Shown: in pieces, positions 1-64,000 of the stretch
Layout of the letters: each line of letters opens with the position of its first letter
Position numbering within the stretch: position 1 is the first letter of the stretch
NCBI GenBank assembly: GCA_903913865.1
Contig: CAIWMU010000039.1
Coordinates: 24,793 to 88,792, forward strand
Source: an uncultured Verrucomicrobia subdivision 3 bacterium
Lineage (GTDB): Bacteria; Verrucomicrobiota; Verrucomicrobiia; Limisphaerales; UBA8199
DNA length: 64,000 nucleotides
Direction of reading: 5' to 3'
Made by a program: the position numbers and the translations under genes
Notes under the pieces: model-generated
What the model was told of the DNA's origin: nothing
The model's database searches: none
Seen by the model: the letters and a program-made list of their open reading frames with translations, nothing else

Positions 1-413
1 TGGGAGACCTTCAAAATCAATCCGCCGTTGCCACCCCCGGCTTCCGTCAGCATCACCTCAACCCCGATTTCCCCATCACCCGCAGGTGGACCTCTCCGGA
101 TGATCTTTGAACCATTGCTGCCAACCGCCTGCAAAGACCCGTCCGCCGCCACCGTCCACCGTCCGCCAAACGTGTCAAACCCGCCCAACGGAATCTGGGC
201 GGCCGGCTCGGCAAAGCTCTCGCCAAAAACCATCTGGCTGTCGATCCCCCCATACACCTCGTGGTTCACATCCTCCAGACATGCGCCCGTCAAATAACGG
301 GAGACGGGATGGAGAATGCTGGAGGCATCCACTGATATGGTGGGTAGTTCCGCCGAAAAGCTGTTCAATGCCAGAAGCACCGCGAGCCCAACAGCGTTTC
401 TTGTCTTGTTCAT
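1..413 (-). CDS. Secreted glycoside-hydrolase-like protein, N-terminal fragment (gene continues past the left edge)
   Basis: My own reverse translation from ATG at 413-411 gives MNKTRNAVGLAVLLALNSFSAELPTISVDASSILHPVSRYLTGACLEDVNHEVYGGIDSQMVFGESF..., open to position 1. The N-terminus looks like a signal peptide. It is absent from the ORF track because it has no stop in the window. The family assignment is only a motif impression. Confidence 0.55.
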   Translation of the reverse strand, partial: MNKTRNAVGLAVLLALNSFSAELPTISVDASSILHPVSRYLTGACLEDVNHEVYGGIDSQMVFGESFAEPAAQIPLGGFDTFGGRWTVAADGSLQAVGSNGSKIIRRGPPAGDGEIGVEVMLTEAGGGNGGLILKVS

Positions 414-480
414 AAAGGCGAAAAGCATGCGTCAACGGCCACTCCCCCTCCCGGAACTGCATCGGCAACCCGCCCCCGGC

Positions 481-1152
481 TCACCAAAAATGCCAATCCC
501 CCTTGATGACAATGTAGAGGCCCAGCAGGAAATTGGTGATGCCGTGGGCCAGCATCGCATCCCCGAGCCGCCCTTTCCGCAAAACCAGCCATTGGTATGA
601 CATCCCGCAAAGGATGCCTGCCAGCCATTCAAAGTGCACAAAACCGAAAATCACGGAGGTGACCACAAACGACAACCAGTGCCGCTGGTTCAGCGGCATT
701 CCAAGGAAGTCAATCTTCACCATGTAACGGTAAAGAAACGACCGGTAAAACACCTCCTCGAGCGGCGGAACAACAATCGCCGAACCCAGAATCCGGATGA
801 GGATGATCGACCACGCTGCAACAGAATTCTGACCGAACTCCTCGTGCGGATTCCACAGCTTGTCCGGCAGCTTCGACATCTTCCCGTACCAGGGATCCAA
901 CCCGACCCAGATCAGCACCACCAGCACCCCCACCGCCACCGCCTCCCAACTGAAGGCCCACCGCACCTCCTTTGTGTAAGGCCACATCTCATACACAAGC
1001 CACGCCCCCGCGAAGGTCTTCACCCCATAAACCCAGAATCGCGATGCCTCACCGAACGATCCCTGCAGGGCGGTGATCCCCACAAAAATAAAGAAAGGTA
1101 TCACCCGCGCGTGAACGGGCGATTTTTCAAGGTGTTTGCTTAGAAAGCGCAT
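481..1152 (-). CDS. CPBP family intramembrane glutamic endopeptidase (CAAX-protease-like)
   Basis: 223 aa, multi-TM. It has the EExxxR motif (EEVFYRSFLY), the FxxxH motif (FGFVHFE) and a late HGITN. ATG at 1152-1150. Confidence 0.85.
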   Translation of the reverse strand: MRFLSKHLEKSPVHARVIPFFIFVGITALQGSFGEASRFWVYGVKTFAGAWLVYEMWPYTKEVRWAFSWEAVAVGVLVVLIWVGLDPWYGKMSKLPDKLWNPHEEFGQNSVAAWSIILIRILGSAIVVPPLEEVFYRSFLYRYMVKIDFLGMPLNQRHWLSFVVTSVIFGFVHFEWLAGILCGMSYQWLVLRKGRLGDAMLAHGITNFLLGLYIVIKGDWHFW

Positions 1153-1438
1153 AGTTTCCCTGCCGGTGACGCCGCAAGTAAAAAGGCAGAAGCCCCTAAG
1201 GTCAAGGAATCAAACCGGCCGCGAAACCCCATGGCGCATCGACGAACTCGCGCGAGGTGGATTTCGAGCGCAGAACGGCCGCGAGTCATCCCACCCATCG
1301 TTCGTATTCCGGGGCAAATCGGACAGCAGCCCAAACCAAATCGGACACCGTTCCGTTTCAATTCGGACAGGGTTCCATGAGTTATCCGGACACATCTTCA
1401 GCACCGTCCAAACAAAATCGACCACCCCCAACCGGCCA

Positions 1439-1662
1439 ACACAACCCCCAGCGGAAAATGTATCCCGCAGAGACGCCGAGCCGCAGAGAACCCGAATCCC
1501 TCCTCTCAGCGCCTCCGCCGCTCTGCGCGAGATTCTGTTCCCATTCCGACTCTTACCCAAGATCGCAGAGCCCCCAAGCCCTTCCCGTCCCCATTTGCGT
1601 CCATCCGCGGTTCCCCTCCCATACGCCAACGGCGTTATGCCATACAGCCCGGGGTTGTGCGG
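1439..1662 (+). repeat. REP-A dispersed repeat, copy 1 (~225 nt)
   Basis: Near-identical to copies at 2039, 3816 and 4784. Core: cgcagagacgccgagccgcagagaacccgaatccctcctctcagcgcctccgccgctctgcgcgagattctgttcccattccgac ... gccaacggcgttatgccatacagcccggggttgtgc. It contains an imperfect inverted repeat (cgcagagacgccgag / ctcagcgcctc..ctctgcg). Confidence 0.85.
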
Positions 1663-2038
1663 GTTGCCGCACTACCCCGGGTCCATGCCACATTGCATTC
1701 CCTACCCCGAATGGGGTTGTGCCGTCGCCCGACCCGGGGGAGGTTCGTCCCAAAAGGCCATCCTGGCAGATACCCCATGCGGGACAACGGACAACACCAC
1801 ACTACGTTTTCCATTTCGCAACCAACCCTGAACAGGGCAAGCCACCCGTTCGGTCCATCGGCACAACCCGCTCCGGGGTTGTCACGACTCTCCCGCCGAC
1901 ACCCGGGGTAACGCCGTCGACGGCGTAACCCCGGGCTTTGGGGCAGAACCCTCTTCGGGGTTCCCGGTCGGGGACGAAGACTCCCGAAACGGAATGGACG
2001 ATCACCCCTTTGCGGGCAACCGAACAGCACGCACTCAC

Positions 2039-2263
2039 AACACAACCACCAGGGGGATCTTATCCCGCAGAGACGCCGAGCCGCAGAGAACCCGAATCCC
2101 TCCTCTCAGCGCCTCCGCCACTCTGCGCGAGATTCTGTTCCCATTCCGACTCTTCCCCAGGATCGCAGAGCCCCCTACCCTACCCATTTGCGTCCATCCG
2201 CGTCCATTCGCGGTTCCCCTCCCATACGCCAACGGCGTTATGCCATACAGCCCGGGGTTGTGC
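2039..2263 (+). repeat. REP-A dispersed repeat, copy 2
   Basis: Same sequence and orientation as copy 1. It lies just upstream of the Sel1 gene. Confidence 0.85.
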
Positions 2264-2377
2264 CGATCCCCACCCACGACGACTTACCCCCTGAAACCTG
2301 GATCCCCGCGATTCCGATTTGCCCCCTCCGCAACACTCGATATTTGACATTCCGACTCCTCCTGCGAGCATGACCGC

Positions 2378-3604
2378 ATGATTGTGTCCGAGGTCTACAT
2401 GCACGCAAACCAGATGGTCCCACCCCAACCAACGGTTACTTCCCGCAACCGGCGGCCGCTTTTTTTAGTGCTCCTGACCGTCCTCGCACTCTTCACCACC
2501 ATTCCGCCCGCCAAATCCGCAGAAACCAATTCGGTGTCTGAGCGGACACCGGCCCAGATGAGCGAAACAAGAGCAAAGGCTGAATCGGGTGATCCCAAAG
2601 CCCAATTCGATCTTGGCGAGTGTTACTACGAGGGCAGCGGACTTGAGAAGGACCCCTCTGAAGCCGTGAAATGGTATCGCAAAGCGGCTGAGCATGGCTT
2701 CGCCGCAGCCCAATCAAAACTCGCCTGGTGCTTCTCGCGCGGCATAGGCGTTGATAAGGATGATGTGGAGGCGGTCAGTTGGTGGCGCAAAGCGGCTGAC
2801 CAGGGTAATGCCAAAGGACAAAAAAACCTCGGTGCCTGCTACGCGTTGGGGGAAGGGGTTAAAGAAGACCCGGTCGAAGCAGTGAAGTGGTTTCGCAAAG
2901 CCGCTGAGCAGGGCAGCGATGGCGGCCAATTCAACCTCGGCCTGTGCTACCTCCGGGGCACGGGTGTTCAAAAAAATCCGACTGAGGCCGTGAAGTGGTT
3001 TCGAAAGTCAGCCGAGCAGGGCTTCGCCCCGGCCAACTCAAGCCTCGGGTGGTGCTTCTCGAAAGGGGCGGGCGTGGCAAAAGATGAAGTCGAGGCGGTC
3101 AATTGGTGGCGCAAGGCTGCCAATCAGGGGCAAGCCGTGGCCCAGGGCAACCTCGGCATCTCCTACGCTGAGGGCAACGGAGTTAAGAAAGACCCGGTTG
3201 AGGCTGTCGTATGGTTTCGCAAAGCTGCTGAGCAGGGAGAGTCTGTCGCCCAATACGAAATCGGTCGCTGCTATGCCTATGGTCTCGGCGTTGACAAAGA
3301 CCTCACAGAAGCGGTTAAGTGGCTCAGCAAAGCTGCAGAGAATGACAACGCAGACTCCCAATCCCTGCTCGGATGTTTGTATGCCTTGGGAACGGGAGTG
3401 CAAAGGGACGATGCAACGGCCTACATGTGGATGCTTCTGGCTGCGGATAAAGGGGACAAGGAGGCCAAAAAACTTGCCTCCCGGTTCGATCAGCAGATCA
3501 CAGATTGGGATGCCCAAAAGGGCAAACGAATGGCACAGGCGGTCCTCGACTCAAGGGCGCAAGCATCAAAAGCATCCCTGCAGGGCAAGACCCCGCAAAG
3601 ATGA
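2378..3604 (+). CDS. Sel1-repeat (SLR/TPR-like) protein, secreted
   Basis: About ten consecutive 36-aa Sel1 units (e.g. AVKWYRKAAEHGFAAAQSKLAWCFSRGIGVDKDDVE). The N-terminus is signal-like (RRPLFLVLLTVLALFTTIPPAKSA). The start could also be an internal ATG at 2399 or 2414. Confidence 0.9.
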   Translation: MIVSEVYMHANQMVPPQPTVTSRNRRPLFLVLLTVLALFTTIPPAKSAETNSVSERTPAQMSETRAKAESGDPKAQFDLGECYYEGSGLEKDPSEAVKWYRKAAEHGFAAAQSKLAWCFSRGIGVDKDDVEAVSWWRKAADQGNAKGQKNLGACYALGEGVKEDPVEAVKWFRKAAEQGSDGGQFNLGLCYLRGTGVQKNPTEAVKWFRKSAEQGFAPANSSLGWCFSKGAGVAKDEVEAVNWWRKAANQGQAVAQGNLGISYAEGNGVKKDPVEAVVWFRKAAEQGESVAQYEIGRCYAYGLGVDKDLTEAVKWLSKAAENDNADSQSLLGCLYALGTGVQRDDATAYMWMLLAADKGDKEAKKLASRFDQQITDWDAQKGKRMAQAVLDSRAQASKASLQGKTPQR

Positions 3605-3622
3605 GAAACGACCTCACCTGGA

Positions 3623-3688
3623 CGTGAACGGTCGATTTTTCAACCCTTTTACCTGAAAGGCGCATCAACTCCCGCCGACGAAACCACT
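3623..3688 (-). pseudogene. Ghost copy of the CAAX-protease 5' end and upstream leader
   Basis: 3623-3688 aligns by eye with 1110-1175 (shared gtgaacgg.cgatttttcaa ... gaaag.cgcat). The minus strand reads MRLSGKRVEKSTVHVQV, versus the real N-terminus MRFLSKHLEKSPVHARV. Confidence 0.45.
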
Positions 3689-3815
3689 CACAATCGGATT
3701 ATCCTTTTCGCGGCAACTCCCCGGGCGGCATGGGACCAGTTCTCACCTTTTGTGCCGATGACAAAATGGACCACCCCGCCCTCGGGCACGGGCATTCGGT
3801 CAACACCCGCTCGCA

Positions 3816-4040
3816 ACACAACCCCCAGCGGAAAATGTATCGCGCAGAGACGCCGAGACGCAGAGAACCCGAATCCCTCCTCTCGGCGCCTCCGCCGTTC
3901 TGCGCGAGATTCTGTTCCCATTCCGACTTTTCCCCAGGATCGCAGAGCACCCTACCCCACCCATTTGCTTCCATCCGCGTCCATTCGCGGTTCCCCTCCC
4001 CTACGCCAACGGCGTTATGCCATACAGCCCGGGGTTGTGC
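3816..4040 (+). repeat. REP-A dispersed repeat, copy 3
   Basis: Same element and orientation as copies 1 and 2. It lies downstream of the Sel1 gene. Confidence 0.85.
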
Positions 4041-4783
4041 GGGTCCCAGCACCACCCCGGGCTTTGGGGCAAAACCCCGCACCGAACCCGGAGGCTCGAA
4101 CCCCTGCAACCGGTGGTCGGGGAGGCCCATCGACCATCTCACCGGCATCGCACCTCCCAGAACCCGGAGGGTTCCCAGCGATTAGCCGGTGGTTGAGGAG
4201 CAACGCGACGACACCACCGGTATAGACCCGCATACCCTCCCATCCCGGAGGGATGGCAGAGAGCCGCACGCGCGTGCCCCCCATCGACCGCAACCCAACT
4301 CTGGGCCTCCCGCCGGGGTCCTTGTCCCTTTCTGTCCTCAACCCCGGGTGTCGCTCACGCTCAACCCCGGACTATTGTCTCGCACCCACTTCGGGGTTCC
4401 AGGAGGCACTCATGGCTTGGGCGGTAGGAAACGAGGTCAACGAAGGTTGCAAGACACCACACCCCCCTTCCCCAACGCCACGAATGTGACCGGCGAAACC
4501 AGCCTCCCCCCTTCGTGGCTTCGTGCCTTCGTGTGAAACATCCTTCGATTCCATCGCATCAAACCGCCCTCTGGCCCGATGTCCTATCCGGTATTCATGG
4601 CTGGAACGGATGTGTCGGGCCTGCAGCCCTCCTGTTCCATTATGATCACCGCCACCCAGGCCGGTGGCCTGGGCTATCTCATTCTGCGCCGTTGGCGCAG
4701 TATCACCTGCCATCCGTTGGCGCGGGAAATCGGTCAACAGCTTCCACCTCCCCTCGCGTGAAACCGGTGAACACCCGCTCCCA

Positions 4784-4886
4784 ACACAACCACCAGAGGA
4801 CAATTTATCGCACAGCGACGCCCATACGCGGGGAGCCCAAATCCCCCTTCTCAGCGCCTCCGCCGCTCTGCGCGAGATTCTTTCCC
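4784..4886 (+). repeat. REP-A dispersed repeat, copy 4 (truncated)
   Basis: Only the first ~100 nt of the element are present (acacaaccaccag ... ctcagcgcctccgccgctctgcgcgagattc). It abuts the stop of the esterase gene at 4892. Confidence 0.7.
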
Positions 4887-4891
4887 CCCGC

Positions 4892-6592
4892 TTATTTGCC
4901 GACGGGTGCGGGGGCTGCTGCCGGGAGCATTGTTGCCGCGCCGGTTTTCGGGTTGATCTCGATCGCCCTGCCCACGGGCAGGCCGGGACGCTTGTGCCCC
5001 GTGGCCGTGAGCCATGCATCCCGCCAGAGGGCCAGTTGCTGCTGGTCCTTTTCGAGGAGGGCCGTTCCACCGGGTATTGAGGAGAAGAGTTGTGCGGCCG
5101 ATTCCACCCCCACCACATCCCGCGCACCGAGATGGAGCAGGATGGACCTTGCCATGAGCCAATGGCCCGTCGCATCCGGGTGGACCCCGTCCCCCGCCAT
5201 ATTGTAGGCCGGATCGGTTGCCCTGTGCTGTTCCAGGTGGGTCTTCATCGGTGTGTGCAGATCCACGACATCCCAGCCACGGACCCGCTGCTCCAGCAGC
5301 CATTCGGCATAGCGGTCAAGAACCGCCCCGTAACCCTTCTGCCCGCCCCGCACATCGTCGTAGATGGGCGGCGTCACAAGCACCAGCCGGGCACCCGCCC
5401 TGATGACCTCCTCGCGAAGCCAGCGGATGGACTCCTGATACGCCTGAAAACGGTCCGCAGCCAGAGGCAGATAAATGCCATCATTCATCCCATAGCAGGC
5501 AAGGACCAGATCCGGCCGTGTCCTGTCCAGCACCCGGCCCAGCCGCTCATGGAGGTCGGGCCTGGGGAAGCCGTGCTGCAGATGCCCCACCTCCGAAAGC
5601 CCGGATGCCGTCTCGCTGGGCAGGCCCAGATTCAGGAACTCAATCACGCGCCCCGGGAACCGGGCGTGGTGATAGGCGGAGATGAAGGCAACGTATTGGC
5701 CGCTGTAGGTGATGCTGTCCCCGAGGAACAGAACCCGCTTCACACTTTCAGGGAAGAGCCCATCCCCGCCCCCCGCATGCGCGAGGATGAAATCCACGAT
5801 CGGCTTCGGATCCTTGAGGCTGTGGGGATGATGCCCCACGCCGGGTTTGCTGATCACTTTGATCTCGCCCCCCAGCTTCGCGTAGCGCTCCTCCACCAGC
5901 CCGGTATTCTCCGGCATGGGCACGACATCATCGGCATCCCCGCAAACGCTCAGGATTGGAATCCGCGCCCCGGCCAGCGGTGCCAGGTTGTCCACGGGAT
6001 TGAGTTTCCAGGCCCGCGCTGCGGCATCATCCAGGCCATACACCTTCTTGCACAAGGCCCAGTCATCCGGCGATCCCTTCCCCTTCCCCAAACCGCCGGG
6101 CCAGCTCTTGAAGTCACACACCGGCGCATCCACATAAAGGCTGGAGACCCGGCCCGGATGGCGCGCCGCCCAATTGAAGGCGAACAACCCGCCCCGGCTG
6201 AACCCTTCGAGCACGGCCTTCGCCGAAAGCCGCAGTGTGCCGGTGAGATGCTCATAAAACCGGTCCATGTGATCCAGCGCAGCCGGTGCGCCATACAGGT
6301 TCTGGACATCCATGTAAACCACGTGCCACCCGTTCGAGAGCAGGGCCAGGTCGGCCTGCGGCTCGTGCCCGAAAAATTCCGTGCGCCAGATCCAGGGGGA
6401 GCCCGCCGCCCGCGCCGCAGGGACGACCACAAGGCAGCTGCGCCCATCCACCTGGAAGTTCAACTGCTCAAACCCGTTCCATGACGATTTCGTGACGGGT
6501 GGCGTGCCGGCCACCGGATCCTCCGCAGCCGCAGGGCTCGTGCAGAACATCACAGTGGCGAGACAGAGTAAGGCAAAAGGTCGCAGGCTCAT
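4892..6592 (-). CDS. Secreted two-domain esterase: alpha/beta-hydrolase fused to SGNH/GDSL hydrolase
   Basis: Signal peptide MSLRPFALLCLATVMFCTSPAAA. The N-domain has the nucleophile elbow GFSRGG, then CGDADDVVP and GHHPH. The C-domain has SGNH blocks VLFLGDSITY, YGMNDG and DGVHPDATGH. Confidence 0.85.
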   Translation of the reverse strand: MSLRPFALLCLATVMFCTSPAAAEDPVAGTPPVTKSSWNGFEQLNFQVDGRSCLVVVPAARAAGSPWIWRTEFFGHEPQADLALLSNGWHVVYMDVQNLYGAPAALDHMDRFYEHLTGTLRLSAKAVLEGFSRGGLFAFNWAARHPGRVSSLYVDAPVCDFKSWPGGLGKGKGSPDDWALCKKVYGLDDAAARAWKLNPVDNLAPLAGARIPILSVCGDADDVVPMPENTGLVEERYAKLGGEIKVISKPGVGHHPHSLKDPKPIVDFILAHAGGGDGLFPESVKRVLFLGDSITYSGQYVAFISAYHHARFPGRVIEFLNLGLPSETASGLSEVGHLQHGFPRPDLHERLGRVLDRTRPDLVLACYGMNDGIYLPLAADRFQAYQESIRWLREEVIRAGARLVLVTPPIYDDVRGGQKGYGAVLDRYAEWLLEQRVRGWDVVDLHTPMKTHLEQHRATDPAYNMAGDGVHPDATGHWLMARSILLHLGARDVVGVESAAQLFSSIPGGTALLEKDQQQLALWRDAWLTATGHKRPGLPVGRAIEINPKTGAATMLPAAAPAPVGK

Positions 6593-7833
6593 ATGGATCC
6601 AAATTCGCTGACCGCCTCATACATCGCGACGATGTTCTGCGGCGGCACATCCGGCAGGATGTTGTGCACCGTGTTAAAGACAAAACCGCCCCCCGGCATG
6701 AAAATTTCCAGCCGCCTCTTCACATGCTCCTTCACCTCCCCGGGCGTGCCGTGCGGCAGGATGGCCTTGGTGTCGCACCCGCCGCCCCAGAAGCAGATGT
6801 CCCGGCCGAAATCGGCCTTCAACCCCTCCGCCTCCATGCCCCTGCAATTGGTCTGCACCGGGTTGATGATGTCGAACCCGGCCTCGATCAGGTCCGGCAA
6901 CAGGGCGCGGATCGATCCGCACGAGTGCAGGAAGGTCTTCATCCCGGTGTGCTTGTGGACATAGTCGCACAGGATTTTATGGCGCGGCTTGAACAGCTCC
7001 CGGTACATCTTCGGCGACATGAACGGCCCGGTGTTCGTGCCCAGATCATCCCCGAACCGGATGATGTCCGCCACATCACCGACGGCGCGGCAGGCCTTCT
7101 CCAGCCCGGCCAGATGGCGCTCCATGAGGGCATCCAGCAATCCCTCCACCTTTGCGGGCTCTGCCGCAAGATCCAGAAGGAACTGGTCCATCCGCCGCAG
7201 GAACGTCCCCCACTCGAAGAGATTGCATCCGATGACAATCATCAGCGCCCGGTCGGTCGAGCCGCGCAACGCGAGCGACTGCGCACGCAGCGTCTCCCAG
7301 AAACCGGGATCACCGGCATGATCCCAGGGGCTGTGAACGAGGGCCGCCCAAAGGATCCGGCCCATCTCCGTGGAAAGATCCTTGAAATTCTCCGGGTAGC
7401 CATCGACATAAGGGAAATAGGTCTGGTCGAAAAACGTTCCTCCCCCCGGCATGTGGGCGATCTCCAGCCCGTCCTTCATCCGGGCGATGAACGAGCCGTC
7501 CGACCTCGCCTCGGGATGGAACCAGGCCGGGTATTGCGCCGCCTGACCATCGACCAGTGTCGTCGGCTGCCACGCCTCCGCCCCTGTGTTGAAGGTGCGC
7601 CCCAGATCCACCACATCCACACCGAACCGGTCCAGAATCCACGCTTCAGGCTCGGCCAGTTGCTGAACAACATCGTAAACGCGGGTCTCGCCGGTCGTGA
7701 TACCAAGGTGCTTCTTCAGGTTCCCGTAGGCAATGGCCGAGATGCCGGAACTGGGGGTGGCCCCCAGATCCACCGGCACACGGTCCGGTTGGCGGTGTTC
7801 GATGGCGGCCAGAATGCGTTCTCGTGGGGTCAT
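6589..7833 (-). CDS. Uroporphyrinogen-decarboxylase (URO-D) fold family protein, not HemE-like
   Basis: Start re-set to ATG 7833 (MTPRERILAAIEHRQPDRVPVDLG...). It has the overall URO-D/MtaA-like layout (FGDDLG, FLHSCGS, FVFNTVHNI) but lacks the HemE PxWxMRQAGR signature. Its stop overlaps the esterase start (ATGA). Confidence 0.8.
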   Translation of the reverse strand: MTPRERILAAIEHRQPDRVPVDLGATPSSGISAIAYGNLKKHLGITTGETRVYDVVQQLAEPEAWILDRFGVDVVDLGRTFNTGAEAWQPTTLVDGQAAQYPAWFHPEARSDGSFIARMKDGLEIAHMPGGGTFFDQTYFPYVDGYPENFKDLSTEMGRILWAALVHSPWDHAGDPGFWETLRAQSLALRGSTDRALMIVIGCNLFEWGTFLRRMDQFLLDLAAEPAKVEGLLDALMERHLAGLEKACRAVGDVADIIRFGDDLGTNTGPFMSPKMYRELFKPRHKILCDYVHKHTGMKTFLHSCGSIRALLPDLIEAGFDIINPVQTNCRGMEAEGLKADFGRDICFWGGGCDTKAILPHGTPGEVKEHVKRRLEIFMPGGGFVFNTVHNILPDVPPQNIVAMYEAVSEFGSI

Positions 7834-7907
7834 GTTTTTGGTGTGGGATGCGGATGTTCTGCCCCGATGCACCTTTCCACGCGCACCCGGGCAAACGAAG
7901 TCCTGAA

Positions 7908-8246
7908 TCAATCGTGGTGGAAGACCTCCTCCATCGAGGCCCACCATTCGCCCGGCGCACGGCCCTCGAGCGGTTCCTGGCACGGGATGCAATGGCTCCA
8001 CCACTGCTGCGTGGTGGGATCGGCGGCCATCAGCGCCATGTCGCCCTCAAAATTGGAGCCGGTGTATTCAAAATAGCTGAACAGGTAGTGCTTCCCGTCC
8101 GGCATCTGCCGCAGATATATCGAATAATTTTGAATGTGGCACCGGCTGATCATCGCCAGCACATCCGGCCAGGCCGCCGCATGCAGCCTGTTGTATTCCT
8201 CAATTTTTTCGGCCCTCAAACCGATCACCGATCCGTATCGTTTCAT
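7908..8246 (-). CDS. rhaM: L-rhamnose mutarotase
   Basis: 112 aa from ATG 8246: MKRYGSVIGLRAEKIEEYNRLHAAAWPDVLAMISRCHIQNYSIYL...FSYFEYTG.NFE. This is the typical RhaM/DUF718 pattern. Confidence 0.9.
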   Translation of the reverse strand: MKRYGSVIGLRAEKIEEYNRLHAAAWPDVLAMISRCHIQNYSIYLRQMPDGKHYLFSYFEYTGSNFEGDMALMAADPTTQQWWSHCIPCQEPLEGRAPGEWWASMEEVFHHD

Positions 8247-9421
8247 ATCGTGTTCCTCTGGTGCCGCACCTCTGCGGCGCTTGTTGATTGGGTCTCCTTC
8301 CCGGGATTCCTTGTCCCGAGGTAGTTGCCATAATCCAGCAGCAGCTTGCCCGCGATCAGCAGGGCAATCGCCGTTCCGAGCGCCACATGGGTCCCGCGCC
8401 CGCACCCCTTCCATTCCTTGAACACCACCCCGATGAGTGTGCCCACAAGAATCAGGAGGATCATGTGGATCGCCCAGCAGGTCTGTTCAAAACCGGCCAC
8501 CTTCAGGATGTAGAAATGCCCGAAGCCATAGAAGAAAAACTGCGCATACCACAGGCAACCGGTCAGAATGGCCATTGCCCAGTTCATGCGGAACGCGGCC
8601 CCATCCACCCCCGGTCCGGACCCGGAAACCATCTCCCGCAGCGTCCCCTGGCGCAGGTGCAGGAAGAGGCAATAGATGGCCGTCGTCAGGAACGCGCCTG
8701 AGTTCGAAAACGGATAGATCGCGTTGCTGCAAAACGTGGCGGCATCGATCCCGAGCACGGTATGCCCGGCAGCCTTCGCTTCCGCCAGCTTCGCAATCGG
8801 TGCCCCCTCGGTCAGGGAGATCCCATACACCGCCGAGAGAATTCCAGCCAAAAGGCAGAGGGCAAGTCCTGTGATCAGGTTGCGATCGCTCAAAGGCACC
8901 CCGGCTGCCCGTGCGTGATCCCCTTCCTTCCAGCGCCCCGCCACCCCGCAGCAGGCGACCCCCACGAGGCCCAAAACGATTCCTGCCACAATCCATCCAG
9001 CCCCGCTCTTCCCCCAGAAAAGCGCGAGATTCGACGCCGAGTCCGCGAGGGTGGTGCCCCCCTTCGCCACCGCATAGGCCGTCCCCACCGCTGTCGAAAT
9101 CCCGATCGCCGCAGCGTAGGTGATCGAGAAGCCGACATACCGGATCGCCACCCCGAAGGCCGTGCCTCCAATCCCGTAGGCGGCCCCGAGCAGGAAGCTC
9201 CGCAGCATCGCCTCCCGGGGGGCGGCCTGCACCACACTCCAGAATTCCGGCACGGTCAGGAAGGCCCCGATGATCGGCAGCAGCAGCCAGCAGAACGCCG
9301 CCTGCAGGAGCCAGTAGGACTGCCACGACCAGCCACGGACCTTCTTCTGCGGCACATAGCAGCAGGCGGCCGAGGTCGCGCCAATGGCGTGGAAAAAAAT
9401 GCTGGCTACAAGGGGCGGCAT
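8243..9421 (-). CDS. rhaT: L-rhamnose/H+ symporter RhaT family
   Basis: 392 aa, ~10 TM. The N-terminus FFHAIGATSAACCYVPQKKVRGWSWQSYWLLQA matches the RhaT pattern. Its stop overlaps the rhaM start by 4 nt. Confidence 0.85.
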   Translation of the reverse strand: MPPLVASIFFHAIGATSAACCYVPQKKVRGWSWQSYWLLQAAFCWLLLPIIGAFLTVPEFWSVVQAAPREAMLRSFLLGAAYGIGGTAFGVAIRYVGFSITYAAAIGISTAVGTAYAVAKGGTTLADSASNLALFWGKSGAGWIVAGIVLGLVGVACCGVAGRWKEGDHARAAGVPLSDRNLITGLALCLLAGILSAVYGISLTEGAPIAKLAEAKAAGHTVLGIDAATFCSNAIYPFSNSGAFLTTAIYCLFLHLRQGTLREMVSGSGPGVDGAAFRMNWAMAILTGCLWYAQFFFYGFGHFYILKVAGFEQTCWAIHMILLILVGTLIGVVFKEWKGCGRGTHVALGTAIALLIAGKLLLDYGNYLGTRNPGKETQSTSAAEVRHQRNTI

Positions 9422-9425
9422 GGGT

Positions 9426-12269
9426 TCAGTGGTTCGGGTCCAGAACAGTGAGATCCGCGCGCCTCGATTCCGGGGTCACGCGCAGCGATTGCATCCTGCC
9501 ATCCCGGAAGGATCCCTCAATGGTTGTTCTCTGCGGCGCATGGAGCTTGAAGTCCACATTCCAATTTGCCGGCCAGGCAGGCAGCAGGAAAATCTTCTGA
9601 CCATCGGTTTGCAGGAGCATCGACTGAAAGGCCTTCATAAGCACCCCGCCATGATCCTGATCGGGGGTCCAATCGTAGTTCGGCCCCCAGAACGCGGGGA
9701 ACCGCTCCCCGGCATCATGGCTTCCCGCCCGGCTGAGCACCGCCGCCCGGGCGTCCCCGGTCAGCCCCAGATAGGCCATGAAGATGTCATCCTGCCGCCA
9801 CCCGGAATGGCCCCGGTCCGACCGGTGCTCCAGCGCGGTGATGGCCCAATCCGGATTCGGCCTGTTGAAGGCAAACAGCCGGAATGGGAACACCGGGTAA
9901 AGCTCGGGATTTTCGACATTGGACTTCTGGGCGAAAAACTCAGCCGGGGCGAGGGCCTTCCGTCCGTCAATTTCCCGCACCGGCACCTCCGGCAATCGGG
10001 CCCGCAACTGCTGCCATAGTGCCCTGTCCGCCGCCGGCACCACCCTTGCAGGCAGGGCGAGCAGACGGTCCGCGACGGCGATGCAGCCCGCCACCTCGGG
10101 CGCGGCGTTCGTGCACTTCCACCAGGTTTCAAGCGCCTGACTCGGGTGCATCACCAGCCTGCCCTCCCCGTTCAAGGGATAGTGCTGGTTGAAAAAGGTC
10201 AGGATCTCCCGCGAGAACGGCAGCGCGGTCTCCCGCAGGAACCGGGCGTCCAGGGTGTGCGAATAATAGTCGAGCATCATCCAGCACAGCTCCAGACCCC
10301 CGACCCATTCCCACTTGTGCCAGCCGCTTTCCTGCAGCTTGTCCACCCGCTCGCTGAACGGGGTCCAGCCGTAGGTTTCGCTGAAGACCGCCCCCCAGAA
10401 CATGATGCACTCCGGATAAAAGGCCCCCTCGTGGTTCAGGTAGAGTTTCGTCCGGTATTTGCACAGGGGCAGCAGTTCATCCGCATACATGTGGAACAGC
10501 GGCCGCTGCAGGTCAAAATCGCCCGAGGTGGAGAGGCTGATGTAGGGCAGGCGTGTGTTCTGCCACCAGTAGCCCGGACCCCAGCGGCGGTAGTCCGGAT
10601 CCGCCTCCGTGGGACCGGGCGGCACAGTGAACAGGGACCCGTTGAACTTGATCGGATACGCCCCTCGACCGGCACACGCCGTGATGAAGCGCTGGAGATG
10701 ATACATCTGGCTCACCCGCGCAGCTTCGTCCCGGCCATCCTTGCGGGGACTGTCCCCTGCGGCCAGTCCATTGATGAGCATCTGGCACTGACCCGAAGGT
10801 CCCACCACCGCCGCAACGTGTGTCCACTCGCCCGCAGGAAGGGCGTCCGCCTGATCCAGTTCCACCTGACCGCAGATGAGCCGGAGGCTGTTGCCTGGGT
10901 GCGTGTCAAACAGGAACCCATCCCGGCTGCCCGCAGTGATCTTGTCGAGAAGGCGGGCCCCGCCTCCCCCCAGCTTGCCAGGATTCACCCACGCCTCAAT
11001 CGTCAACCCGGATGAAAAATCCCAGGCGGCGGAATTGGAGATCACCTGCACCGCCGCATCCACACCTTTGAAGAGCAGCCCGGCACCCGCCGCAACCACC
11101 TCATGCCGGTCCCGCTTTGCGAGTTCCTGAATCTCCCGGTCCGCCAGTGCCCGCCCATACACGCTGATCCGTCCAATCTCACCGGAAAAGCGGTTCGCCC
11201 CCTGCTGGTCCATGCCGATCCGCACCTCATGCTTGTTCGCGGGGATCCGGTCCTGCCCGCTTCCGGCCTTCCGCAATGGCGCCTCTGCCAGGGCGGTGTT
11301 GGTGCTCACGGAGGCCCGGATCCAGCTCCGGTTCCAGAATTCACGCCACCAGCCCTCGTGCGCCACCCGGCGTTCGGCAAAACTCCGCCCCTCCACCTGA
11401 CGGATGGTCCTGTCCATCTCCCCCACCCATTCCTTCGGCGTTGAAGGGTGCCGGGTCAGCACGAACACGCTGAACCGGTGTGACTTGCCCCGGGGGGACT
11501 GCAACCGCAGATCATCCAGCCGCTTCCCTTTGGCCGCCGTGATGACCGCCCCGAAGGTTCGCCCCAGCAGCGGATCGGCCTGTTGAAATCCGGTCAATCC
11601 CTGCAACTCCGCCAGAATCTGCGGTCCCACCGATTTAATGTTGTGATGATACCAGCCCACACGGGCGGACTGCCGGCCCAGCACCACATCCGGCTCGATG
11701 AAATTCTCCGTCGTGGTTTTGCCCGGCGCCTTGCGGTTGAGCATCACGTCGCTGGTCTGCAACTCCACCAGTTCCTGCCGGTTCGTCCGCCACAATTCCA
11801 CAAAAGCCGTGGCCTCAAACGGCCTGGCACCCTCCGCCGTGACCTGTATCACCGGATGATTCGCATCCACCCACAGGCGCACTGTGGCGGGATCCCCCCC
11901 TTTTGCATCCTCCGATTTGAACTCAATACACCCCTCCGCCAGCTTCAACTCCTGATGGAAGCGTCTTCCCATCTCGAGTAACGACCGGGTTAAATGAACA
12001 CGAACCTTACCCACCTTCACCAGCCGGGCGTTGTCATCCCATGCGTCGGTCTTGCTGATGTAAAAGTGCAGGTCCCCATCGTTGCTCATCCACGCATTCA
12101 GGGCGACATCCCCGTTGCCCAGAGGCATCGATCCGTGATGGTTGGTTCCCGGCGTGTCCCACGCCACATCAAAGGCGTCCACAGGCGCACCCGCCGCCGC
12201 CACGATCCCGGCCGCCATGGCCAGACCGGTGGCGCACCACACCCGAACCTGTTTCGTCAGTCGCTTCAT
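9426..12269 (-). CDS. Secreted GH95-like/DUF5703-type putative glycosidase with inserted LamG-like module
   Basis: Signal peptide present. The N-terminus WDTPGTNHHGSMPLGNGDVALNAW...FYISKTDAWDDNARLVKVGKVRVHL is DUF5703_N/GH95-N-like. An internal concanavalin-like module lies at residues ~342-510. Confidence 0.65.
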   Translation of the reverse strand: MKRLTKQVRVWCATGLAMAAGIVAAAGAPVDAFDVAWDTPGTNHHGSMPLGNGDVALNAWMSNDGDLHFYISKTDAWDDNARLVKVGKVRVHLTRSLLEMGRRFHQELKLAEGCIEFKSEDAKGGDPATVRLWVDANHPVIQVTAEGARPFEATAFVELWRTNRQELVELQTSDVMLNRKAPGKTTTENFIEPDVVLGRQSARVGWYHHNIKSVGPQILAELQGLTGFQQADPLLGRTFGAVITAAKGKRLDDLRLQSPRGKSHRFSVFVLTRHPSTPKEWVGEMDRTIRQVEGRSFAERRVAHEGWWREFWNRSWIRASVSTNTALAEAPLRKAGSGQDRIPANKHEVRIGMDQQGANRFSGEIGRISVYGRALADREIQELAKRDRHEVVAAGAGLLFKGVDAAVQVISNSAAWDFSSGLTIEAWVNPGKLGGGGARLLDKITAGSRDGFLFDTHPGNSLRLICGQVELDQADALPAGEWTHVAAVVGPSGQCQMLINGLAAGDSPRKDGRDEAARVSQMYHLQRFITACAGRGAYPIKFNGSLFTVPPGPTEADPDYRRWGPGYWWQNTRLPYISLSTSGDFDLQRPLFHMYADELLPLCKYRTKLYLNHEGAFYPECIMFWGAVFSETYGWTPFSERVDKLQESGWHKWEWVGGLELCWMMLDYYSHTLDARFLRETALPFSREILTFFNQHYPLNGEGRLVMHPSQALETWWKCTNAAPEVAGCIAVADRLLALPARVVPAADRALWQQLRARLPEVPVREIDGRKALAPAEFFAQKSNVENPELYPVFPFRLFAFNRPNPDWAITALEHRSDRGHSGWRQDDIFMAYLGLTGDARAAVLSRAGSHDAGERFPAFWGPNYDWTPDQDHGGVLMKAFQSMLLQTDGQKIFLLPAWPANWNVDFKLHAPQRTTIEGSFRDGRMQSLRVTPESRRADLTVLDPNH

Positions 12270-14092
12270 TTTGCCTTTTTCAAAATCAATTCGTCATCCA
12301 CCGCTACGCTGTAGTCGCGCAGCCGAAAGTAGGTCGCCCTGCCCTCCGGATCGGGAAACTCGCTCAGGGTGAGCGAATAATCCCCCTTCTGCCCGACCGC
12401 AAAGCCCGGCTTCCAGGCCTGCACCCGGCAGCCCACACCACCGGGTCGCACCGCATCGCTCACGACCGGTTCCCCAAGGGATACAGGATCCAGCGCCAAC
12501 TGCCCCAGCTCAATACCGTCCAGCTTCGCAAGAGCCTGATTCGGCCGGGGATCCAGACAGAACACCTGCGGACCGCGCATGACCGCCACCCGGCCCGCCT
12601 GGCGCTGCCGCCCCTTCACAAGCCGCCACGCCATCGGAAGCTCCAGTCGCACCTCGTCCCCGGCTTTCCACTCCCGGCTGACCGTGAAAAATTCCCCCGC
12701 CTTCACGATCCCCTTCGCCGCTTTCCCATTGATGGTCACAGTCGCCTTGTCCGCCCACGCAGGAATTCTTAACTGCAGCGGGAACACCACGGGCCGGGCC
12801 GGATCCAGCCTGAGCACGACGCTTCCCTTGCGGGGATATTCCGTTTCCTGGCGAATCGCCAGTGGAACATCCCTGCCCACCGTCAGCTTCCCCTGCGCCG
12901 GTGTGTAAAGGTTCACGGCAACCCCCTGCCCCGCCCGGTAAAAGACCATGGCAGGCAGTTCAGCCACGATCCGACGGAAATTGCACGGACAGCAATAGGT
13001 ATCGGTATCCCAATACACTCGCCCCCCCTCCGTCGGCGCGAAATAGCGCAACCGGCGGCCATCAGGGGATTGCGCGGCAAAAAGCGCATTCCAGATCGTC
13101 CGCTCCATCAAATCCCCCATCCGCGGATCGGCCCTGAGGCGGAGGAGGCTGTCATAAAGCCTGAGTTGATAGGCCGTCGCGCAGGTCTCCCCCAGGTCGC
13201 CCCGCCCGTCCTGGTCATCCGTCCAGATCTCGCACTGACCGGTTCCTCCGGTGATGTGCATCCCCTCTCCATGCAGCATGAATTCCACGGCACGATCCGC
13301 CTGGGAGGTCAGATGCCGGTCGGGGTGGGTGCGGCACAACTCAAGCTGTGCCAGCGACCGCGCCATGTAGGCATAGATGTGGCCCTCAATCCCCGCCCTC
13401 CGGCCCACCACAATCGGCAGTTCCCATTCCCGCAACCGCCGCGCCTGCACCACAAAGTCCGTATATGTCGCAGCCCCCGTCTGCCGCCCCAGTTCCAGCA
13501 TCGTCCGCTCCAGCCCGGTGAATGCCACATGCGGTGCAATCTCCCCGCCCTTCCCCCAGTCCGCCGGCATCTCGCTCCAATGGTTCACCAGATAATCGGC
13601 CGCCTTCCGCGCTGCATGCAGGGACCGTCCATCCCCGAAATATTTGTGGTCGGCGAGCAGTCCCCAGATGATGTAGCCCAACTCGTGGGTATCCCACAGA
13701 CCCCAGATCCGCTGGGCGGGCGCCATGATCCCGATGTAGCCATCGGCCTCCTGCGTTTTGATGGTCTCCTCAACCAGATGCCGCTTCAACTCCAGCACTC
13801 GCGGATCTCCCGTTGATGCGGCGAACCTCACCGTGGCATCAATCAGCTTCCCCAGACCCACATACCCGTCCTTCGCCTTCCGGGTCTTGAAAGGCTGGAG
13901 AAAGTCCCTGTCCGCATCCAGCACAAGCAGGTTGTTGGTGATCGTCACGGCAATCCTCCGTCCGATCTCACCCCCGGCCTGCACATCGCCCAAATCCAAC
14001 GGCACGAACATGTCGGCTCCCCGGCTTTCCAGCCCGGCCACGCAGAGGGCAGCCAGACAGGCTGTTCCCAGGATTGTTCCAAATGGTTTCAT
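12266..14092 (-). CDS. Glycoside hydrolase family 127 (DUF1680; beta-L-arabinofuranosidase-type)
   Basis: Start set to ATG 14092 (MKPFGTILGTACLAALCVAG signal peptide). It carries the Cys-rich GH127 motifs GETCATAYQL and YCCPCNFRR. Confidence 0.85.
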   Translation of the reverse strand: MKPFGTILGTACLAALCVAGLESRGADMFVPLDLGDVQAGGEIGRRIAVTITNNLLVLDADRDFLQPFKTRKAKDGYVGLGKLIDATVRFAASTGDPRVLELKRHLVEETIKTQEADGYIGIMAPAQRIWGLWDTHELGYIIWGLLADHKYFGDGRSLHAARKAADYLVNHWSEMPADWGKGGEIAPHVAFTGLERTMLELGRQTGAATYTDFVVQARRLREWELPIVVGRRAGIEGHIYAYMARSLAQLELCRTHPDRHLTSQADRAVEFMLHGEGMHITGGTGQCEIWTDDQDGRGDLGETCATAYQLRLYDSLLRLRADPRMGDLMERTIWNALFAAQSPDGRRLRYFAPTEGGRVYWDTDTYCCPCNFRRIVAELPAMVFYRAGQGVAVNLYTPAQGKLTVGRDVPLAIRQETEYPRKGSVVLRLDPARPVVFPLQLRIPAWADKATVTINGKAAKGIVKAGEFFTVSREWKAGDEVRLELPMAWRLVKGRQRQAGRVAVMRGPQVFCLDPRPNQALAKLDGIELGQLALDPVSLGEPVVSDAVRPGGVGCRVQAWKPGFAVGQKGDYSLTLSEFPDPEGRATYFRLRDYSVAVDDELILKKAK

Positions 14093-14143
14093 CCAAATCA
14101 CCTTGGTTCGCTCATCCGTTCCACCTGCCGTTTCGGCACCGGG

Positions 14144-15373
14144 TCACACCGGTTCCTCAAATTCCCCAAGCCGGATCGGGTAGCGGCCATGCTCCCGGAC
14201 GAGGTTCACGATGTAGTCGTAGGTGTGGCCGGAGACCGCGCTGCTCACGGAATGGTCCGATTGGAAAATATAGCCGCCCCCTTTGGCCGCGTTCAACTTG
14301 CGCAGGACCTCCCTGCGGATGGCCTCCCGGTCCCCGCTCTCCCACACCTGCATGTCGCTGTTCCCGCAAAATCCGATCCGGTGCCCATACTGGCGTCGCA
14401 GCTCGACGGCATCCATCCCGGCCTTCACCTCCAGCGGATTATAGGCATCGATCTTCATGTCGATGTAATCCTCGAAGATGGCCTTCACATTCCCGCATCC
14501 ATGGTAGATCACCGGCAGCCCGGCCGCATGCGCCGCCTCCGCCATCTGCCTGACCCACGGCTTGAAATACTCGCGCCAATAGCGCGGCGACATGAAGGTG
14601 CATTTCTTGTAGGCCACATCACCCCAGATCACAAACCCGTCCAGCAGCCCGGCCCCGGCCTCCAGTTCGGCCAGGGTCATCTCCAGGTAGAAGGCCCCGA
14701 TCCGGTTGATGATCTCCCCCATCCGCTCCGGATGCTCCGCCATCCAGAGCATCGTGTTCTCCTGCCCGATCAACCGCGTGAGGCACTCGCTCACCTCGAT
14801 GATGCTGCCATACACAGGGAAGTCCGGCCGGAGCGATTTCACGGTCTCGATCCACGGCGGCGAATTGCGCTGGAACCCGTCCCCGACCCCGGCAATCTGG
14901 TTGTCCCCCGCCGAATGGAACCGACGCGCATCGCGGGGATCGTCAAACCGGGCGGCTTCCAGTTTCTCAAAACTGTCCGTCTCCCAGGAGTGCATCTCCG
15001 GCATGGGAAACTCGAAGTGCTTGTGCATGATCGCACCAAACCCGGTCTTCACCACGATCTCCTCCGGCGTTTCGCGGATCGTCTCAAACGGACGGATCCA
15101 CGGGTCCATGTTCGGGACCGTCACAATCCAGTCGAGGTCGTAGTGGTAGTAGGGGCTGGCATCGGCCGGAAGGCCCAGTTCCCGCCGCCAGCGCTCGGTG
15201 AATCCGCCCCAGAAGAAGTCACTGATGGGCACACGGTCCGGCTCCTGGTGCAACAGGGCCTTGTTCATGCGCTCGAGCTTGCGCAGGGCGGTTTCCTTGC
15301 GCTCGCAGGGGATCTCCCTGCCCGCTGTGTTGAACATGCTCATGGTCTTGATGTCCAGCATCCCGCTTTGCAT
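14144..15373 (-). CDS. URO-D fold family protein, second copy, not HemE-like
   Basis: HQEPDRVPISDFFWGGF..., IYHGCGNV and YIFQSDHSV are present, with no PxWxMRQAGR signature. The start is ambiguous among ATGs at 15373, 15361, 15343 and 15337. Confidence 0.75.
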   Translation of the reverse strand: MQSGMLDIKTMSMFNTAGREIPCERKETALRKLERMNKALLHQEPDRVPISDFFWGGFTERWRRELGLPADASPYYHYDLDWIVTVPNMDPWIRPFETIRETPEEIVVKTGFGAIMHKHFEFPMPEMHSWETDSFEKLEAARFDDPRDARRFHSAGDNQIAGVGDGFQRNSPPWIETVKSLRPDFPVYGSIIEVSECLTRLIGQENTMLWMAEHPERMGEIINRIGAFYLEMTLAELEAGAGLLDGFVIWGDVAYKKCTFMSPRYWREYFKPWVRQMAEAAHAAGLPVIYHGCGNVKAIFEDYIDMKIDAYNPLEVKAGMDAVELRRQYGHRIGFCGNSDMQVWESGDREAIRREVLRKLNAAKGGGYIFQSDHSVSSAVSGHTYDYIVNLVREHGRYPIRLGEFEEPV

Positions 15374-15402
15374 GCAGCGGGTCAATCCCGACCTTTTGAA
15401 GG

Positions 15403-15804
15403 CTACTTCAGGAAGTAAACCTCCTTGGTGTCGCCCCAGATCTTCCCCTTCGCAGCGGCATCCGGCAGGGGGGATTGGCACGGGTCGGTCTCCTTCCACC
15501 AGCGCACGGTCTCCGGATCGCCCGCCATCCGCTTCATGTCGGCCTCAAAGTTCTTCCCGGTGTATTCAAGATACGCAAACAGGTAGGTCTGCCCGTTGAT
15601 CTCCCGCTCGTGGATCGAGAAGTTCTGAATGTTGCAGGCCTTGATCATCCGGTTCACGGAAGGCCACGGATGGGCGTGCAGATCCCGGTAATAGGCCGCC
15701 TTCTCCGGCTTCAGCCCGGTGACCCAGGCGTAGCGCTGCGGAGCGGGACGCGTGGCGCAACCGGAGAGGATCAGCGCCAGCAGCAGACATTGGATGCTTT
15801 TCAT
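15403..15804 (-). CDS. Rhamnose-mutarotase-family protein with lipoprotein signal peptide
   Basis: Starts at ATG 15804 with MKSIQCLLLALILSGC (lipobox LSGC). The body is DUF718-like: YAWVTGLKPEKAAYYRDLHAHPWPSVNRMIKACNIQNFSIHE...FAYLEYTGKNFEADM. Confidence 0.8.
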   Translation of the reverse strand: MKSIQCLLLALILSGCATRPAPQRYAWVTGLKPEKAAYYRDLHAHPWPSVNRMIKACNIQNFSIHEREINGQTYLFAYLEYTGKNFEADMKRMAGDPETVRWWKETDPCQSPLPDAAAKGKIWGDTKEVYFLK

Positions 15805-15811
15805 AAAAGGC

Positions 15812-17515
15812 TCATCTGAACACCACATACAACACCGCGAACACGATCAACACCGCAAGCGTTGCCGTGCGGTAGTTGCCCAAACCCCTGCCACCGGCCT
15901 CCCCGCGCAACGGCTCACGCCAATCCTCCCAGATCAGCGGTCGGGCTGATTCCTTGAGCGGCTCCGGGAACAGGAAGGTCGTGATGACCATGATCGCGAT
16001 GCAGGCCACCAGCAGTAGAAACGCAATGAGCATGAAGTCGCCGCGATAGATGTTGTTCCAATCCAGGTAGAAGGCCACAAACCCCAGTCCCATCCCGCCC
16101 ACCAGGGTGAGGAAGGCCGATTTGCCCGATGGCCTCTTCCAAAACACCCCCAGCAGGAACACGGCGGTGATCGGCGGTGCGACATAGGAAATCAGCTTGT
16201 TGATCCCCTCAAAGATCGTCGTGTAATGCCCAAAGAGCGGTGAGGCGACAATCGCCAGAACCGTCCCGATGACGGTGGTCACCTTGCCAATGGTCACCAG
16301 CTTTTTATCAGTGATATCCGGCTTGTGGCGCTTGAACAGGTCGTAGGCCACGAGCGTGGCGGTGGAGTTCAATGCGGCCGAGCAGGTCTGCATGGCTGCC
16401 GCGAGCATCGCCGCCGCCACCAACCCCTTCAGCCCCACCGGGAGCAGGTGGGTGATGAGGAATGTGTAGGTGTCCGCCGCTGTCTGGGGCGCCTCCCCGC
16501 CAAAGGCGTTCTTCTGCACAAGTGCCACACAGATGACCCCGGGCAGCACGAAGATGAACACCGGCCAGATCTTGAGGAAGGCGCAGAAGAGGGGCCCGAG
16601 CCGGGCGTGCCGCTCATCCTTCGCGGCCAGCACCCGCTGCACGATGGTCTGATCGCAGCACCAATACCAGATGCCGAGCACGGGATAGCCGAGCAGGATC
16701 GAATACCAGGCCAGCCCCGAGGGATCGCTCGCGCTGCGGGCCATGTTAAGGAAGTTGCCGGTGCCCCACGTGACTTTGCTGTCAGCCACGCTGGCCAGGG
16801 GATGCGGATTTGTCGCCAGGGTGTGCACCAGCTCGGACCACCCGCCAATCTTCTGCCAACCCACCACCGTAATGACCACCGCACCAATCAGCAGCAGGAC
16901 GGTCTGCACACTCTCAGTCCAGACGACTGCCAGCAACCCTCCCAGCATCGTGTAAACCCCCGTCAGCAGGCCCAGCAGGACGATGAAGAGCATCAGGGCA
17001 TCCACCCCGAACAGGGTCGCCCCCGGCGCAAGCCCCACAATGCCGCGAAGGACCCAGGCCGCCGTGTAAAGGGCCACACCCATGTGAATCACAATCGCCG
17101 AAAACAGGGACACCACCGACAGCACATCCCGGCAGGGTCGGTTGAACCGTCGTTCAAGAAAATCCGGCAGTGTCGCCACTTTGGATCTCAGGTAGAGCGG
17201 GGCGAAAAACAGGGAGAGCAGAATCAGGGTGAACCCCGCCATCCACTCAAAATTTCCAAAGACCAGCCCGAACTTGTAGGCCGTCTCCGCAAGGCTCACC
17301 AGGTGGACGGTCGAGATGTTCGCCGCGAACATCGCGAGGCCAATCACCGGCCAGGTAAGTGTGTTTCCGGCGAGAAAATAATGCCCGCCATCCCCGCCGG
17401 TTTCCCCCTTGCGCCGCACAAATCCCGCCCCCACACCCAGCCCGACGACGGCAAGCAGGTAGGCCCCGATGATCGCCCAATCGAGCTGGCTTACAGAACT
17501 GTTCATGGGGCTCAT
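15812..17515 (-). CDS. Sodium:solute symporter (SSS/SGLT) family transporter
   Basis: 567 aa, ~13-14 TM, with an N-terminus typical of the SSS family (DWAIIGAYLLAVVGLGVGAGF...YFLAGNTLTWPVIGLAMFAANIS). Confidence 0.9.
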   Translation of the reverse strand: MSPMNSSVSQLDWAIIGAYLLAVVGLGVGAGFVRRKGETGGDGGHYFLAGNTLTWPVIGLAMFAANISTVHLVSLAETAYKFGLVFGNFEWMAGFTLILLSLFFAPLYLRSKVATLPDFLERRFNRPCRDVLSVVSLFSAIVIHMGVALYTAAWVLRGIVGLAPGATLFGVDALMLFIVLLGLLTGVYTMLGGLLAVVWTESVQTVLLLIGAVVITVVGWQKIGGWSELVHTLATNPHPLASVADSKVTWGTGNFLNMARSASDPSGLAWYSILLGYPVLGIWYWCCDQTIVQRVLAAKDERHARLGPLFCAFLKIWPVFIFVLPGVICVALVQKNAFGGEAPQTAADTYTFLITHLLPVGLKGLVAAAMLAAAMQTCSAALNSTATLVAYDLFKRHKPDITDKKLVTIGKVTTVIGTVLAIVASPLFGHYTTIFEGINKLISYVAPPITAVFLLGVFWKRPSGKSAFLTLVGGMGLGFVAFYLDWNNIYRGDFMLIAFLLLVACIAIMVITTFLFPEPLKESARPLIWEDWREPLRGEAGGRGLGNYRTATLAVLIVFAVLYVVFR

Positions 17516-19182
17516 TTCTCGAACAGTTCAATCTCGCCAATCGTCGGCCCATCGGTCGCATCCAGTATGTTCAACCGGAACTCCTGCGCCTGGACCGGCT
17601 CAAACTTCTTCTGAAACCACTCACCGATCTTCTGCCCGGTGAAGATGGTTTTCCATTCGCTACCCTCACGATATTGGAACTCGAACTTTTGCACCCGCCC
17701 TCCAATGGCCTCCTCAATCCGCACCCGCTGGAGGGTCAACCGCTTGCCCAGATCCCACGCGATCCATGCCTGCTTCGTCCCGCCATCGGTCGCCCACCGC
17801 GACTCGCTGTCGTTGTCGAAGGCCATCGCAGGCCCGTATTCGTGAACCTGGTTCTGGTAAACATTGGATGCTGTCGCCTTGACCGTGGGTGCCATGGAGA
17901 CCGCCGGCAGTTCAGTCGCCGCACGGTCCAGCTCCAGCCGGATGACCGTGTCCACGGCATCCCGCTCCGCCGTCGGCACCGTCACCACCAGACTGCCATT
18001 TCCCTGCTTCACCGCCACCCGACCCCCGCCGAGGAGTGCGGCGCGGCTGACCTTGGCCCCGATGTCCGGCATCGTGAGGCTGTCGGAATCCCAACGGAAC
18101 ACATGCAGATAGATCGAGTTCCCCTTGCGCGTGCTCGCAAACGCCTTGGTCGGCTTCCACGGGCCGCCGCGTGTGCCATAAATGCTCTCCCCCTTGTTCC
18201 CAAGCCACTGGCCCATCTCCTTCAACCGCACCACCTGGCGCGGCTCAATCCGCCCGTCCGGCATCGGCCCGACGTTGAACAGCAGGTTTCCATCCCCGCC
18301 TGTGCAAAGTCCCAGCGTCTGCAGACATTCCTTGAGCGATTTCATTTCGTCATCCGGCTTCCAGGCCCACTGACGGCAGATGGTTATGCAGGACTCCCAC
18401 GGCCGGTTGTCCTGATACTTCCCCACCCGCTGCTCCGGTGTGTCGTGATCCTCCGGGGGACCCGTCCGGTTGTTGATGACGATCCCGGGCTGCAGGCCAC
18501 GGATGATCTTGATCAACCCCTCGCCATCATAGTCCTTGGAGGTCTTGCCAAGCCCGTCAAACCAGATGATGTCCAGCTTCCCGTAGTTGGAGCAGAGTTC
18601 GGTGACCTGCTGCTTGAGGTAGGCCAGGTATTTCTCATGCCGGTCCGGCGTGAAGGCATCCGGGTGCTGCCAGTTGGGCTGCGAATAGTAGAGCCCGAAC
18701 CTCATCCCCGCCTCATGGCAGGCATCCGCCAGTTCCTTCACCACATCCCGATGAAAGGGGCTCGCGGGGCTGGTGATCTTGTAGTCGTTGGCCTTGGTGT
18801 CGAACATGCTAAACCCGTCATGGTGGCGGCTCGTGAACACCATGTATTTCATCCCGGCCGCCTTCGCGATGGAGACCCATTCCCGGGCGTTGAAATTCGT
18901 CGGGTTGAATTCCTTGTAAAGGTTGTCATAGATCTCCACGGGAACCTCATTTCCACTGGATCCGTAACCCCGCCGCTCCCCGCCCCGCGACCACCCGATC
19001 TCCGTGCCCTTCAGGGAGACCGGCCCCCAGTGGATGAACATGCCGAACCTCGCATCGGCCCACCACGCCATGCGCTCCGGGTATGGCACTGGCCGGGAGG
19101 AAGGGTTGGATTCAGCAGCCTGGAGCAGTGTCGCGCCCAGAAGGGCGGCCGCCAGGCACAGTTGTTTGATTCCTGTTCTCAT
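17512..19182 (-). CDS. Alpha-L-fucosidase (GH29) with C-terminal F5/8 type C (discoidin) domain
   Basis: Start at ATG 19182 (MRTGIKQLCLAAALLGATLLQAAE). GH29 motifs FGMFIHWGP, HHDGFSMFDT and IIWFDG are present. The discoidin tail reads AFDNDSESRWATDGG...AWIAWDLG. Confidence 0.9.
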   Translation of the reverse strand: MRTGIKQLCLAAALLGATLLQAAESNPSSRPVPYPERMAWWADARFGMFIHWGPVSLKGTEIGWSRGGERRGYGSSGNEVPVEIYDNLYKEFNPTNFNAREWVSIAKAAGMKYMVFTSRHHDGFSMFDTKANDYKITSPASPFHRDVVKELADACHEAGMRFGLYYSQPNWQHPDAFTPDRHEKYLAYLKQQVTELCSNYGKLDIIWFDGLGKTSKDYDGEGLIKIIRGLQPGIVINNRTGPPEDHDTPEQRVGKYQDNRPWESCITICRQWAWKPDDEMKSLKECLQTLGLCTGGDGNLLFNVGPMPDGRIEPRQVVRLKEMGQWLGNKGESIYGTRGGPWKPTKAFASTRKGNSIYLHVFRWDSDSLTMPDIGAKVSRAALLGGGRVAVKQGNGSLVVTVPTAERDAVDTVIRLELDRAATELPAVSMAPTVKATASNVYQNQVHEYGPAMAFDNDSESRWATDGGTKQAWIAWDLGKRLTLQRVRIEEAIGGRVQKFEFQYREGSEWKTIFTGQKIGEWFQKKFEPVQAQEFRLNILDATDGPTIGEIELFEK

Positions 19183-19243
19183 GATTCTTTGTTCCTGTTC
19201 GATCTTGAATACCGTTTGAATACCGTCAAGCCAAACCCTGCGG

Positions 19244-20992
19244 CTAATGCGCCGATCCCCCACCCGTCACGGGCGGATGCAGGCTGAACTCCCAGAGGGT
19301 TGGCCCGTCCGTGCACTCGGTCAGGCTCAGGCGCATCCGCTGCGTCTCGACCGGGGTGAACTTCACGGATGTCCGCCCCCCGGGGTTCTCCCCCTCATGA
19401 CACTTTTTCCAGACCCCATCCTGCCAGTATTCGATGCTGAACTTGCGGATGCGATGAAGTTCCGGGAACGCCTGCCGGATCACCGCCCGGCCGACCGTGA
19501 CCCTCTTTCCAAAGTCCATCTCGAGCCAGGCATTTGTTGTCCCGGCATCGGTGGCCCAGCGTGTCTCATCATTCCCGTCCGCCGCCTTGTCCGCACCAAA
19601 ATTCGGGTTCGCCTGATAGACATTCGAGGCCGTCGCCTTTGCCCCGGTGGAGAGCGAAACCTCCCCCGGCACCGCCAGCGCCGGGATGCTGAGTGCCTCC
19701 ACATCCAGCTCCAGCGCCACGACCGTGTCCAGCTTGCTGCGATACCGCTCCGGCACGAAAACCTCCAGCCCCGCAACGGTCTGCCGCACCTCCGCCTTGC
19801 CACCACCAAGAATGTGGTTCCGCCGGACTTTTGCCGGAATGGCCGGAAGCTGCAGCACTTCCGCCGCCCCGTTGCGGATGTGCAGATAGATCGTCCTGCC
19901 GTTGCGGGTTGAAACCCCGTAACCGCCCGGTTTGAAAGGCCCGCCACGCGTGCCATAAATGCTCTCACCATGCACGGATAGCCACGCCCCCAGCTCCTTC
20001 AAACGCCCTGCCTGTTCCGGCGCGATCTCCCCCGTGGGGGTGGGCCCCACGTTGAGCAGCAGGTTCCCATCCCCGCCCGCGCACCGCACCAGCATGTCGA
20101 GGCAGGTCTCGAACGATTTCACCCCGTCCTTCGTCCCGCCCCAGGCCCACTGGTCCCTAGCGGAAAGAGTCATGCACGATTCCCACGGACGCTGGTCCTC
20201 ATAGGCTCCCACTGACTGCTCCGGTGTCGAATAGTCGGCGTTGGTGGAAAGGATCTCCCGGTTGCTGCTCTTCGGCCCCAGATCCAGCCGGTTGTTGATC
20301 ACAATCCGGGGTTGCAGCTCCTTCACAATCCGGTAGGTCGCCGCCTGGCTGTACTCCGGTTCCATCCCGTCGTAGTCAAACCAGAGCAGGTCAATCTTCC
20401 CGTAATTCCCAAGCAACTCCCGCACCTCCCCCTGCATGCGCCCAAGAAACGCCCCGTTGCGCTCGGTCCTGAAATCCGGGTCCCTCCAATCCATCGGCGA
20501 AAAATACCAACCCATCCGTAACCCGTGCGATCTCGCCGCCGCCGACAGCTCGGCACAAATATCCCGCTGAAAGGGGGTGGCTGAGATGTTGTAGTCGCTC
20601 ATCCGGGAGGGCCACAGCAGGAACCCGTCGCAATGTTTCGCCGTCAGCACCATGTATTTTGCGCCACCACCCTTGATCAGGTCCGCCCACCGGTTCCCGT
20701 TGAACTGGACCGGATTAAACCTCTTGTAGAGCGCGTCATATTCCGCAGCCGGAATCTCCCCGTGATTCGGGCACTTGGGATTCGTGTTGGCCCGGGACCA
20801 GCTGATCTCCGTCTCCTTCAAACTCACCGGCCCCCAGTGGATGAACACCCCGAACCGTCCCTCAGCCCACCACCGCAGATGCTCGGGATACGGCTTCGGC
20901 AGCGCGGTCGATGGGGTCTCCGCTCCCGTCAACACCGACCCGCCCAGCAGCATCGCCGCAAGGCAGAGGTTCCTGATTCCGGTTGTCATCAT
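19244..20992 (-). CDS. Alpha-L-fucosidase (GH29) with C-terminal F5/8 type C domain, paralogue
   Basis: Same architecture as 17512-19182 (FGVFIHWGP, KHCDGFLLWPS, LLWFDYDG; tail DGNDETRWATDAG...AWLEMDFG). Confidence 0.9.
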   Translation of the reverse strand: MMTTGIRNLCLAAMLLGGSVLTGAETPSTALPKPYPEHLRWWAEGRFGVFIHWGPVSLKETEISWSRANTNPKCPNHGEIPAAEYDALYKRFNPVQFNGNRWADLIKGGGAKYMVLTAKHCDGFLLWPSRMSDYNISATPFQRDICAELSAAARSHGLRMGWYFSPMDWRDPDFRTERNGAFLGRMQGEVRELLGNYGKIDLLWFDYDGMEPEYSQAATYRIVKELQPRIVINNRLDLGPKSSNREILSTNADYSTPEQSVGAYEDQRPWESCMTLSARDQWAWGGTKDGVKSFETCLDMLVRCAGGDGNLLLNVGPTPTGEIAPEQAGRLKELGAWLSVHGESIYGTRGGPFKPGGYGVSTRNGRTIYLHIRNGAAEVLQLPAIPAKVRRNHILGGGKAEVRQTVAGLEVFVPERYRSKLDTVVALELDVEALSIPALAVPGEVSLSTGAKATASNVYQANPNFGADKAADGNDETRWATDAGTTNAWLEMDFGKRVTVGRAVIRQAFPELHRIRKFSIEYWQDGVWKKCHEGENPGGRTSVKFTPVETQRMRLSLTECTDGPTLWEFSLHPPVTGGGSAH

Positions 20993-21039
20993 GGTTTCAG
21001 AGGTTCAGGTTCGTGAAAAGCGCCCCACAGGCATCCCCA

Positions 21040-21909
21040 TCACAGCGGTTTCCAACCCTGAAAGCGGTAGCGGTCAAAAACCCAGCGGAAATCCCGGTTG
21101 GATTGGGGAGTCCCCGCCGACCAGTAAAAGCTGGCGATGCCGTTCGCGGAATCCCGGGCTGCTTTGATTGTTCCGCCCTCAAGCCACTTGTGGGCTTCGG
21201 CATGGCCATCGGCAAACGAAACCGTACTGCTCTCCCCGTGGAACACGGCAAAGGTGTCCACCCAGCCGGGCGGCACGGTGTTCATCGCCCAGGTGCCGTT
21301 GTTGTAACTGCGGGGATCCGCCTCCTCGATGAACACCATGGTCATCGTCGGGCTGGTGATCTGGAAATCCTTCAGAAACGGCTTCTGGTCAGGCTGGCTG
21401 TAGTTGGCCCACACACCCCCGGAGATCGTGTCGGCCTTTGAATAGCTGTCAAACGCCCAACCATCACCGGGCCTGCGCATCTTCGTCCGCATGTCGCCGG
21501 CGCAATGCCATACATTGGGGTTCTTGGCGTAGGGATACAGCGGCGAGGCCATGATCCCCTTTTGCACCGCCGCCATGGCCGCTGCCTCGGTCATTCCCCG
21601 GGCAAGATCAGGGCTGGGTCCGTTCCAATAGCCACCCGCATAGAGATCCACCACACCGGAGGCCCCGTTGAACCGGGTCGGCAGCAGCACGCCGTTGTTG
21701 TCCCCGGCATAAAGCAGGTAGGCCAGAATCAGCTGGCGGTTGCTGGAAATGCAGTTGGCGGAGAAGGCCTTGGCCTTGGCCCGCGTCAATGCCGGCAGCA
21801 GCATCGCCGCAAGGATCGCGATGATCGCTATCACCACCAGCAGTTCAATCAGGGTGAACCCACCACGCGAGTGGGCTGTATCGCTCTTGGATCTGTTCAG
21901 GGGTTTCAT
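21040..21909 (-). CDS. Prepilin-type N-terminal cleavage/methylation protein of the H-X9-DG family
   Basis: [25 protein letters not shown] follows a short leader. The C-terminal H-X9-DG motif reads [14 protein letters not shown]. Confidence 0.9.
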
Positions 21910-21953
21910 GCGTCGATTATGAGCAAATAATGCGGTGGTTGTCTTCCACTAAT

Positions 21954-24629
21954 TCACTTTTTTTGAGTCCCGGCCAGCCAGAGCCGGTGGATTCGCACCT
22001 TCCCGGGTTCCTTTGATGCGGCGTTGCCGAGCATCACCTTGTCCAACCCGTCGCACAGCCGGGCCACGGTGTTCAGATAAAGGGCATCCGCCGCCGCCTG
22101 TGAAGCGCCGGGCAGCCGGGCGATCCTGCCATTGGCCACCAATCCCGCCCTCTCGTGCGCCGCCACATAGCACTGCACCACCAATCGCGCATGGGCCGCC
22201 TCGCTGCTCTCCCCCAGCCCGGATTTGACAAGCCCCTGATGAAATCTCCGCGCCTGCTCCACCCGGGGCAGGAGCGCCCGGGGATCTGCAGGCGCCGCCG
22301 TCTGCTTCCCGGATGCCACCTTTTTGCCATTCACGAACAACGCCGAATTGCCCAACCCGTCCACCGTGGCGGCCAGATGCACCCACGCCCCGGGAACCAG
22401 CTTTGCCTCATGCGAAACAGTCCCTGAATCGGTGATCAGCCGCAGGGCATTTCCCGGATGGGTGTCAAAGGTGAAGCCTGTCGCGCCCCCCACCGGGCAT
22501 TTGTCGATCAACCGCCCCTTGGTGCTCTCCGGCCTTACCAGCACATACAGGGTTGCACCCCCTTTCAAATCGAGCCCGGCAGAATCCGGAACTTCCAGAT
22601 AACCATCCCCTCCCAGGTGCAGCCCCCTGCCAAACGGGGTCTCGACGATCGCAACGGTCCCGAACTCCTTTGCCCCGGGGAGCGGCCCCGCCGCATTGGC
22701 GTAGGTTCCATCCGCCGAGGGTTGCAACATCCAGTTGCCCCGCAGGGCCGGGTCGCTCGCCGGGGTTCCAGCCCCGGGACTGGAAAGCGCGGCCACCTCC
22801 TCCTCCGTCAGTGCTCGCCCATACACCCGCACCCGGGCAATGTCCCCCTGGAAACGGCTGCCACCGTCACTATCCGCCCCTATCCGCACCGGAAGCGCAT
22901 TCGACGTTATCACCGCCGCAGGCCCGGCCACCGGCCAGTCGTTGAACCCGGCCACCTCCGGCAGCGTCCATGCCGATGCAGGCTTCCCACCCACCTTGAA
23001 CGCTTTCCCATCCCCCGTCCCGCAAAGGATCTGGATCGTGGCCGATGCCGGGATCCTGGCATAGGGCAGGGATACCGAGCCCGCCTCAAACAAGGCCCAG
23101 TTCTTCCCGTTCACCCGGACCTTGCTGATCGGCCCATGCCCGGAGATGGAGAGATACAGCCGCTTCGAGCCAAACCGGATCGGGAATTTCTGCTCGAGCC
23201 GCGAGATCCCCGGCGGGATGTGCGGCACCAGTGTCAGCGCGTCCGCCTTGTAAACATACTCAAACAAACCCCGGATCATTCCTGCCGGGGCGCCAAAGGC
23301 ATCATAGGTGATGTTGATCGGCTCCCGTGGCTGGTACACTTCGCTCCCGAATTTCACGAGCGGATTGTCCATCCGGAACTGCCGCGCAAACGTCATCATC
23401 TGCTTCATGGATCGCCGTGCATCCTCATACTGCCCCACGCGGGAGTAGGCCATCATCATCCGCGCCTCGCACGTGGTCCAGTGGCCGCCGTTCACCCAGG
23501 TGCCAAACCCCCACAACCCCTGCGGCGCCTCATACATGTCATCCAGGGACGGGGCGTTGGCTATGATCAGTCCATAGGGTCGCAACCCCGGGATCGATGC
23601 CATCTTGTTGTAGATTTTTCGTGACTGTCCCTCATCCACAATCCCGTAGCAGATCGCATCATGGTTCGGGGAGGCCTCGAAATATCCATGTTTCTCGGCA
23701 CCGTAAACCCCGTGGCGGGTCCCGTCCGGATCCTGGTACTTGATGAAATAGCCCTCCTCCGTGGCCATCTGGTCCAACCCCTTCCGTGCCGATGCCCGCC
23801 GGGCCGCATGCAGTTCCGCGAGATCCTTCCGGCCCGCCAGCTTCTCGAGTTCGACCATCCGGTCGAGGAAGGCAATGTAGGTCACTGAAAGTCCGGTGAG
23901 GTATCCCATGCCGTAGGTCCCATCGGCCTTCTTTGATCCGGCATAGCTCGGCGCCAGCAGATTGCCCGCCGCCCCCGCCAGAAACAGGTTGTTGGTGGGA
24001 TTGCGCCGCGTCTCGATGAAATTGGCGCATCGCTCCAGCTTGGGCCGGAAATGTTCAATGGCTGCCTTGTCCCGGCTGATCAACAGCAGTTCCGTCTGGA
24101 GTAGTGCCCCCGCCGCCGTGAATTCCAAGCCCCAGTCATGAGACAGCACCCGGCCATCCCCCTGGCGGTGCATCGCCCAGGTTTCGTTCGCACAATCCAT
24201 CAGGCAGCCATCCGGCGGCACCCACGAATCCTTGCCGTTCCAGACGTAGCTGGTTTTACCATCCCCCATCTTCTCAAACCAGAGGTTCTGGGCATTCTGC
24301 AGAAAGCCGACGAACGGTTCCTCGTAAAACGGCAGGGCGCAAAAGGTGGTCCCGTAACTGTTCTGCACCCACCACGCTCCCCATGTGGGTCCCTCGACCA
24401 GTCCGTTCCAGGAGGGCTGGTAGAGCATCGCCATGTTCTGGAACTCGGGATCGGCCCCATACATCCGCCGCGAGATGTCCAGCAACTCCAGATACTCCAC
24501 ATCCCCGGCTCCGGAGAAGTAGCGACCCTCAAAGTTCTTCCCCGAACCCGCCCCGCCCTGCGGTGCCACCGCCCCAACTCCCGCCCATGCAAAGGCGGCA
24601 ACAGCCGTGATGCCAATGATTTTTTTCAT
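21954..24629 (-). CDS. Secreted protein of unknown family with LamG-like module (putative glycan-active enzyme)
   Basis: Signal peptide MKKIIGITAVAAFAWAGVGA. The N-terminal ~560 aa have no motif I can name. Residues ~578-775 share the module GF.FDTHPGN.LRLI with the 947-aa protein. Confidence 0.65.
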   Translation of the reverse strand: MKKIIGITAVAAFAWAGVGAVAPQGGAGSGKNFEGRYFSGAGDVEYLELLDISRRMYGADPEFQNMAMLYQPSWNGLVEGPTWGAWWVQNSYGTTFCALPFYEEPFVGFLQNAQNLWFEKMGDGKTSYVWNGKDSWVPPDGCLMDCANETWAMHRQGDGRVLSHDWGLEFTAAGALLQTELLLISRDKAAIEHFRPKLERCANFIETRRNPTNNLFLAGAAGNLLAPSYAGSKKADGTYGMGYLTGLSVTYIAFLDRMVELEKLAGRKDLAELHAARRASARKGLDQMATEEGYFIKYQDPDGTRHGVYGAEKHGYFEASPNHDAICYGIVDEGQSRKIYNKMASIPGLRPYGLIIANAPSLDDMYEAPQGLWGFGTWVNGGHWTTCEARMMMAYSRVGQYEDARRSMKQMMTFARQFRMDNPLVKFGSEVYQPREPINITYDAFGAPAGMIRGLFEYVYKADALTLVPHIPPGISRLEQKFPIRFGSKRLYLSISGHGPISKVRVNGKNWALFEAGSVSLPYARIPASATIQILCGTGDGKAFKVGGKPASAWTLPEVAGFNDWPVAGPAAVITSNALPVRIGADSDGGSRFQGDIARVRVYGRALTEEEVAALSSPGAGTPASDPALRGNWMLQPSADGTYANAAGPLPGAKEFGTVAIVETPFGRGLHLGGDGYLEVPDSAGLDLKGGATLYVLVRPESTKGRLIDKCPVGGATGFTFDTHPGNALRLITDSGTVSHEAKLVPGAWVHLAATVDGLGNSALFVNGKKVASGKQTAAPADPRALLPRVEQARRFHQGLVKSGLGESSEAAHARLVVQCYVAAHERAGLVANGRIARLPGASQAAADALYLNTVARLCDGLDKVMLGNAASKEPGKVRIHRLWLAGTQKK

Positions 24630-24696
24630 AGTCTCAACTCATTCTCGCCGCTTTTCCCGGCGGGGATCCACCAAAATCCGTCACCCGCACCCCCTC

Positions 24697-27600
24697 TCAG
24701 GGAGCGGCCTGCAGCACGTCCAGTTCGGCGATCGCCACAAACGGTTCTCCCCGCACTTCAGTCTTTGCCACGATCTTCAGGAACCGGACGGTCGCCGGTT
24801 CCTTGAACAGCACCTCCTGCAGTTCGCCGCTGTCCGTTCCCCGGATCTCCGCCAGCATGCCTCCCCATTCCCCATCCCGCAACGCCCCATGCACCTCCCC
24901 ACGCGCGATCCGCCCATTGGACTGGTCCTGGCGCGGCAGGTATGTGATGCCCCGCAGCTTCATTTCCCGCCCCAGATCCACCACCACCTCGTGCGGCATT
25001 CCATCCGCCTGCGGCTGCCAGCGGGTGTGCCAGAGGGTGCTCGCATCCCCGTCCAGCATGTTCGCCGCCACATTGCCATTCTCGCGGTCCTCACTGTCGG
25101 CCCGGACGATCACAGCCCCCTTCCTCCGCAACCCGGCCACCCCGCACCGGCTCTGCACCCAGCTGAAGGGCACCTCCGCCACGGGCCGGAACGCATCACT
25201 CGCGACATACTGGAATAGGCTCTTGCGAAACTGCCTTGCCGCCGGGCGCCCCTTGAGATTCCCCTCAAGGTCGTAGCCGCAAACGAGCAGTGATCCTTTG
25301 CCAACCCTCGCCTCGAACACCTGTCCCAGTCGGGTGTTGTAATGAAAATCCGGCACCAGTTGCACAATCGGCCTGTATCCCTCCGGCATCCCCTCCAGAT
25401 CAAACACCGTGCCGCCCGAGCACAATTCCCTCCACTGCCAGTCGCTCGCACCCTCGTTCGGAAACCGCGCCAGCGCCGGGTGCTTCGGATCGCACAGCAG
25501 CCCGAGCTGTGAATATTTGTTGCCCCACCAGCCAGCCGACCAGTAAACCGACTCGAACCCGCCCCGGGCGGTGTAACGGTTCTTCACCCCGTGCGCCAGC
25601 AGCAGCACCTTTCCCCCGGCCTCAAGGGTCTTTACCGCCGCATCGTCCAGGGAGTGTGCGACCACAAGCCCCTCCGGCACCGCCATCTCAGCCTCCGCTG
25701 GATAGACCCAGACCGGCCAGTGGTTCTCATGCCCGGCCACCGTTACGGAAAGCAGCAGGGCTTCCGCCTCCCGGATCCCTGCCAGTGGCACCGTAATCCC
25801 GCCCAAATCAACCACCCCGCCGGTGGGGATCGCCTTTGCATCCAGCCGCCCGCTGGCTACCCCGGCCCCGCCCCGGGTCTTCAGGGACCACGCCACCGGA
25901 CCCGGCGGAAGATCAGCCGGACCGAAGTGGGCAACCTCCAGCCGGACCGTGAAGGTTTCATCCGTTGACCATACAAACTTCGCAAAACGCGCCAGCGGAG
26001 TGGTTGGCTGGTTCCAGCACCGCACATCGGCCGCGGTCACCACCCCCTTTGTCTCCATGAACGGATCCAGTATCCCCACCAGCGCCTCGCTCTGGCCTGT
26101 GAAATCGTTGAGCATCAGCAACTGGTAGCCCGCATAACCCCGCGTCCGCAGCATGCCCTCATGCTCGGCCTTGTATTGGGTCAGTTGAAACCGGGCCGAG
26201 GCACGCACAAAGTCCTGCATCTGTCCGCCAAGCCCCGCCGCCACAAGGGCCTTGCGGTATCTCTCCAGGTTCAGCGGCAGAAGCGGGCCGGTGAATTTGG
26301 GCAGGAGGGTGTCGTAATCCGGAAACACGGGTCGCTGCCCGGTCTCATGCGCCACCACAGGCACCGGGGATGTCTCAAATGCCTTCGCAAAGTCCCAATC
26401 GGTGTTCGCCGGCCCCACTCCGCGGGTCCCCGACCCGGTATGGTGCGTGAACCAGTAGTCGTCCGCCTCCAGATTCTTCCTCGCCCCGCATCCCGCATAC
26501 AGGCGGCGCGGATCTGCGGTCTTGATTTCCCGCACCATCCGGTTCACACATTCCCAATCCGTCCCGCTCGTCCCGAATTCATTCCCGATGGCGCACATCA
26601 GGAAGGATGGATGATTCCCATAGGCCTCCGACATTCGCCGCAGTTCCTTCTGCAAATAGGCGGTGATCCGTGCATCCCGCCCGATGGCCGGGGGGCGCGT
26701 CACAGTCTGTGTTCCCCAGTCATCCACCCAGGCGGGACTTTCCGGCGCAAGATAGATCCCCAGCCGGTCCGCCGCTTCAAACGCCGCATCCGGCGGACAC
26801 CAGGTGTGAAAGCGCACATGGTTGAAGCCGTATTCCTTCAACACGCCCAGGCTGCGTTCCCACTCCGCCACGCCCATGGGTGGATACCCCGTGCGCGGAT
26901 ACACGGCACAATCCAGCGTGCCTCTCAAAAAAATCCGCCGCCCGTTCAGCCGCAGTTCCTGTCCCACCCGCTCCACTGTCCGGAATCCGAACGTGATCTC
27001 AGAAGCCGCGCCTCCCCCCAGCGCCGCAACCACCCGGTAGCGCACCGGGTGGAACTCATCCCACGCCTCCGCCTCCCCCTTGAGTTGCAGGGTGATCTCG
27101 CGGGTCCCCGCCCCGGGTGGACAGTCCATCCGCACCCGTTCCTCTGCGACCGGCTGCCCGCCGCGCTCCGGCAACAGCCGCAACACAGCCTCCCGGGTCA
27201 CAGGCTTCCCCCCCGCATTCAGGCTTTGCACCACCACCCGGACCGACTGCCTGTCCGCAGCGGGAAAGGCCGCCAGCGACCGGATCGAAACCGGCTCAGC
27301 CGCCTCCAGGGTGATCCTCCCGATGATCCCGTTCCACCGGGATTGGGTCTCCGGCCCGTAGGCGTGGGTGACGGTTGAGATGTTGTGAATCATCCGGTTG
27401 TCCACGCAGAGTGTCAGGCGATGCCGCCCGGGGGAGAGCACTCCCAGTTCATGCCGGTGTTCCGCCACCAGGCTGTCGCTCGAATCCAGCCGCCGCCCAT
27501 CCACCCAGGCCTCCGTCTGCCACATCGCCCGCTCCAGCCGCAGGGTGATGGCCCTCCCCTTCCATGCCCGGGGGATTTCGATCTCCCGCTCATACCACGC

Positions 27601-28029
27601 ACAGCCCACAAACAGATGGCGGCGCACCAGGTAACCATGCTCATCCGCCCGCACCGGCTCCTTGACCCCGGGAAAACGGGTCGTCACCGGAAACGGTGCC
27701 GCGTGCAGCATGGTGTTGGTGTCGAGAGCAAAGCCAAACCCGGCAAGATCGGTGGTGTTCGGCAGGTGGATCCGGTCCGGCCCCGGCACCGGCGCCGCCA
27801 CCCATCCCCCTGCCACCCCCTCCCCCGCTGGATCCAATCTCAACCGCCAGTCACCGGCCAGATTCAGCCGTGCCACCTCCAAAGCCTTGGCGGAGGCATC
27901 CAATGCCATCCCGAAAAGGGCCAGGGAGAGGATCAGGAATCCGAGGGAGCAGCCCCGGGAAACCCTCCCGTGCCGTAACTGCCCTTTCAGGCATCCTGCG
28001 GTTGCTCGAGTTGTGGAATGGCTTTGCAT
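24697..28029 (-). CDS. Glycoside hydrolase family 2-like enzyme with C-terminal F5/8 type C domain
   Basis: 1110 aa. TIM-barrel region GFNHVRFHTWCPPDAAFEAADRLGIYL and NHPSFLMCAIGNE (an NE acid/base-type motif). The C-terminus NMLDGDASTLWHTRW...VVVDLG is discoidin-like. Confidence 0.8.
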   Translation of the reverse strand: MQSHSTTRATAGCLKGQLRHGRVSRGCSLGFLILSLALFGMALDASAKALEVARLNLAGDWRLRLDPAGEGVAGGWVAAPVPGPDRIHLPNTTDLAGFGFALDTNTMLHAAPFPVTTRFPGVKEPVRADEHGYLVRRHLFVGCAWYEREIEIPRAWKGRAITLRLERAMWQTEAWVDGRRLDSSDSLVAEHRHELGVLSPGRHRLTLCVDNRMIHNISTVTHAYGPETQSRWNGIIGRITLEAAEPVSIRSLAAFPAADRQSVRVVVQSLNAGGKPVTREAVLRLLPERGGQPVAEERVRMDCPPGAGTREITLQLKGEAEAWDEFHPVRYRVVAALGGGAASEITFGFRTVERVGQELRLNGRRIFLRGTLDCAVYPRTGYPPMGVAEWERSLGVLKEYGFNHVRFHTWCPPDAAFEAADRLGIYLAPESPAWVDDWGTQTVTRPPAIGRDARITAYLQKELRRMSEAYGNHPSFLMCAIGNEFGTSGTDWECVNRMVREIKTADPRRLYAGCGARKNLEADDYWFTHHTGSGTRGVGPANTDWDFAKAFETSPVPVVAHETGQRPVFPDYDTLLPKFTGPLLPLNLERYRKALVAAGLGGQMQDFVRASARFQLTQYKAEHEGMLRTRGYAGYQLLMLNDFTGQSEALVGILDPFMETKGVVTAADVRCWNQPTTPLARFAKFVWSTDETFTVRLEVAHFGPADLPPGPVAWSLKTRGGAGVASGRLDAKAIPTGGVVDLGGITVPLAGIREAEALLLSVTVAGHENHWPVWVYPAEAEMAVPEGLVVAHSLDDAAVKTLEAGGKVLLLAHGVKNRYTARGGFESVYWSAGWWGNKYSQLGLLCDPKHPALARFPNEGASDWQWRELCSGGTVFDLEGMPEGYRPIVQLVPDFHYNTRLGQVFEARVGKGSLLVCGYDLEGNLKGRPAARQFRKSLFQYVASDAFRPVAEVPFSWVQSRCGVAGLRRKGAVIVRADSEDRENGNVAANMLDGDASTLWHTRWQPQADGMPHEVVVDLGREMKLRGITYLPRQDQSNGRIARGEVHGALRDGEWGGMLAEIRGTDSGELQEVLFKEPATVRFLKIVAKTEVRGEPFVAIAELDVLQAAP

Positions 28030-28062
28030 GGCGCAGGTTCCCTGGATGTTTGGTGCAGAAAC

Positions 28063-28977
28063 TCAGACGCCGCCCGGGGGCTTTGCCGCCGGTGCTTTCA
28101 CGTCCAGCGAATGCTTTCGCTCCTTTGCTTCCCGTTCAAAAATGGGTCCCACTTTCACGACCACGCTGGAACCTTCCGCCACGGCGGTCGCGCAATCCGG
28201 CGATGCCGATTGCTCCCCCGGCCCGGGATGCACCACCCGGGCCGATTTGAGGCGCGGTGGCTGCCCGTTCACCCGGGGATAACTGAAGGTCACCTTCACC
28301 TCCGGAATCTCACTGCGCGGGATCTTCGCCGTTGAATAAACCTCCACAAACGCCGCCTGCCGGTCCCAGTAGGTCAGGTCCTTCCCCTCAAACCGCAGGC
28401 TGCCAATGTAACGGGTCTCCCCGGTGGCATGGGTCGTCACCAGACAGCTCACCCAGGTGTAATCCTGCCCGTTCGTATTCTCGGTGTCACAGGCCCGCAG
28501 GCTCCAGGTGTAGCTGCCCCGCGCCCACTGAAACGGGCGGCGCACACTCACAAAGTCCCCCTCATAATCGGCCGCTTCGTAATGCGATTCATCCGTCCCA
28601 CGCGCCTGGTTCACCGAGAGCTTCCCCTTGCCCCACCGGGAAAAGATCGCCCCCTTCCCGAGATGCACCCGGGTGTTGTTCGTCCGAGATTCCCACCCGT
28701 TGCAGTTCGATTGCAGCCCCCCGTAAAACTTCACCCCGCCAAGGTCCCCCAAGCCGCACGGCGCGACATACAGATTCACGTTCGTCCCGATATCCCCGTC
28801 AATCGTCACATCCAGATCCAGCGATTCAAAATGGGGCGTCACACTCTCAAACGTCCACCAGACATCCGCCAGATGCCACGGTTGCGGCGGCAGTTTTTTG
28901 GGGGTGTCATTGGTCTGCGCCGGGGCCGAAGCCAGGGCTGCGACCAGGAGTAGAAGGGATGCAACGGTTCGTTTCAT
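28063..28977 (-). CDS. Secreted hypothetical protein
   Basis: 304 aa with signal peptide MKRTVASLLLLVAALASAPAQ. It sits in-operon with good coding periodicity. No family recognised. Confidence 0.7.
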   Translation of the reverse strand: MKRTVASLLLLVAALASAPAQTNDTPKKLPPQPWHLADVWWTFESVTPHFESLDLDVTIDGDIGTNVNLYVAPCGLGDLGGVKFYGGLQSNCNGWESRTNNTRVHLGKGAIFSRWGKGKLSVNQARGTDESHYEAADYEGDFVSVRRPFQWARGSYTWSLRACDTENTNGQDYTWVSCLVTTHATGETRYIGSLRFEGKDLTYWDRQAAFVEVYSTAKIPRSEIPEVKVTFSYPRVNGQPPRLKSARVVHPGPGEQSASPDCATAVAEGSSVVVKVGPIFEREAKERKHSLDVKAPAAKPPGGV

Positions 28978-29019
28978 TTAAATGTGTCGGTTTGTTCGAG
29001 GGGCGCAGCGATTGCACCC

Positions 29020-30786
29020 TCATTTGCGCGGCAGGCGAAGATTCTGCCGCACCAGTTCGGGCAGGTATTTCACGGGGATGGATCCATTCGCCAGCACCGC
29101 CTCATGGTAGCGGGCCAGGTTGAATGAGTCCCCCTGCTCCCGCTGGATCTGCTGCCGCAGCCGGTAGTGGGCCATCCTTCCAGTGAAGTAGGTGGAGAGC
29201 TGCACGGAACTCTGCTTGCTGCGGATCACCTTCAGCCGCGCCTCCCCTTCCGATTGGAAGGCCTGGTTCACCAGCAGATCCATCGCCTGCTCATCGGTCA
29301 TCCCCTCGCAATGCATCCGGTGGTCCAGCAGCTTGTTCGCCACCGCCCGCAGGTAGAACTTCAACTGGTTGAGCCGCAGCGCCGGATCCCCGCCCCCATA
29401 CCCCTGGTCAATCATCGTCTGCTCGGTGTAAACCGCCCAACCCTCCACAAACACCCCGGAACTGAGCACCTTCCGGATCAGCGAGGGATTCCGGTTCGCG
29501 TATTCCATCTGCACATAATGGCCCGGATAGGCCTCGTGGATCGTCAGGATCTGCAGCATGTGCCGGTTGTATTCCTCAAGAAAACTCCGCACCTTCGCCG
29601 CATCCCACGACTGCGGCGGCGGGCTGATCGCATAATGCCCCACCGCATTCGTGTCCAGCGGCGGCGGGGAGGCCATGTAGGCGATGGAATTCCCGCGCTG
29701 AAACTCCGGCATCTCGATCACCCGGCAGCGGTCCGGATCCGGCAGCCTCAGAATCCCCGCATCCGTGATGAACCGCTTGATGTTCGCAACCGTTGCCCGC
29801 GCATCCCGGACCAGTGTCTGCGGTTTCCCGTGCTCCAGGGCGATTTTTCCCATCACAGCCCGGATCGTTTCGCGGCGCCCCTCGGCATCATCCACCGGTA
29901 GCGGCTTGCCGGGAAAGTAGCGGCTCCACACCTGACGCGCCATCACATGCATGTCGTTCCGCACCCGGTCGAACTCCACCTGCGCATCCGCGTAATTCTG
30001 GTCCTCAGTGATCCCCGCATCGGTCTCTAGCTCGAACTTCCTGTAAAACTTCTCCCGCCCGATCCGCCATTCCCCGTTTGCCCGGGGCAGCAGGTCCTTC
30101 TCAAGGAATTTCTGGTATTCCCGCAGCACCGGCACCAGCTCCCCGGCCGCCGCCTTCAACGCCGCCCCCTGGCTCGTCTTCCCCGCCAGACCGAACACCT
30201 CCTCCTCGTAAAAATGGATCGCACCCTGGTTCTGCTGGATCGCCGTCTCCAGATACACCCGGGGAGGATTCTTCAAGCTCACCCGCGCCGCCGCCACCAC
30301 CTTCGCAACCTGCCGGATCCGGGCGATCGCGTTCCGCACGTTCGTCTCATGCGGCAACGTCGATTGCGTGAGAAGGCTGAACACCGATCCACAGATCAAC
30401 CCGCTGTAGCTCCGGGGATCCGTCACATACGGGTCAAAGTTCTCCGAGGACCACAGCGATGCCTTCAGGCTCTGCTCCAGAATCTCGTAATCAATCTGCC
30501 CGGCCCGCGTCAGCTTCTTGTAATCCACCTTGCGCGGCAACTCCTCCACCGCCCTGCGCGTCTGCTCCACCGCCCGTGCCCTGCCCGCCGCCGAGACATC
30601 ATCCAGCTGGTCATCAAACCGGTGATCCCCAAGATCCGTGGCCGAAGAAGGCTGGAGACGGAACCCCTCATCCAGGTGTTCCCTGAAAAATACCGCCAGC
30701 GCCCCATCCTCCCCCTCCGCCGCAACGGCAGGACCGGGACAAAGGCTCAGCGCCAGAATACATAAAGCAATGGATGCCAATTTCAT
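29020..30786 (-). CDS. DUF885 family protein (putative metallopeptidase-like)
   Basis: 588 aa with a signal peptide, the HEAYPGHYVQ motif and the overall DUF885 pattern (RFDDQLDDVS..., EIEMPEF...). Confidence 0.8.
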   Translation of the reverse strand: MKLASIALCILALSLCPGPAVAAEGEDGALAVFFREHLDEGFRLQPSSATDLGDHRFDDQLDDVSAAGRARAVEQTRRAVEELPRKVDYKKLTRAGQIDYEILEQSLKASLWSSENFDPYVTDPRSYSGLICGSVFSLLTQSTLPHETNVRNAIARIRQVAKVVAAARVSLKNPPRVYLETAIQQNQGAIHFYEEEVFGLAGKTSQGAALKAAAGELVPVLREYQKFLEKDLLPRANGEWRIGREKFYRKFELETDAGITEDQNYADAQVEFDRVRNDMHVMARQVWSRYFPGKPLPVDDAEGRRETIRAVMGKIALEHGKPQTLVRDARATVANIKRFITDAGILRLPDPDRCRVIEMPEFQRGNSIAYMASPPPLDTNAVGHYAISPPPQSWDAAKVRSFLEEYNRHMLQILTIHEAYPGHYVQMEYANRNPSLIRKVLSSGVFVEGWAVYTEQTMIDQGYGGGDPALRLNQLKFYLRAVANKLLDHRMHCEGMTDEQAMDLLVNQAFQSEGEARLKVIRSKQSSVQLSTYFTGRMAHYRLRQQIQREQGDSFNLARYHEAVLANGSIPVKYLPELVRQNLRLPRK

Positions 30787-30924
30787 GCTGCGACTCTAAC
30801 AATAGCCGAGCCGGATGCAAACAAGGCATCACACATTCGGGGGATGAACCACGATATTTGCCCATCACGATCGCCATGGAAAAGGCAAAACAGGGCACAA
30901 CATCTGTTTGTATCGACACCACAC

Positions 30925-32152
30925 CCCGCGCTGCAGGCCTGTGTAGGCGATCCCCCCAACACACACCCCACCCTATAAGGGCAAAACCCAACACCCCCCC
31001 ACCCGGGTTCACAAAACACCCAACCTCACAACACGCGACACTCTTCCCCCCAACACCCACCGCCTAACCTCACAACACCCAACCCCACACCGCCCACCCA
31101 ATCGCCCTGTAAGGGCGCCATGTTATAGCCCGGGCTGCAGGCCCGGGTATGCAAACCATAAAACATCCCCCGCCCTGTAAGGGGCGGCACCCACACACCC
31201 CACCCACCCCACCCTGCCAATTTCATTCCCACGCATCATATTCATTCAAAGGTTTCCACCCGGTTCTCACCCCCCGTGCAACATCGCGTCGCCCCTACAG
31301 GGCTCGGGATTCTTACACTGGGGGGCACTCCACCCGGGCCTCCAGCCCGGGCTATAACATGACGGGCTTCCAGCCCTCCCAAATGCGGGGTGGCGCGGTG
31401 CACCCAATTGATGCCTGTATGAATCACCAATGGGTTCACCTCGATATCGAAACCACCAACCATCCCCAACGGAAAACTCTCACCAAATACCCCCATCCCC
31501 CGGGCTTTCAACCCTCCCAAATGGGCGGGCCTGCCCATGGTATCTCGACCTTTGCCACGCGGTTGATCTGAATCCCCCCACTCAGGTTCTCACAACACGC
31601 ATCCTCGCACCCGCCATCCGAACGCCCTGTAAGGGCGCAATGTGATAGACCGGGCTGCAGGCCCGGGTAGGCGATCCCCAACAACAACCTCCCCCGCCCT
31701 GTAAGGGCGGCACAACCCCACCCTCCCACCCCACCCCGCCAATTTCATTCCCACGCATCATATTCATTCAACGGTTTCCACCCAATTCACAACTCCGCCG
31801 TATTCCCTTCGAGAACCCCCGTGCAACATCGTGTCGCCCTTACAGGGCTCGGGATTCTTACGCGGGGGGGGCACTCCACCCGGGCCTCCAGCCCGGGCTA
31901 TAACATGACGGGCTTCCAGCCCTCCCAAATGGGCGGACCTGCCCATGGTATCTCGGCCTTTGCCACGCGGTTGATCTGAATCCCCCCACCCCGGTTCTCA
32001 CAACACGCAACCTCGCACCGCCCATCCGAACGCCCTGTAAGGGCGCAATGTGATAGACCGGGCTGCAGGCCCGGGTAGGCGATCCCCAACGACAACATCC
32101 CCCGCCCTGTAAGGGCGGCACACCCCCGCCCTCCCACCCCATCCCGCCAATT
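30925..32152. repeat. REP-B array: at least seven REP hairpin units in both orientations, organised as ~519-nt and ~409-nt tandem units
   Basis: The hairpin core cccgggc-tgcag-gcccggg (or cccgggcctccagcccggg in the inverted orientation) occurs at 31129, 31333, 31650, 31879 and 32059, with degenerate copies near 30930 and 31497. The palindrome gccctgtaagggcg occurs at 31104, 31623 and 32032. Confidence 0.85.
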
Positions 32153-32710
32153 TCATTCCCACGCATATTGTTCATTGAGGGGCTTCCCGTTTTTCTCGCA
32201 AAACCGGCGGTATTCCGTTTGGAAATCCTCTTTTGCATGATGTTGGGCCTTGTTGCGGATGTATTCTCGCACCGCTTCAACGTGCATGGGGCTGACACTG
32301 AATTCTCCGTAGCCGGTTTGCCAGGCAAAATCAAAATACCACGCGTGCTGCTCTTTGATCCACACCGAGGATGAGGATTTCACCTGTTCCACAATCTTTG
32401 AGGGGGCATGGTTCTTGGATTGCGCGAACAGGATGTGGATATGGTCACGCACGGAATTGATTTCGATGAGGTGCGAATCGTGATTGTTCAGGATGCCCGT
32501 GATGTAGGCGTGGAGCGAACCACGCTCCTCATCCCGCAGGAGGGGACGGCGACCCTTGGTGCTGAACACCAGGTGAACGACCAGATTGGCGAGGGATTGT
32601 GACATGGTATGGTGCCCTTACAGGGCTTGGAATGGTTGTGTGGATGGCCAACCCGGGCCTCCAGCCCGGGCTGTAACATGGCGGGCTTTCAGCCCTGCCG
32701 CATGGGTGGT
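32032..32710 (-). mobile_element. RAYT locus: Y1 transposase gene bracketed by inverted REP-B units
   Basis: A forward REP (32032-32080) lies 3' of the gene and an inverted REP (32614-32710) lies 5' of it. This is the classical REP/RAYT arrangement. Confidence 0.65.
32153..32605 (-). CDS. rayT: REP-associated tyrosine transposase (IS200/IS605 TnpA-like HUH Y1 enzyme)
   Basis: 150 aa: LVVHLVFSTKGRRPLL, HUH motif DHIHILF, catalytic Tyr region QTGYGEFSVS. GC is visibly lower than in the neighbouring genes. Confidence 0.85.
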   Translation of the reverse strand: MSQSLANLVVHLVFSTKGRRPLLRDEERGSLHAYITGILNNHDSHLIEINSVRDHIHILFAQSKNHAPSKIVEQVKSSSSVWIKEQHAWYFDFAWQTGYGEFSVSPMHVEAVREYIRNKAQHHAKEDFQTEYRRFCEKNGKPLNEQYAWE

Positions 32711-32736
32711 TGCGTGACCCTTCGTCCCCCCCTTCT

Positions 32737-33225
32737 TCATAGCAGCGACCTGATATTCCCCAGCACCTCCGCGCTCTCGGCATCGAGCGTTGCGATTTCA
32801 TCCAGGATCTCCGCCGGGCTGCGGTGCGTGATTTCCTCGCCGCCGTTCGGGTTTTTCACGGAGAGGTCAAACGTCGTCGGGTCAATCGTCTGGGCGTCCA
32901 CGCTCCAACTCCTGGGCGAGTCGGCACAGGTCTTTTGTAGCGTCACGAACTGGATCAGGTCGTCGCCGGTCAGGGCGGTGTTGTGGTCAATCCGGCCGTC
33001 CCCGCCCTTGGGCGCGGCCCACGATTCCCAGCGATAGGGTTTGTCGAGGATGCCCGCGTATTTCTTCCCGTCGAGCGCGGCTTCGGTGGCCTTGTCCTGC
33101 TCGAGGGCGTCGAGATATTTCAGGAACAACAGCCAGGAGGTTTGCTCGGTGTAATCCAGTTCGCTGGTGCAACCGGCGTCTTTCCACAGAACGTCGTCAA
33201 TGTTTTTGAAGGCTTGTTCGAACAT
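32737..33225 (-). pseudogene. hsdM: Type I restriction-modification methylase (hsdM) remnant lacking the catalytic core
   Basis: From ATG 33225: MFEQAFKNIDDVLWKDAGCTSELDYTEQTSWLLFLKYLDALEQDKA (HsdM_N). This is joined in frame to a C-terminal tail (WSVDAQTIDPTTFDLSVKNPNGGEE). It is only 162 aa, and no SAM-binding or NPPF/Y block is present. Confidence 0.7.
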
Positions 33226-33543
33226 GGTGATCAGGTGGAAAAATCGAAATGGTGGTGGCGGCAGGTGAAATGCCCAGGCCGGGCGCACCGGAAGGGCGGC
33301 GCGTCATTGGCCGTTTGCAGGATGGGATTGGCAACGTCCATAGGTAACCCTCTGGGTATCATGCGCAAACAAGCCCGGGGTGGCGAGTGCAAAAGCATCC
33401 GCATGCAAGGCCACCGGGCGCGCATGAATGAAGGGTTCAACCGGATGTTCGCAGGCCGCGCGTGCGGAAGGGGGTGATTGGGAATTGGGGAACCGTAGGA
33501 CAGTATTGGGTGTGAAGGGTGGGGAATTCTGTGGGCCTGTTTT

Positions 33544-33650
33544 GCCCTTGCAGGGCGGTCTGAACTGTTTTTGGTGGGTTCCTCTTCCCGGGCCTCCAGT
33601 CCGGGCTATAACATGACGGGCTTCCAGCCCTCCCAAATGGGCGGTCCTAC
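33544..33650. repeat. REP-B unit (inverted orientation), isolated copy
   Basis: gcccttgcagggcgg ... cccgggcctccagtccgggctataacatgacgggcttccagccctcccaaatgggcgg, the same unit as at 31290-31390 and 31838-31935. Confidence 0.8.
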
Positions 33651-33756
33651 GCTGCGCCCAACAAACCGTTGTATAGACCACCAATGGTTTCCCCCGCAAT
33701 TTCGGAACAACCATCCCACACCCATGGGAAATTCTCCCCAATCCCAAACACCCTCC

Positions 33757-36700
33757 TCACTTCGCCCCGCTGCGCACCTCGGCGCTCAGGGTGTTCACAA
33801 GGGCCTTCAACTCTGCCACGCTCCTTCGCAATTCCGCGTTCTCCGCACGCAGCGCCGCCTCCCGCTCCTCAACCTTCCGGTTCAACCCCTGGATGGCCGC
33901 CAGTGCCACCCCCCCTTCATCCACCGTCGCGATGCTCGTCTCGTCCCGCCCCAGGCCAAACGCCGCCCGGAAATCCTGCGCCACAGGCCCGATGTGCTGC
34001 TCCCCGGGTTGGGCCTTGTAATTCCAACTCTGCACCGGCATGGCCACCACCTTCTCCAGGACCCCGGCAGAATCCACCGCCCCGAAGTTTTCCTTGAGAT
34101 TGCGATCCGAGGAGTTGACCCAGGTGTTCCCATCGCACCGGGCGTTCACCACCATGAACCTCGACGTCGGCGTGACATTGCCAACCCCCACACACCCGTT
34201 CGCAGCAAGATAAAGCGGGGTGCTCGTGTTGTTCCGGATGAAGGCCAGCCCGTCCCCTGTGACGCCTAGCTCTGGCGCGTAATTATACGACACGTCCCAT
34301 TTCACAGTGTCCGCCCCGAGTGCCCCGCCCCGGGCCGTGCTGTGAAACACAAGCCCCCCGTATCCGCCCATCTCCGGGGGACAGTTCAACACAATCCCCT
34401 CCCCATAGTTGCCACCATCGGAATCCACCCTCAGGTTTCTGGCAATAGTCGCCGACCCGCCGGCACTGATTGGCCCGGTGGCACCCACCGAGCCTGCATA
34501 GACACCCCCTGCCACACTCACCGCTCCCGTGACATACAATGAGTGGGTAAACCCTATGGTGCCAAACAGGCTGATAAGCGCCGCCCTGATCTCCATCCGG
34601 TCATCGATCCCGCTCTCCCCGATGCTCACATAATCCCCATCCCCGAACTTGATCAACTTCGGCGTCGGCCCCGTCTGGTTCGGCCCGATGCGCAGGATTC
34701 CGCCCCCGTTCCCATCCAAAAAGGTGTTCGTTCCGGTGAAGGTCTGGTTGCCGTTCCGGAGGGCCACATTGGCGCTGAGCCGGCCATCCGGCACCGTCCC
34801 CGCCGTCAGTTGTGCCCCGTCAAGCGCAGTCAACCCCGCCCCGCTCCCGCTGAACCCGGTCGCGGTCACGGTCCCATTCACGTGCAAGGCGCTCCGTGGG
34901 GCGTTCGTGTTGATGCCCACACCACCCGTGGCCCGGATCAGGAACTGGTTGTCGGCGGTCGATCTGAAGGGGTTCGTCGTCAGTGAATCCGCCCAGACGA
35001 ACGAACCCTGGTTCGTGGCCTGGGAATAGTATCCGGCCGCCATCGAATAGTGGCCGCTCGCTTTCGTGTAGGTGCCCATCGCAACCGAATCCCAGCCACT
35101 GGCCATCGAGCCCAACCCCATGGCGGTCGCATCATCGTTCGCGGCGATGGTGCTGCGGCCCATCGCAGTCGAGAAACTTCCACTTGCGGTCGTGGCAACC
35201 CCCATCGCGATAGAATCCAAACCACTGGCCACCGTATCCACTCCCAGTTCAACACCGCCAGCCCGCAAGCTGACCCGGTCACCCTGCACAATCATGTTCC
35301 CCACCACATGCAGCGGAGCTTCCGGCATCGCCGTGCCGATCCCCACAAGATCATTGGCCACAAGGTTCACCGGCACCGGTAGCGGTTTGAGCAACGTCAC
35401 CCCTCCCGGAAAGTAGGCTCCCACAACCAGGGTGCCTCCATCAAACGCAACCCCTATAGGGGAGTTCAGCATCCGCAGCCCAGCAAGGCCGTTCACAAAC
35501 CTCCCCTTCACCTGCGGGAGCGATGGATTGCTCACGTCCACAAGCGTCACAACGTTTTCATAGGTGGCCATTGCTGCGAGCAGGTTGCCTGAGAACGCCA
35601 CCCGGCTTACTCCCCCCATTCCACTATTGATCACTGCGCGCAACTGCGGGCTGGCCGGATTGCTCACATCCATCAGGTTCACAGCATCGGAACCCTGGGC
35701 CGCAATCGCCAGGAGACCATTCGTTGAAAAGGCAACCCCTCCATTCCCCAGGCTCAGGTTGGTGAACCCATTGACCCCGTTCCGGATCACCGAGCGCAAC
35801 TGCGGATCAGCAGGGTTGCTGACATCAATCAGGTTGACTGCACTGGAGTCATTCGCCGCCACTGCCAGCAAATTCCTGAAAAATGCCAAATGCCGGGGCC
35901 CCAGGAAATTCGTGAAGCCGTTGAATCCGTTCTGGATGTATCCAGCCAGGGTCGGAGCCCCCGGGTTGCTCATATTCACAAGTGTCACAGCAGCGTCGTT
36001 GTAGGCGCTGACCGCCATGATGTTGTTGCCCGAGAAGGCCACATCGTAAGCCCCTCCCAGTAGCGTGAACGCCCCCACCCCATCCCGCAACTCTGCCAGC
36101 TTCACCGGCGCTGCGGGATTTGTGACACTTATGATGGTCACCGCGCTGTCACTATATGCAGCCACCGCCAGAATACTCCCGTTGAACGCAGGGCCATTGG
36201 CACCCGCCAGATTCGTGAACACGGAACCGGCATCCGAATCACCCAATTGCGCAGTCAAAACAGGGTATTGCGGATTGCTGATGTCCATCAACGTCACCCC
36301 GCCTGAAACAGCTGCGACGGCCAGAACGTGGTTCGTGGATACCGCCACATCCCAGGCGCCACCCAGGTTGCTGTAGCCCAGATTGCCATTCTGCACCTGA
36401 AATTGGAGATTCGGCTGGTAAACCGTCGGTCCCGTGGAGATCTGCAGACCGCCCTGGGGCGTGCTCGTCCCGATCCCCACCCACCCGCTCCCGCTCACCT
36501 GGAGGGCATTCGTCACCCCGCCCCCCGGCGATCCAAGCTGTGTCACCGCCCCCGCCGTCACCCCCCCGGCTGTGCCCGCAAAAGTGGCGGTCCCCGCACT
36601 GGCCGCGCTCCCGGCATTCGGCGCATACATCGCATACGGGGTGGGCGTCAGCGGCTGCCTGGGGCTCAACGTTGTAAACGCAACCGCCCCATTCGTCCGC

Positions 36701-36992
36701 ACCCCGATCTCCATCCACCGGTTCGCGCCGCTGAACGGGTTCCCGAAATCCAATGAGACGGTAAACAGCCCGTTGCTCACCCCCACCCCATTCACCACCT
36801 GGCCAACCCCCACCTGATCCGCCCCGTTGACAGTCCCAAAAAGTCCAAATTGAAGGTCGTAACGCCCGTTGACCGCCCCGGCACCCCGGTCAACCTCCCC
36901 TGATAGGTGAATGCGGTGCCCTGGGCATAAATGCCGGATGTTCCAAGGGTCAAAACCAATACCCCTCCAAGCAGCAAGCGTGCGAATGTCAT
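33757..36992 (-). CDS. Secreted fibre protein (frameshifted): LVIVD repeats + Hep_Hag-like head repeats + S74 intramolecular-chaperone tail-fibre domain
   Basis: The signal peptide and first strand (MTFARLLLGGVLVLTLGTSGIYAQGTAFTYQGRL) lie in the frame of ORF 36792-37031, and the rest lies in ORF 33757-37038. The junction is a C4 run at 36876-36879. At least six (V/I)xLxDVSNPxxPxL units span residues ~225-550. Then come SIAMGVATTASGSFSTAMGRSTIAANDDATAMGLGSMASGWDSVAMG, and the C-terminal NSSDRNLKENF...GPVAQDF...VDEGGVALAAIQGL plus a coiled coil. Confidence 0.75.
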
Positions 36993-37086
36993 GTGTTTGT
37001 AAAGGAACATGCATCGCCCCACCAACACCAAATGTCAAACACCTGTCACCAGAAATTCAGCAGGAAGCCCCCCCGGCAGCTGAATA

Positions 37087-38013
37087 TCAGTTAACCCGCG
37101 CGGAACAGTTTGTGAATGTGCAATTGCCGATGGACCGGGTATGCAGATCGCAGCGCACCACATAGCCAACCCCCCGGACGCTGTGCAACAGCTTCTGCTC
37201 CATCCCAACCTCTATCTTGGTCCGCAGCTTCTGCACATAGACCTCAATCAAGTTCGAATCGAGGGTTAATTCCCCATCCCACACCTCCCGGGAAATGGTG
37301 TCGCGGGAACAGACACGTCCGGCGGACCGCATCAGAAACTCAAGAAGGCGGAACTCGCACTTGGTCAACTCCAAATGCCGCCCACCACGGTGCACCGTGC
37401 GGGACATGGTGTGCAGGATCAGATCCCTGACCTGCAGCACCAGTGGAACGACAGAACGGGGTGCCCGGAGCAGACGCTGCACCCGCAGGTTCAACTCCTG
37501 AAACTCATACGGCCATGTAAGGCAATCGTCCGCTCCTGCCTCCATTCCACGCACCCGCCCCGCAGAACCCCCTTCCCGGCAGATCAGCAGCACAGGCCGG
37601 TCATCCCCGCTCGCGCGCAAACGCTTCACCAGACCCGGACCCGCATTCCGACCTCCCCCAAGGTCCACGATGATGACTTCACACAATTGCGCGGAAATCG
37701 CAGCATGCCTCGGCAGCGTGGCGGACGGAAATTGAACCGGAAAACCAACCCCCCGGAGCGCCCCGGCCAGCGTTTCAGCCGTCCTGAAGTCATCCGCCAC
37801 CACCAAAACCTGCCGGGTGCCGGCCAAATCCGCCGGAGGCTGTGGCATGACCGGAGGCTTGCCCGGGCTGCCAACCGGCTCTGCCTGCTCGGAGAAATCA
37901 TCAAGATCCGGATGCCCCGGCCGCCCCTTGCACACAGGCTCCCCAATACCAATAGCCTTGCGTGCCTGCCCTGCGGAAAATACCCGGCTTACCCCGAACT
38001 TTTTGATCTTCAT
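37087..38013 (-). CDS. Atypical OmpR-family response regulator (degenerate receiver, Cys/His C-terminal tail), paralogue 1
   Basis: Start at ATG 38013. After a ~65-aa N-terminal extension, the receiver keeps ADD and the VIIVDLG Asp. It has LLIC in place of the conserved T/S and LTWPY in place of the conserved KPF. The wHTH is LLEFLMRSAGRVCSR...LLHSVRGVGYVV. The tail is RCDLHTRSIGNCTFTNCSARVN. Confidence 0.8.
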   Translation of the reverse strand: MKIKKFGVSRVFSAGQARKAIGIGEPVCKGRPGHPDLDDFSEQAEPVGSPGKPPVMPQPPADLAGTRQVLVVADDFRTAETLAGALRGVGFPVQFPSATLPRHAAISAQLCEVIIVDLGGGRNAGPGLVKRLRASGDDRPVLLICREGGSAGRVRGMEAGADDCLTWPYEFQELNLRVQRLLRAPRSVVPLVLQVRDLILHTMSRTVHRGGRHLELTKCEFRLLEFLMRSAGRVCSRDTISREVWDGELTLDSNLIEVYVQKLRTKIEVGMEQKLLHSVRGVGYVVRCDLHTRSIGNCTFTNCSARVN

Positions 38014-38151
38014 GACAATGTTGAAAGAGTGACGGTGGAGTGGTTCCCGACATATCAGCCCGCCCCATGAATCCCACATGTCGTCCCCGGAACCAACTTC
38101 CACCGTCACGGAAACCTTAACACCCCTTTATGAAGATTCGATGAAACGAAC

Positions 38152-38178
38152 ATTAATTTCTGTTCATAATTCATGATC
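38152..38178 (-). promoter_or_regulatory. AT-rich motif upstream of atypical regulator 1 (candidate promoter/operator)
   Basis: attaatttctgttcataattcatga lies ~140-165 nt upstream of ATG 38013. A similar motif lies at the same distance upstream of the paralogue (39323-39347). Confidence 0.35.
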
Positions 38179-38257
38179 CCCAACGGCGTGACCGGGTGTG
38201 GTCTCGGCATTGCGGGCGGGCGACCCGGCTTCCCGCGTCAATGCCCGGAGGGAGGGG

Positions 38258-39181
38258 CTAGTTGGAGGCGACAACACATGCGGTATAGACGCAGTGTTTC
38301 GCTGATGCACTGTGTTGGCCGCAACGCATCACGTAGCCCACGCCCCGGATGCTGTGCAGCACCTTTGCCTCGGTGCCGACCTCAAGCTTGCCACGCAACC
38401 TCTGCACATAAACCTCGATCAGGTTGGAATCGGAAGTCAGTTCGCCGCCCCACACGGCATCGGAAATGGCCTCCCGGGTGCAGGACCGGCCCGCCGAACG
38501 CATCAGAAATTCCAAAAGGCGGAATTCGCGTTTGGTCAGTTCGATTTCCCGGCCACTCCGGTGCGCGGTGCGCCTCAGGGTGTCGAGCGCCAGATCCCGG
38601 ACATGCAGCACCGGGGAGGTTGCAGGACTTGCACGCCGCATCAGGGAGCGCACACGCAGAACGAATTCCTCCATCTCAAACGGCCTGGAGAGACAGTCAT
38701 CCACCCCCGCCTTGAATGCCTTGATCCGGGCGGCGGCATCAGCCCCGGGACAGATCAGCAGTATGGGCCGGTTGTCCCCGGCAGCCCGCAGCCTCCTCAC
38801 CAGCACAATCCCGCCCGTGCCATCACCCTCGTAGCTCACCACGATCACGCAACACATGTGCTTCAGGATCGAGGAGTCCACCAGCAGACGGTCCATCAGG
38901 ATTTCGGCTTTCACTCCTGCCCCCCGTAGGGAGTCATACAACCTGTCAACCGGGTCGGCCATTTCGCCCACAACCAGGACGTTCATCCCGGCGAGCCTTG
39001 CCCGCGTCGCCTCAAGAGGATCCAGAGCCCCGCCATTGGTTGCGTTGACAGAGGAATTACGGTGGTTCCGGCGGATGCGGGCCCGCTGCACCCTGCGCCC
39101 CCGGATTACGGACTCACCAATGGTCGGGCTTTCGCCGCCGCCTTTGCCGTAATCAGCAGCTCGCGTCACTTTGTTCTTCAT
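38258..39181 (-). CDS. Atypical OmpR-family response regulator (pseudo-receiver lacking the phospho-Asp, Cys/His tail), paralogue 2
   Basis: The acidic pocket is replaced (VLVVGEMAD). The phospho-site reads VIVVSYEG (Ser, not Asp), with LLIC and LSRPF further on. The wHTH is LLEFLMRSAGRSCTR...LHSIRGVGYVM. The tail is RCGQHSASAKHCVYTACVVASN. Confidence 0.8.
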   Translation of the reverse strand: MKNKVTRAADYGKGGGESPTIGESVIRGRRVQRARIRRNHRNSSVNATNGGALDPLEATRARLAGMNVLVVGEMADPVDRLYDSLRGAGVKAEILMDRLLVDSSILKHMCCVIVVSYEGDGTGGIVLVRRLRAAGDNRPILLICPGADAAARIKAFKAGVDDCLSRPFEMEEFVLRVRSLMRRASPATSPVLHVRDLALDTLRRTAHRSGREIELTKREFRLLEFLMRSAGRSCTREAISDAVWGGELTSDSNLIEVYVQRLRGKLEVGTEAKVLHSIRGVGYVMRCGQHSASAKHCVYTACVVASN

Positions 39182-39312
39182 ATCAAATCAAATTCCAACA
39201 ACACCAAAGCCTGCCCCGATACCATCCCAACCCTGAAAATCCCTCAGGGATGGCACTGGGGACCCCAACCCCACCACCAGTAACATTTGCGCATGTTATC
39301 ATGAACACCCCC

Positions 39313-39347
39313 AAAAATGTAAATTAATTTGTTTTAATTATTCAAAG
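39313..39347 (-). promoter_or_regulatory. AT-rich island with perfect palindrome AAATTAATTT (candidate promoter/operator of atypical regulator 2)
   Basis: aaaaatgtaaattaatttgttttaattattcaaag is the only strongly AT-rich stretch between the kinase stop and ATG 39181. On the minus strand it reads TTGAAT-18 nt-TACATT. Confidence 0.35.
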
Positions 39348-39416
39348 CCTCAGGGGAGTGGAAAAACCCCCTCAGTTTGAGCGCTCAGGCGGGAAATTGT
39401 CGGAAGTCCGCCCCAC

Positions 39417-40463
39417 TCAGGCCGCCAGCGGCATGATGATGGTGAAGGAGGTCTTGCCATCCGCCCGGGATTCAACCTGAATGTTCCCACCGTGCTCCCT
39501 GACAATCCACTGGCAGATCGCCAATCCAAGTCCCGATCCCTCAACATCCTGCGCACCCCGGACAAACCGCTCAAAGATACGCCCTTGCAGCTTCGCCGGA
39601 ATCCCGGGACCGGTGTTTGTCATCTCGATCTCCGCCATCTTTTCCCATTTGCGCAACGCCATCACAATGTGTCCGCCCTGGGAATTGTGCTTCACCGCAT
39701 TGTCGGCAAGGTTCAAAAGCATTTGGCGCAACCGGTGCCGGTCCCCCAGAACCACCGCATCCTGGCAGTCTCTTAATTCGACCGTGATATGCGCCGGTTG
39801 GGCCAGCACCAAGGTGTCATCATAACACTCTGTCATGAGCTCCTTGAGTGGAACAGGATTCCTGTCGAGCCGGATCTGCCCGGCATCCGCCTTCGCAAGC
39901 AGGGTCAGGCCGTCCACCAGCTTGGCCAGCCGCTCCAGCTCATCGATCTGCGAATGGATCCATTCCCGCTGGTCCGGCTTGAGCCCGTCCGCATCCCTGA
40001 GCGCGGTTTCCATCTCCGCCCTCATGACCGTCAGCGGGGTCTTGAGTTCATGGGAGGCATGGAGTGTGAACTCACGGACCTGTTTGAACGAATTCTCCAG
40101 CCGGTCGGCCATCTTGTTGAACGAGGCCGCCAGGCGGTCCACCTCGTCCCCGTTTTGGGTCCGTGGCAGCCGCTCGGTCAGGTTCTCCGCGTTAAACCGC
40201 TCCACACCCTCTGCCAGCTGACCTATGGGGGACAGGGACCGGAGAATCAGCAATGTTCCAAGCACGAGGACAAGGGGGGATATGGCCGTAAGGATGACCT
40301 CGGCGCGGGCATCAAACTTTTTGAAGGAACTTTCCTCGATGCCCAAATCCCTCAACAGCTGGGGCACGTGCACGAACTCGTGGTAGGCCAGAGCCACCAG
40401 CAACAAAAGCCCAACACCGGTAACGATCAGATAGCGGGAGATGAGCCTGTTGCGCAGCCTCAT
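39417..40463 (-). CDS. Sensor histidine kinase (CusS/heavy-metal-sensor-like, short periplasmic loop)
   Basis: Two TM segments, a HAMP-like linker, H-box HASHELKTPL, N-box LLNLADNAVKHN, G-boxes NTGPGIP and GSGLGLAI. Confidence 0.9.
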   Translation of the reverse strand: MRLRNRLISRYLIVTGVGLLLLVALAYHEFVHVPQLLRDLGIEESSFKKFDARAEVILTAISPLVLVLGTLLILRSLSPIGQLAEGVERFNAENLTERLPRTQNGDEVDRLAASFNKMADRLENSFKQVREFTLHASHELKTPLTVMRAEMETALRDADGLKPDQREWIHSQIDELERLAKLVDGLTLLAKADAGQIRLDRNPVPLKELMTECYDDTLVLAQPAHITVELRDCQDAVVLGDRHRLRQMLLNLADNAVKHNSQGGHIVMALRKWEKMAEIEMTNTGPGIPAKLQGRIFERFVRGAQDVEGSGLGLAICQWIVREHGGNIQVESRADGKTSFTIIMPLAA

Positions 40464-41134
40464 GCCTCTTCCTTCAGGATGTAGCCCACTCCCCGCACGC
40501 TGTGAAGCAGTTTGGCCGGGAATCCCTCATCGATCTTCTCCCGGAGCTTCCGGATATAGACGTCAATGATGTTCGATCCCGGATCAAAGTGGTAGTCCCA
40601 AACCTTCTCGAAGATCATCATCCGGGTGCAAATCCGCCCGGGGGAACGCATCAAAAACTCCAGAAGCCGGTATTCCCGGCTGGTCAACTCAATGGTCCGC
40701 CCACCCCGTTGCGCCTTGCGCAGCCCCGTGTCCAGTGTCAGATCCGCGACATGAACCAGTCCGGATCTTGAATCCGTTCCCCTTCGGCACAGTGTCTCCA
40801 CCCGGGCCACAAGCTCCTCCAACGCGAACGGCTTGGACAGGTAATCATCCGCCCCGGCCTTCAACCCCTCCACCCGCTCATTCACCTCCCCGCGCGCCGA
40901 AAGCAGCAGCACAGGAGTGTGGTTCCCCCGCATCCGGGCCTGCCGCAGCACACTCAGCCCATCCCGCCCCTTCAACATGATGTCGAGCACCACCACATCA
41001 AAAGGAGTCCCCATCATCGCAAGGAACGCCTCATCCCCATCATGAAGCACATCCACCGCGCAACCCTCTGTCTTCAAGGCCTTGCTGATGAACCCTGCCG
41101 TCTTGCGGTCATCCTCAACTACCAATACTCGCAT
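40460..41134 (-). CDS. OmpR-family response regulator, canonical (CusR/CopR-like)
   Basis: Start at ATG 41134: MRVLVVEDDRKTAGF...VVVLDIMLKGRDG...PVLLLSARG...GADDYLSKPF. The wHTH is YRLLEFLMRSPGRICTR...LLHSVRGVGYIL. Its stop overlaps the kinase start (ATGA). Confidence 0.9.
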   Translation of the reverse strand: MRVLVVEDDRKTAGFISKALKTEGCAVDVLHDGDEAFLAMMGTPFDVVVLDIMLKGRDGLSVLRQARMRGNHTPVLLLSARGEVNERVEGLKAGADDYLSKPFALEELVARVETLCRRGTDSRSGLVHVADLTLDTGLRKAQRGGRTIELTSREYRLLEFLMRSPGRICTRMMIFEKVWDYHFDPGSNIIDVYIRKLREKIDEGFPAKLLHSVRGVGYILKEEA

Positions 41135-41366
41135 ACCCAACTCTTGCAAAGCCCAGCCCCATTGGCAAGGCGGTGGACACGTTTCCACTCCCAATTGCCG
41201 ATCCAACACCTGCCCAGCGCCCTCGCGCCACCCCCCGAAAAGACTACCCCAAACCCGCCATCCCTCCTGAAAATCCGGAAAAACGGCTGATAAATTGCAA
41301 AAAACCCCAACTTTTTCACTTTTTCTCTTGAAAGCCGTTTTCATCCGCTCTACTCATTCCAGCACT

Positions 41367-41669
41367 ATGGCAAAAGCAATTACCAAACCTCTCACTAAGT
41401 CACAGATCACCGCATCCATCGCGGAAACCGTCAGTCTCCCAAAGACCCAGACTGTTCAGGTCATCGAAGCCCTCGTGGCTCTGGCCTACAAGAACGCAAA
41501 AAACTCATTCACCATCCCCGGCTTGGGTAAGCTGGTGCTCGTGAACCGCAAAGCCCGCGTGGGTCGCAATCCCTCCACCGGCGCCGCCATCAAGATCCCG
41601 GCCAAGCGCGTGTTGAAGTTCCGCGTTGCCAAGGCCGCCAAGGACGCGATCCTCGGCGTCAAGAAGTAA
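41367..41669 (+). CDS. hup: HU/IHF-family nucleoid-associated DNA-binding protein
   Basis: 100 aa from ATG 41367: ...IPGLGKLVLVNRKARVGRNPSTGAAIKIPAKRVLKFRVAKAAKDAI (HU arm motif R-NP-TG). Confidence 0.9.
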   Translation: MAKAITKPLTKSQITASIAETVSLPKTQTVQVIEALVALAYKNAKNSFTIPGLGKLVLVNRKARVGRNPSTGAAIKIPAKRVLKFRVAKAAKDAILGVKK

Positions 41670-41711
41670 CCGGTCGCAACCCTGCTTATTCTGATCCAGC
41701 AGGGGTCAGGT

Positions 41712-41741
41712 CCGCAACCTGCCTTCCAAGGCAGGTTGCGG
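41712..41741 (+). terminator. Stem-loop downstream of hup (12-bp perfect stem)
   Basis: ccgcaacctgcc-ttccaa-ggcaggttgcgg. A 7-bp hairpin (ccctgct...agcaggg) precedes it. There is no strong T-tract. Confidence 0.5.
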
Positions 41742-41992
41742 CACTTCAAAACAATTCAATATCCCCGCCCCCCTCCGGAAGCCAGCGGCGCAACTCGTCA
41801 GCATGCGCCCCATGCGAATCCGGTCAGGCTCTTTCTTCTTCCGATCGCGGGGTCCCACGGTCCTCTCCCCCAAATTCGCACCTCCTCAATAAACAGCCTC
41901 CGTCCACACACAAAGTATTAGACGTCCCATCCCTTCTGGTGCAATCTTACTCCACCTTGTCACACAAGATGGATCGTTCGTTGGAGTAAACC

Positions 41993-42823
41993 ATGCAAAC
42001 TAGTCACGCAAGTCCCCGCAGGTCAGGTTTTACCCTGATCGAACTTCTGGTGGTCATCGCCATCATAGCCATTCTCGCAGCCATGCTGCTGCCCTCCCTT
42101 GGGCGGGCCAAGGTCAAAGCCCAGGGCATCACCTGCATGAACAACGGCCGCCAGATGATGATGGCCTGGCGGTTCTATGTGGATGATCACGAGGACAAGG
42201 TTCCACCCTCCTACTGGCCACCCAATTCCTGGGTCAATGGCAATCTCGATCTCACCCCCGCAAACCCCGTCAACTGGGATGTCACCAGGGATTTGCAGAA
42301 AAGCCTCCTCTGGCCCTACTGCGGGAACAACGCCGGCATCTGGCGCTGCCCCGCGGACCGCGCCCTCGGCAAGCCCATGACAGGCCCCCAGGCGGGTCAG
42401 GTGGTCCCCCGCATTCGCAGCATCTCCATGAACGCCTGGTTCAAAAGCTCGGATGTGGCCGATTTCGGACCTCCGGGATGCCGCATCTACAAAAAACTAG
42501 GCGATGTGAACACTCCGGGGCCGTCCATGACCTGGCTCTTTCTCGATGAGCGTGAGGACAGCATCAACGACGGAGAGTTTTGTGTCAGCATGTTTGGATG
42601 GCCCGACCAGCGCGGCTCATCAATGATCGTCGATTTCCCGGCCAGCTACCACAACGATGCGGGCGGCCTGTCATTTGTGGATGGCCACGCCGAGATCAAA
42701 AAGTGGAAGGATCCACGCACACGCCCGGTGCTCCGCACAGGCGTGGGCCTGCCTCTCAATGTGCCGTCCCCAAACAATCCGGACGTTTTTTGGCTGATGG
42801 AGCGCAGCACCCGAATAGACTGA
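41993..42823 (+). CDS. Prepilin-type N-terminal cleavage/methylation protein of the H-X9-DG family
   Basis: [26 protein letters not shown] at the N-terminus. The C-terminal H-X9-DG motif reads [14 protein letters not shown]. Confidence 0.9.
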
Positions 42824-43003
42824 CCCGACCCGTCGCAACCCATGCCGCACACCCCTGCAGGGTGCGCGGAAATGGCGTCCAAATCTGCAGGATGAGGAGC
42901 CTGAGGGTTGCCAGCCCTCAAACCGGATCCCTTGGATGTGGGGAATTTTTTTGAATTCCAGCGAATTCCGGGGCGGTGTCCGGCGTCCAACATTGTGATT
43001 TAC

Positions 43004-44710
43004 ATGGCGAAGAAATCCGTCTGGCTGTGGCTTCTGCCGCTGTTTCTTGCGGCGGGATGCACGGCGAACCATTACCGCAAATCTGCGGACCGGGAGGTTT
43101 ATGCCACGATCCGGCAAAAAACCGGCAAGGTCCGGAACATGGATCCGGCCTTCTCCATTGAACAGACCAACACCTCCCTGCTCCAAAGCCTCCCCATCTC
43201 CAGCAAGGTGGAAGAATTTCTGGGCACGGATGGGGAAACCGAGCGGGATGCCCGGCAGGTGGCGCTGGAGGATGCCCTCGCACTCGCCGTGCAAGGCAGC
43301 CGCTCCTACCAGGCCCGCAAGGAGCAACTCTACATCTCCGGCCTCGCGCTGACGCTCGCACGCCACCAGCTTACCCCCATCTTCGGCTCCTCCGCAAACG
43401 CCGCTTACGGCGGCCAGACGGAACAGGCCGTCAAGGTGGGCATCGATGAAGTGACCGGCCAGCCAAAGGTGATCGTGAGCGACAGTCTCGTGGAGCAGCA
43501 GCGCGTCTCCGGATCCGGCAACGTGGGGGCCAGCTGGCTCATCCGCGGCGTTGGCCGCCTGAGCACCTCCATGACCGCCGACTTCCTCCGGTTCGTCTCG
43601 GGCGATCCCCGCGTGACCACCTCCTCCCAGCTCAGTGCCACCCTCGTCCGCCCCCTCCTGAGGGATGCCGGTTTCAAGCAGCAGGCCGAGGCCCTGATTC
43701 AATCGGAGCGGCAGCTGCTCTATGACCTCCGGGAGTTTACCCGCTTCCGGAAGGATTTCAGCGTGCAGGTCGCCACCGCCTACTACCGCGTGCTCGGCAA
43801 CCGGGATTCGGTCCGGAATAGTTATCTCAACCTGCAAAGCTCCCGCAAGAATGCCGAACGCAGCCGCGCCCTCGCCAGGGAGGGGCGCATCACCCAGTCC
43901 GACCTCGGCCGGTTGGAACAGCAGGCCCTGACCGCCGAAAGCTCCTGGATCAACGCCGTCCGCGATTACAAACAGGCCCTCGACAACTTCAAAATCCAGC
44001 TCGGCCTCCGCCTGGAGGATAAAATCGTCCTCGATGACCGCGAACTCGGCCGCCTCCGCATCGACCATCCCACCCTGAATGTGGATGACTCCATAAAGGT
44101 GGCCCACGCCGCCCGGCTCGACCTGCTCAACACCCGGGAACAGTTGGAGGATTCGGAACGTAAAGTGGCCCTGAACAAGAACATGCTCCTGCCCAAAGTC
44201 GATGTCTCCACCACTGTCAACATCAGGAGCGATCCCAACCAGACCACCGGTTTCCCCCTGCCCGATCTCAACCGCTACAATTGGAGCGCCGGCCTCAACA
44301 TCGACCCCGGCATCGACCGCAAATCGGAGCGCAACTCCTACCGCACGGCCATCATTTCCCGCAACCAGTCGATCCGCGCCGTCACACAAAAGGAGGACGA
44401 CATCAGCCTCCAGATCCGCGACAGCTGGCGGACCCTCGACCAGGCCAAACGCAGCTATGAAATCAGCGCCATCGGCGTGAAGCTCGCCGAGCGCCGCGTG
44501 GAGGAGCAGGGCCTGCTCGCGGAACTCGGCCGCGCCAAGGCCCTCGACCAGGTGGACGCCCAGAATTCCCTCATCGACTCGAAAAACCAGCTGACCCAGG
44601 CATTGGTGACCCACACCATCGCCCGCCTCCAGTTCTGGAACAACATGGGCATCCTGTATATCAAGGAAAACGGACAGTGGGAGGAGATTCAAAATGCAAA
44701 AGGCAATTAA
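43004..44710 (+). CDS. TolC-family outer-membrane efflux protein (lipoprotein-type signal)
   Basis: Start at ATG 43004: MAKKSVWLWLLPLFLAAGC. Two OEP-type repeats with coiled-coil character (ALALAVQGSRSYQARKEQL...; SYEISAIGVKLAERRVEEQ). Confidence 0.8.
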   Translation: MAKKSVWLWLLPLFLAAGCTANHYRKSADREVYATIRQKTGKVRNMDPAFSIEQTNTSLLQSLPISSKVEEFLGTDGETERDARQVALEDALALAVQGSRSYQARKEQLYISGLALTLARHQLTPIFGSSANAAYGGQTEQAVKVGIDEVTGQPKVIVSDSLVEQQRVSGSGNVGASWLIRGVGRLSTSMTADFLRFVSGDPRVTTSSQLSATLVRPLLRDAGFKQQAEALIQSERQLLYDLREFTRFRKDFSVQVATAYYRVLGNRDSVRNSYLNLQSSRKNAERSRALAREGRITQSDLGRLEQQALTAESSWINAVRDYKQALDNFKIQLGLRLEDKIVLDDRELGRLRIDHPTLNVDDSIKVAHAARLDLLNTREQLEDSERKVALNKNMLLPKVDVSTTVNIRSDPNQTTGFPLPDLNRYNWSAGLNIDPGIDRKSERNSYRTAIISRNQSIRAVTQKEDDISLQIRDSWRTLDQAKRSYEISAIGVKLAERRVEEQGLLAELGRAKALDQVDAQNSLIDSKNQLTQALVTHTIARLQFWNNMGILYIKENGQWEEIQNAKGN

Positions 44711-46607
44711 GTTCCTGACCCGCCTGTGGACCGGCCCGCGCTGGCGGCTCCTCGCCGTCGCGGCCCTGCTGCTCGGGCTGGGGTGGTACCTGTTCCGGGG
44801 GGATGGCCGGGGCAGTGGAAACATGCCCACATTCGCCGCCCGGCGCGGCCCGCTTGAGATCAACATCCTCGAGGGGGGCAGCCTGCAGGCCCTGGAATCT
44901 CAGGAAATCAAATGCGACGTCCACGTCGGCTATCAGGGCACGAAAATCCTCCGCATCGTGGAGGAGGGCTACCTCGTCACCGACGAGGATGTCAAAACCA
45001 ACAAGGTCCTCGTGGAGCTGGATTCCTCCGACCTCGAAAAGCAGATCGTCCAGCAGGAAATCCAATACGAATCAGCCGCCGCAACCCTCATCGACGCCCA
45101 GCAAAATTACGAAATCCAGCTCAACCAGAACCAGAGCGACATCAAGACCGCCGAACAGAAAACCCGCTTCGCCAGGATGGACTTCGACAAATTCCTCGGC
45201 GATGCCGTGACCACCCGCATCATCCAGGAGGTGGGCCTGGATGCACTGCTGGCCGCTGCAGGCACCAACGATGTGGAACAGACCCTCCGCGCAGAAGGCG
45301 TGGAGGATAAAACCTCCGCGCCACAACCCCCGCCCCAGAAGCACGCTCCCGGCGGGCCGCCCCGTCTGCCTCCCGGATTCAATCCCCCACCACCACCACC
45401 GGCATCGAGTGCTCCGGAACCTCCCCCAGCCCCCGCTCCGGAGCCGGTGCTATCCCTCCCCCCCGCCTTCACAAACGTTGTTCTGGTCGATTTCTCCCAA
45501 TACGCCCGGCTCGACGCGCTCGGGGATGGCGAGGCCCGCCAGAAGTTGCGCAAATTCGACGATGACCTCCAGGTTTCCCAGAAGGAGTTGGGCCAGGCAA
45601 ATTCGACCCTCGAAGGCACCCAGCGCCTCTTCGAGAAGGGCTTCGTCACCAAGCTGGAGATGCAGCGGGATGAAATCGCCGCCGACAACAGCCGCCTCAA
45701 GGTCCAGACGGCCCAGAGCGCCCGCGATCTTTACCTCAAATACGACTTCCTCAAGTCAGCCGAGGAGTCCCTCTCCAAATATGCCGAATCGGTGCGCGAA
45801 CTGGACAAGGCCCGACGCGTGGCCATCTCCAAGGCCGCCCAGGCCAGGGCCCGGCTTAAATCAGCCCAGGGCCAGCACGAGATCCAGCTCCGCCAGCGCA
45901 AAGAACTGACCGAGCAGCGGGAAAAATGCCTGCTCCACGCCACCAAGACCGGGCTCGTGGTTTACGGCGGCGGTCGTGATGACAACTTCTTCGGCGGGGA
46001 GGAGCGCATCCGCGAGGGCGCATCCGTCCGCGAGCGCCAGGCCATCATCACCATCCCGGATATGACCCGCATGGCCGTCAATGTGAAGGTGCACGAAACC
46101 TACATCAAAAAGATCCGCAAGGGCCTCAAGGCCCGCATCACCATCGACGCCTTTGCCGACAAGACCCTCACCGGCGAGGTCACAAAAGTCGCTGTGCTGC
46201 CCGATTCCCAGAACCGTTGGATGAATCCGGATATGAAGGTCTATCTGACCTCCGTCGCCATCGATGGCACCCAGGACTGGGTCAAGCCCGGCATGAGCGC
46301 CAAGGTCGAGATCCTCGTCAGCCGGATTGATGCCTGCCTTCAGGTGCCGGTTCAGGCGGTCACCTTCGATGGCGACAAACAGGTCTGCTACCTCCTCCGG
46401 GGACTCAAAACCGAGCGGCGCGAAGTGGATGTCGGGGAGTTCAACGATGAATTCATCGAAATCAAGGGCGGCCTGAAAGAGGGGGACCGCGTGCTCCTGC
46501 GCCTGCCGGATGGGGTTCAGAAGGACCGCAAGGAAACCGGCACCGAGCCCGCAAAAGCCCCCGAACCGGCCAAACCCGCCCCGCCACAGCCTCCTGCCAA
46601 AAAGTAA
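44694..46607 (+). CDS. HlyD/MacA-type periplasmic adaptor (membrane fusion protein) with proline-rich insert
   Basis: N-terminal TM segment, lipoyl/barrel motifs (IKCDVHVG..., AIITIPDMTRMAVNVKVHE), a long coiled coil, and a Pro-rich stretch at 45307-45468. It overlaps the TolC gene by 17 nt. Confidence 0.8.
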   Translation: MQKAIKFLTRLWTGPRWRLLAVAALLLGLGWYLFRGDGRGSGNMPTFAARRGPLEINILEGGSLQALESQEIKCDVHVGYQGTKILRIVEEGYLVTDEDVKTNKVLVELDSSDLEKQIVQQEIQYESAAATLIDAQQNYEIQLNQNQSDIKTAEQKTRFARMDFDKFLGDAVTTRIIQEVGLDALLAAAGTNDVEQTLRAEGVEDKTSAPQPPPQKHAPGGPPRLPPGFNPPPPPPASSAPEPPPAPAPEPVLSLPPAFTNVVLVDFSQYARLDALGDGEARQKLRKFDDDLQVSQKELGQANSTLEGTQRLFEKGFVTKLEMQRDEIAADNSRLKVQTAQSARDLYLKYDFLKSAEESLSKYAESVRELDKARRVAISKAAQARARLKSAQGQHEIQLRQRKELTEQREKCLLHATKTGLVVYGGGRDDNFFGGEERIREGASVRERQAIITIPDMTRMAVNVKVHETYIKKIRKGLKARITIDAFADKTLTGEVTKVAVLPDSQNRWMNPDMKVYLTSVAIDGTQDWVKPGMSAKVEILVSRIDACLQVPVQAVTFDGDKQVCYLLRGLKTERREVDVGEFNDEFIEIKGGLKEGDRVLLRLPDGVQKDRKETGTEPAKAPEPAKPAPPQPPAKK

Positions 46608-46612
46608 CCCCT

Positions 46613-47299
46613 GTGGCCGACCCCATCCTTCAGTTTCGCAACGTCCAGAAGACCTACCAGATGGGGGAGGTGCGGGTCCACGCCCTGCGGGGAATCACGT
46701 TTGATATCTTCCCCGGCGATTACATCAGCATCATGGGCCCCTCCGGTTGCGGCAAGTCCACCCTGCTGAACGTCCTCGGCTGCCTGGACCGCCCCACATC
46801 CGGCAACTACCTGCTGGGCGGCGAGGATGTCTCGGGAATGGATGATGATGCCCTCTCCGCCGTGCGCGGATCCCGGCTCGGGTTCGTCTTCCAATCCTAC
46901 AACCTCATCCAGCAACTCACGGTTCTGGAGAACATCGAGATCCCCCTTTATTATCAGGGAAAGCCCGAGGATGAAACCCGGGAGCGGGCCCGGGTGCTCG
47001 CAACCAAGGTCGGTCTGGCGGACCGCCTCGACCACAAACCGTTTGAACTCTCCGGCGGGCAGCAGCAGCGGGTGGCCATCGCCCGCGCCCTGGTGAATGA
47101 TCCCCTCCTCATCCTCGCAGACGAACCGACCGGCAACCTCGATTCCGTCTCAGGTGTGGAAATCCTCAGGCTGTTCGATGAACTGAACAGCCAGGGCAAG
47201 ACCCTCATCATCGTCACCCACGACACCACCGTCTCCCTGCGGGCCAGCCGCAGCATCCGCCTGCGGGATGGGAACATTGAAAGCGATGTCCGCCAGTAA
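46613..47299 (+). CDS. ABC transporter ATP-binding protein (MacB/LolD type)
   Basis: GTG start. Walker [10 protein letters not shown], signature [15 protein letters not shown], Walker [13 protein letters not shown]. Confidence 0.9.
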
Positions 47300-48617
47300 C
47301 TCCATCCCGCTCCACAAGCTCGTCGAGGGCCTTTCCCCGACCCGCCTCAGGCGCACCCTGCGCCTCGGCTGGCGCAGCCTCTGGCTCCACCGCCTCCGCT
47401 CCCTCCTCACCGTCCTCGGCATCGTGTTCGGCGTCTGCTCTGTCATTGCCATGCTCGCCATCGGCGAGGGGGCCAGCTACGAGGCCCAGGAACAGATCAA
47501 AAACCTCGGCAGCCAGAACATCATCCTCCGCAGCACCAAACCGCCTGAGGAACAAAAACCCACCGACAAGGGCAGCCAGAGTTCCGTCCTCCAGTATGGC
47601 ATCACCTATCCCGATGTGCACCGTATCCGCTCCACGATTCCCGGGGTCTCCGTCGTCCTTCCCGCCCGCAACATCCGCGAATACGTCTGGCACATCAGCC
47701 GCCGTGTCGATTGCGAAGTGGTTGGCACCGTCCCGTGGTATCCGGAAATGCGCAACCACCAGGTCGCCCAGGGCAGGTTTTTCTCGGATGCCGACATGCA
47801 GGAGCGGCGCAGTGTCTGCGTGCTGGGGGCCGAAATGGTTCCCTCCCTGTTCCCCATGGAATCCCCCCTCGGCAAGCATGTCCGCGTGGCTGGTAATTAT
47901 TATCAGGTGATCGGCGTCATGGAGCCTTCCTCCCGCGTCGGCAAAACGGAGGAGCCGCAGGAATCCGGCCGCACGATCCTGAACCGCATGTTCATCCCTC
48001 TCGAAACCGCCAAACTCCGCTACGGCGAGGTGCTCATGCGCCGCCGCAGCGGCAGCTTCGAGGCCGAACGGGTCCAGCTGCACGAGGTCACCATCAAGGT
48101 CAGCTCCCTCGAAAATGTGCCCGGGGTGGCCGATGCCGTCCGCACTGTCCTGGAGCGCAACCACAAGAAGAAGGATTACGAAATCGTCGTGCCTCTGGAA
48201 CTGCTCAAGCGGGCCGAACGCACGAAGCAGATTTTCAACATCGTTCTCGGCTCCATCGCCGCCATCTCCCTGCTGGTCGGCGGCATTGGCATCATGAACA
48301 TCATGCTCGCCAGCGTGACGGAACGGACCCGCGAGATCGGCATCCGCCGCGCCCTCGGCGCCCGCCGCCACGACATCATCTCCCAGTTCCTCGTCGAGAC
48401 GGTCCTCCTCTCGGGTGTGGGCGGCGTCCTGGGGGTTCTCCTCGGCATCGCCATCCCCTTCATTGTGACCTATGCCGCAGGCATGAAGACCATCGTCACC
48501 CTCTGGGCCCCCCTCCTCGCCTTCACGATCTCCGCCATGGTGGGCGTGATCTTCGGCATCTATCCCGCTTTCCGCGCTGCCAGCATGGATCCGGTGGAAG
48601 CCCTGCGCCACGAATAG
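47286..48617 (+). CDS. ABC transporter permease (MacB_PCD + FtsX domains)
   Basis: Start at ATG 47286, overlapping the ATPase gene end. The N-terminal TM is [27 protein letters not shown], followed by a periplasmic domain. The C-terminal FtsX region reads [19 protein letters not shown]. Confidence 0.85.
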
Positions 48618-48666
48618 CCGCGATTTTTCAGTTCACCTTCCCGGCGGTTTTCCTACCCTCCTGTCC

Positions 48667-49464
48667 ATGCGCACGCTGCCAAAAAAATCGCTCGCCGCCA
48701 TGATCGCCGTCCTGCCCCTCCCGGGCGCACCCCTCTACACGGGCGATCCCGAGCTTGTGTTCCGCACCGCCATGTCCGATCTGGAGCACTACATCTGCGC
48801 GGGAGTCGATGCGATCGTCCTCGAAAACAGCCACGACCTCCCCTACATCAAGCCCCCCCTGAATCAGGCCGGTGTCGATCTCATGTCCCGCATCGCCACC
48901 GCTGTCCGCAGCAGGTTCCACGGCCCCGTTGGCATTCAGATGCTGGAGGCCGCCAATGAAACCGCCCTCCGAATCGCCTGCAAGGCGGATCTCGATTTCC
49001 TTCGTGTTGAAGGTTACGTTTTCGCCCATGTCGGCGGCGCAGGATTGATCGAGGGTTGCGCCGGAAAACTCCTGCGCCTTCGCAGGGAGTTGGGCTGCGA
49101 ACAGATCCAGGTCTTCGGCGATGTCAAAAAGAAGCACTGCTCCCACGCCCTCACCGGCGATCTCGACATTGTGGATGTCGTCAAACAGTCCGAGTTTTTC
49201 CTCGTCGATGGCGTGATCGTCACGGGGGCCCGCACCGCGGAACCCCCATGCCCGGAGGAATTGCGCCGGGTCCAGGCACAGGCCCGCGTACCGGTCCTGA
49301 TCGGCTCCGGAATGACTGCGGAAAACATCTCCACCTATTACCCCCTTGCCGACGTCTTCATCGTGGGATCCACCTTCCGCGAGGGGGGCCGATTCCTCGG
49401 CCCCCTGGAACCGGCCCGGCTCAATGAGTTCGTCCGCGCCTTCCGCTCCCAAAAACAGGCCTGA
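48667..49464 (+). CDS. BtpA/SgcQ family protein
   Basis: 265 aa with GVDAIVLENSHDLPY, LRVEGYVFAHV and VDGVIVTGARTAEPP, the pattern of the BtpA TIM-barrel family. Confidence 0.75.
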   Translation: MRTLPKKSLAAMIAVLPLPGAPLYTGDPELVFRTAMSDLEHYICAGVDAIVLENSHDLPYIKPPLNQAGVDLMSRIATAVRSRFHGPVGIQMLEAANETALRIACKADLDFLRVEGYVFAHVGGAGLIEGCAGKLLRLRRELGCEQIQVFGDVKKKHCSHALTGDLDIVDVVKQSEFFLVDGVIVTGARTAEPPCPEELRRVQAQARVPVLIGSGMTAENISTYYPLADVFIVGSTFREGGRFLGPLEPARLNEFVRAFRSQKQA

Positions 49465-49540
49465 GCCCGGAGGCCCACCCCTGGCCGGGATTGATAATGG
49501 ATGATCCCGTTGTTCCAAGCCGCAGGGCCGTCTTCTGCCT

Positions 49541-49565
49541 CCGGGAACCCGAATGGGGTTCCCGG
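49541..49565. terminator. 10-bp perfect hairpin between convergent genes (REP-like, possible bidirectional terminator)
   Basis: ccgggaaccc-gaatg-gggttcccgg. Related cccgaatgggg/cttcggggttcc motifs also occur at ~1706, ~1946 and ~4395. Confidence 0.45.
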
Positions 49566-49729
49566 AAGGGGGAGGTCGGTCGCCCATCACCGCCGTTTGC
49601 GGTTGGGGAGGTTGGTCCACGCCAACCGCCGCAATACCAATTGAAGTTGCCCAAATTGACGGACCTGAAGTCCTGCAAAAGCTTCGTTCTCTTTGTGTTC
49701 TTCTGTTCCAATTCCCCGTCGCGCCTCCC

Positions 49730-50749
49730 TCACTTCAGATCGTTTTCCAGCACGACCCGATACCTCGCCTTCCCGGCGCGCAGGTGATCCAGCGCCTCAT
49801 TGGCGCGGCTCATCGGGAACACCTCCGTCTTGGGTGCAATCCCGTGCCGGGCACAAAAATCGAGCATCAACTCCATATTCCTGGGATTCCCGACCGGTGA
49901 CCCGCTCACTGAACGCTGACCCACCAGCAATTGGAAGACAGGAATCTTCAAAGGCTCCAGCACAACCCCCACGAAATGCAGCCGGCCCTTTGGAGCCAGT
50001 GTCCCCAGCCAGGCCGCCCAGTCCATCGTCACATTCACCGTCACCAGCAGGAAATCCAGTGCTCCAGCCAGACCGGCGAGCTGTTTGGGATCCTTCGAGT
50101 TGACGGCGTGGTGAGCCCCCATCCCGAGCGCCTCGGCCTTTTTCGACTCGCTTGAAGTAAACGCCCAGACCTCGCAACCCCATTTGTTGAGGAATTGAAC
50201 TGCCATGTGGCCAAGCCCCCCGATCCCCACCACACCCACCCGGTCCGTCGGCTTGACCCCATATTCCACCATCGGGGTGAACACCGTGATGCCTCCGCAA
50301 AAAAGCGGCCCCGCTTCCGCAAGCCCCAGCTTCCCCGGAATCGGCACCGCCCACATCCAGTGGCACCGCACGCGGTCCGCAAAACCACCGTGCCGCCCCA
50401 CAATCGTCTGCTCAGCCGTGCCGCAAAGATTCTGGTTGCCGGAAAGGCACTGTGAACAGGCCATGCAACTCCCGGACATCCAGCCCAACCCCACGCGGTC
50501 CCCCACTTTCACCTTCTTCACCCTGCTCCCCACCGCCGCAACAATCCCGGTGGCCTCGTGCCCCGGCACAAAAGGATAGGTCGTCTGCCCCCAGTCATTC
50601 TCCAGCATCGACAAATCCGAGTGGCACACCCCGCAGTGGCTCACCGCAATCTCGACCTGTTCCGACCCAAGTTCCCCTGGGTTGTATTCATGGAGCCTCA
50701 GTTTCCCCGTCCTGGATTCGACCGCAAGTGCCTTGATCATGTTGCTCAT
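49730..50749 (-). CDS. Zinc-dependent NAD(P) alcohol dehydrogenase (CAD/YahK-like)
   Basis: Start at ATG 50749. GVCHSDL, PGHEATG, structural-Zn Cys cluster CMACSQCLSGNQNLC, and Rossmann motif GIGGLGH. Confidence 0.9.
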   Translation of the reverse strand: MSNMIKALAVESRTGKLRLHEYNPGELGSEQVEIAVSHCGVCHSDLSMLENDWGQTTYPFVPGHEATGIVAAVGSRVKKVKVGDRVGLGWMSGSCMACSQCLSGNQNLCGTAEQTIVGRHGGFADRVRCHWMWAVPIPGKLGLAEAGPLFCGGITVFTPMVEYGVKPTDRVGVVGIGGLGHMAVQFLNKWGCEVWAFTSSESKKAEALGMGAHHAVNSKDPKQLAGLAGALDFLLVTVNVTMDWAAWLGTLAPKGRLHFVGVVLEPLKIPVFQLLVGQRSVSGSPVGNPRNMELMLDFCARHGIAPKTEVFPMSRANEALDHLRAGKARYRVVLENDLK

Positions 50750-50872
50750 TGTAGTTGTGTGTTTACTGGTTTGTTCTAGAAGAAATAGATGGTGCAACAA
50801 CTCCCAAATAGCAAGCGCCACACACAAATGAGCATTCACGAACCCCACCGCCCACGCCTCGCACACGACCGG

Positions 50873-51991
50873 TCAAATCCCCAGCGATAACTGCGAGCCG
50901 CCCGGTCTTCGGAAAGCGGCGATGGAGAGTTCCGGCCCTTCCGGGCGCAGACCAGCCCTGCGTCGGGCAACGTCGAAGATGCGGGATACCTGCTCCGCAA
51001 CCGGCCCCTCCCCGCGCATGCGGCTACCGAATCTTGGATCGTTCAAGGCCCCACCCCGGACTGACCGGATGCGGCCAAGGATCTTCTCCCGCATCCCGGG
51101 GAAGTGTGTCTCGACCCACTGCTCAAAGAGTGGTGCGACCGCCAGCGGCAGGCGCAGCATTTCGTATAAGGCAAAAGAGGCTCCGGCAGCAGCAGCCTCG
51201 CCCAGTATGGAGGGCAGCTCGTGATCGGTCAGCCCCGGGATGACCGGTGCCACGAGCACTCCCACAGGAATGCCCGCCCCGGCCAGTTCACGGATGGCCG
51301 CAAGCCTCGCCACGGGAGGGGATGTGCGCGGCTCCAGCAACCCGCGCAGGTGCGTGTCGAGGCTGGTGATCGAGATGCAGACCAGGGCGGCGTTGCTGGC
51401 TGCCAGCCCCGCGATCAGGTCCGCATCCCTCGTCACAAGCTGGTTCTTGGTCACGATGCCTACCGGGTGATGGCAGCGGGACAACACCTCCAGGCACCGG
51501 CGCGTCAACCCGAGTCGGCGCTCCACCGGCTGGTAACAATCGGTGACCCCGCTCAACCCCAGGGGTTCCGGTCGATAGCCGGGCCGGGACAACTCCCGCT
51601 CCAGAAGCTCCGGTGCCTGCTCCTTCACCAGGATGCGGCTCTCGAAATCCAACCCTGCCGAAAACCCAAGATACTCATGGGTGGGCCGGGCATAGCAGTA
51701 GATGCATCCATGTTCGCACCCCCGGTAGGGGTTGATCGTGGCAGCGAACCCCACATCGGGACTGTCGTTGCGGCTGATGATGCTCTGGGAGAGGTCCCTC
51801 AGAAACAGGGTGCGGGGCAGCGGTTCCTCCCCGCCCTCCCAATCCCCTTCCCGTTCGAAATGAAAGGCTTCAAACCGGTTCGGCGGATTGCCGACCGCGC
51901 CGCGATGCCGATTTGAGGGGGCCTTGTCGATGCCAACAGCCTTTCCAGAATCCCCGGTGCTGGCCAGCAGAATCTCCACCGGTGCCCACAA
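50873..51991 (-). CDS. Radical SAM protein, PA0069-like family
   Basis: RGAVGNPPNRFE near the N-terminus and a CxxxCxxC cluster (CEHGCIYCY). The ORF opens with TTG at 51991 and there is no early ATG, so the start is uncertain. Confidence 0.75.
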   Translation of the reverse strand: MWAPVEILLASTGDSGKAVGIDKAPSNRHRGAVGNPPNRFEAFHFEREGDWEGGEEPLPRTLFLRDLSQSIISRNDSPDVGFAATINPYRGCEHGCIYCYARPTHEYLGFSAGLDFESRILVKEQAPELLERELSRPGYRPEPLGLSGVTDCYQPVERRLGLTRRCLEVLSRCHHPVGIVTKNQLVTRDADLIAGLAASNAALVCISITSLDTHLRGLLEPRTSPPVARLAAIRELAGAGIPVGVLVAPVIPGLTDHELPSILGEAAAAGASFALYEMLRLPLAVAPLFEQWVETHFPGMREKILGRIRSVRGGALNDPRFGSRMRGEGPVAEQVSRIFDVARRRAGLRPEGPELSIAAFRRPGGSQLSLGI

Positions 51992-52093
51992 TCACGACCC
52001 CGGCCGGAAACGGTGGTCGTGCCCGCGCTAAATAGTTTTCGACGCGGGATTGTCTGTGGATTAGCTTGAGGCACCCTGATCAAGCCGTTTTCC

Positions 52094-52570
52094 ATGTACA
52101 GATGCTCCATAACATTTCTGCAAGCAGTCATCGTGCTCATCTGTGTCGGGGTGTTTGCCTTCCTGCTTTTTGAACCCCCTCATGAGGGCCACAATGCGCA
52201 TGCCACACTCTTTGAGATCTACTTCAAGGATCCCTTTCTGGCCTATGCCTACCTGGCGTCCATCCCTTTTTTTGCGGCGCACCATCAGGCATTCAAGGTG
52301 TTGGGCTACGTGCGGCAGGAGAGAACATTCTCGCCGGTGACAGCCAAAGCCCTTCGGACCATCAGGCGGTGCGCGGTGGCCGTCGCCTGCTTTGTGGCGG
52401 TCAGCGTGGTCTTCATGGTGTCTGGCGACAGGGAGGACCGGCCCCCGGGACTTTTCATGAGGGTCCTTGTCGGCCTCCCCGCGATCACCGTCGCTGCTGC
52501 AGTGACGGTGTTTCAACGGATCTTGAAGGATGCCGTTGATAAGAAGGCCGGGAGCGATGCGAAGCCATAA
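52094..52570 (+). CDS. Small four-TM membrane protein (DUF2975-like)
   Basis: 158 aa with four hydrophobic segments. The family call is a weak impression only. Confidence 0.55.
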   Translation: MYRCSITFLQAVIVLICVGVFAFLLFEPPHEGHNAHATLFEIYFKDPFLAYAYLASIPFFAAHHQAFKVLGYVRQERTFSPVTAKALRTIRRCAVAVACFVAVSVVFMVSGDREDRPPGLFMRVLVGLPAITVAAAVTVFQRILKDAVDKKAGSDAKP

Positions 52571-52714
52571 AAAGGGCTCCATGGCGGCCGTTACCCACAA
52601 CCACCTCATGCCGGGGAGGCCGAAGATGAGGGCTTTGCCCCCTCCATCCCCCGGGTCTCATGCACGAAAACAGTCTCGACAGGGGACCAAGGTTGCCGAA
52701 ATCATGGTGGCACC

Positions 52715-55624
52715 ATGCTGAAGACGTCTGAGCCGCTCCAATATTTGCTGACATTGCCGCCCCGAATGGCGGCAGAGTTTCAGGCTTTGGAGGGGCGGCG
52801 GCGACCGGAATGGTTCGCGACCAGTGACCCGCCGGAGCTACCGCTCGGCTCCGGCGGCGGAACGGCGAATTTGCTGGTCTCCGCCTGGCGCGAGACGGGC
52901 GCCGACCTGACCTTCGGGGAATGGCTGCGCCAGAGCCGGAAGCTGATCATGCACGCGGGAGGCCAGAGCCGGCGCCTTCCCTCCTATGCCCCGGGTGGCA
53001 AGCTCCTCATGCCGATCCCGGTCTTTCGCTGGTCGCGCGGCCAGCGGCTTGATCAAAATCTGCTCGACCTTCAATCCCCCGAATACCAGCGGGTGCTTTC
53101 CCAGGCCGCCCCCGGCACGGTTGCAATGATCACGAGCGGGGATGTCCTCCTGCGATTTTCCCACAACCTGCCCCCGTTCCCGGCCGTGGATGTCCTCGGT
53201 CTCGGAATGTGGCTGGCACCGGAAAAGGCCCGGGACTTCGGGGTGTTCTGTTCCCCGCGCCAAAACCCCACGGAACTCGCCTTTTTCCTGCAAAAGCCCC
53301 CTGCCGCAAAAATCAGGGCTCTGGGGGAGGACTATTTCTGCCTGGTGGACACCGGGATGTGGCTCTTGAGCGAGCGGGCTGTGCAGGTGCTGATGGCCAA
53401 ATGTGGTTGGGATGAGAAATCCCAGTCCTTCGCGGGGGGGCGTCCCGCGACCTATGAACTTTATTCCCATTTTGGTCTGGGCCTCGGCAACCGGCCCACG
53501 CTGAAGGATCCCCTCCTGAATTCGCTCACCTGCGCCGTGCTGCCCCTGCCGGAGGCCCAGTTTTACCACTTCGGCACCAGCTGCCAGATGATCGAATCGG
53601 TCGCGGCGCTCCAGAATCTGGAGCTGGACGAGTCCAAGATGGGCACTGCAGGAGTGCGCCCTCAGGCGGATCAAGTGACCCAGAACTCCCGGTTTGGGGC
53701 CTCGCTGGAACGGGAGGGAAACCACATGCTGTGGATCGAAAACAGCGTGGTGCCCCCCTCATGGAAACTGGCCTCGGAACATGTCGTCACCGGCGCTCCG
53801 GAAAATGACTGGAACCTGGAGTTGAGCCCGGGAGTCTGTCTGGACTTTGTCCCGGTGGGAACCAGTGACTGGTGCGTCCGCCCCTACCACGTCAGGGACT
53901 CTTTCAACGGCCCCCTTGGAAACAAGGCAACCAACTGGCTCGGGGAGCCGGCCACGTCATGGTTTGCCGCCCGGGGTCTCGATCCATCCTCCTGCAATCT
54001 CGATCCGCTCGCCGATATCCAGACGGCACCCGTCTTCCCCATCCTCACCAAAAAGGAGCTCACGGGGGACTTTGTGCAATGGCTGATCGAGGCGAAGCCT
54101 CCCGAAAATCCCGGAGCGGCGCGCCGGTGGCTGCGTGCTCGCAAATTGAGCGCCCGGGAGATCATGGATCAGGTGAACCTCAGCCGCCTTTACCGGCAGC
54201 GCACCGCGCTTCGCCAGGCCTGCGCCCCACCGATGCTCAAGAACTTCAGACGCAGCGTCTTCTTCCGCCTTGATCTGGAATCCACAGCCAAAATCTTCGC
54301 CCCGGCCAAAGGCAGTGTTCCGGAGTTGGAGTTCACCGCCCACGATGACCCGTTGCAGGTGGTGCACGACCGGATGTTCCGATCCGCCGTGATGCGCCAC
54401 CGCGGCAATCCAGCCTGGCCGAAGCAGGAGGGCCTGGCCTTTGCCAAGCTCCGCGAAACCATCGCCCTCGAAGCCCAGCTCGCCCCCGCAGCCCCACGCC
54501 CGAGTGTGCTGGGGGATCAGATCGTCTGGGCCAGAAGCCCGGTGCGGCTGGATCTCGCCGGGGGCTGGACCGACACCCCTCCATACTGCATCGAGCATGG
54601 CGGAAAGGTCTTGAACGTGGCGGTGGACATCAACGGCCAGCCCCCGATCCAGGTCTTCGCACGCCTGTGCAAAAAACCGGAACTGGTGATCCGCTCCATC
54701 GATCTCGGCCTCGAGGAACGGATCAGCACCTTTGCGCAGCTGGAGACCTACGCAAGGCCGGACAGCGGCTTTGCCCTCGCAAAGGCAGCCCTGGCCCTTG
54801 CCGGGTTCCTCCCCCGCTTCCATGCGGGCCGGAACCACTCCTCCTTGGAACGTCAATTGCGCGACTTCGGCGGTGGCATCGAGCTTTCCCTCCTGGCGGC
54901 CGTGCCCAAGGGTTCGGGACTCGGCACCAGCAGCATTCTCGCCGCAACGGTTCTGGCTGCGCTCGGCGACCTCTGCGGGTTGAACTGGGACCGCCATGTC
55001 CTCTTCAGCCGGACACTGGCCCTCGAGCAAATGGTCACCACCGGTGGCGGCTGGCAGGATCAGGCCGGAGCGATTTTCCGGGGCATCAAACTCATCGAGA
55101 CCCAGCCGGGGCTTCGCCAGCCCCCCTCCGTCCGCTGGCTGCCCCACCACCTCTTCGACCGCGATTATGCAAACCGATCGGTCCTGCTTTACTACACTGG
55201 AATAACACGGCTCGCAAAAAACATCCTCGCCGAGATCGTCCGGGGCATGTTCCTCAACAGCCCCAGGCACCTCTCCATCATTGCAGACATCGGTGCCAAC
55301 GCCGACTTCGCAACCAACGCAATCCAAAGCTGCGACTACAACATGTTGACCCGGGCCATCGCAAACAGCTGGTCCCTCAACCAGCGACTCGATCCCGGCA
55401 CCAACACCCCGCCCATCCAGACCATCCTCGATTCGGTGAAGGACTTCCTAGCCGCATCCAAACTCCTCGGGGCGGGCGGCGGCGGCTACCTCCTCATGCT
55501 GGCCAAGGATGACCTTGCCGCCATGCGGATCAAACAGACCCTGGCGGCCAATCCGCCGAACAAGCTGGCCCGGTTCGTGGACTTCACCGTCTCCGAAACC
55601 GGCCTGCATCTCACCCGCAGCTGA
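52715..55624 (+). CDS. fkp: Bifunctional L-fucokinase / L-fucose-1-phosphate guanylyltransferase
   Basis: 969 aa. The N-terminal nucleotidyltransferase-like half has PLGSGGGTANLL. The C-terminal GHMP kinase has PKGSGLGTSSILAATVLAAL and LLGAGGGGYLL. Size and order match Bacteroides Fkp. Confidence 0.85.
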   Translation: MLKTSEPLQYLLTLPPRMAAEFQALEGRRRPEWFATSDPPELPLGSGGGTANLLVSAWRETGADLTFGEWLRQSRKLIMHAGGQSRRLPSYAPGGKLLMPIPVFRWSRGQRLDQNLLDLQSPEYQRVLSQAAPGTVAMITSGDVLLRFSHNLPPFPAVDVLGLGMWLAPEKARDFGVFCSPRQNPTELAFFLQKPPAAKIRALGEDYFCLVDTGMWLLSERAVQVLMAKCGWDEKSQSFAGGRPATYELYSHFGLGLGNRPTLKDPLLNSLTCAVLPLPEAQFYHFGTSCQMIESVAALQNLELDESKMGTAGVRPQADQVTQNSRFGASLEREGNHMLWIENSVVPPSWKLASEHVVTGAPENDWNLELSPGVCLDFVPVGTSDWCVRPYHVRDSFNGPLGNKATNWLGEPATSWFAARGLDPSSCNLDPLADIQTAPVFPILTKKELTGDFVQWLIEAKPPENPGAARRWLRARKLSAREIMDQVNLSRLYRQRTALRQACAPPMLKNFRRSVFFRLDLESTAKIFAPAKGSVPELEFTAHDDPLQVVHDRMFRSAVMRHRGNPAWPKQEGLAFAKLRETIALEAQLAPAAPRPSVLGDQIVWARSPVRLDLAGGWTDTPPYCIEHGGKVLNVAVDINGQPPIQVFARLCKKPELVIRSIDLGLEERISTFAQLETYARPDSGFALAKAALALAGFLPRFHAGRNHSSLERQLRDFGGGIELSLLAAVPKGSGLGTSSILAATVLAALGDLCGLNWDRHVLFSRTLALEQMVTTGGGWQDQAGAIFRGIKLIETQPGLRQPPSVRWLPHHLFDRDYANRSVLLYYTGITRLAKNILAEIVRGMFLNSPRHLSIIADIGANADFATNAIQSCDYNMLTRAIANSWSLNQRLDPGTNTPPIQTILDSVKDFLAASKLLGAGGGGYLLMLAKDDLAAMRIKQTLAANPPNKLARFVDFTVSETGLHLTRS

Positions 55625-55634
55625 AACGGCCGGC

Positions 55635-56216
55635 ATGATGAAATCCGCTGTATTTCTGGACCGCGACGGAACCCTGATTGAGGATCGGCATTACCTCCAC
55701 AAGCCGGAGGAAGTTGTCATTTTCCCGGGGGCCGTCCACGCACTCGCCCGGCTTCTGGATGCGGGTTACGAGCTGTTCATGGTCACCAACCAGTCCGGTG
55801 TGGGCCGGGGCTATTTCACAATGGCCGATGTGGAGAACGTCCACGCGCATCTCACCCGGGAACTGGCACGGGATGGCGTCCGCCTCACCAAAATCTACAC
55901 GGCGCCCGAGGCGCCCGACCAGCCCGGCAGGGGTCGCAAACCCTCCCCGCAATTCCTGTTCGATGCGCGGGAGGAGTTCGGCATAGACCTCGCATCCAGT
56001 TACATGATCGGCGACAAGGGGATCGATCTTGAGTGCGGCCTGAACGCCGGAGTTCACAAAAGCATTCTCGTGCGAACCGGCTACGGCCTCAAAGCCGAGG
56101 CCAAATGCGGAGCAAACCCGCACCCCCACATCATAGCGGACGACCTCGCAGCGGCGGCAGACTGGATTCTGGCTCAGCCCCCCCGGAAGGGATCAACCCC
56201 GCAACCCACCAAATAG
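55635..56216 (+). CDS. HAD-IIIA phosphatase (GmhB / histidinol-phosphatase-like)
   Basis: Start at ATG 55635: AVFLDRDGTLIED (DxDGT), VTNQSGVGRGY, GRKPSP, MIGDKGIDLECG. Confidence 0.8.
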   Translation: MMKSAVFLDRDGTLIEDRHYLHKPEEVVIFPGAVHALARLLDAGYELFMVTNQSGVGRGYFTMADVENVHAHLTRELARDGVRLTKIYTAPEAPDQPGRGRKPSPQFLFDAREEFGIDLASSYMIGDKGIDLECGLNAGVHKSILVRTGYGLKAEAKCGANPHPHIIADDLAAAADWILAQPPRKGSTPQPTK

Positions 56217-56227
56217 AAATCCATCCC

Positions 56228-58240
56228 ATGAAGACCCTGATTCGATCCCTGACCCTCCTCCTCCTGCTGGGTCTCATCGCCCCGCTCCTCCACGCCAAAC
56301 CCTCGCCGTCCTCCACGCCGCTGGTCATCGCTGATTTCGAGGCTCCCGACTCCGCAGCCGTCTGGAAAGGCCTCCCGGCCGAACGCACCACAGGTCAGGC
56401 CTCTGAAGGCCAGCATGCCCTGAAGTTCGTGATTCCCAAATGGAACGAGGGGGATGAGCCACGGCCCGGAGTTCGCCTCCCGTTTGCCAATGGCTGGGGC
56501 TTTCCATCCAAAGATTTTTCCTCCTATGGAGGCATTGCTATGAGCATCTGGGTCGAGGGCACCCCGCCCATGCGCCTCGGGATGAAACTTCGCGATGAGG
56601 ATGGCGAGGTCAGCTGGACCACCCATGCCGAAATCCAGCCCGGCAAGTGGAATGATATTCTACTCACAACAAAGGAGGCCGGGGCCGACACCGACATCCA
56701 CAGGGTCTCGGAAATCATTGTCTATTCCCTGAGACCCACGAACAGTTTCACGGCCATCATCGACAACCTCCACCTGACCCCCCGCGACCTCCCGCCGGTC
56801 GCCAGGTTTGATCTGAAGTATCCAAACTACCGGAACTGGATTTTTCCCGGAGCGCACGATGTTGAAGTGGCCTGCGAGGTTGAGGCTGAATCACACGGGC
56901 TCAACCCCCGCCAACTCTCTCTCGAACTCACCCTGCGTTCGGCCTCCGGGCAGAGTTCCACCCGGGCATCCTTCAAGGGGAGCAGTGCGCTGGCATCCCT
57001 CAAATCCTCCAGTCTGCCCCCCGGCGATCTCACGCTGGAGGCCCGCCTGATGGGAGCCGGCGGCCATGAACTCGCACGGGAACAGTGGCCCCTCCGGATG
57101 CTCACCGCGCCGGAAGTCTCGGGACTCAAGTCATACGTCGATTCCCGGAATAATCTGCATGTGGATGGCGCCCCCTTCTTTCCCATCGGCTGGTATTGCA
57201 GTGTCAACACCCAGCACCTCGCTGAAATCGCCTCAAGCCCTTTCAACTGCCTCCTCGCCTATGGAACCGATAATTATCCCAAAAGCGACATGCGCGCCTT
57301 TCTCGACAACATTCAATCGAAGGGCCTGAAGCTCGTCTATTGCATGAACGACATTTATCCCACGGCCAAATATTTTGAAGGCAAGACCTGGGAAGGGATC
57401 TCCGGAAATGAAGCCATTGCCTCAGCTGTCATGGCGGCCTACAAGGATCACCCTGCGATTATTGCCTGGTATCTGAACGACGAAATCCCCCACAGCCTCC
57501 TCCCGCAACTCACCGACTACTATGCCCGTGTGAAACAGGCGGATCCTGGCAGGCCCGCCCTCATCGTTCTTTGCAACCGCTCCGAACTGCCTTGGTTCCC
57601 CTCCACGACTGATCTCTTCGGCGTTGATCCCTATCCCATCCCCCAGGATCCCATCACCCGGGTCAGCGGTTTCATCGACTCCGCCCGCGCCGCCGTCAGG
57701 GACCGGCAGTCTGTCTGGTTTGTCCCCCAGGCCTTCGGATGGTATCAATACAACTCCACAAACACGGATCGGGGCCACATCCCCACCGCAGAGGAACTCC
57801 GAACCAGCCGGGCCCCCACCCGCGAGGAGGAGCGTTGCATGACCTACCTCGGGCTCATCCACGGCGCCAAGGGACTGATCTACTATTGTTACTACGACAT
57901 GCGCGTCCTCCCACAATACGACACCATGTGGCAGTGGATGAAATCCATCGCGGGGGAGGTCCGCCAGCTTTCTCCGACCCTGCTCTCCACAGATACGCCT
58001 GGCTCTATGACCGTCAGCCTGCCGGGCATCCATGCCGCTTTGAAGCGGCATGGTGCCAAACAGTGCGTCATGGCCACAAATCCCACGCAATCCCCTTCCA
58101 CAGCCACCTTTACGATCAAGGGCGCTGGGTCGCATAAGGTCTCCGTTCTGTTCGAAAACAGAACAATCCAGATGAGGCACGGGCGCTTCGAGGACTCCTT
58201 CGCCCCTCTCGCAGTTCATGTTTACGAATGGTGCGAGTGA
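56228..58240 (+). CDS. Secreted hypothetical protein, possibly TIM-barrel glycosidase-like
   Basis: Start at ATG 56228 with signal peptide MKTLIRSLTLLLLLGLIAPLLHA. AWYLNDEIP and WFVPQAFGW hint at a GH-clan-A-like barrel, but no family is recognised. Confidence 0.6.
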   Translation: MKTLIRSLTLLLLLGLIAPLLHAKPSPSSTPLVIADFEAPDSAAVWKGLPAERTTGQASEGQHALKFVIPKWNEGDEPRPGVRLPFANGWGFPSKDFSSYGGIAMSIWVEGTPPMRLGMKLRDEDGEVSWTTHAEIQPGKWNDILLTTKEAGADTDIHRVSEIIVYSLRPTNSFTAIIDNLHLTPRDLPPVARFDLKYPNYRNWIFPGAHDVEVACEVEAESHGLNPRQLSLELTLRSASGQSSTRASFKGSSALASLKSSSLPPGDLTLEARLMGAGGHELAREQWPLRMLTAPEVSGLKSYVDSRNNLHVDGAPFFPIGWYCSVNTQHLAEIASSPFNCLLAYGTDNYPKSDMRAFLDNIQSKGLKLVYCMNDIYPTAKYFEGKTWEGISGNEAIASAVMAAYKDHPAIIAWYLNDEIPHSLLPQLTDYYARVKQADPGRPALIVLCNRSELPWFPSTTDLFGVDPYPIPQDPITRVSGFIDSARAAVRDRQSVWFVPQAFGWYQYNSTNTDRGHIPTAEELRTSRAPTREEERCMTYLGLIHGAKGLIYYCYYDMRVLPQYDTMWQWMKSIAGEVRQLSPTLLSTDTPGSMTVSLPGIHAALKRHGAKQCVMATNPTQSPSTATFTIKGAGSHKVSVLFENRTIQMRHGRFEDSFAPLAVHVYEWCE

Positions 58241-58432
58241 TCTCCTTGTAACCTTTCTCATGCTGGATGCATCTTAACCTCAGATGACCGCTCTGCGGTC
58301 ATGTGAACCAAAGCAAAAAACAAACACACTTGAACCGCTGCAGGCGGTCCGCAGGAGGTGGTCATCCGGCCTTGCTCCATGACGTTCATCCTGCCGCTCA
58401 ACATAACAACCATAGACACGTCTCAGATTAAC

Positions 58433-58849
58433 ATGAAAAACTTTATCAAACTCTCCCTGTGCGCCCTTCTGGCCATTGCATTCATCTCCCAAGCTCAGGC
58501 TGCCGACAAAAAGGTCGATGGAACCTGGAGTTGGACAACTCCCGGTCGTAACGGCGGTCCGGAACGTAAAATGACCCTCACCTTGAAGACCGAGGGCGAC
58601 AAGCTGACCGGCAAGCTCGAATCTCCGGGGCGTGACAACAAAACCAACGAAACCGCCATTCAGGATGGAAAAGTGAAGGACACCGAAGTCACCTTCACCA
58701 TCGTTCGCGAATTCAACGGAAACAAAATGACTTCCAAGTTCTCCGGCAAACTCGAAGGCGATTCGATCAAGGGCAAAACCACCTCCACCCGCAACGGCGA
58801 AGATCAATCCCGCGATTGGGAAGCCAAGCGCGTTGCCGACAAGAAGTAA
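58433..58849 (+). CDS. Small secreted beta-rich protein, unknown function
   Basis: 138 aa from ATG 58433 with signal peptide MKNFIKLSLCALLAIAFISQAQA. Two GTW..T/GKL..D.IKG-like halves. Followed by a strong terminator. Confidence 0.75.
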   Translation: MKNFIKLSLCALLAIAFISQAQAADKKVDGTWSWTTPGRNGGPERKMTLTLKTEGDKLTGKLESPGRDNKTNETAIQDGKVKDTEVTFTIVREFNGNKMTSKFSGKLEGDSIKGKTTSTRNGEDQSRDWEAKRVADKK

Positions 58850-58880
58850 TTTTCCCGTCCCACAGTTAGTCCCCACCCTA

Positions 58881-58910
58881 CAGCGTCGCCCCAACGGGCG
58901 GCGCTGTTTT
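58881..58910 (+). terminator. Rho-independent terminator
   Basis: An 11-bp stem (cagcgtcgccc / gggcggcgctg, one G-U pair), loop caac, then tttt. Confidence 0.7.
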
Positions 58911-59173
58911 GCTTTGGATAGGGGGGAGTCCCGCCCAACCCTCACCTCTGCTGTTTGGGATCGGCAGGAAAAACGATCCTTATTCAAGGAGTTCGGGATT
59001 TGCAGTTCAGAGCTTCCTATAAAAAGTGAAAAATCTTTAATCTCTACTTGTCAACTGTAGTCGCTCATGTTAGAACATCCCCCGTGCTTCCCGTTAGGCG
59101 GTGTTTGCATAAAGAAGAACCGCCCCGAACTTCCCGGAAGTCGGGAATGTGGGGTAAACTCTGAAAAAATAAA

Positions 59174-60151
59174 ATGAAAAACCTACAGATCGCCAGTAAA
59201 AATAACTGGTTTCTCAACCGCTCCACAATTCCCACGCTTGCCGCGACTCTGCTTGCAGGTCTGGCAATCCAGAATTCCGCAGTCGCTCAGGATGCCAAGG
59301 CGGCGTCCGAGAAGCCCGATCCCCTTCCCCTTCACCAGATCGAGGGTAACGGCGGGATCTTTTCGACCCTCTCGGCCTACATCGTCAATCCCCCACGCGA
59401 TGGCGAAATCGTGGGCCGCCCCAGCGCTGGCTTCTCCTATGTGAGCCTCGGCCACGGCCAGAATCTCGAAGCCCTCACCGTCACGGAATCCCCGTGGAAA
59501 CGCCTTGAGCTGGGCTACGGATGGAACCGCCTCGGGCTGGGTGACCTGCCCCTTGCCATCAAAGACGCGACAACCGTGAGCCTGAAGAATGATTCGGTGC
59601 AGCTGCACAACGCCAACGCCCGGCTTCAATTGCTGAAGGAGGGAGAGTTTGACCAGAAGTGGATCCCGGCGGTCACAGCGGGCGTTCATTACAAGGCCAA
59701 CGATGGCATCAGCCAGATCAACAGCGACCTCGGTGGGGCCTTGAATGCGAGTGGCATCGAGCAGAGAAGCGGCGTGGACTTCACCCTCTATGCATCCAAG
59801 ATGTTCACCCAACTCCCGCGCCCCGTGCTGCTGGAGCTGGGCGGGCGCGCCACCCGTGGCGTCTGGAACGGCCTCGCAGGGTTCACGGATGAATACAGCT
59901 TCCTGTTCGAGGGCAACGTGGTGGTCTTCATCACTGGCAACCTCGCCCTTGCTGCGGAATACCGCCAGCAACCAAACGATTACGCCCCGATCGGATCACT
60001 GGTCCGCGAATCGGGTGACTGGTGGACACTTGACGCCGCATACGTGGTGAACAAGCACCTCACGGTCGCCGCTGGCTACGGCCACTTTGGCGGCCTGCTG
60101 AACCACGAAGCGAACGGCGTGTGGGGCATCACAACCAAATACGAGTTCTAA
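59174..60151 (+). CDS. Putative outer-membrane beta-barrel protein (DUF3034-like)
   Basis: Signal-like N-terminus, alternating beta-strand pattern, and C-terminal ...GITTKYEF (terminal Phe, OMP-type). Confidence 0.65.
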   Translation: MKNLQIASKNNWFLNRSTIPTLAATLLAGLAIQNSAVAQDAKAASEKPDPLPLHQIEGNGGIFSTLSAYIVNPPRDGEIVGRPSAGFSYVSLGHGQNLEALTVTESPWKRLELGYGWNRLGLGDLPLAIKDATTVSLKNDSVQLHNANARLQLLKEGEFDQKWIPAVTAGVHYKANDGISQINSDLGGALNASGIEQRSGVDFTLYASKMFTQLPRPVLLELGGRATRGVWNGLAGFTDEYSFLFEGNVVVFITGNLALAAEYRQQPNDYAPIGSLVRESGDWWTLDAAYVVNKHLTVAAGYGHFGGLLNHEANGVWGITTKYEF

Positions 60152-60162
60152 GCCCCGGCTGA

Positions 60163-61557
<1,395 letters not shown>

Positions 61558-61583
61558 TCTGCGAGGATGCGGATTTGTATGGC

Positions 61584-61630
61584 GGGCCGGAGTTGTGGAT
61601 CGTCCACGGCTCCGGCCCTTTTCCTTTTTC
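61584..61630 (+). terminator. Rho-independent terminator of metY
   Basis: gggccggag...ctccggccc stem with an inner gtgga/tccac pairing, followed by ttttcctttttc. Confidence 0.7.
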
Positions 61631-61637
61631 AGGGGTC

Positions 61638-62567
61638 CTAAAAGACGTGAGGAATTCCTTCCTCAAGTATGTTAAGCTTTTTAGTTAGCTTTTCCTGCTC
61701 GGCCAGTTCCTTCAGCCAGCGGGGTGGCTCATCCATATCCTCAAAAGAGAGCTTGAATGATCCATAATGCATGGGGATCAAACGCCTGGCCCGCAGGTCT
61801 TTGAATCCCTTGATCGCCTCGTCCGGCCCCATGTGAACATGCCGGAAGGTTTCCGGATGGTAGGCGCCGATGGGCATCAGGGCGATTTCCGGACGGCAAA
61901 CTTTCCCAATCTCCTTGAATCCATCGAAATAGGCGCTGTCCCCGGCGTGGTAAACGCTGCGCCCCTGGTGCTCAAGAACAAACCCGCCGTAGCCCCTGTG
62001 ATGATCCCGCAGAGTGCGTGCACCCCAGTGCTTGGAGGGGGTCAGGGTGACCCGCCAACTGGCATGGGTGAAGGTCTCCCACCAGTCCAGTTCAATGATT
62101 CTGCCAAACCCGAGGTCATGGGCCAATTCCCCAACCCCCCAGGGCATGATTCCCAGCTTCGGGTGGGGCAGGCGACGGAGGGTTGGCTTGTGGAAGTGAT
62201 CGAAGTGGGCGTGGGTGAGGAGCACCAGATCAATCGGTGGCAAGTCCTTGATGCTCATGCCACAGTGCTTGATCCTCTTGAGCAGGAAGAGCCAATTCGC
62301 AAAGTTAGGGTCCACGAGGACGTTCAGGTCGTTGAACTGGATCAGGAAGGAGGCGTGGCCAATCCAAGTGATGGCCACCTGGCCATATTCAAGTTTCGGG
62401 AAAACCGGGCGCCGCCGCTCGCCTGTGCGCTTTGTGAGAAGCGCCTTGATCACCATCTCGTGGAAGAACTTGCGCGGCGCAAAATGGCGGGCCGGGGTCA
62501 GATCCTTGAACTTACGCGGCAATGGCTCGCGTATCAACGGGGGGCGGCAACGGGTCTTTTTGGTCAT
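61638..62567 (-). CDS. MBL-fold metallo-hydrolase (UlaG/NAPE-PLD-like)
   Basis: Start set to ATG 62567. ITWIGHASFLIQ and LLTHAHFDH (HxHxDH). Confidence 0.8.
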   Translation of the reverse strand: MTKKTRCRPPLIREPLPRKFKDLTPARHFAPRKFFHEMVIKALLTKRTGERRRPVFPKLEYGQVAITWIGHASFLIQFNDLNVLVDPNFANWLFLLKRIKHCGMSIKDLPPIDLVLLTHAHFDHFHKPTLRRLPHPKLGIMPWGVGELAHDLGFGRIIELDWWETFTHASWRVTLTPSKHWGARTLRDHHRGYGGFVLEHQGRSVYHAGDSAYFDGFKEIGKVCRPEIALMPIGAYHPETFRHVHMGPDEAIKGFKDLRARRLIPMHYGSFKLSFEDMDEPPRWLKELAEQEKLTKKLNILEEGIPHVF

Positions 62568-62673
62568 GCCAGACACGGGATAATGTGGCAGGAGTTTGCC
62601 CGGGGTGCAATGGCGGTATTTGAATAAGCTCGAACCCCGCGCGTCTGAGATTATGTAATTGAAAGGTTTGAAT

Positions 62674-63099
62674 ATGAAACGATTCACGATTGTTTTGATG
62701 ACTTTTGTCCTCGCCAGCGCGGGACTCAGGCAGGCCTCGGCAGGTGACCGGGAATGGGCAACGGCTGGGAAGGTTCTCACAGGCGTTGTGGCGGGTGCGG
62801 TGATCGCAAACGCCTTGGAACCACGCCCGGCCTGTGTTTACACACCGACCTACGCCTACGCCCCCGCCTACTCCTATGCACCCCCGCCTCCACCGGTCGT
62901 TTATGCGCCGGCTCCGACGGTCGTGTATGCCCCCGCCCCCGTCGTTTACGCCCCGGCCCCTGTGGTGGTTTATTCACCCCCTCCGGTTGTCTACGCTCCG
63001 GCTCCCGTCGTGGTCTACCGCCCGGCCTACTGCCCCCCGCCACTTTTGAGCATTCATTTCGGCTTTGGCGGGCACCAGCACCGGCACGGACATCGATAA
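62674..63099 (+). CDS. Small secreted repeat protein ((V)VYAPAP units, His-rich tail)
   Basis: Starts at ATG 62674 with signal peptide MKRFTIVLMTFVLASAGLRQASA. Six tandem VVYAPAP-like units, ending GGHQHRHGHR. A strong terminator follows. Confidence 0.65.
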   Translation: MKRFTIVLMTFVLASAGLRQASAGDREWATAGKVLTGVVAGAVIANALEPRPACVYTPTYAYAPAYSYAPPPPPVVYAPAPTVVYAPAPVVYAPAPVVVYSPPPVVYAPAPVVVYRPAYCPPPLLSIHFGFGGHQHRHGHR

Positions 63100-63118
63100 T
63101 CTGGTTAGTGGTTTGGTT

Positions 63119-63149
63119 CCCCGCCGGTCTCTGGCCGGCGGGGTTTTTT
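63119..63149 (+). terminator. Rho-independent terminator
   Basis: ccccgccgg-tctctgg-ccggcgggg followed by tttttt. Confidence 0.8.
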
Positions 63150-63243
63150 GTTTCAAACCACTCATTATTGTGCGAAGCTCTGCTACATCCACCACCACAT
63201 TGGTTCGGCGAATGTCCTGCCATGTGGGTTGCCTTGGAGACCG

Positions 63244-63855
63244 ATGAACAACCAACTTGAACATCAACTGGCGGCGCACCTCGGCAGAAAGCCTGTTCTG
63301 GGAACCGGCGTGTTCGTGGCCCCGGGAGCCGTTCTCGTCGGGGATGTGACTTTGGGTGATTACTCCAGCGTCTGGTATAACGCCGTGCTGCGCGGGGATA
63401 TCAACCGGATCGTTGTCGGCCACCACACGAACATTCAGGATACGGCGGTCCTTCATCTTGCAGATGACTTCCCCTGCATCATCGGGAACCATGTCACGAT
63501 TGGCCATGGGGCGATTGTCCATGCCTGCGAGGTGCGGGATGGATCACTCGTCGGAATGGGGGCCACCGTCATGGATGGGGCGGTGATTGGCGAGCATTCG
63601 CTGGTGGCAGCCCGCGCTCTGGTTCCACAGGGGATGCAGGTTCCGCCCGGTTCAATGGTGATGGGGGTGCCGGGCCGCGTGGTGCGTCAACTCACGACTG
63701 AGGAGGGCATCCAATTGAAAAAATGGGCCGATAAGTATGTGCAGATCGCCGCATGGTGTCTGCGCCACGGCTCTGGAGCAACCCCGGCCCCTCACCCGGA
63801 TACCCTGGCCTCGATCAACTGCCAGACCCAGGTGGCACCTACACCTCCGGCCTGA
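63244..63855 (+). CDS. Gamma-carbonic-anhydrase-family protein (left-handed beta-helix, YrdA/PaaY-like)
   Basis: Start at ATG 63244. Hexapeptide repeats (VWYNAVLRGDINRIVVGHHTNIQDTAVLH...IGNHVTIGHGAIVHAC). Confidence 0.85.
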   Translation: MNNQLEHQLAAHLGRKPVLGTGVFVAPGAVLVGDVTLGDYSSVWYNAVLRGDINRIVVGHHTNIQDTAVLHLADDFPCIIGNHVTIGHGAIVHACEVRDGSLVGMGATVMDGAVIGEHSLVAARALVPQGMQVPPGSMVMGVPGRVVRQLTTEEGIQLKKWADKYVQIAAWCLRHGSGATPAPHPDTLASINCQTQVAPTPPA

Positions 63856-64000
63856 CTGAAACGCGCCCCATACTCCCTCATGGCCCGGCGCAACCCCCCT
63901 GTCCCCATGCGGGTCCGGCCTGTCATGCCTCCCTCGTGCATGCTCCTCACCAGATCCAGTGCGCCTGGGTAGTGGACAATCCGGGTCCATTGGCACTCCT
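63792..64000 (-). CDS. Possible 3' end of a gene entering from the right edge (hypothetical)
   Basis: The minus-strand frame is open from the window edge to the stop at 63794-63792 (...IVHYPGALDLVRSMHEGGMTGRTRMGTGGLRRAMREYGARFSQ...), with GC-rich third positions. It overlaps the gamma-CA 3' end by 64 nt. No family recognised. Confidence 0.3.
   Translation of the reverse strand, partial: ECQWTRIVHYPGALDLVRSMHEGGMTGRTRMGTGGLRRAMREYGARFSQAGGVGATWVWQLIEARVSG

Follow-up and report, generated by a model that had tools for sequence, protein, structure and literature searches.

The window analysed here, a 64,000-nucleotide stretch of DNA from an uncultured Verrucomicrobiota bacterium, carries a cluster of regulatory genes on its minus strand (Table 1). 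The first-pass annotation had reported two tandem OmpR-type paralogues, and both ORFs were found, each with a strong Trans_reg_C match (76.4 bits for paralogue 1 and 80.2 bits for paralogue 2; cut-off, 26.2). The Response_reg model scored 31.8 bits for paralogue 1, just above the cut-off of 30.2, and 25 bits for paralogue 2, below it. The PDB sequence matches of the paralogues include DrrD, PrrA, MtrA, and RitR, and the best Foldseek matches of paralogue 2 were PrrA, KdpE, and DrrD, with RitR, HP1043, and GlnR also matched. On the basis of Pfam, the PDB sequence matches, and Foldseek, both proteins belong to the OmpR/PhoB family. The AF2 models predicted the REC and wHTH domains of both proteins with pLDDT values of 80 to 95, the receiver having a (beta-alpha)5 fold.

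Table 1. Features of the regulatory locus, with positions in the 64,000-nucleotide window
Feature	Position	Strand	Description
Large secreted protein gene, downstream	33757..36992	minus	LVIVD repeats, YadA_head, Peptidase_S74 C-terminal chaperone (Pfam)
Paralogue 1 CDS	37087..38013	minus	308 aa, ATG 38013, stop TGA 37087-37089; OmpR/PhoB-type atypical response regulator
Paralogue 1 CHCC tail	37090..37152	minus	CDLHTRSIGNCTFTNCSARVN, 21 aa, C-x2-H-x6-C-x4-C
Paralogue 1 wHTH DNA-binding domain	37153..37455	minus	Pfam Trans_reg_C, residues 243-317 of the 340-aa ORF
Paralogue 1 pseudo-receiver	37456..37815	minus	DD and D kept; T/S to C (LLIC), Y to C (DDCL), K to W (LTWPY)
Paralogue 1 N-terminal extension	37816..38013	minus	~66 aa, Pro/Gly-rich, predicted disordered
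AT-rich upstream element, paralogue 1	38144..38173	minus	TGAATTATGAACAGAAATTAATGTTCGTTT; repeat families D1 and D6
Paralogue 2 CDS	38258..39181	minus	307 aa; aspartate-less atypical OmpR/PhoB regulator
Paralogue 2 CHCC tail	38261..38323	minus	CGQHSASAKHCVYTACVVASN, 21 aa, C-x2-H-x6-C-x4-C
Paralogue 2 tail, hypervariable six-residue loop	38294..38311	minus	SASAKH / RESAKH / RESANN / GTEGMR
Paralogue 2 wHTH DNA-binding domain	38324..38626	minus	Pfam Trans_reg_C, residues 210-285
Paralogue 2 pseudo-receiver (ALR)	38627..38986	minus	DD to EM, D to S (VVSYEG), T/S to C, Y to C, K to R
Paralogue 2 N-terminal extension	38987..39181	minus	~65 aa, basic patch RGRRVQRARIRR, predicted disordered
AT-rich upstream element, paralogue 2	39315..39344	minus	TGAATAATTAAAACAAATTAATTTACATTT; repeat families D1 and D6
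Histidine kinase	39417..40463	minus	HAMP-HisKA-HATPase_c (Pfam); very short extracytoplasmic loop
Canonical CusR/CopR-like OmpR-family regulator	40460..41134	minus	224 aa, five receiver residues intact

Paralogue 1 starts at ATG 38013 (MKIKK) in its orthologues and in the majority of gene calls, and the 340-aa ORF beginning at GTG 38109 is over-extended. With this start, both paralogues therefore begin with MK[IN]K and are 307 to 308 aa long. The N-terminal extension of about 65 aa described at first pass was recovered on each protein, with AF2 pLDDT values below 50 for paralogue 1 and of 34 to 36 for paralogue 2, and neither extension matched any Pfam family when searched in isolation. In paralogue 1, the dN/dS of the extension was 0.6, 8 of the 11 population-variable sites fall within it, and the copy at the related locus L003 contains an in-frame 18-nt indel there. 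The paralogue 2 extension showed a dN/dS of 0.46 and has equal length in L001. For the wHTH domain, dN/dS was 0.17 to 0.29, and a three-way alignment bore out the proposal that this domain is common to both paralogues and the canonical regulator (LLEFLMRS.GR.C.R ... LHS[VI]RGVGY).

The two genes stem from a tandem duplication, specific to this lineage, of a 1171-bp unit that includes its own AT-rich upstream element. The identity between the paralogues is only about 50%; thus, the C-terminal tail that they share is older than the duplication, and the duplication itself is old. The AT-rich element matched the window at just two places and never matched shuffled sequence, and the copy upstream of paralogue 1, which is conserved in L001, may be a promoter or operator. 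The neighbouring canonical regulator scored 93.7 bits with Response_reg and 86.6 bits with Trans_reg_C, and the histidine kinase is its syntenic partner (L001, L003, and L068-L072). The order of kinase, paralogue 2, paralogue 1, and LVIVD/S74 gene was the same in every locus recovered, with the LVIVD/S74 gene always the next one after paralogue 1. In the window only, this gene is frameshifted near 36885 by a 1-nt deletion. We infer that this surface-protein gene is a likely regulatory target of the paralogues.

The receiver residues were judged by column analysis against 89 canonical homologues, which retained D, S/T, and K in 89/89 cases. The canonical five-residue set (DD, D, T/S, and K) is incomplete in both paralogues. 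The analysis agreed with the earlier reading that paralogue 1 retains its Asp residues with T/S replaced by Cys and K by Trp, and that paralogue 2 has lost both the acidic pocket (DD to EM) and the phospho-Asp (D to S). Both paralogues have Cys at the switch positions T/S and Y, and in both a further Cys replaces the F located six residues ahead of the phospho-site, a pattern shared by 0/89 canonical homologues. Counting three receiver and three tail positions, each protein has six derived Cys residues that the other shares. As a separate observation, the replacement of the aromatic switch residue (Y in ADDYL) by Cys in both paralogues had been missed by the first-pass annotation.

Pseudo-receivers, or atypical response regulators, and aspartate-less receivers (ALRs) have been defined previously (PMC12632262). 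Judged by their residues, both receivers are true pseudo-receivers under this definition; the ALR class applies to paralogue 2 only (VVSYEG), since paralogue 1 keeps the Asp (IIVDLGG). The receivers had been described as decayed. The catalytic residues are indeed lost, but the decay itself was not supported by receiver dN/dS values of 0.11 to 0.12 for paralogue 1 and 0.15 for paralogue 2. This strong purifying selection indicates that the receivers were repurposed rather than decayed. On these values, ongoing pseudogenisation of the receivers was also rejected.

A degenerate DNA pattern for the wing followed by C-x2-H-x6-C-x4-C matched only the two paralogue tails in the window and was found in 0/100 shuffles, and the tails are, as first described, of 21 residues with the same length and spacing in both proteins. 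The list of conserved tail positions held for C1, H4, C11, F/Y13, and C16, which were retained in five of the six orthologous tails, whereas S7, T14, and N21 vary among orthologues. The retained positions are present in the paralogue 2 orthologues of L003 and L001 (CGQHRESANNCVYTACVVASN and CYQHGTEGMRCVYTACVAASN) and unchanged across 28 population variants. A divergent L003 allele of paralogue 1 (CDLHARCIRDCSFQTCAARGS) keeps C1, H4, C11, F13, and C16, with 21 of 63 nt differing. The tail dN/dS, estimated from 21 codons in three lineages, was 0.18 for paralogue 1 and 0.15 for paralogue 2, similar to those of the folded domains, and the tail dS was saturated at 1.2 to 1.7. Synonymous changes were present at the putative ligand codons H4, C11, and C16 (TGC/TGT and CAT/CAC). 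The high dS indicates that conservation acts at the protein level and not at the DNA level, and it rules out a DNA-level constraint on the tail such as a terminator, operator, or RNA. In addition, Rfam gave no matches and no terminator-like sites overlapped the tails. An assembly artefact was ruled out by identical tails in many independent ENA, Logan, NCBI, and JGI assemblies. From these alignments, the CHCC tail is judged to be a translated, selected coding feature.

A rather improbable alternative is that the tail arose recently by nearly neutral read-through of the ancestral stop, functionless and with its pattern kept merely by short divergence. Such an origin would fit the extremely narrow distribution of the tail, its highly variable loop, the lack of predicted structure and of a Pfam match, and the loss of the tail from one orthologue by nonsense mutation. 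However, paralogues that are about 50% identical share the same tail length and all four ligands, the dS is saturated as against a dN/dS of 0.15 to 0.18, the C11, C16, and H4 codons changed synonymously, and the L003 paralogue 1 allele kept C1, H4, C11, and C16 through its nucleotide changes. Cysteine is normally among the first residues to be lost under neutrality.

The loop between H4 and C11 is hypervariable in paralogue 2. Of the 11 residues that are polymorphic in this protein, 4 lie within its 6 positions (Fisher p = 1.3e-5), and of the 5 nucleotides that distinguish the window from L003, 4 fall in it. With regard to a diversity-generating or gene-conversion origin of the loop, no donor-like sequence was found in the tail of the other paralogue. 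AF2 gave the tail pLDDT values of 28 to 45, with essentially no secondary structure and no packing against the wHTH; because only about five of the alignment rows carried a tail and AF2 does not model metals, this low confidence is weak evidence against the proposed tail function. The isolated tails (n = 3) matched no Pfam family at E <= 10, including the known zinc-finger, zinc-ribbon, and knuckle models.

These features bear on the possibility, which we consider unlikely, that the tail is purely structural, either as a Zn-stabilised wing cap or as a dimer- or partner-binding peptide. The two proteins would then be constitutive regulators controlled by expression level only, perhaps set via the neighbouring canonical two-component system. 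Conserved ligand-like residues around a loop that is a polymorphism hotspot are consistent with an exposed structural knuckle. The atypical regulators ChxR and HP1043 are constitutively active, expression-level control has been proposed for CmrT (PsR review, PMC12632262), and the upstream element is common to both paralogues. However, the AF2 models show no packing of the tail against the wHTH, and L001 paralogue 1 lost the tail and kept the gene, which argues against a fold-critical role.

Among the sequences searched, only a single uncultured lineage of Verrucomicrobiota carries the tail. The DNA pattern G-x-G-Y-x2-R-C-x2-H-x6-C-x4-C gave 32 matches in 185,579 species genomes (one each), all of them chance matches with no OmpR context. 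A related pattern gave 32 matches in metagenome contigs, none of them real; the sole OmpR wing among these (L047) stops after CDVHTE. No related loci were found when paralogue 2 was searched against metagenomes. A 36-aa wing-plus-tail profile, run against 1.84 billion representative proteins, recovered only this lineage and one chance repeat protein, with no related tail outside the lineage, and the tail was absent in the 220 best homologues. Thus, the expected conservation of the tail in homologues holds for close orthologues but not outside the lineage, and the tail pattern, as a signature to be sought in other proteins, was limited to the lineage of the window, with genomes, metagenomes, and proteins otherwise negative.

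In the most distant relative (L001/L002), C1 of paralogue 1 changed from TGC to TGA and C11 to Ser. At least one paralogue can therefore do without the tail. The remainder of the L001 gene is still under purifying selection. A TGA aligned to Cys is a classical Sec/Cys signature; here the 20 codons after the TGA are still in frame with the same stop, and the identical TGA is present in two independent assemblies. Nevertheless, it is barely credible that this TGA encodes selenocysteine and that the tail is a Sec/Cys redox site. C11 was concurrently lost to Ser, gene callers end the protein at the TGA, and Sec machinery was not seen on the short contigs of the lineage. The reading was rejected because no SECIS-like hairpin follows the L001 UGA (MFE of -15.7 kcal/mol, z = -0.4 versus shuffles).

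The receivers appear to have lost normal phosphotransfer chemistry while retaining a folded pseudo-receiver, and with this loss the two proteins are most likely phosphorylation-independent DNA-binding regulators. We tentatively favor the reading that they regulate the adjacent surface-protein gene under thiol or metal control, although we hold it with less than even confidence. The proteins may act as homodimers, or as heterodimers in which one paralogue pairs with the other or with the neighbouring canonical regulator. Their likely targets would be the promoters of the paralogues themselves and the large surface-protein gene that directly follows them. Cys/His chemistry has probably taken over control. 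The tail, which is located on the DNA-contacting wing, may bind a metal ion, with Zn(II) or Cu(I) as the likeliest candidates; its C-x4-C spacing is unlike that of a classical zinc knuckle. By analogy with the CopY tail and the CorE domain, the tail and the two receiver switch Cys residues would modulate dimerisation or DNA binding.

The six derived Cys residues common to both proteins, including those at both receiver switch positions, could instead form a thiol-disulfide redox switch and not a metal sensor, in which oxidation creates intra- or intermolecular disulfides among the tail Cys, or a disulfide between the receiver Cys at T and Y, and so alters dimerisation or DNA binding. We regard this as somewhat unlikely. 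Cys-controlled atypical regulators are known (RitR, HP1021, and relatives; PMC12632262), RitR structures were among the Foldseek and PDB matches, and a flexible tail of low predicted confidence is consistent with a disordered redox-active segment. However, a pure disulfide mechanism leaves the invariant tail His4 unexplained, and the linkers LLRAPRSVVPLVLQV and LMRRASPATSPVLHV lack the Cys of the RitR type. It is very improbable that the C-H-C-C residues ligate an Fe-S cluster for O2, NO, or iron sensing. The Cys3His site of IscR and the C-terminal cluster of SoxR are precedents, and a set of three Cys and one His that spans 17 residues close to the C-terminus of a DNA-binding domain resembles them. 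The spacing is unlike known cluster motifs, no sequence similarity to any Fe-S regulator was found by Pfam or the profile search of 1.84 billion proteins, and the neighbourhood lacks Fe-S assembly or target genes.

A more far-reaching form of thiol or metal control, which we consider doubtful, is an undescribed type of one-component sensor that combines Cys at the Y-T coupling pair with the wing knuckle and whose heterodimers integrate metal or redox state. The Cys residues at the receiver Thr and Tyr positions would act as a disulfide or metal bridge mimicking the active or inactive conformation, and heterodimers of paralogues with different hypervariable knuckle loops would control the large surface-protein gene.

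The locus was compared with known systems. Of the curated families, the heavy-metal response regulator subfamily TIGR01387 (cztR_silR_copR) scored highest with each of the three regulators, at 159.5 for paralogue 1, 144.1 for paralogue 2, and 230.1 for the canonical regulator against a cut-off of 279.2, which places them outside the family. The kinase scored best with TIGR01386 (218 bits, below the cut-off of 292.55), matching over its cytoplasmic part only. The nearest sequences to both paralogues were CusR/CopR-like canonical regulators (45 to 48%) and not any named atypical regulator; among the NCBIfam models, NblR ranked second for paralogue 2, with a score far short of its cut-off. The canonical neighbour shares the standard 224-aa architecture of CusR/CopR, whereas the paralogues lack phospho-acceptor chemistry, and the kinase, unlike CusS-like kinases, has no periplasmic metal-sensor domain.

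Precedents for the favored reading include RitR, HP1021, CmrRST, and BldM-WhiI (PMC12632262). ChxR, HP1043/HsrA, GlnR, NblR, and CmrT have the same REC-like and Trans_reg_C wHTH domains with one or more of the five catalytic receiver residues lost and are presumed to be phosphorylation independent. As in the present locus, a kinase in C. difficile cmrRST is accompanied by several OmpR-type regulators that include at least one pseudo-receiver. None of the described atypical regulators has a C-terminal Cys/His tail, an N-terminal extension of about 65 aa, or Cys at both switches. The first-pass view that the tail is unfamiliar from described regulators was upheld, with no equivalent in Pfam, PDB sequences, or literature searches. 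In RitR (Streptococcus pneumoniae) and HP1021/CemR, cysteine chemistry replaces Asp phosphorylation, in parallel to the control proposed here, and RitR combines an aspartate-less receiver with an OmpR-type wHTH, like paralogue 2. The redox Cys lies in the REC-DBD linker of RitR and in the alpha1-beta2 loop of HP1021 (PMC12632262). The paralogues have neither Cys, and their candidate site is the CHCC tail together with the Cys at T and Y; with no such Cys in the linkers RLLRAPRSVVPLVLQVRDL and SLMRRASPATSPVLHVRDL, they fall outside the RitR type.

The closest mechanistic analogue of the proposed tail role is CopY (Enterococcus hirae and S. pneumoniae), which carries a short Cys-rich motif at the C-terminus of a winged helix. 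This motif, CxCxxxxCxC, binds Zn(II) or Cu(I), changing dimerisation and DNA binding (PMC12648655, PMC5646241). CopY differs in its BlaI/MecI-type domain, its four Cys with no His, and its other spacing, and it has no receiver and no sequence similarity to the paralogues. With a C-x2-H-x6-C-x4-C tail on Trans_reg_C, the paralogues are not of the CopY type, and the resemblance is functional only. In the ECF sigma factors CorE and CorE2, a Cys-rich C-terminal extension was shown by experiment to sense metals directly (PMC8999054). There the extension replaces the usual controller, an anti-sigma factor, just as phosphorylation would be replaced here. An additional Cys motif elsewhere in CorE is also required, paralleling the receiver Cys here (PMC8999054). 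CorE differs in being a sigma factor with a longer extension and a different motif.

The locus adds to the known kinds represented by atypical response regulators, CopY, CorE, and RitR. Its impact is limited because it is known from a single uncultured Verrucomicrobiota lineage, in which one orthologue has already lost the tail. The activation mechanisms of pseudo-receivers were described in a 2025 review as a mystery (PMC12632262), and the locus is a clean natural example in which the phosphorylation residues were replaced stepwise, partly in paralogue 1 and completely in paralogue 2, while both conformational switches of the receiver gained Cys and the DNA-binding wing acquired a selected Cys/His tail. 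Should the tail prove to bind metal or to sense oxidation, it would illustrate a simple way in which a two-component regulator can evolve into a one-component sensor, and it would offer a small module for grafting onto further regulators of the OmpR type.

Both paralogues showed strong Trans_reg_C and weak Response_reg matches in Pfam, and a three-way alignment with the canonical regulator, the neighbouring OmpR-family response regulator, bore out the wHTH common to all three proteins that the first-pass annotation had described. A 340-aa ORF of paralogue 1 starting from GTG 38109 was rejected as over-extended; orthologues and most gene calls begin with MKIKK (ATG 38013), which parallels the MKNK start of paralogue 2. 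The best curated model for the paralogues and the canonical regulator was the heavy-metal regulator TIGR01387 and that for the kinase was TIGR01386, with all scores below the curated cut-offs. The heavy-metal kinase model matched the cytoplasmic part of the kinase only, and about 28 residues separate its two predicted transmembrane helices, thereby indicating that the kinase lacks a CusS-type periplasmic sensor. The system is CusRS-like, a likeness that does not demonstrate membership. The G+C content of the window is ~60%, and its nearest public relative is the Verrucomicrobia MAG GCA_026397795.1.

Features of the regulator locus and its surroundings (window positions)
Feature	Position	Strand	Remarks
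HsdM-like ORF	32737-33288	minus	
Secreted surface protein, ~1084 aa	33757-36992	minus	LVIVD repeats, YadA-head repeat, Peptidase_S74 C-terminal chaperone
Paralogue 1, 308 aa	37087-38013	minus	fourth in gene order
Switch-residue Cys of paralogue 1	37522-37524, 37579-37581		Thr/Ser (LLIC) and Tyr (DDCL) sites
AT-rich element, 30 nt	38144-38173		upstream of paralogue 1
Paralogue 2, 307 aa	38258-39181	minus	third in gene order
Switch-residue Cys of paralogue 2	38693-38695, 38750-38752		Thr/Ser (LLIC) and Tyr (DDCL) sites
AT-rich element, 30 nt	39315-39344		upstream of paralogue 2
HAMP-HisKA-HATPase histidine kinase	39417-40463	minus	second in gene order
Canonical OmpR-family response regulator, 224 aa	40460-41134	minus	first in gene order
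HU/IHF-like DNA-binding protein	41364-41669	plus	divergent from the two-component genes
Prepilin-type gene and efflux operon	41993-48600	plus	beyond the HU/IHF-like gene

Searches of 5.8 billion proteins found these paralogue genes in only one lineage. Below 81% identity, the next matches were canonical 224-aa CusR/CopR-like regulators with 45-48% identity, none of which carried the tail. Three divergence levels with identical gene order were recovered: the window's own population, represented in many ENA, Logan, NCBI and JGI assemblies; the locus L003, whose DNA is ~99-100% identical to the window except in some patches; and the loci L001 and L002, with a paralogue 1 protein 81% identical. 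When 1.84 billion representative proteins were searched with a profile of the tail and the preceding wing, this lineage alone was returned; scanning 185,579 species genomes and the metagenome contigs for the tail pattern gave 64 matches, all of them chance occurrences. Conservation of the tail in homologues, named earlier as a check, thus held within the lineage, apart from paralogue 1 of L001, and in no other OmpR-family protein examined.

The 21-residue tails come directly after GVGYV[VM]R in the three-way alignment and read CGQHSASAKHCVYTACVVASN in paralogue 2 and CDLHTRSIGNCTFTNCSARVN in paralogue 1. A degenerate DNA pattern of the wing plus C-x2-H-x6-C-x4-C matched the window at these two tails only (0/100 shuffles), and the two CHCC tails were thus confirmed by both alignment and pattern. 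The corresponding tails are CGQHRESANNCVYTACVVASN and CDLHARCIRDCSFQTCAARGS in L003, and paralogue 2 of L001 carries CYQHGTEGMRCVYTACVAASN. Once orthologues were added, C1, H4, C11, F/Y13 and C16 remained among the residues listed earlier as conserved, and S7, T14 and N21 dropped out. The tail Cys and His residues were invariant across 28 population variants. In contrast to the remainder of the gene (22/843 nt), the L003 paralogue 1 tail differed from the window at 21/63 nt (p = 5e-15), and this divergent tail is accompanied by a ~200-nt insertion downstream. The divergent allele takes in the 3' end of paralogue 1 together with the spacer between that gene and the surface-protein gene (L003 10880-11190, approximately window 37045-37165) and looks like a recombination patch. 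Despite this divergence, it retains C1, H4, C11, F13, C16 and the 21-residue length. In paralogue 2, the protein is polymorphic at 11 positions in all, 4 of them in the six-residue loop between H4 and C11 (p = 1.3e-5), and the window differs from L003 at 5 nucleotides, 4 of which again fall in this loop. Invariant ligands with a free loop would be the pattern expected of a small exposed metal knuckle, which is not proof of one.

The Nei-Gojobori dN/dS of the tail was 0.15 for paralogue 2 (window versus L001) and 0.18 for paralogue 1 (window versus L003), comparable to those of the folded domains (REC, 0.11-0.15; wHTH, 0.17-0.29). Because the synonymous divergence of the tail was saturated (dS 1.2-1.7) and the ligand codons themselves changed synonymously (TGC/TGT at C11 and C16, CAT/CAC at H4), the tail is conserved as protein and not through an overlapping DNA or RNA element. 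Rfam gave no matches, and no terminator-like site was found on the tails. The proposed reading of the tail as a metal- or redox-sensing knuckle in place of phosphorylation control is plausible, and the selection signatures support it in part.

The receiver substitutions described earlier were reproduced against 89 canonical homologues, all of which keep D, S/T, K and Y/F (89/89 each). Paralogue 1 showed T/S->C, Y->C and K->W, and paralogue 2 showed DD->EM, D->S, T/S->C, Y->C and K->R. The Cys at the aromatic switch residue of both paralogues had been overlooked. Three derived receiver cysteines are common to the two proteins, at the T, the Y and an F six residues before the phospho-site; in the 89 homologues, Cys occurs at none of the three. 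In canonical CheY-like receivers, T and Y couple phosphorylation to the output face. We infer that the cysteines at the T and Y positions could form a disulfide or metal bridge. Published definitions (PMC12632262) place paralogue 1 among the pseudo-receivers and paralogue 2 among the aspartate-less receivers. These degenerate receivers had been called decayed; they are instead under strong purifying selection and are thus working pseudo-receivers. The N-terminal extensions are translated but only loosely constrained, with dN/dS of 0.46-0.61, conserved length and a sole, in-frame indel, and that of paralogue 1 carries most of its population polymorphism.

AlphaFold2 folded the receiver and wHTH confidently in both paralogues and left the tails (pLDDT 28-45) and N-terminal extensions (pLDDT 34-50) unstructured; Pfam had no match in either segment. 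With about five tail-bearing alignment rows and no metal modelled, the AlphaFold2 result is weak evidence against a folded tail. In L001, the paralogue 1 tail is truncated by a TGA at C1, followed in frame by DLHTRSIVDSTFSNCSGRVN with the same stop and with C11 replaced by Ser, an arrangement found in two independent assemblies. The stretch after this TGA forms no SECIS-like hairpin (z = -0.4), which makes selenocysteine at this codon implausible. The tail is therefore lineage-confined, partly dispensable and without predicted structure.

The spacing of the paralogues is exactly 1171 bp, and the repeat takes in a 30-nt AT-rich element upstream of each gene, so that the two genes are probably regulated in common. 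This element has no further copy in the window and is kept in L001. Downstream of it, a TTCAT-N6-TTCAT direct repeat was seen in the paralogue 1 copy and a TAACAT-N6-ATGTTA palindrome in the paralogue 2 copy; these sequences and the AT-rich repeats are candidate operators. The conserved order of kinase, paralogue 2, paralogue 1 and surface-protein gene suggests the last as a target of the regulators. This gene begins at ATG 36992 on the minus strand with a signal peptide (MTFARLLLGGVLVLTLGTSGIYAQ). One T is missing in the window near 36885 (ACCGG-GGTG, compared with ACCGGTGGTG in L003 and the related loci L068-L072), and the reading frame is therefore shifted after the signal peptide, either by an assembly error or in a strain-specific pseudogene. 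Just past the surface-protein gene, L003 carries type I restriction-modification genes (HsdM, HsdS) and a Fic-domain gene (14956-19106); the HsdM-like ORF of the window appears fragmented. On the other side of the locus lie the HU/IHF-like gene, a gene for a prepilin-type N-methyl protein and a TolC-like/membrane-fusion/ABC (MacAB-like) efflux operon, all possible targets of the canonical regulator.

Well-known atypical OmpR-type regulators include ChxR, HP1043, GlnR, NblR and CmrT, and RitR and HP1021 use cysteine-based control in place of phosphorylation (PMC12632262). The defining linker Cys of RitR is absent from both paralogues. Short Cys-rich C-terminal tails serve as metal switches in the winged-helix repressor CopY (PMC12648655, PMC5646241) and in the sigma factors CorE and CorE2 (PMC8999054), but the paralogues differ from CopY in both tail motif and DNA-binding family. 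Both paralogues have what defines an OmpR/PhoB-family protein and a pseudo-receiver regulator. Literature searches found no Cys/His tail on an OmpR wing, in agreement with the first-pass annotation, nor any account of a receiver with Cys at both of its switch residues. Altogether, the CHCC-tailed pseudo-receiver OmpR regulators are a previously undescribed, lineage-restricted variant of known regulators. Confined to one uncultured lineage, they would provide a tidy natural case in which the phospho-switch of a response regulator has apparently been swapped for Cys/His chemistry.
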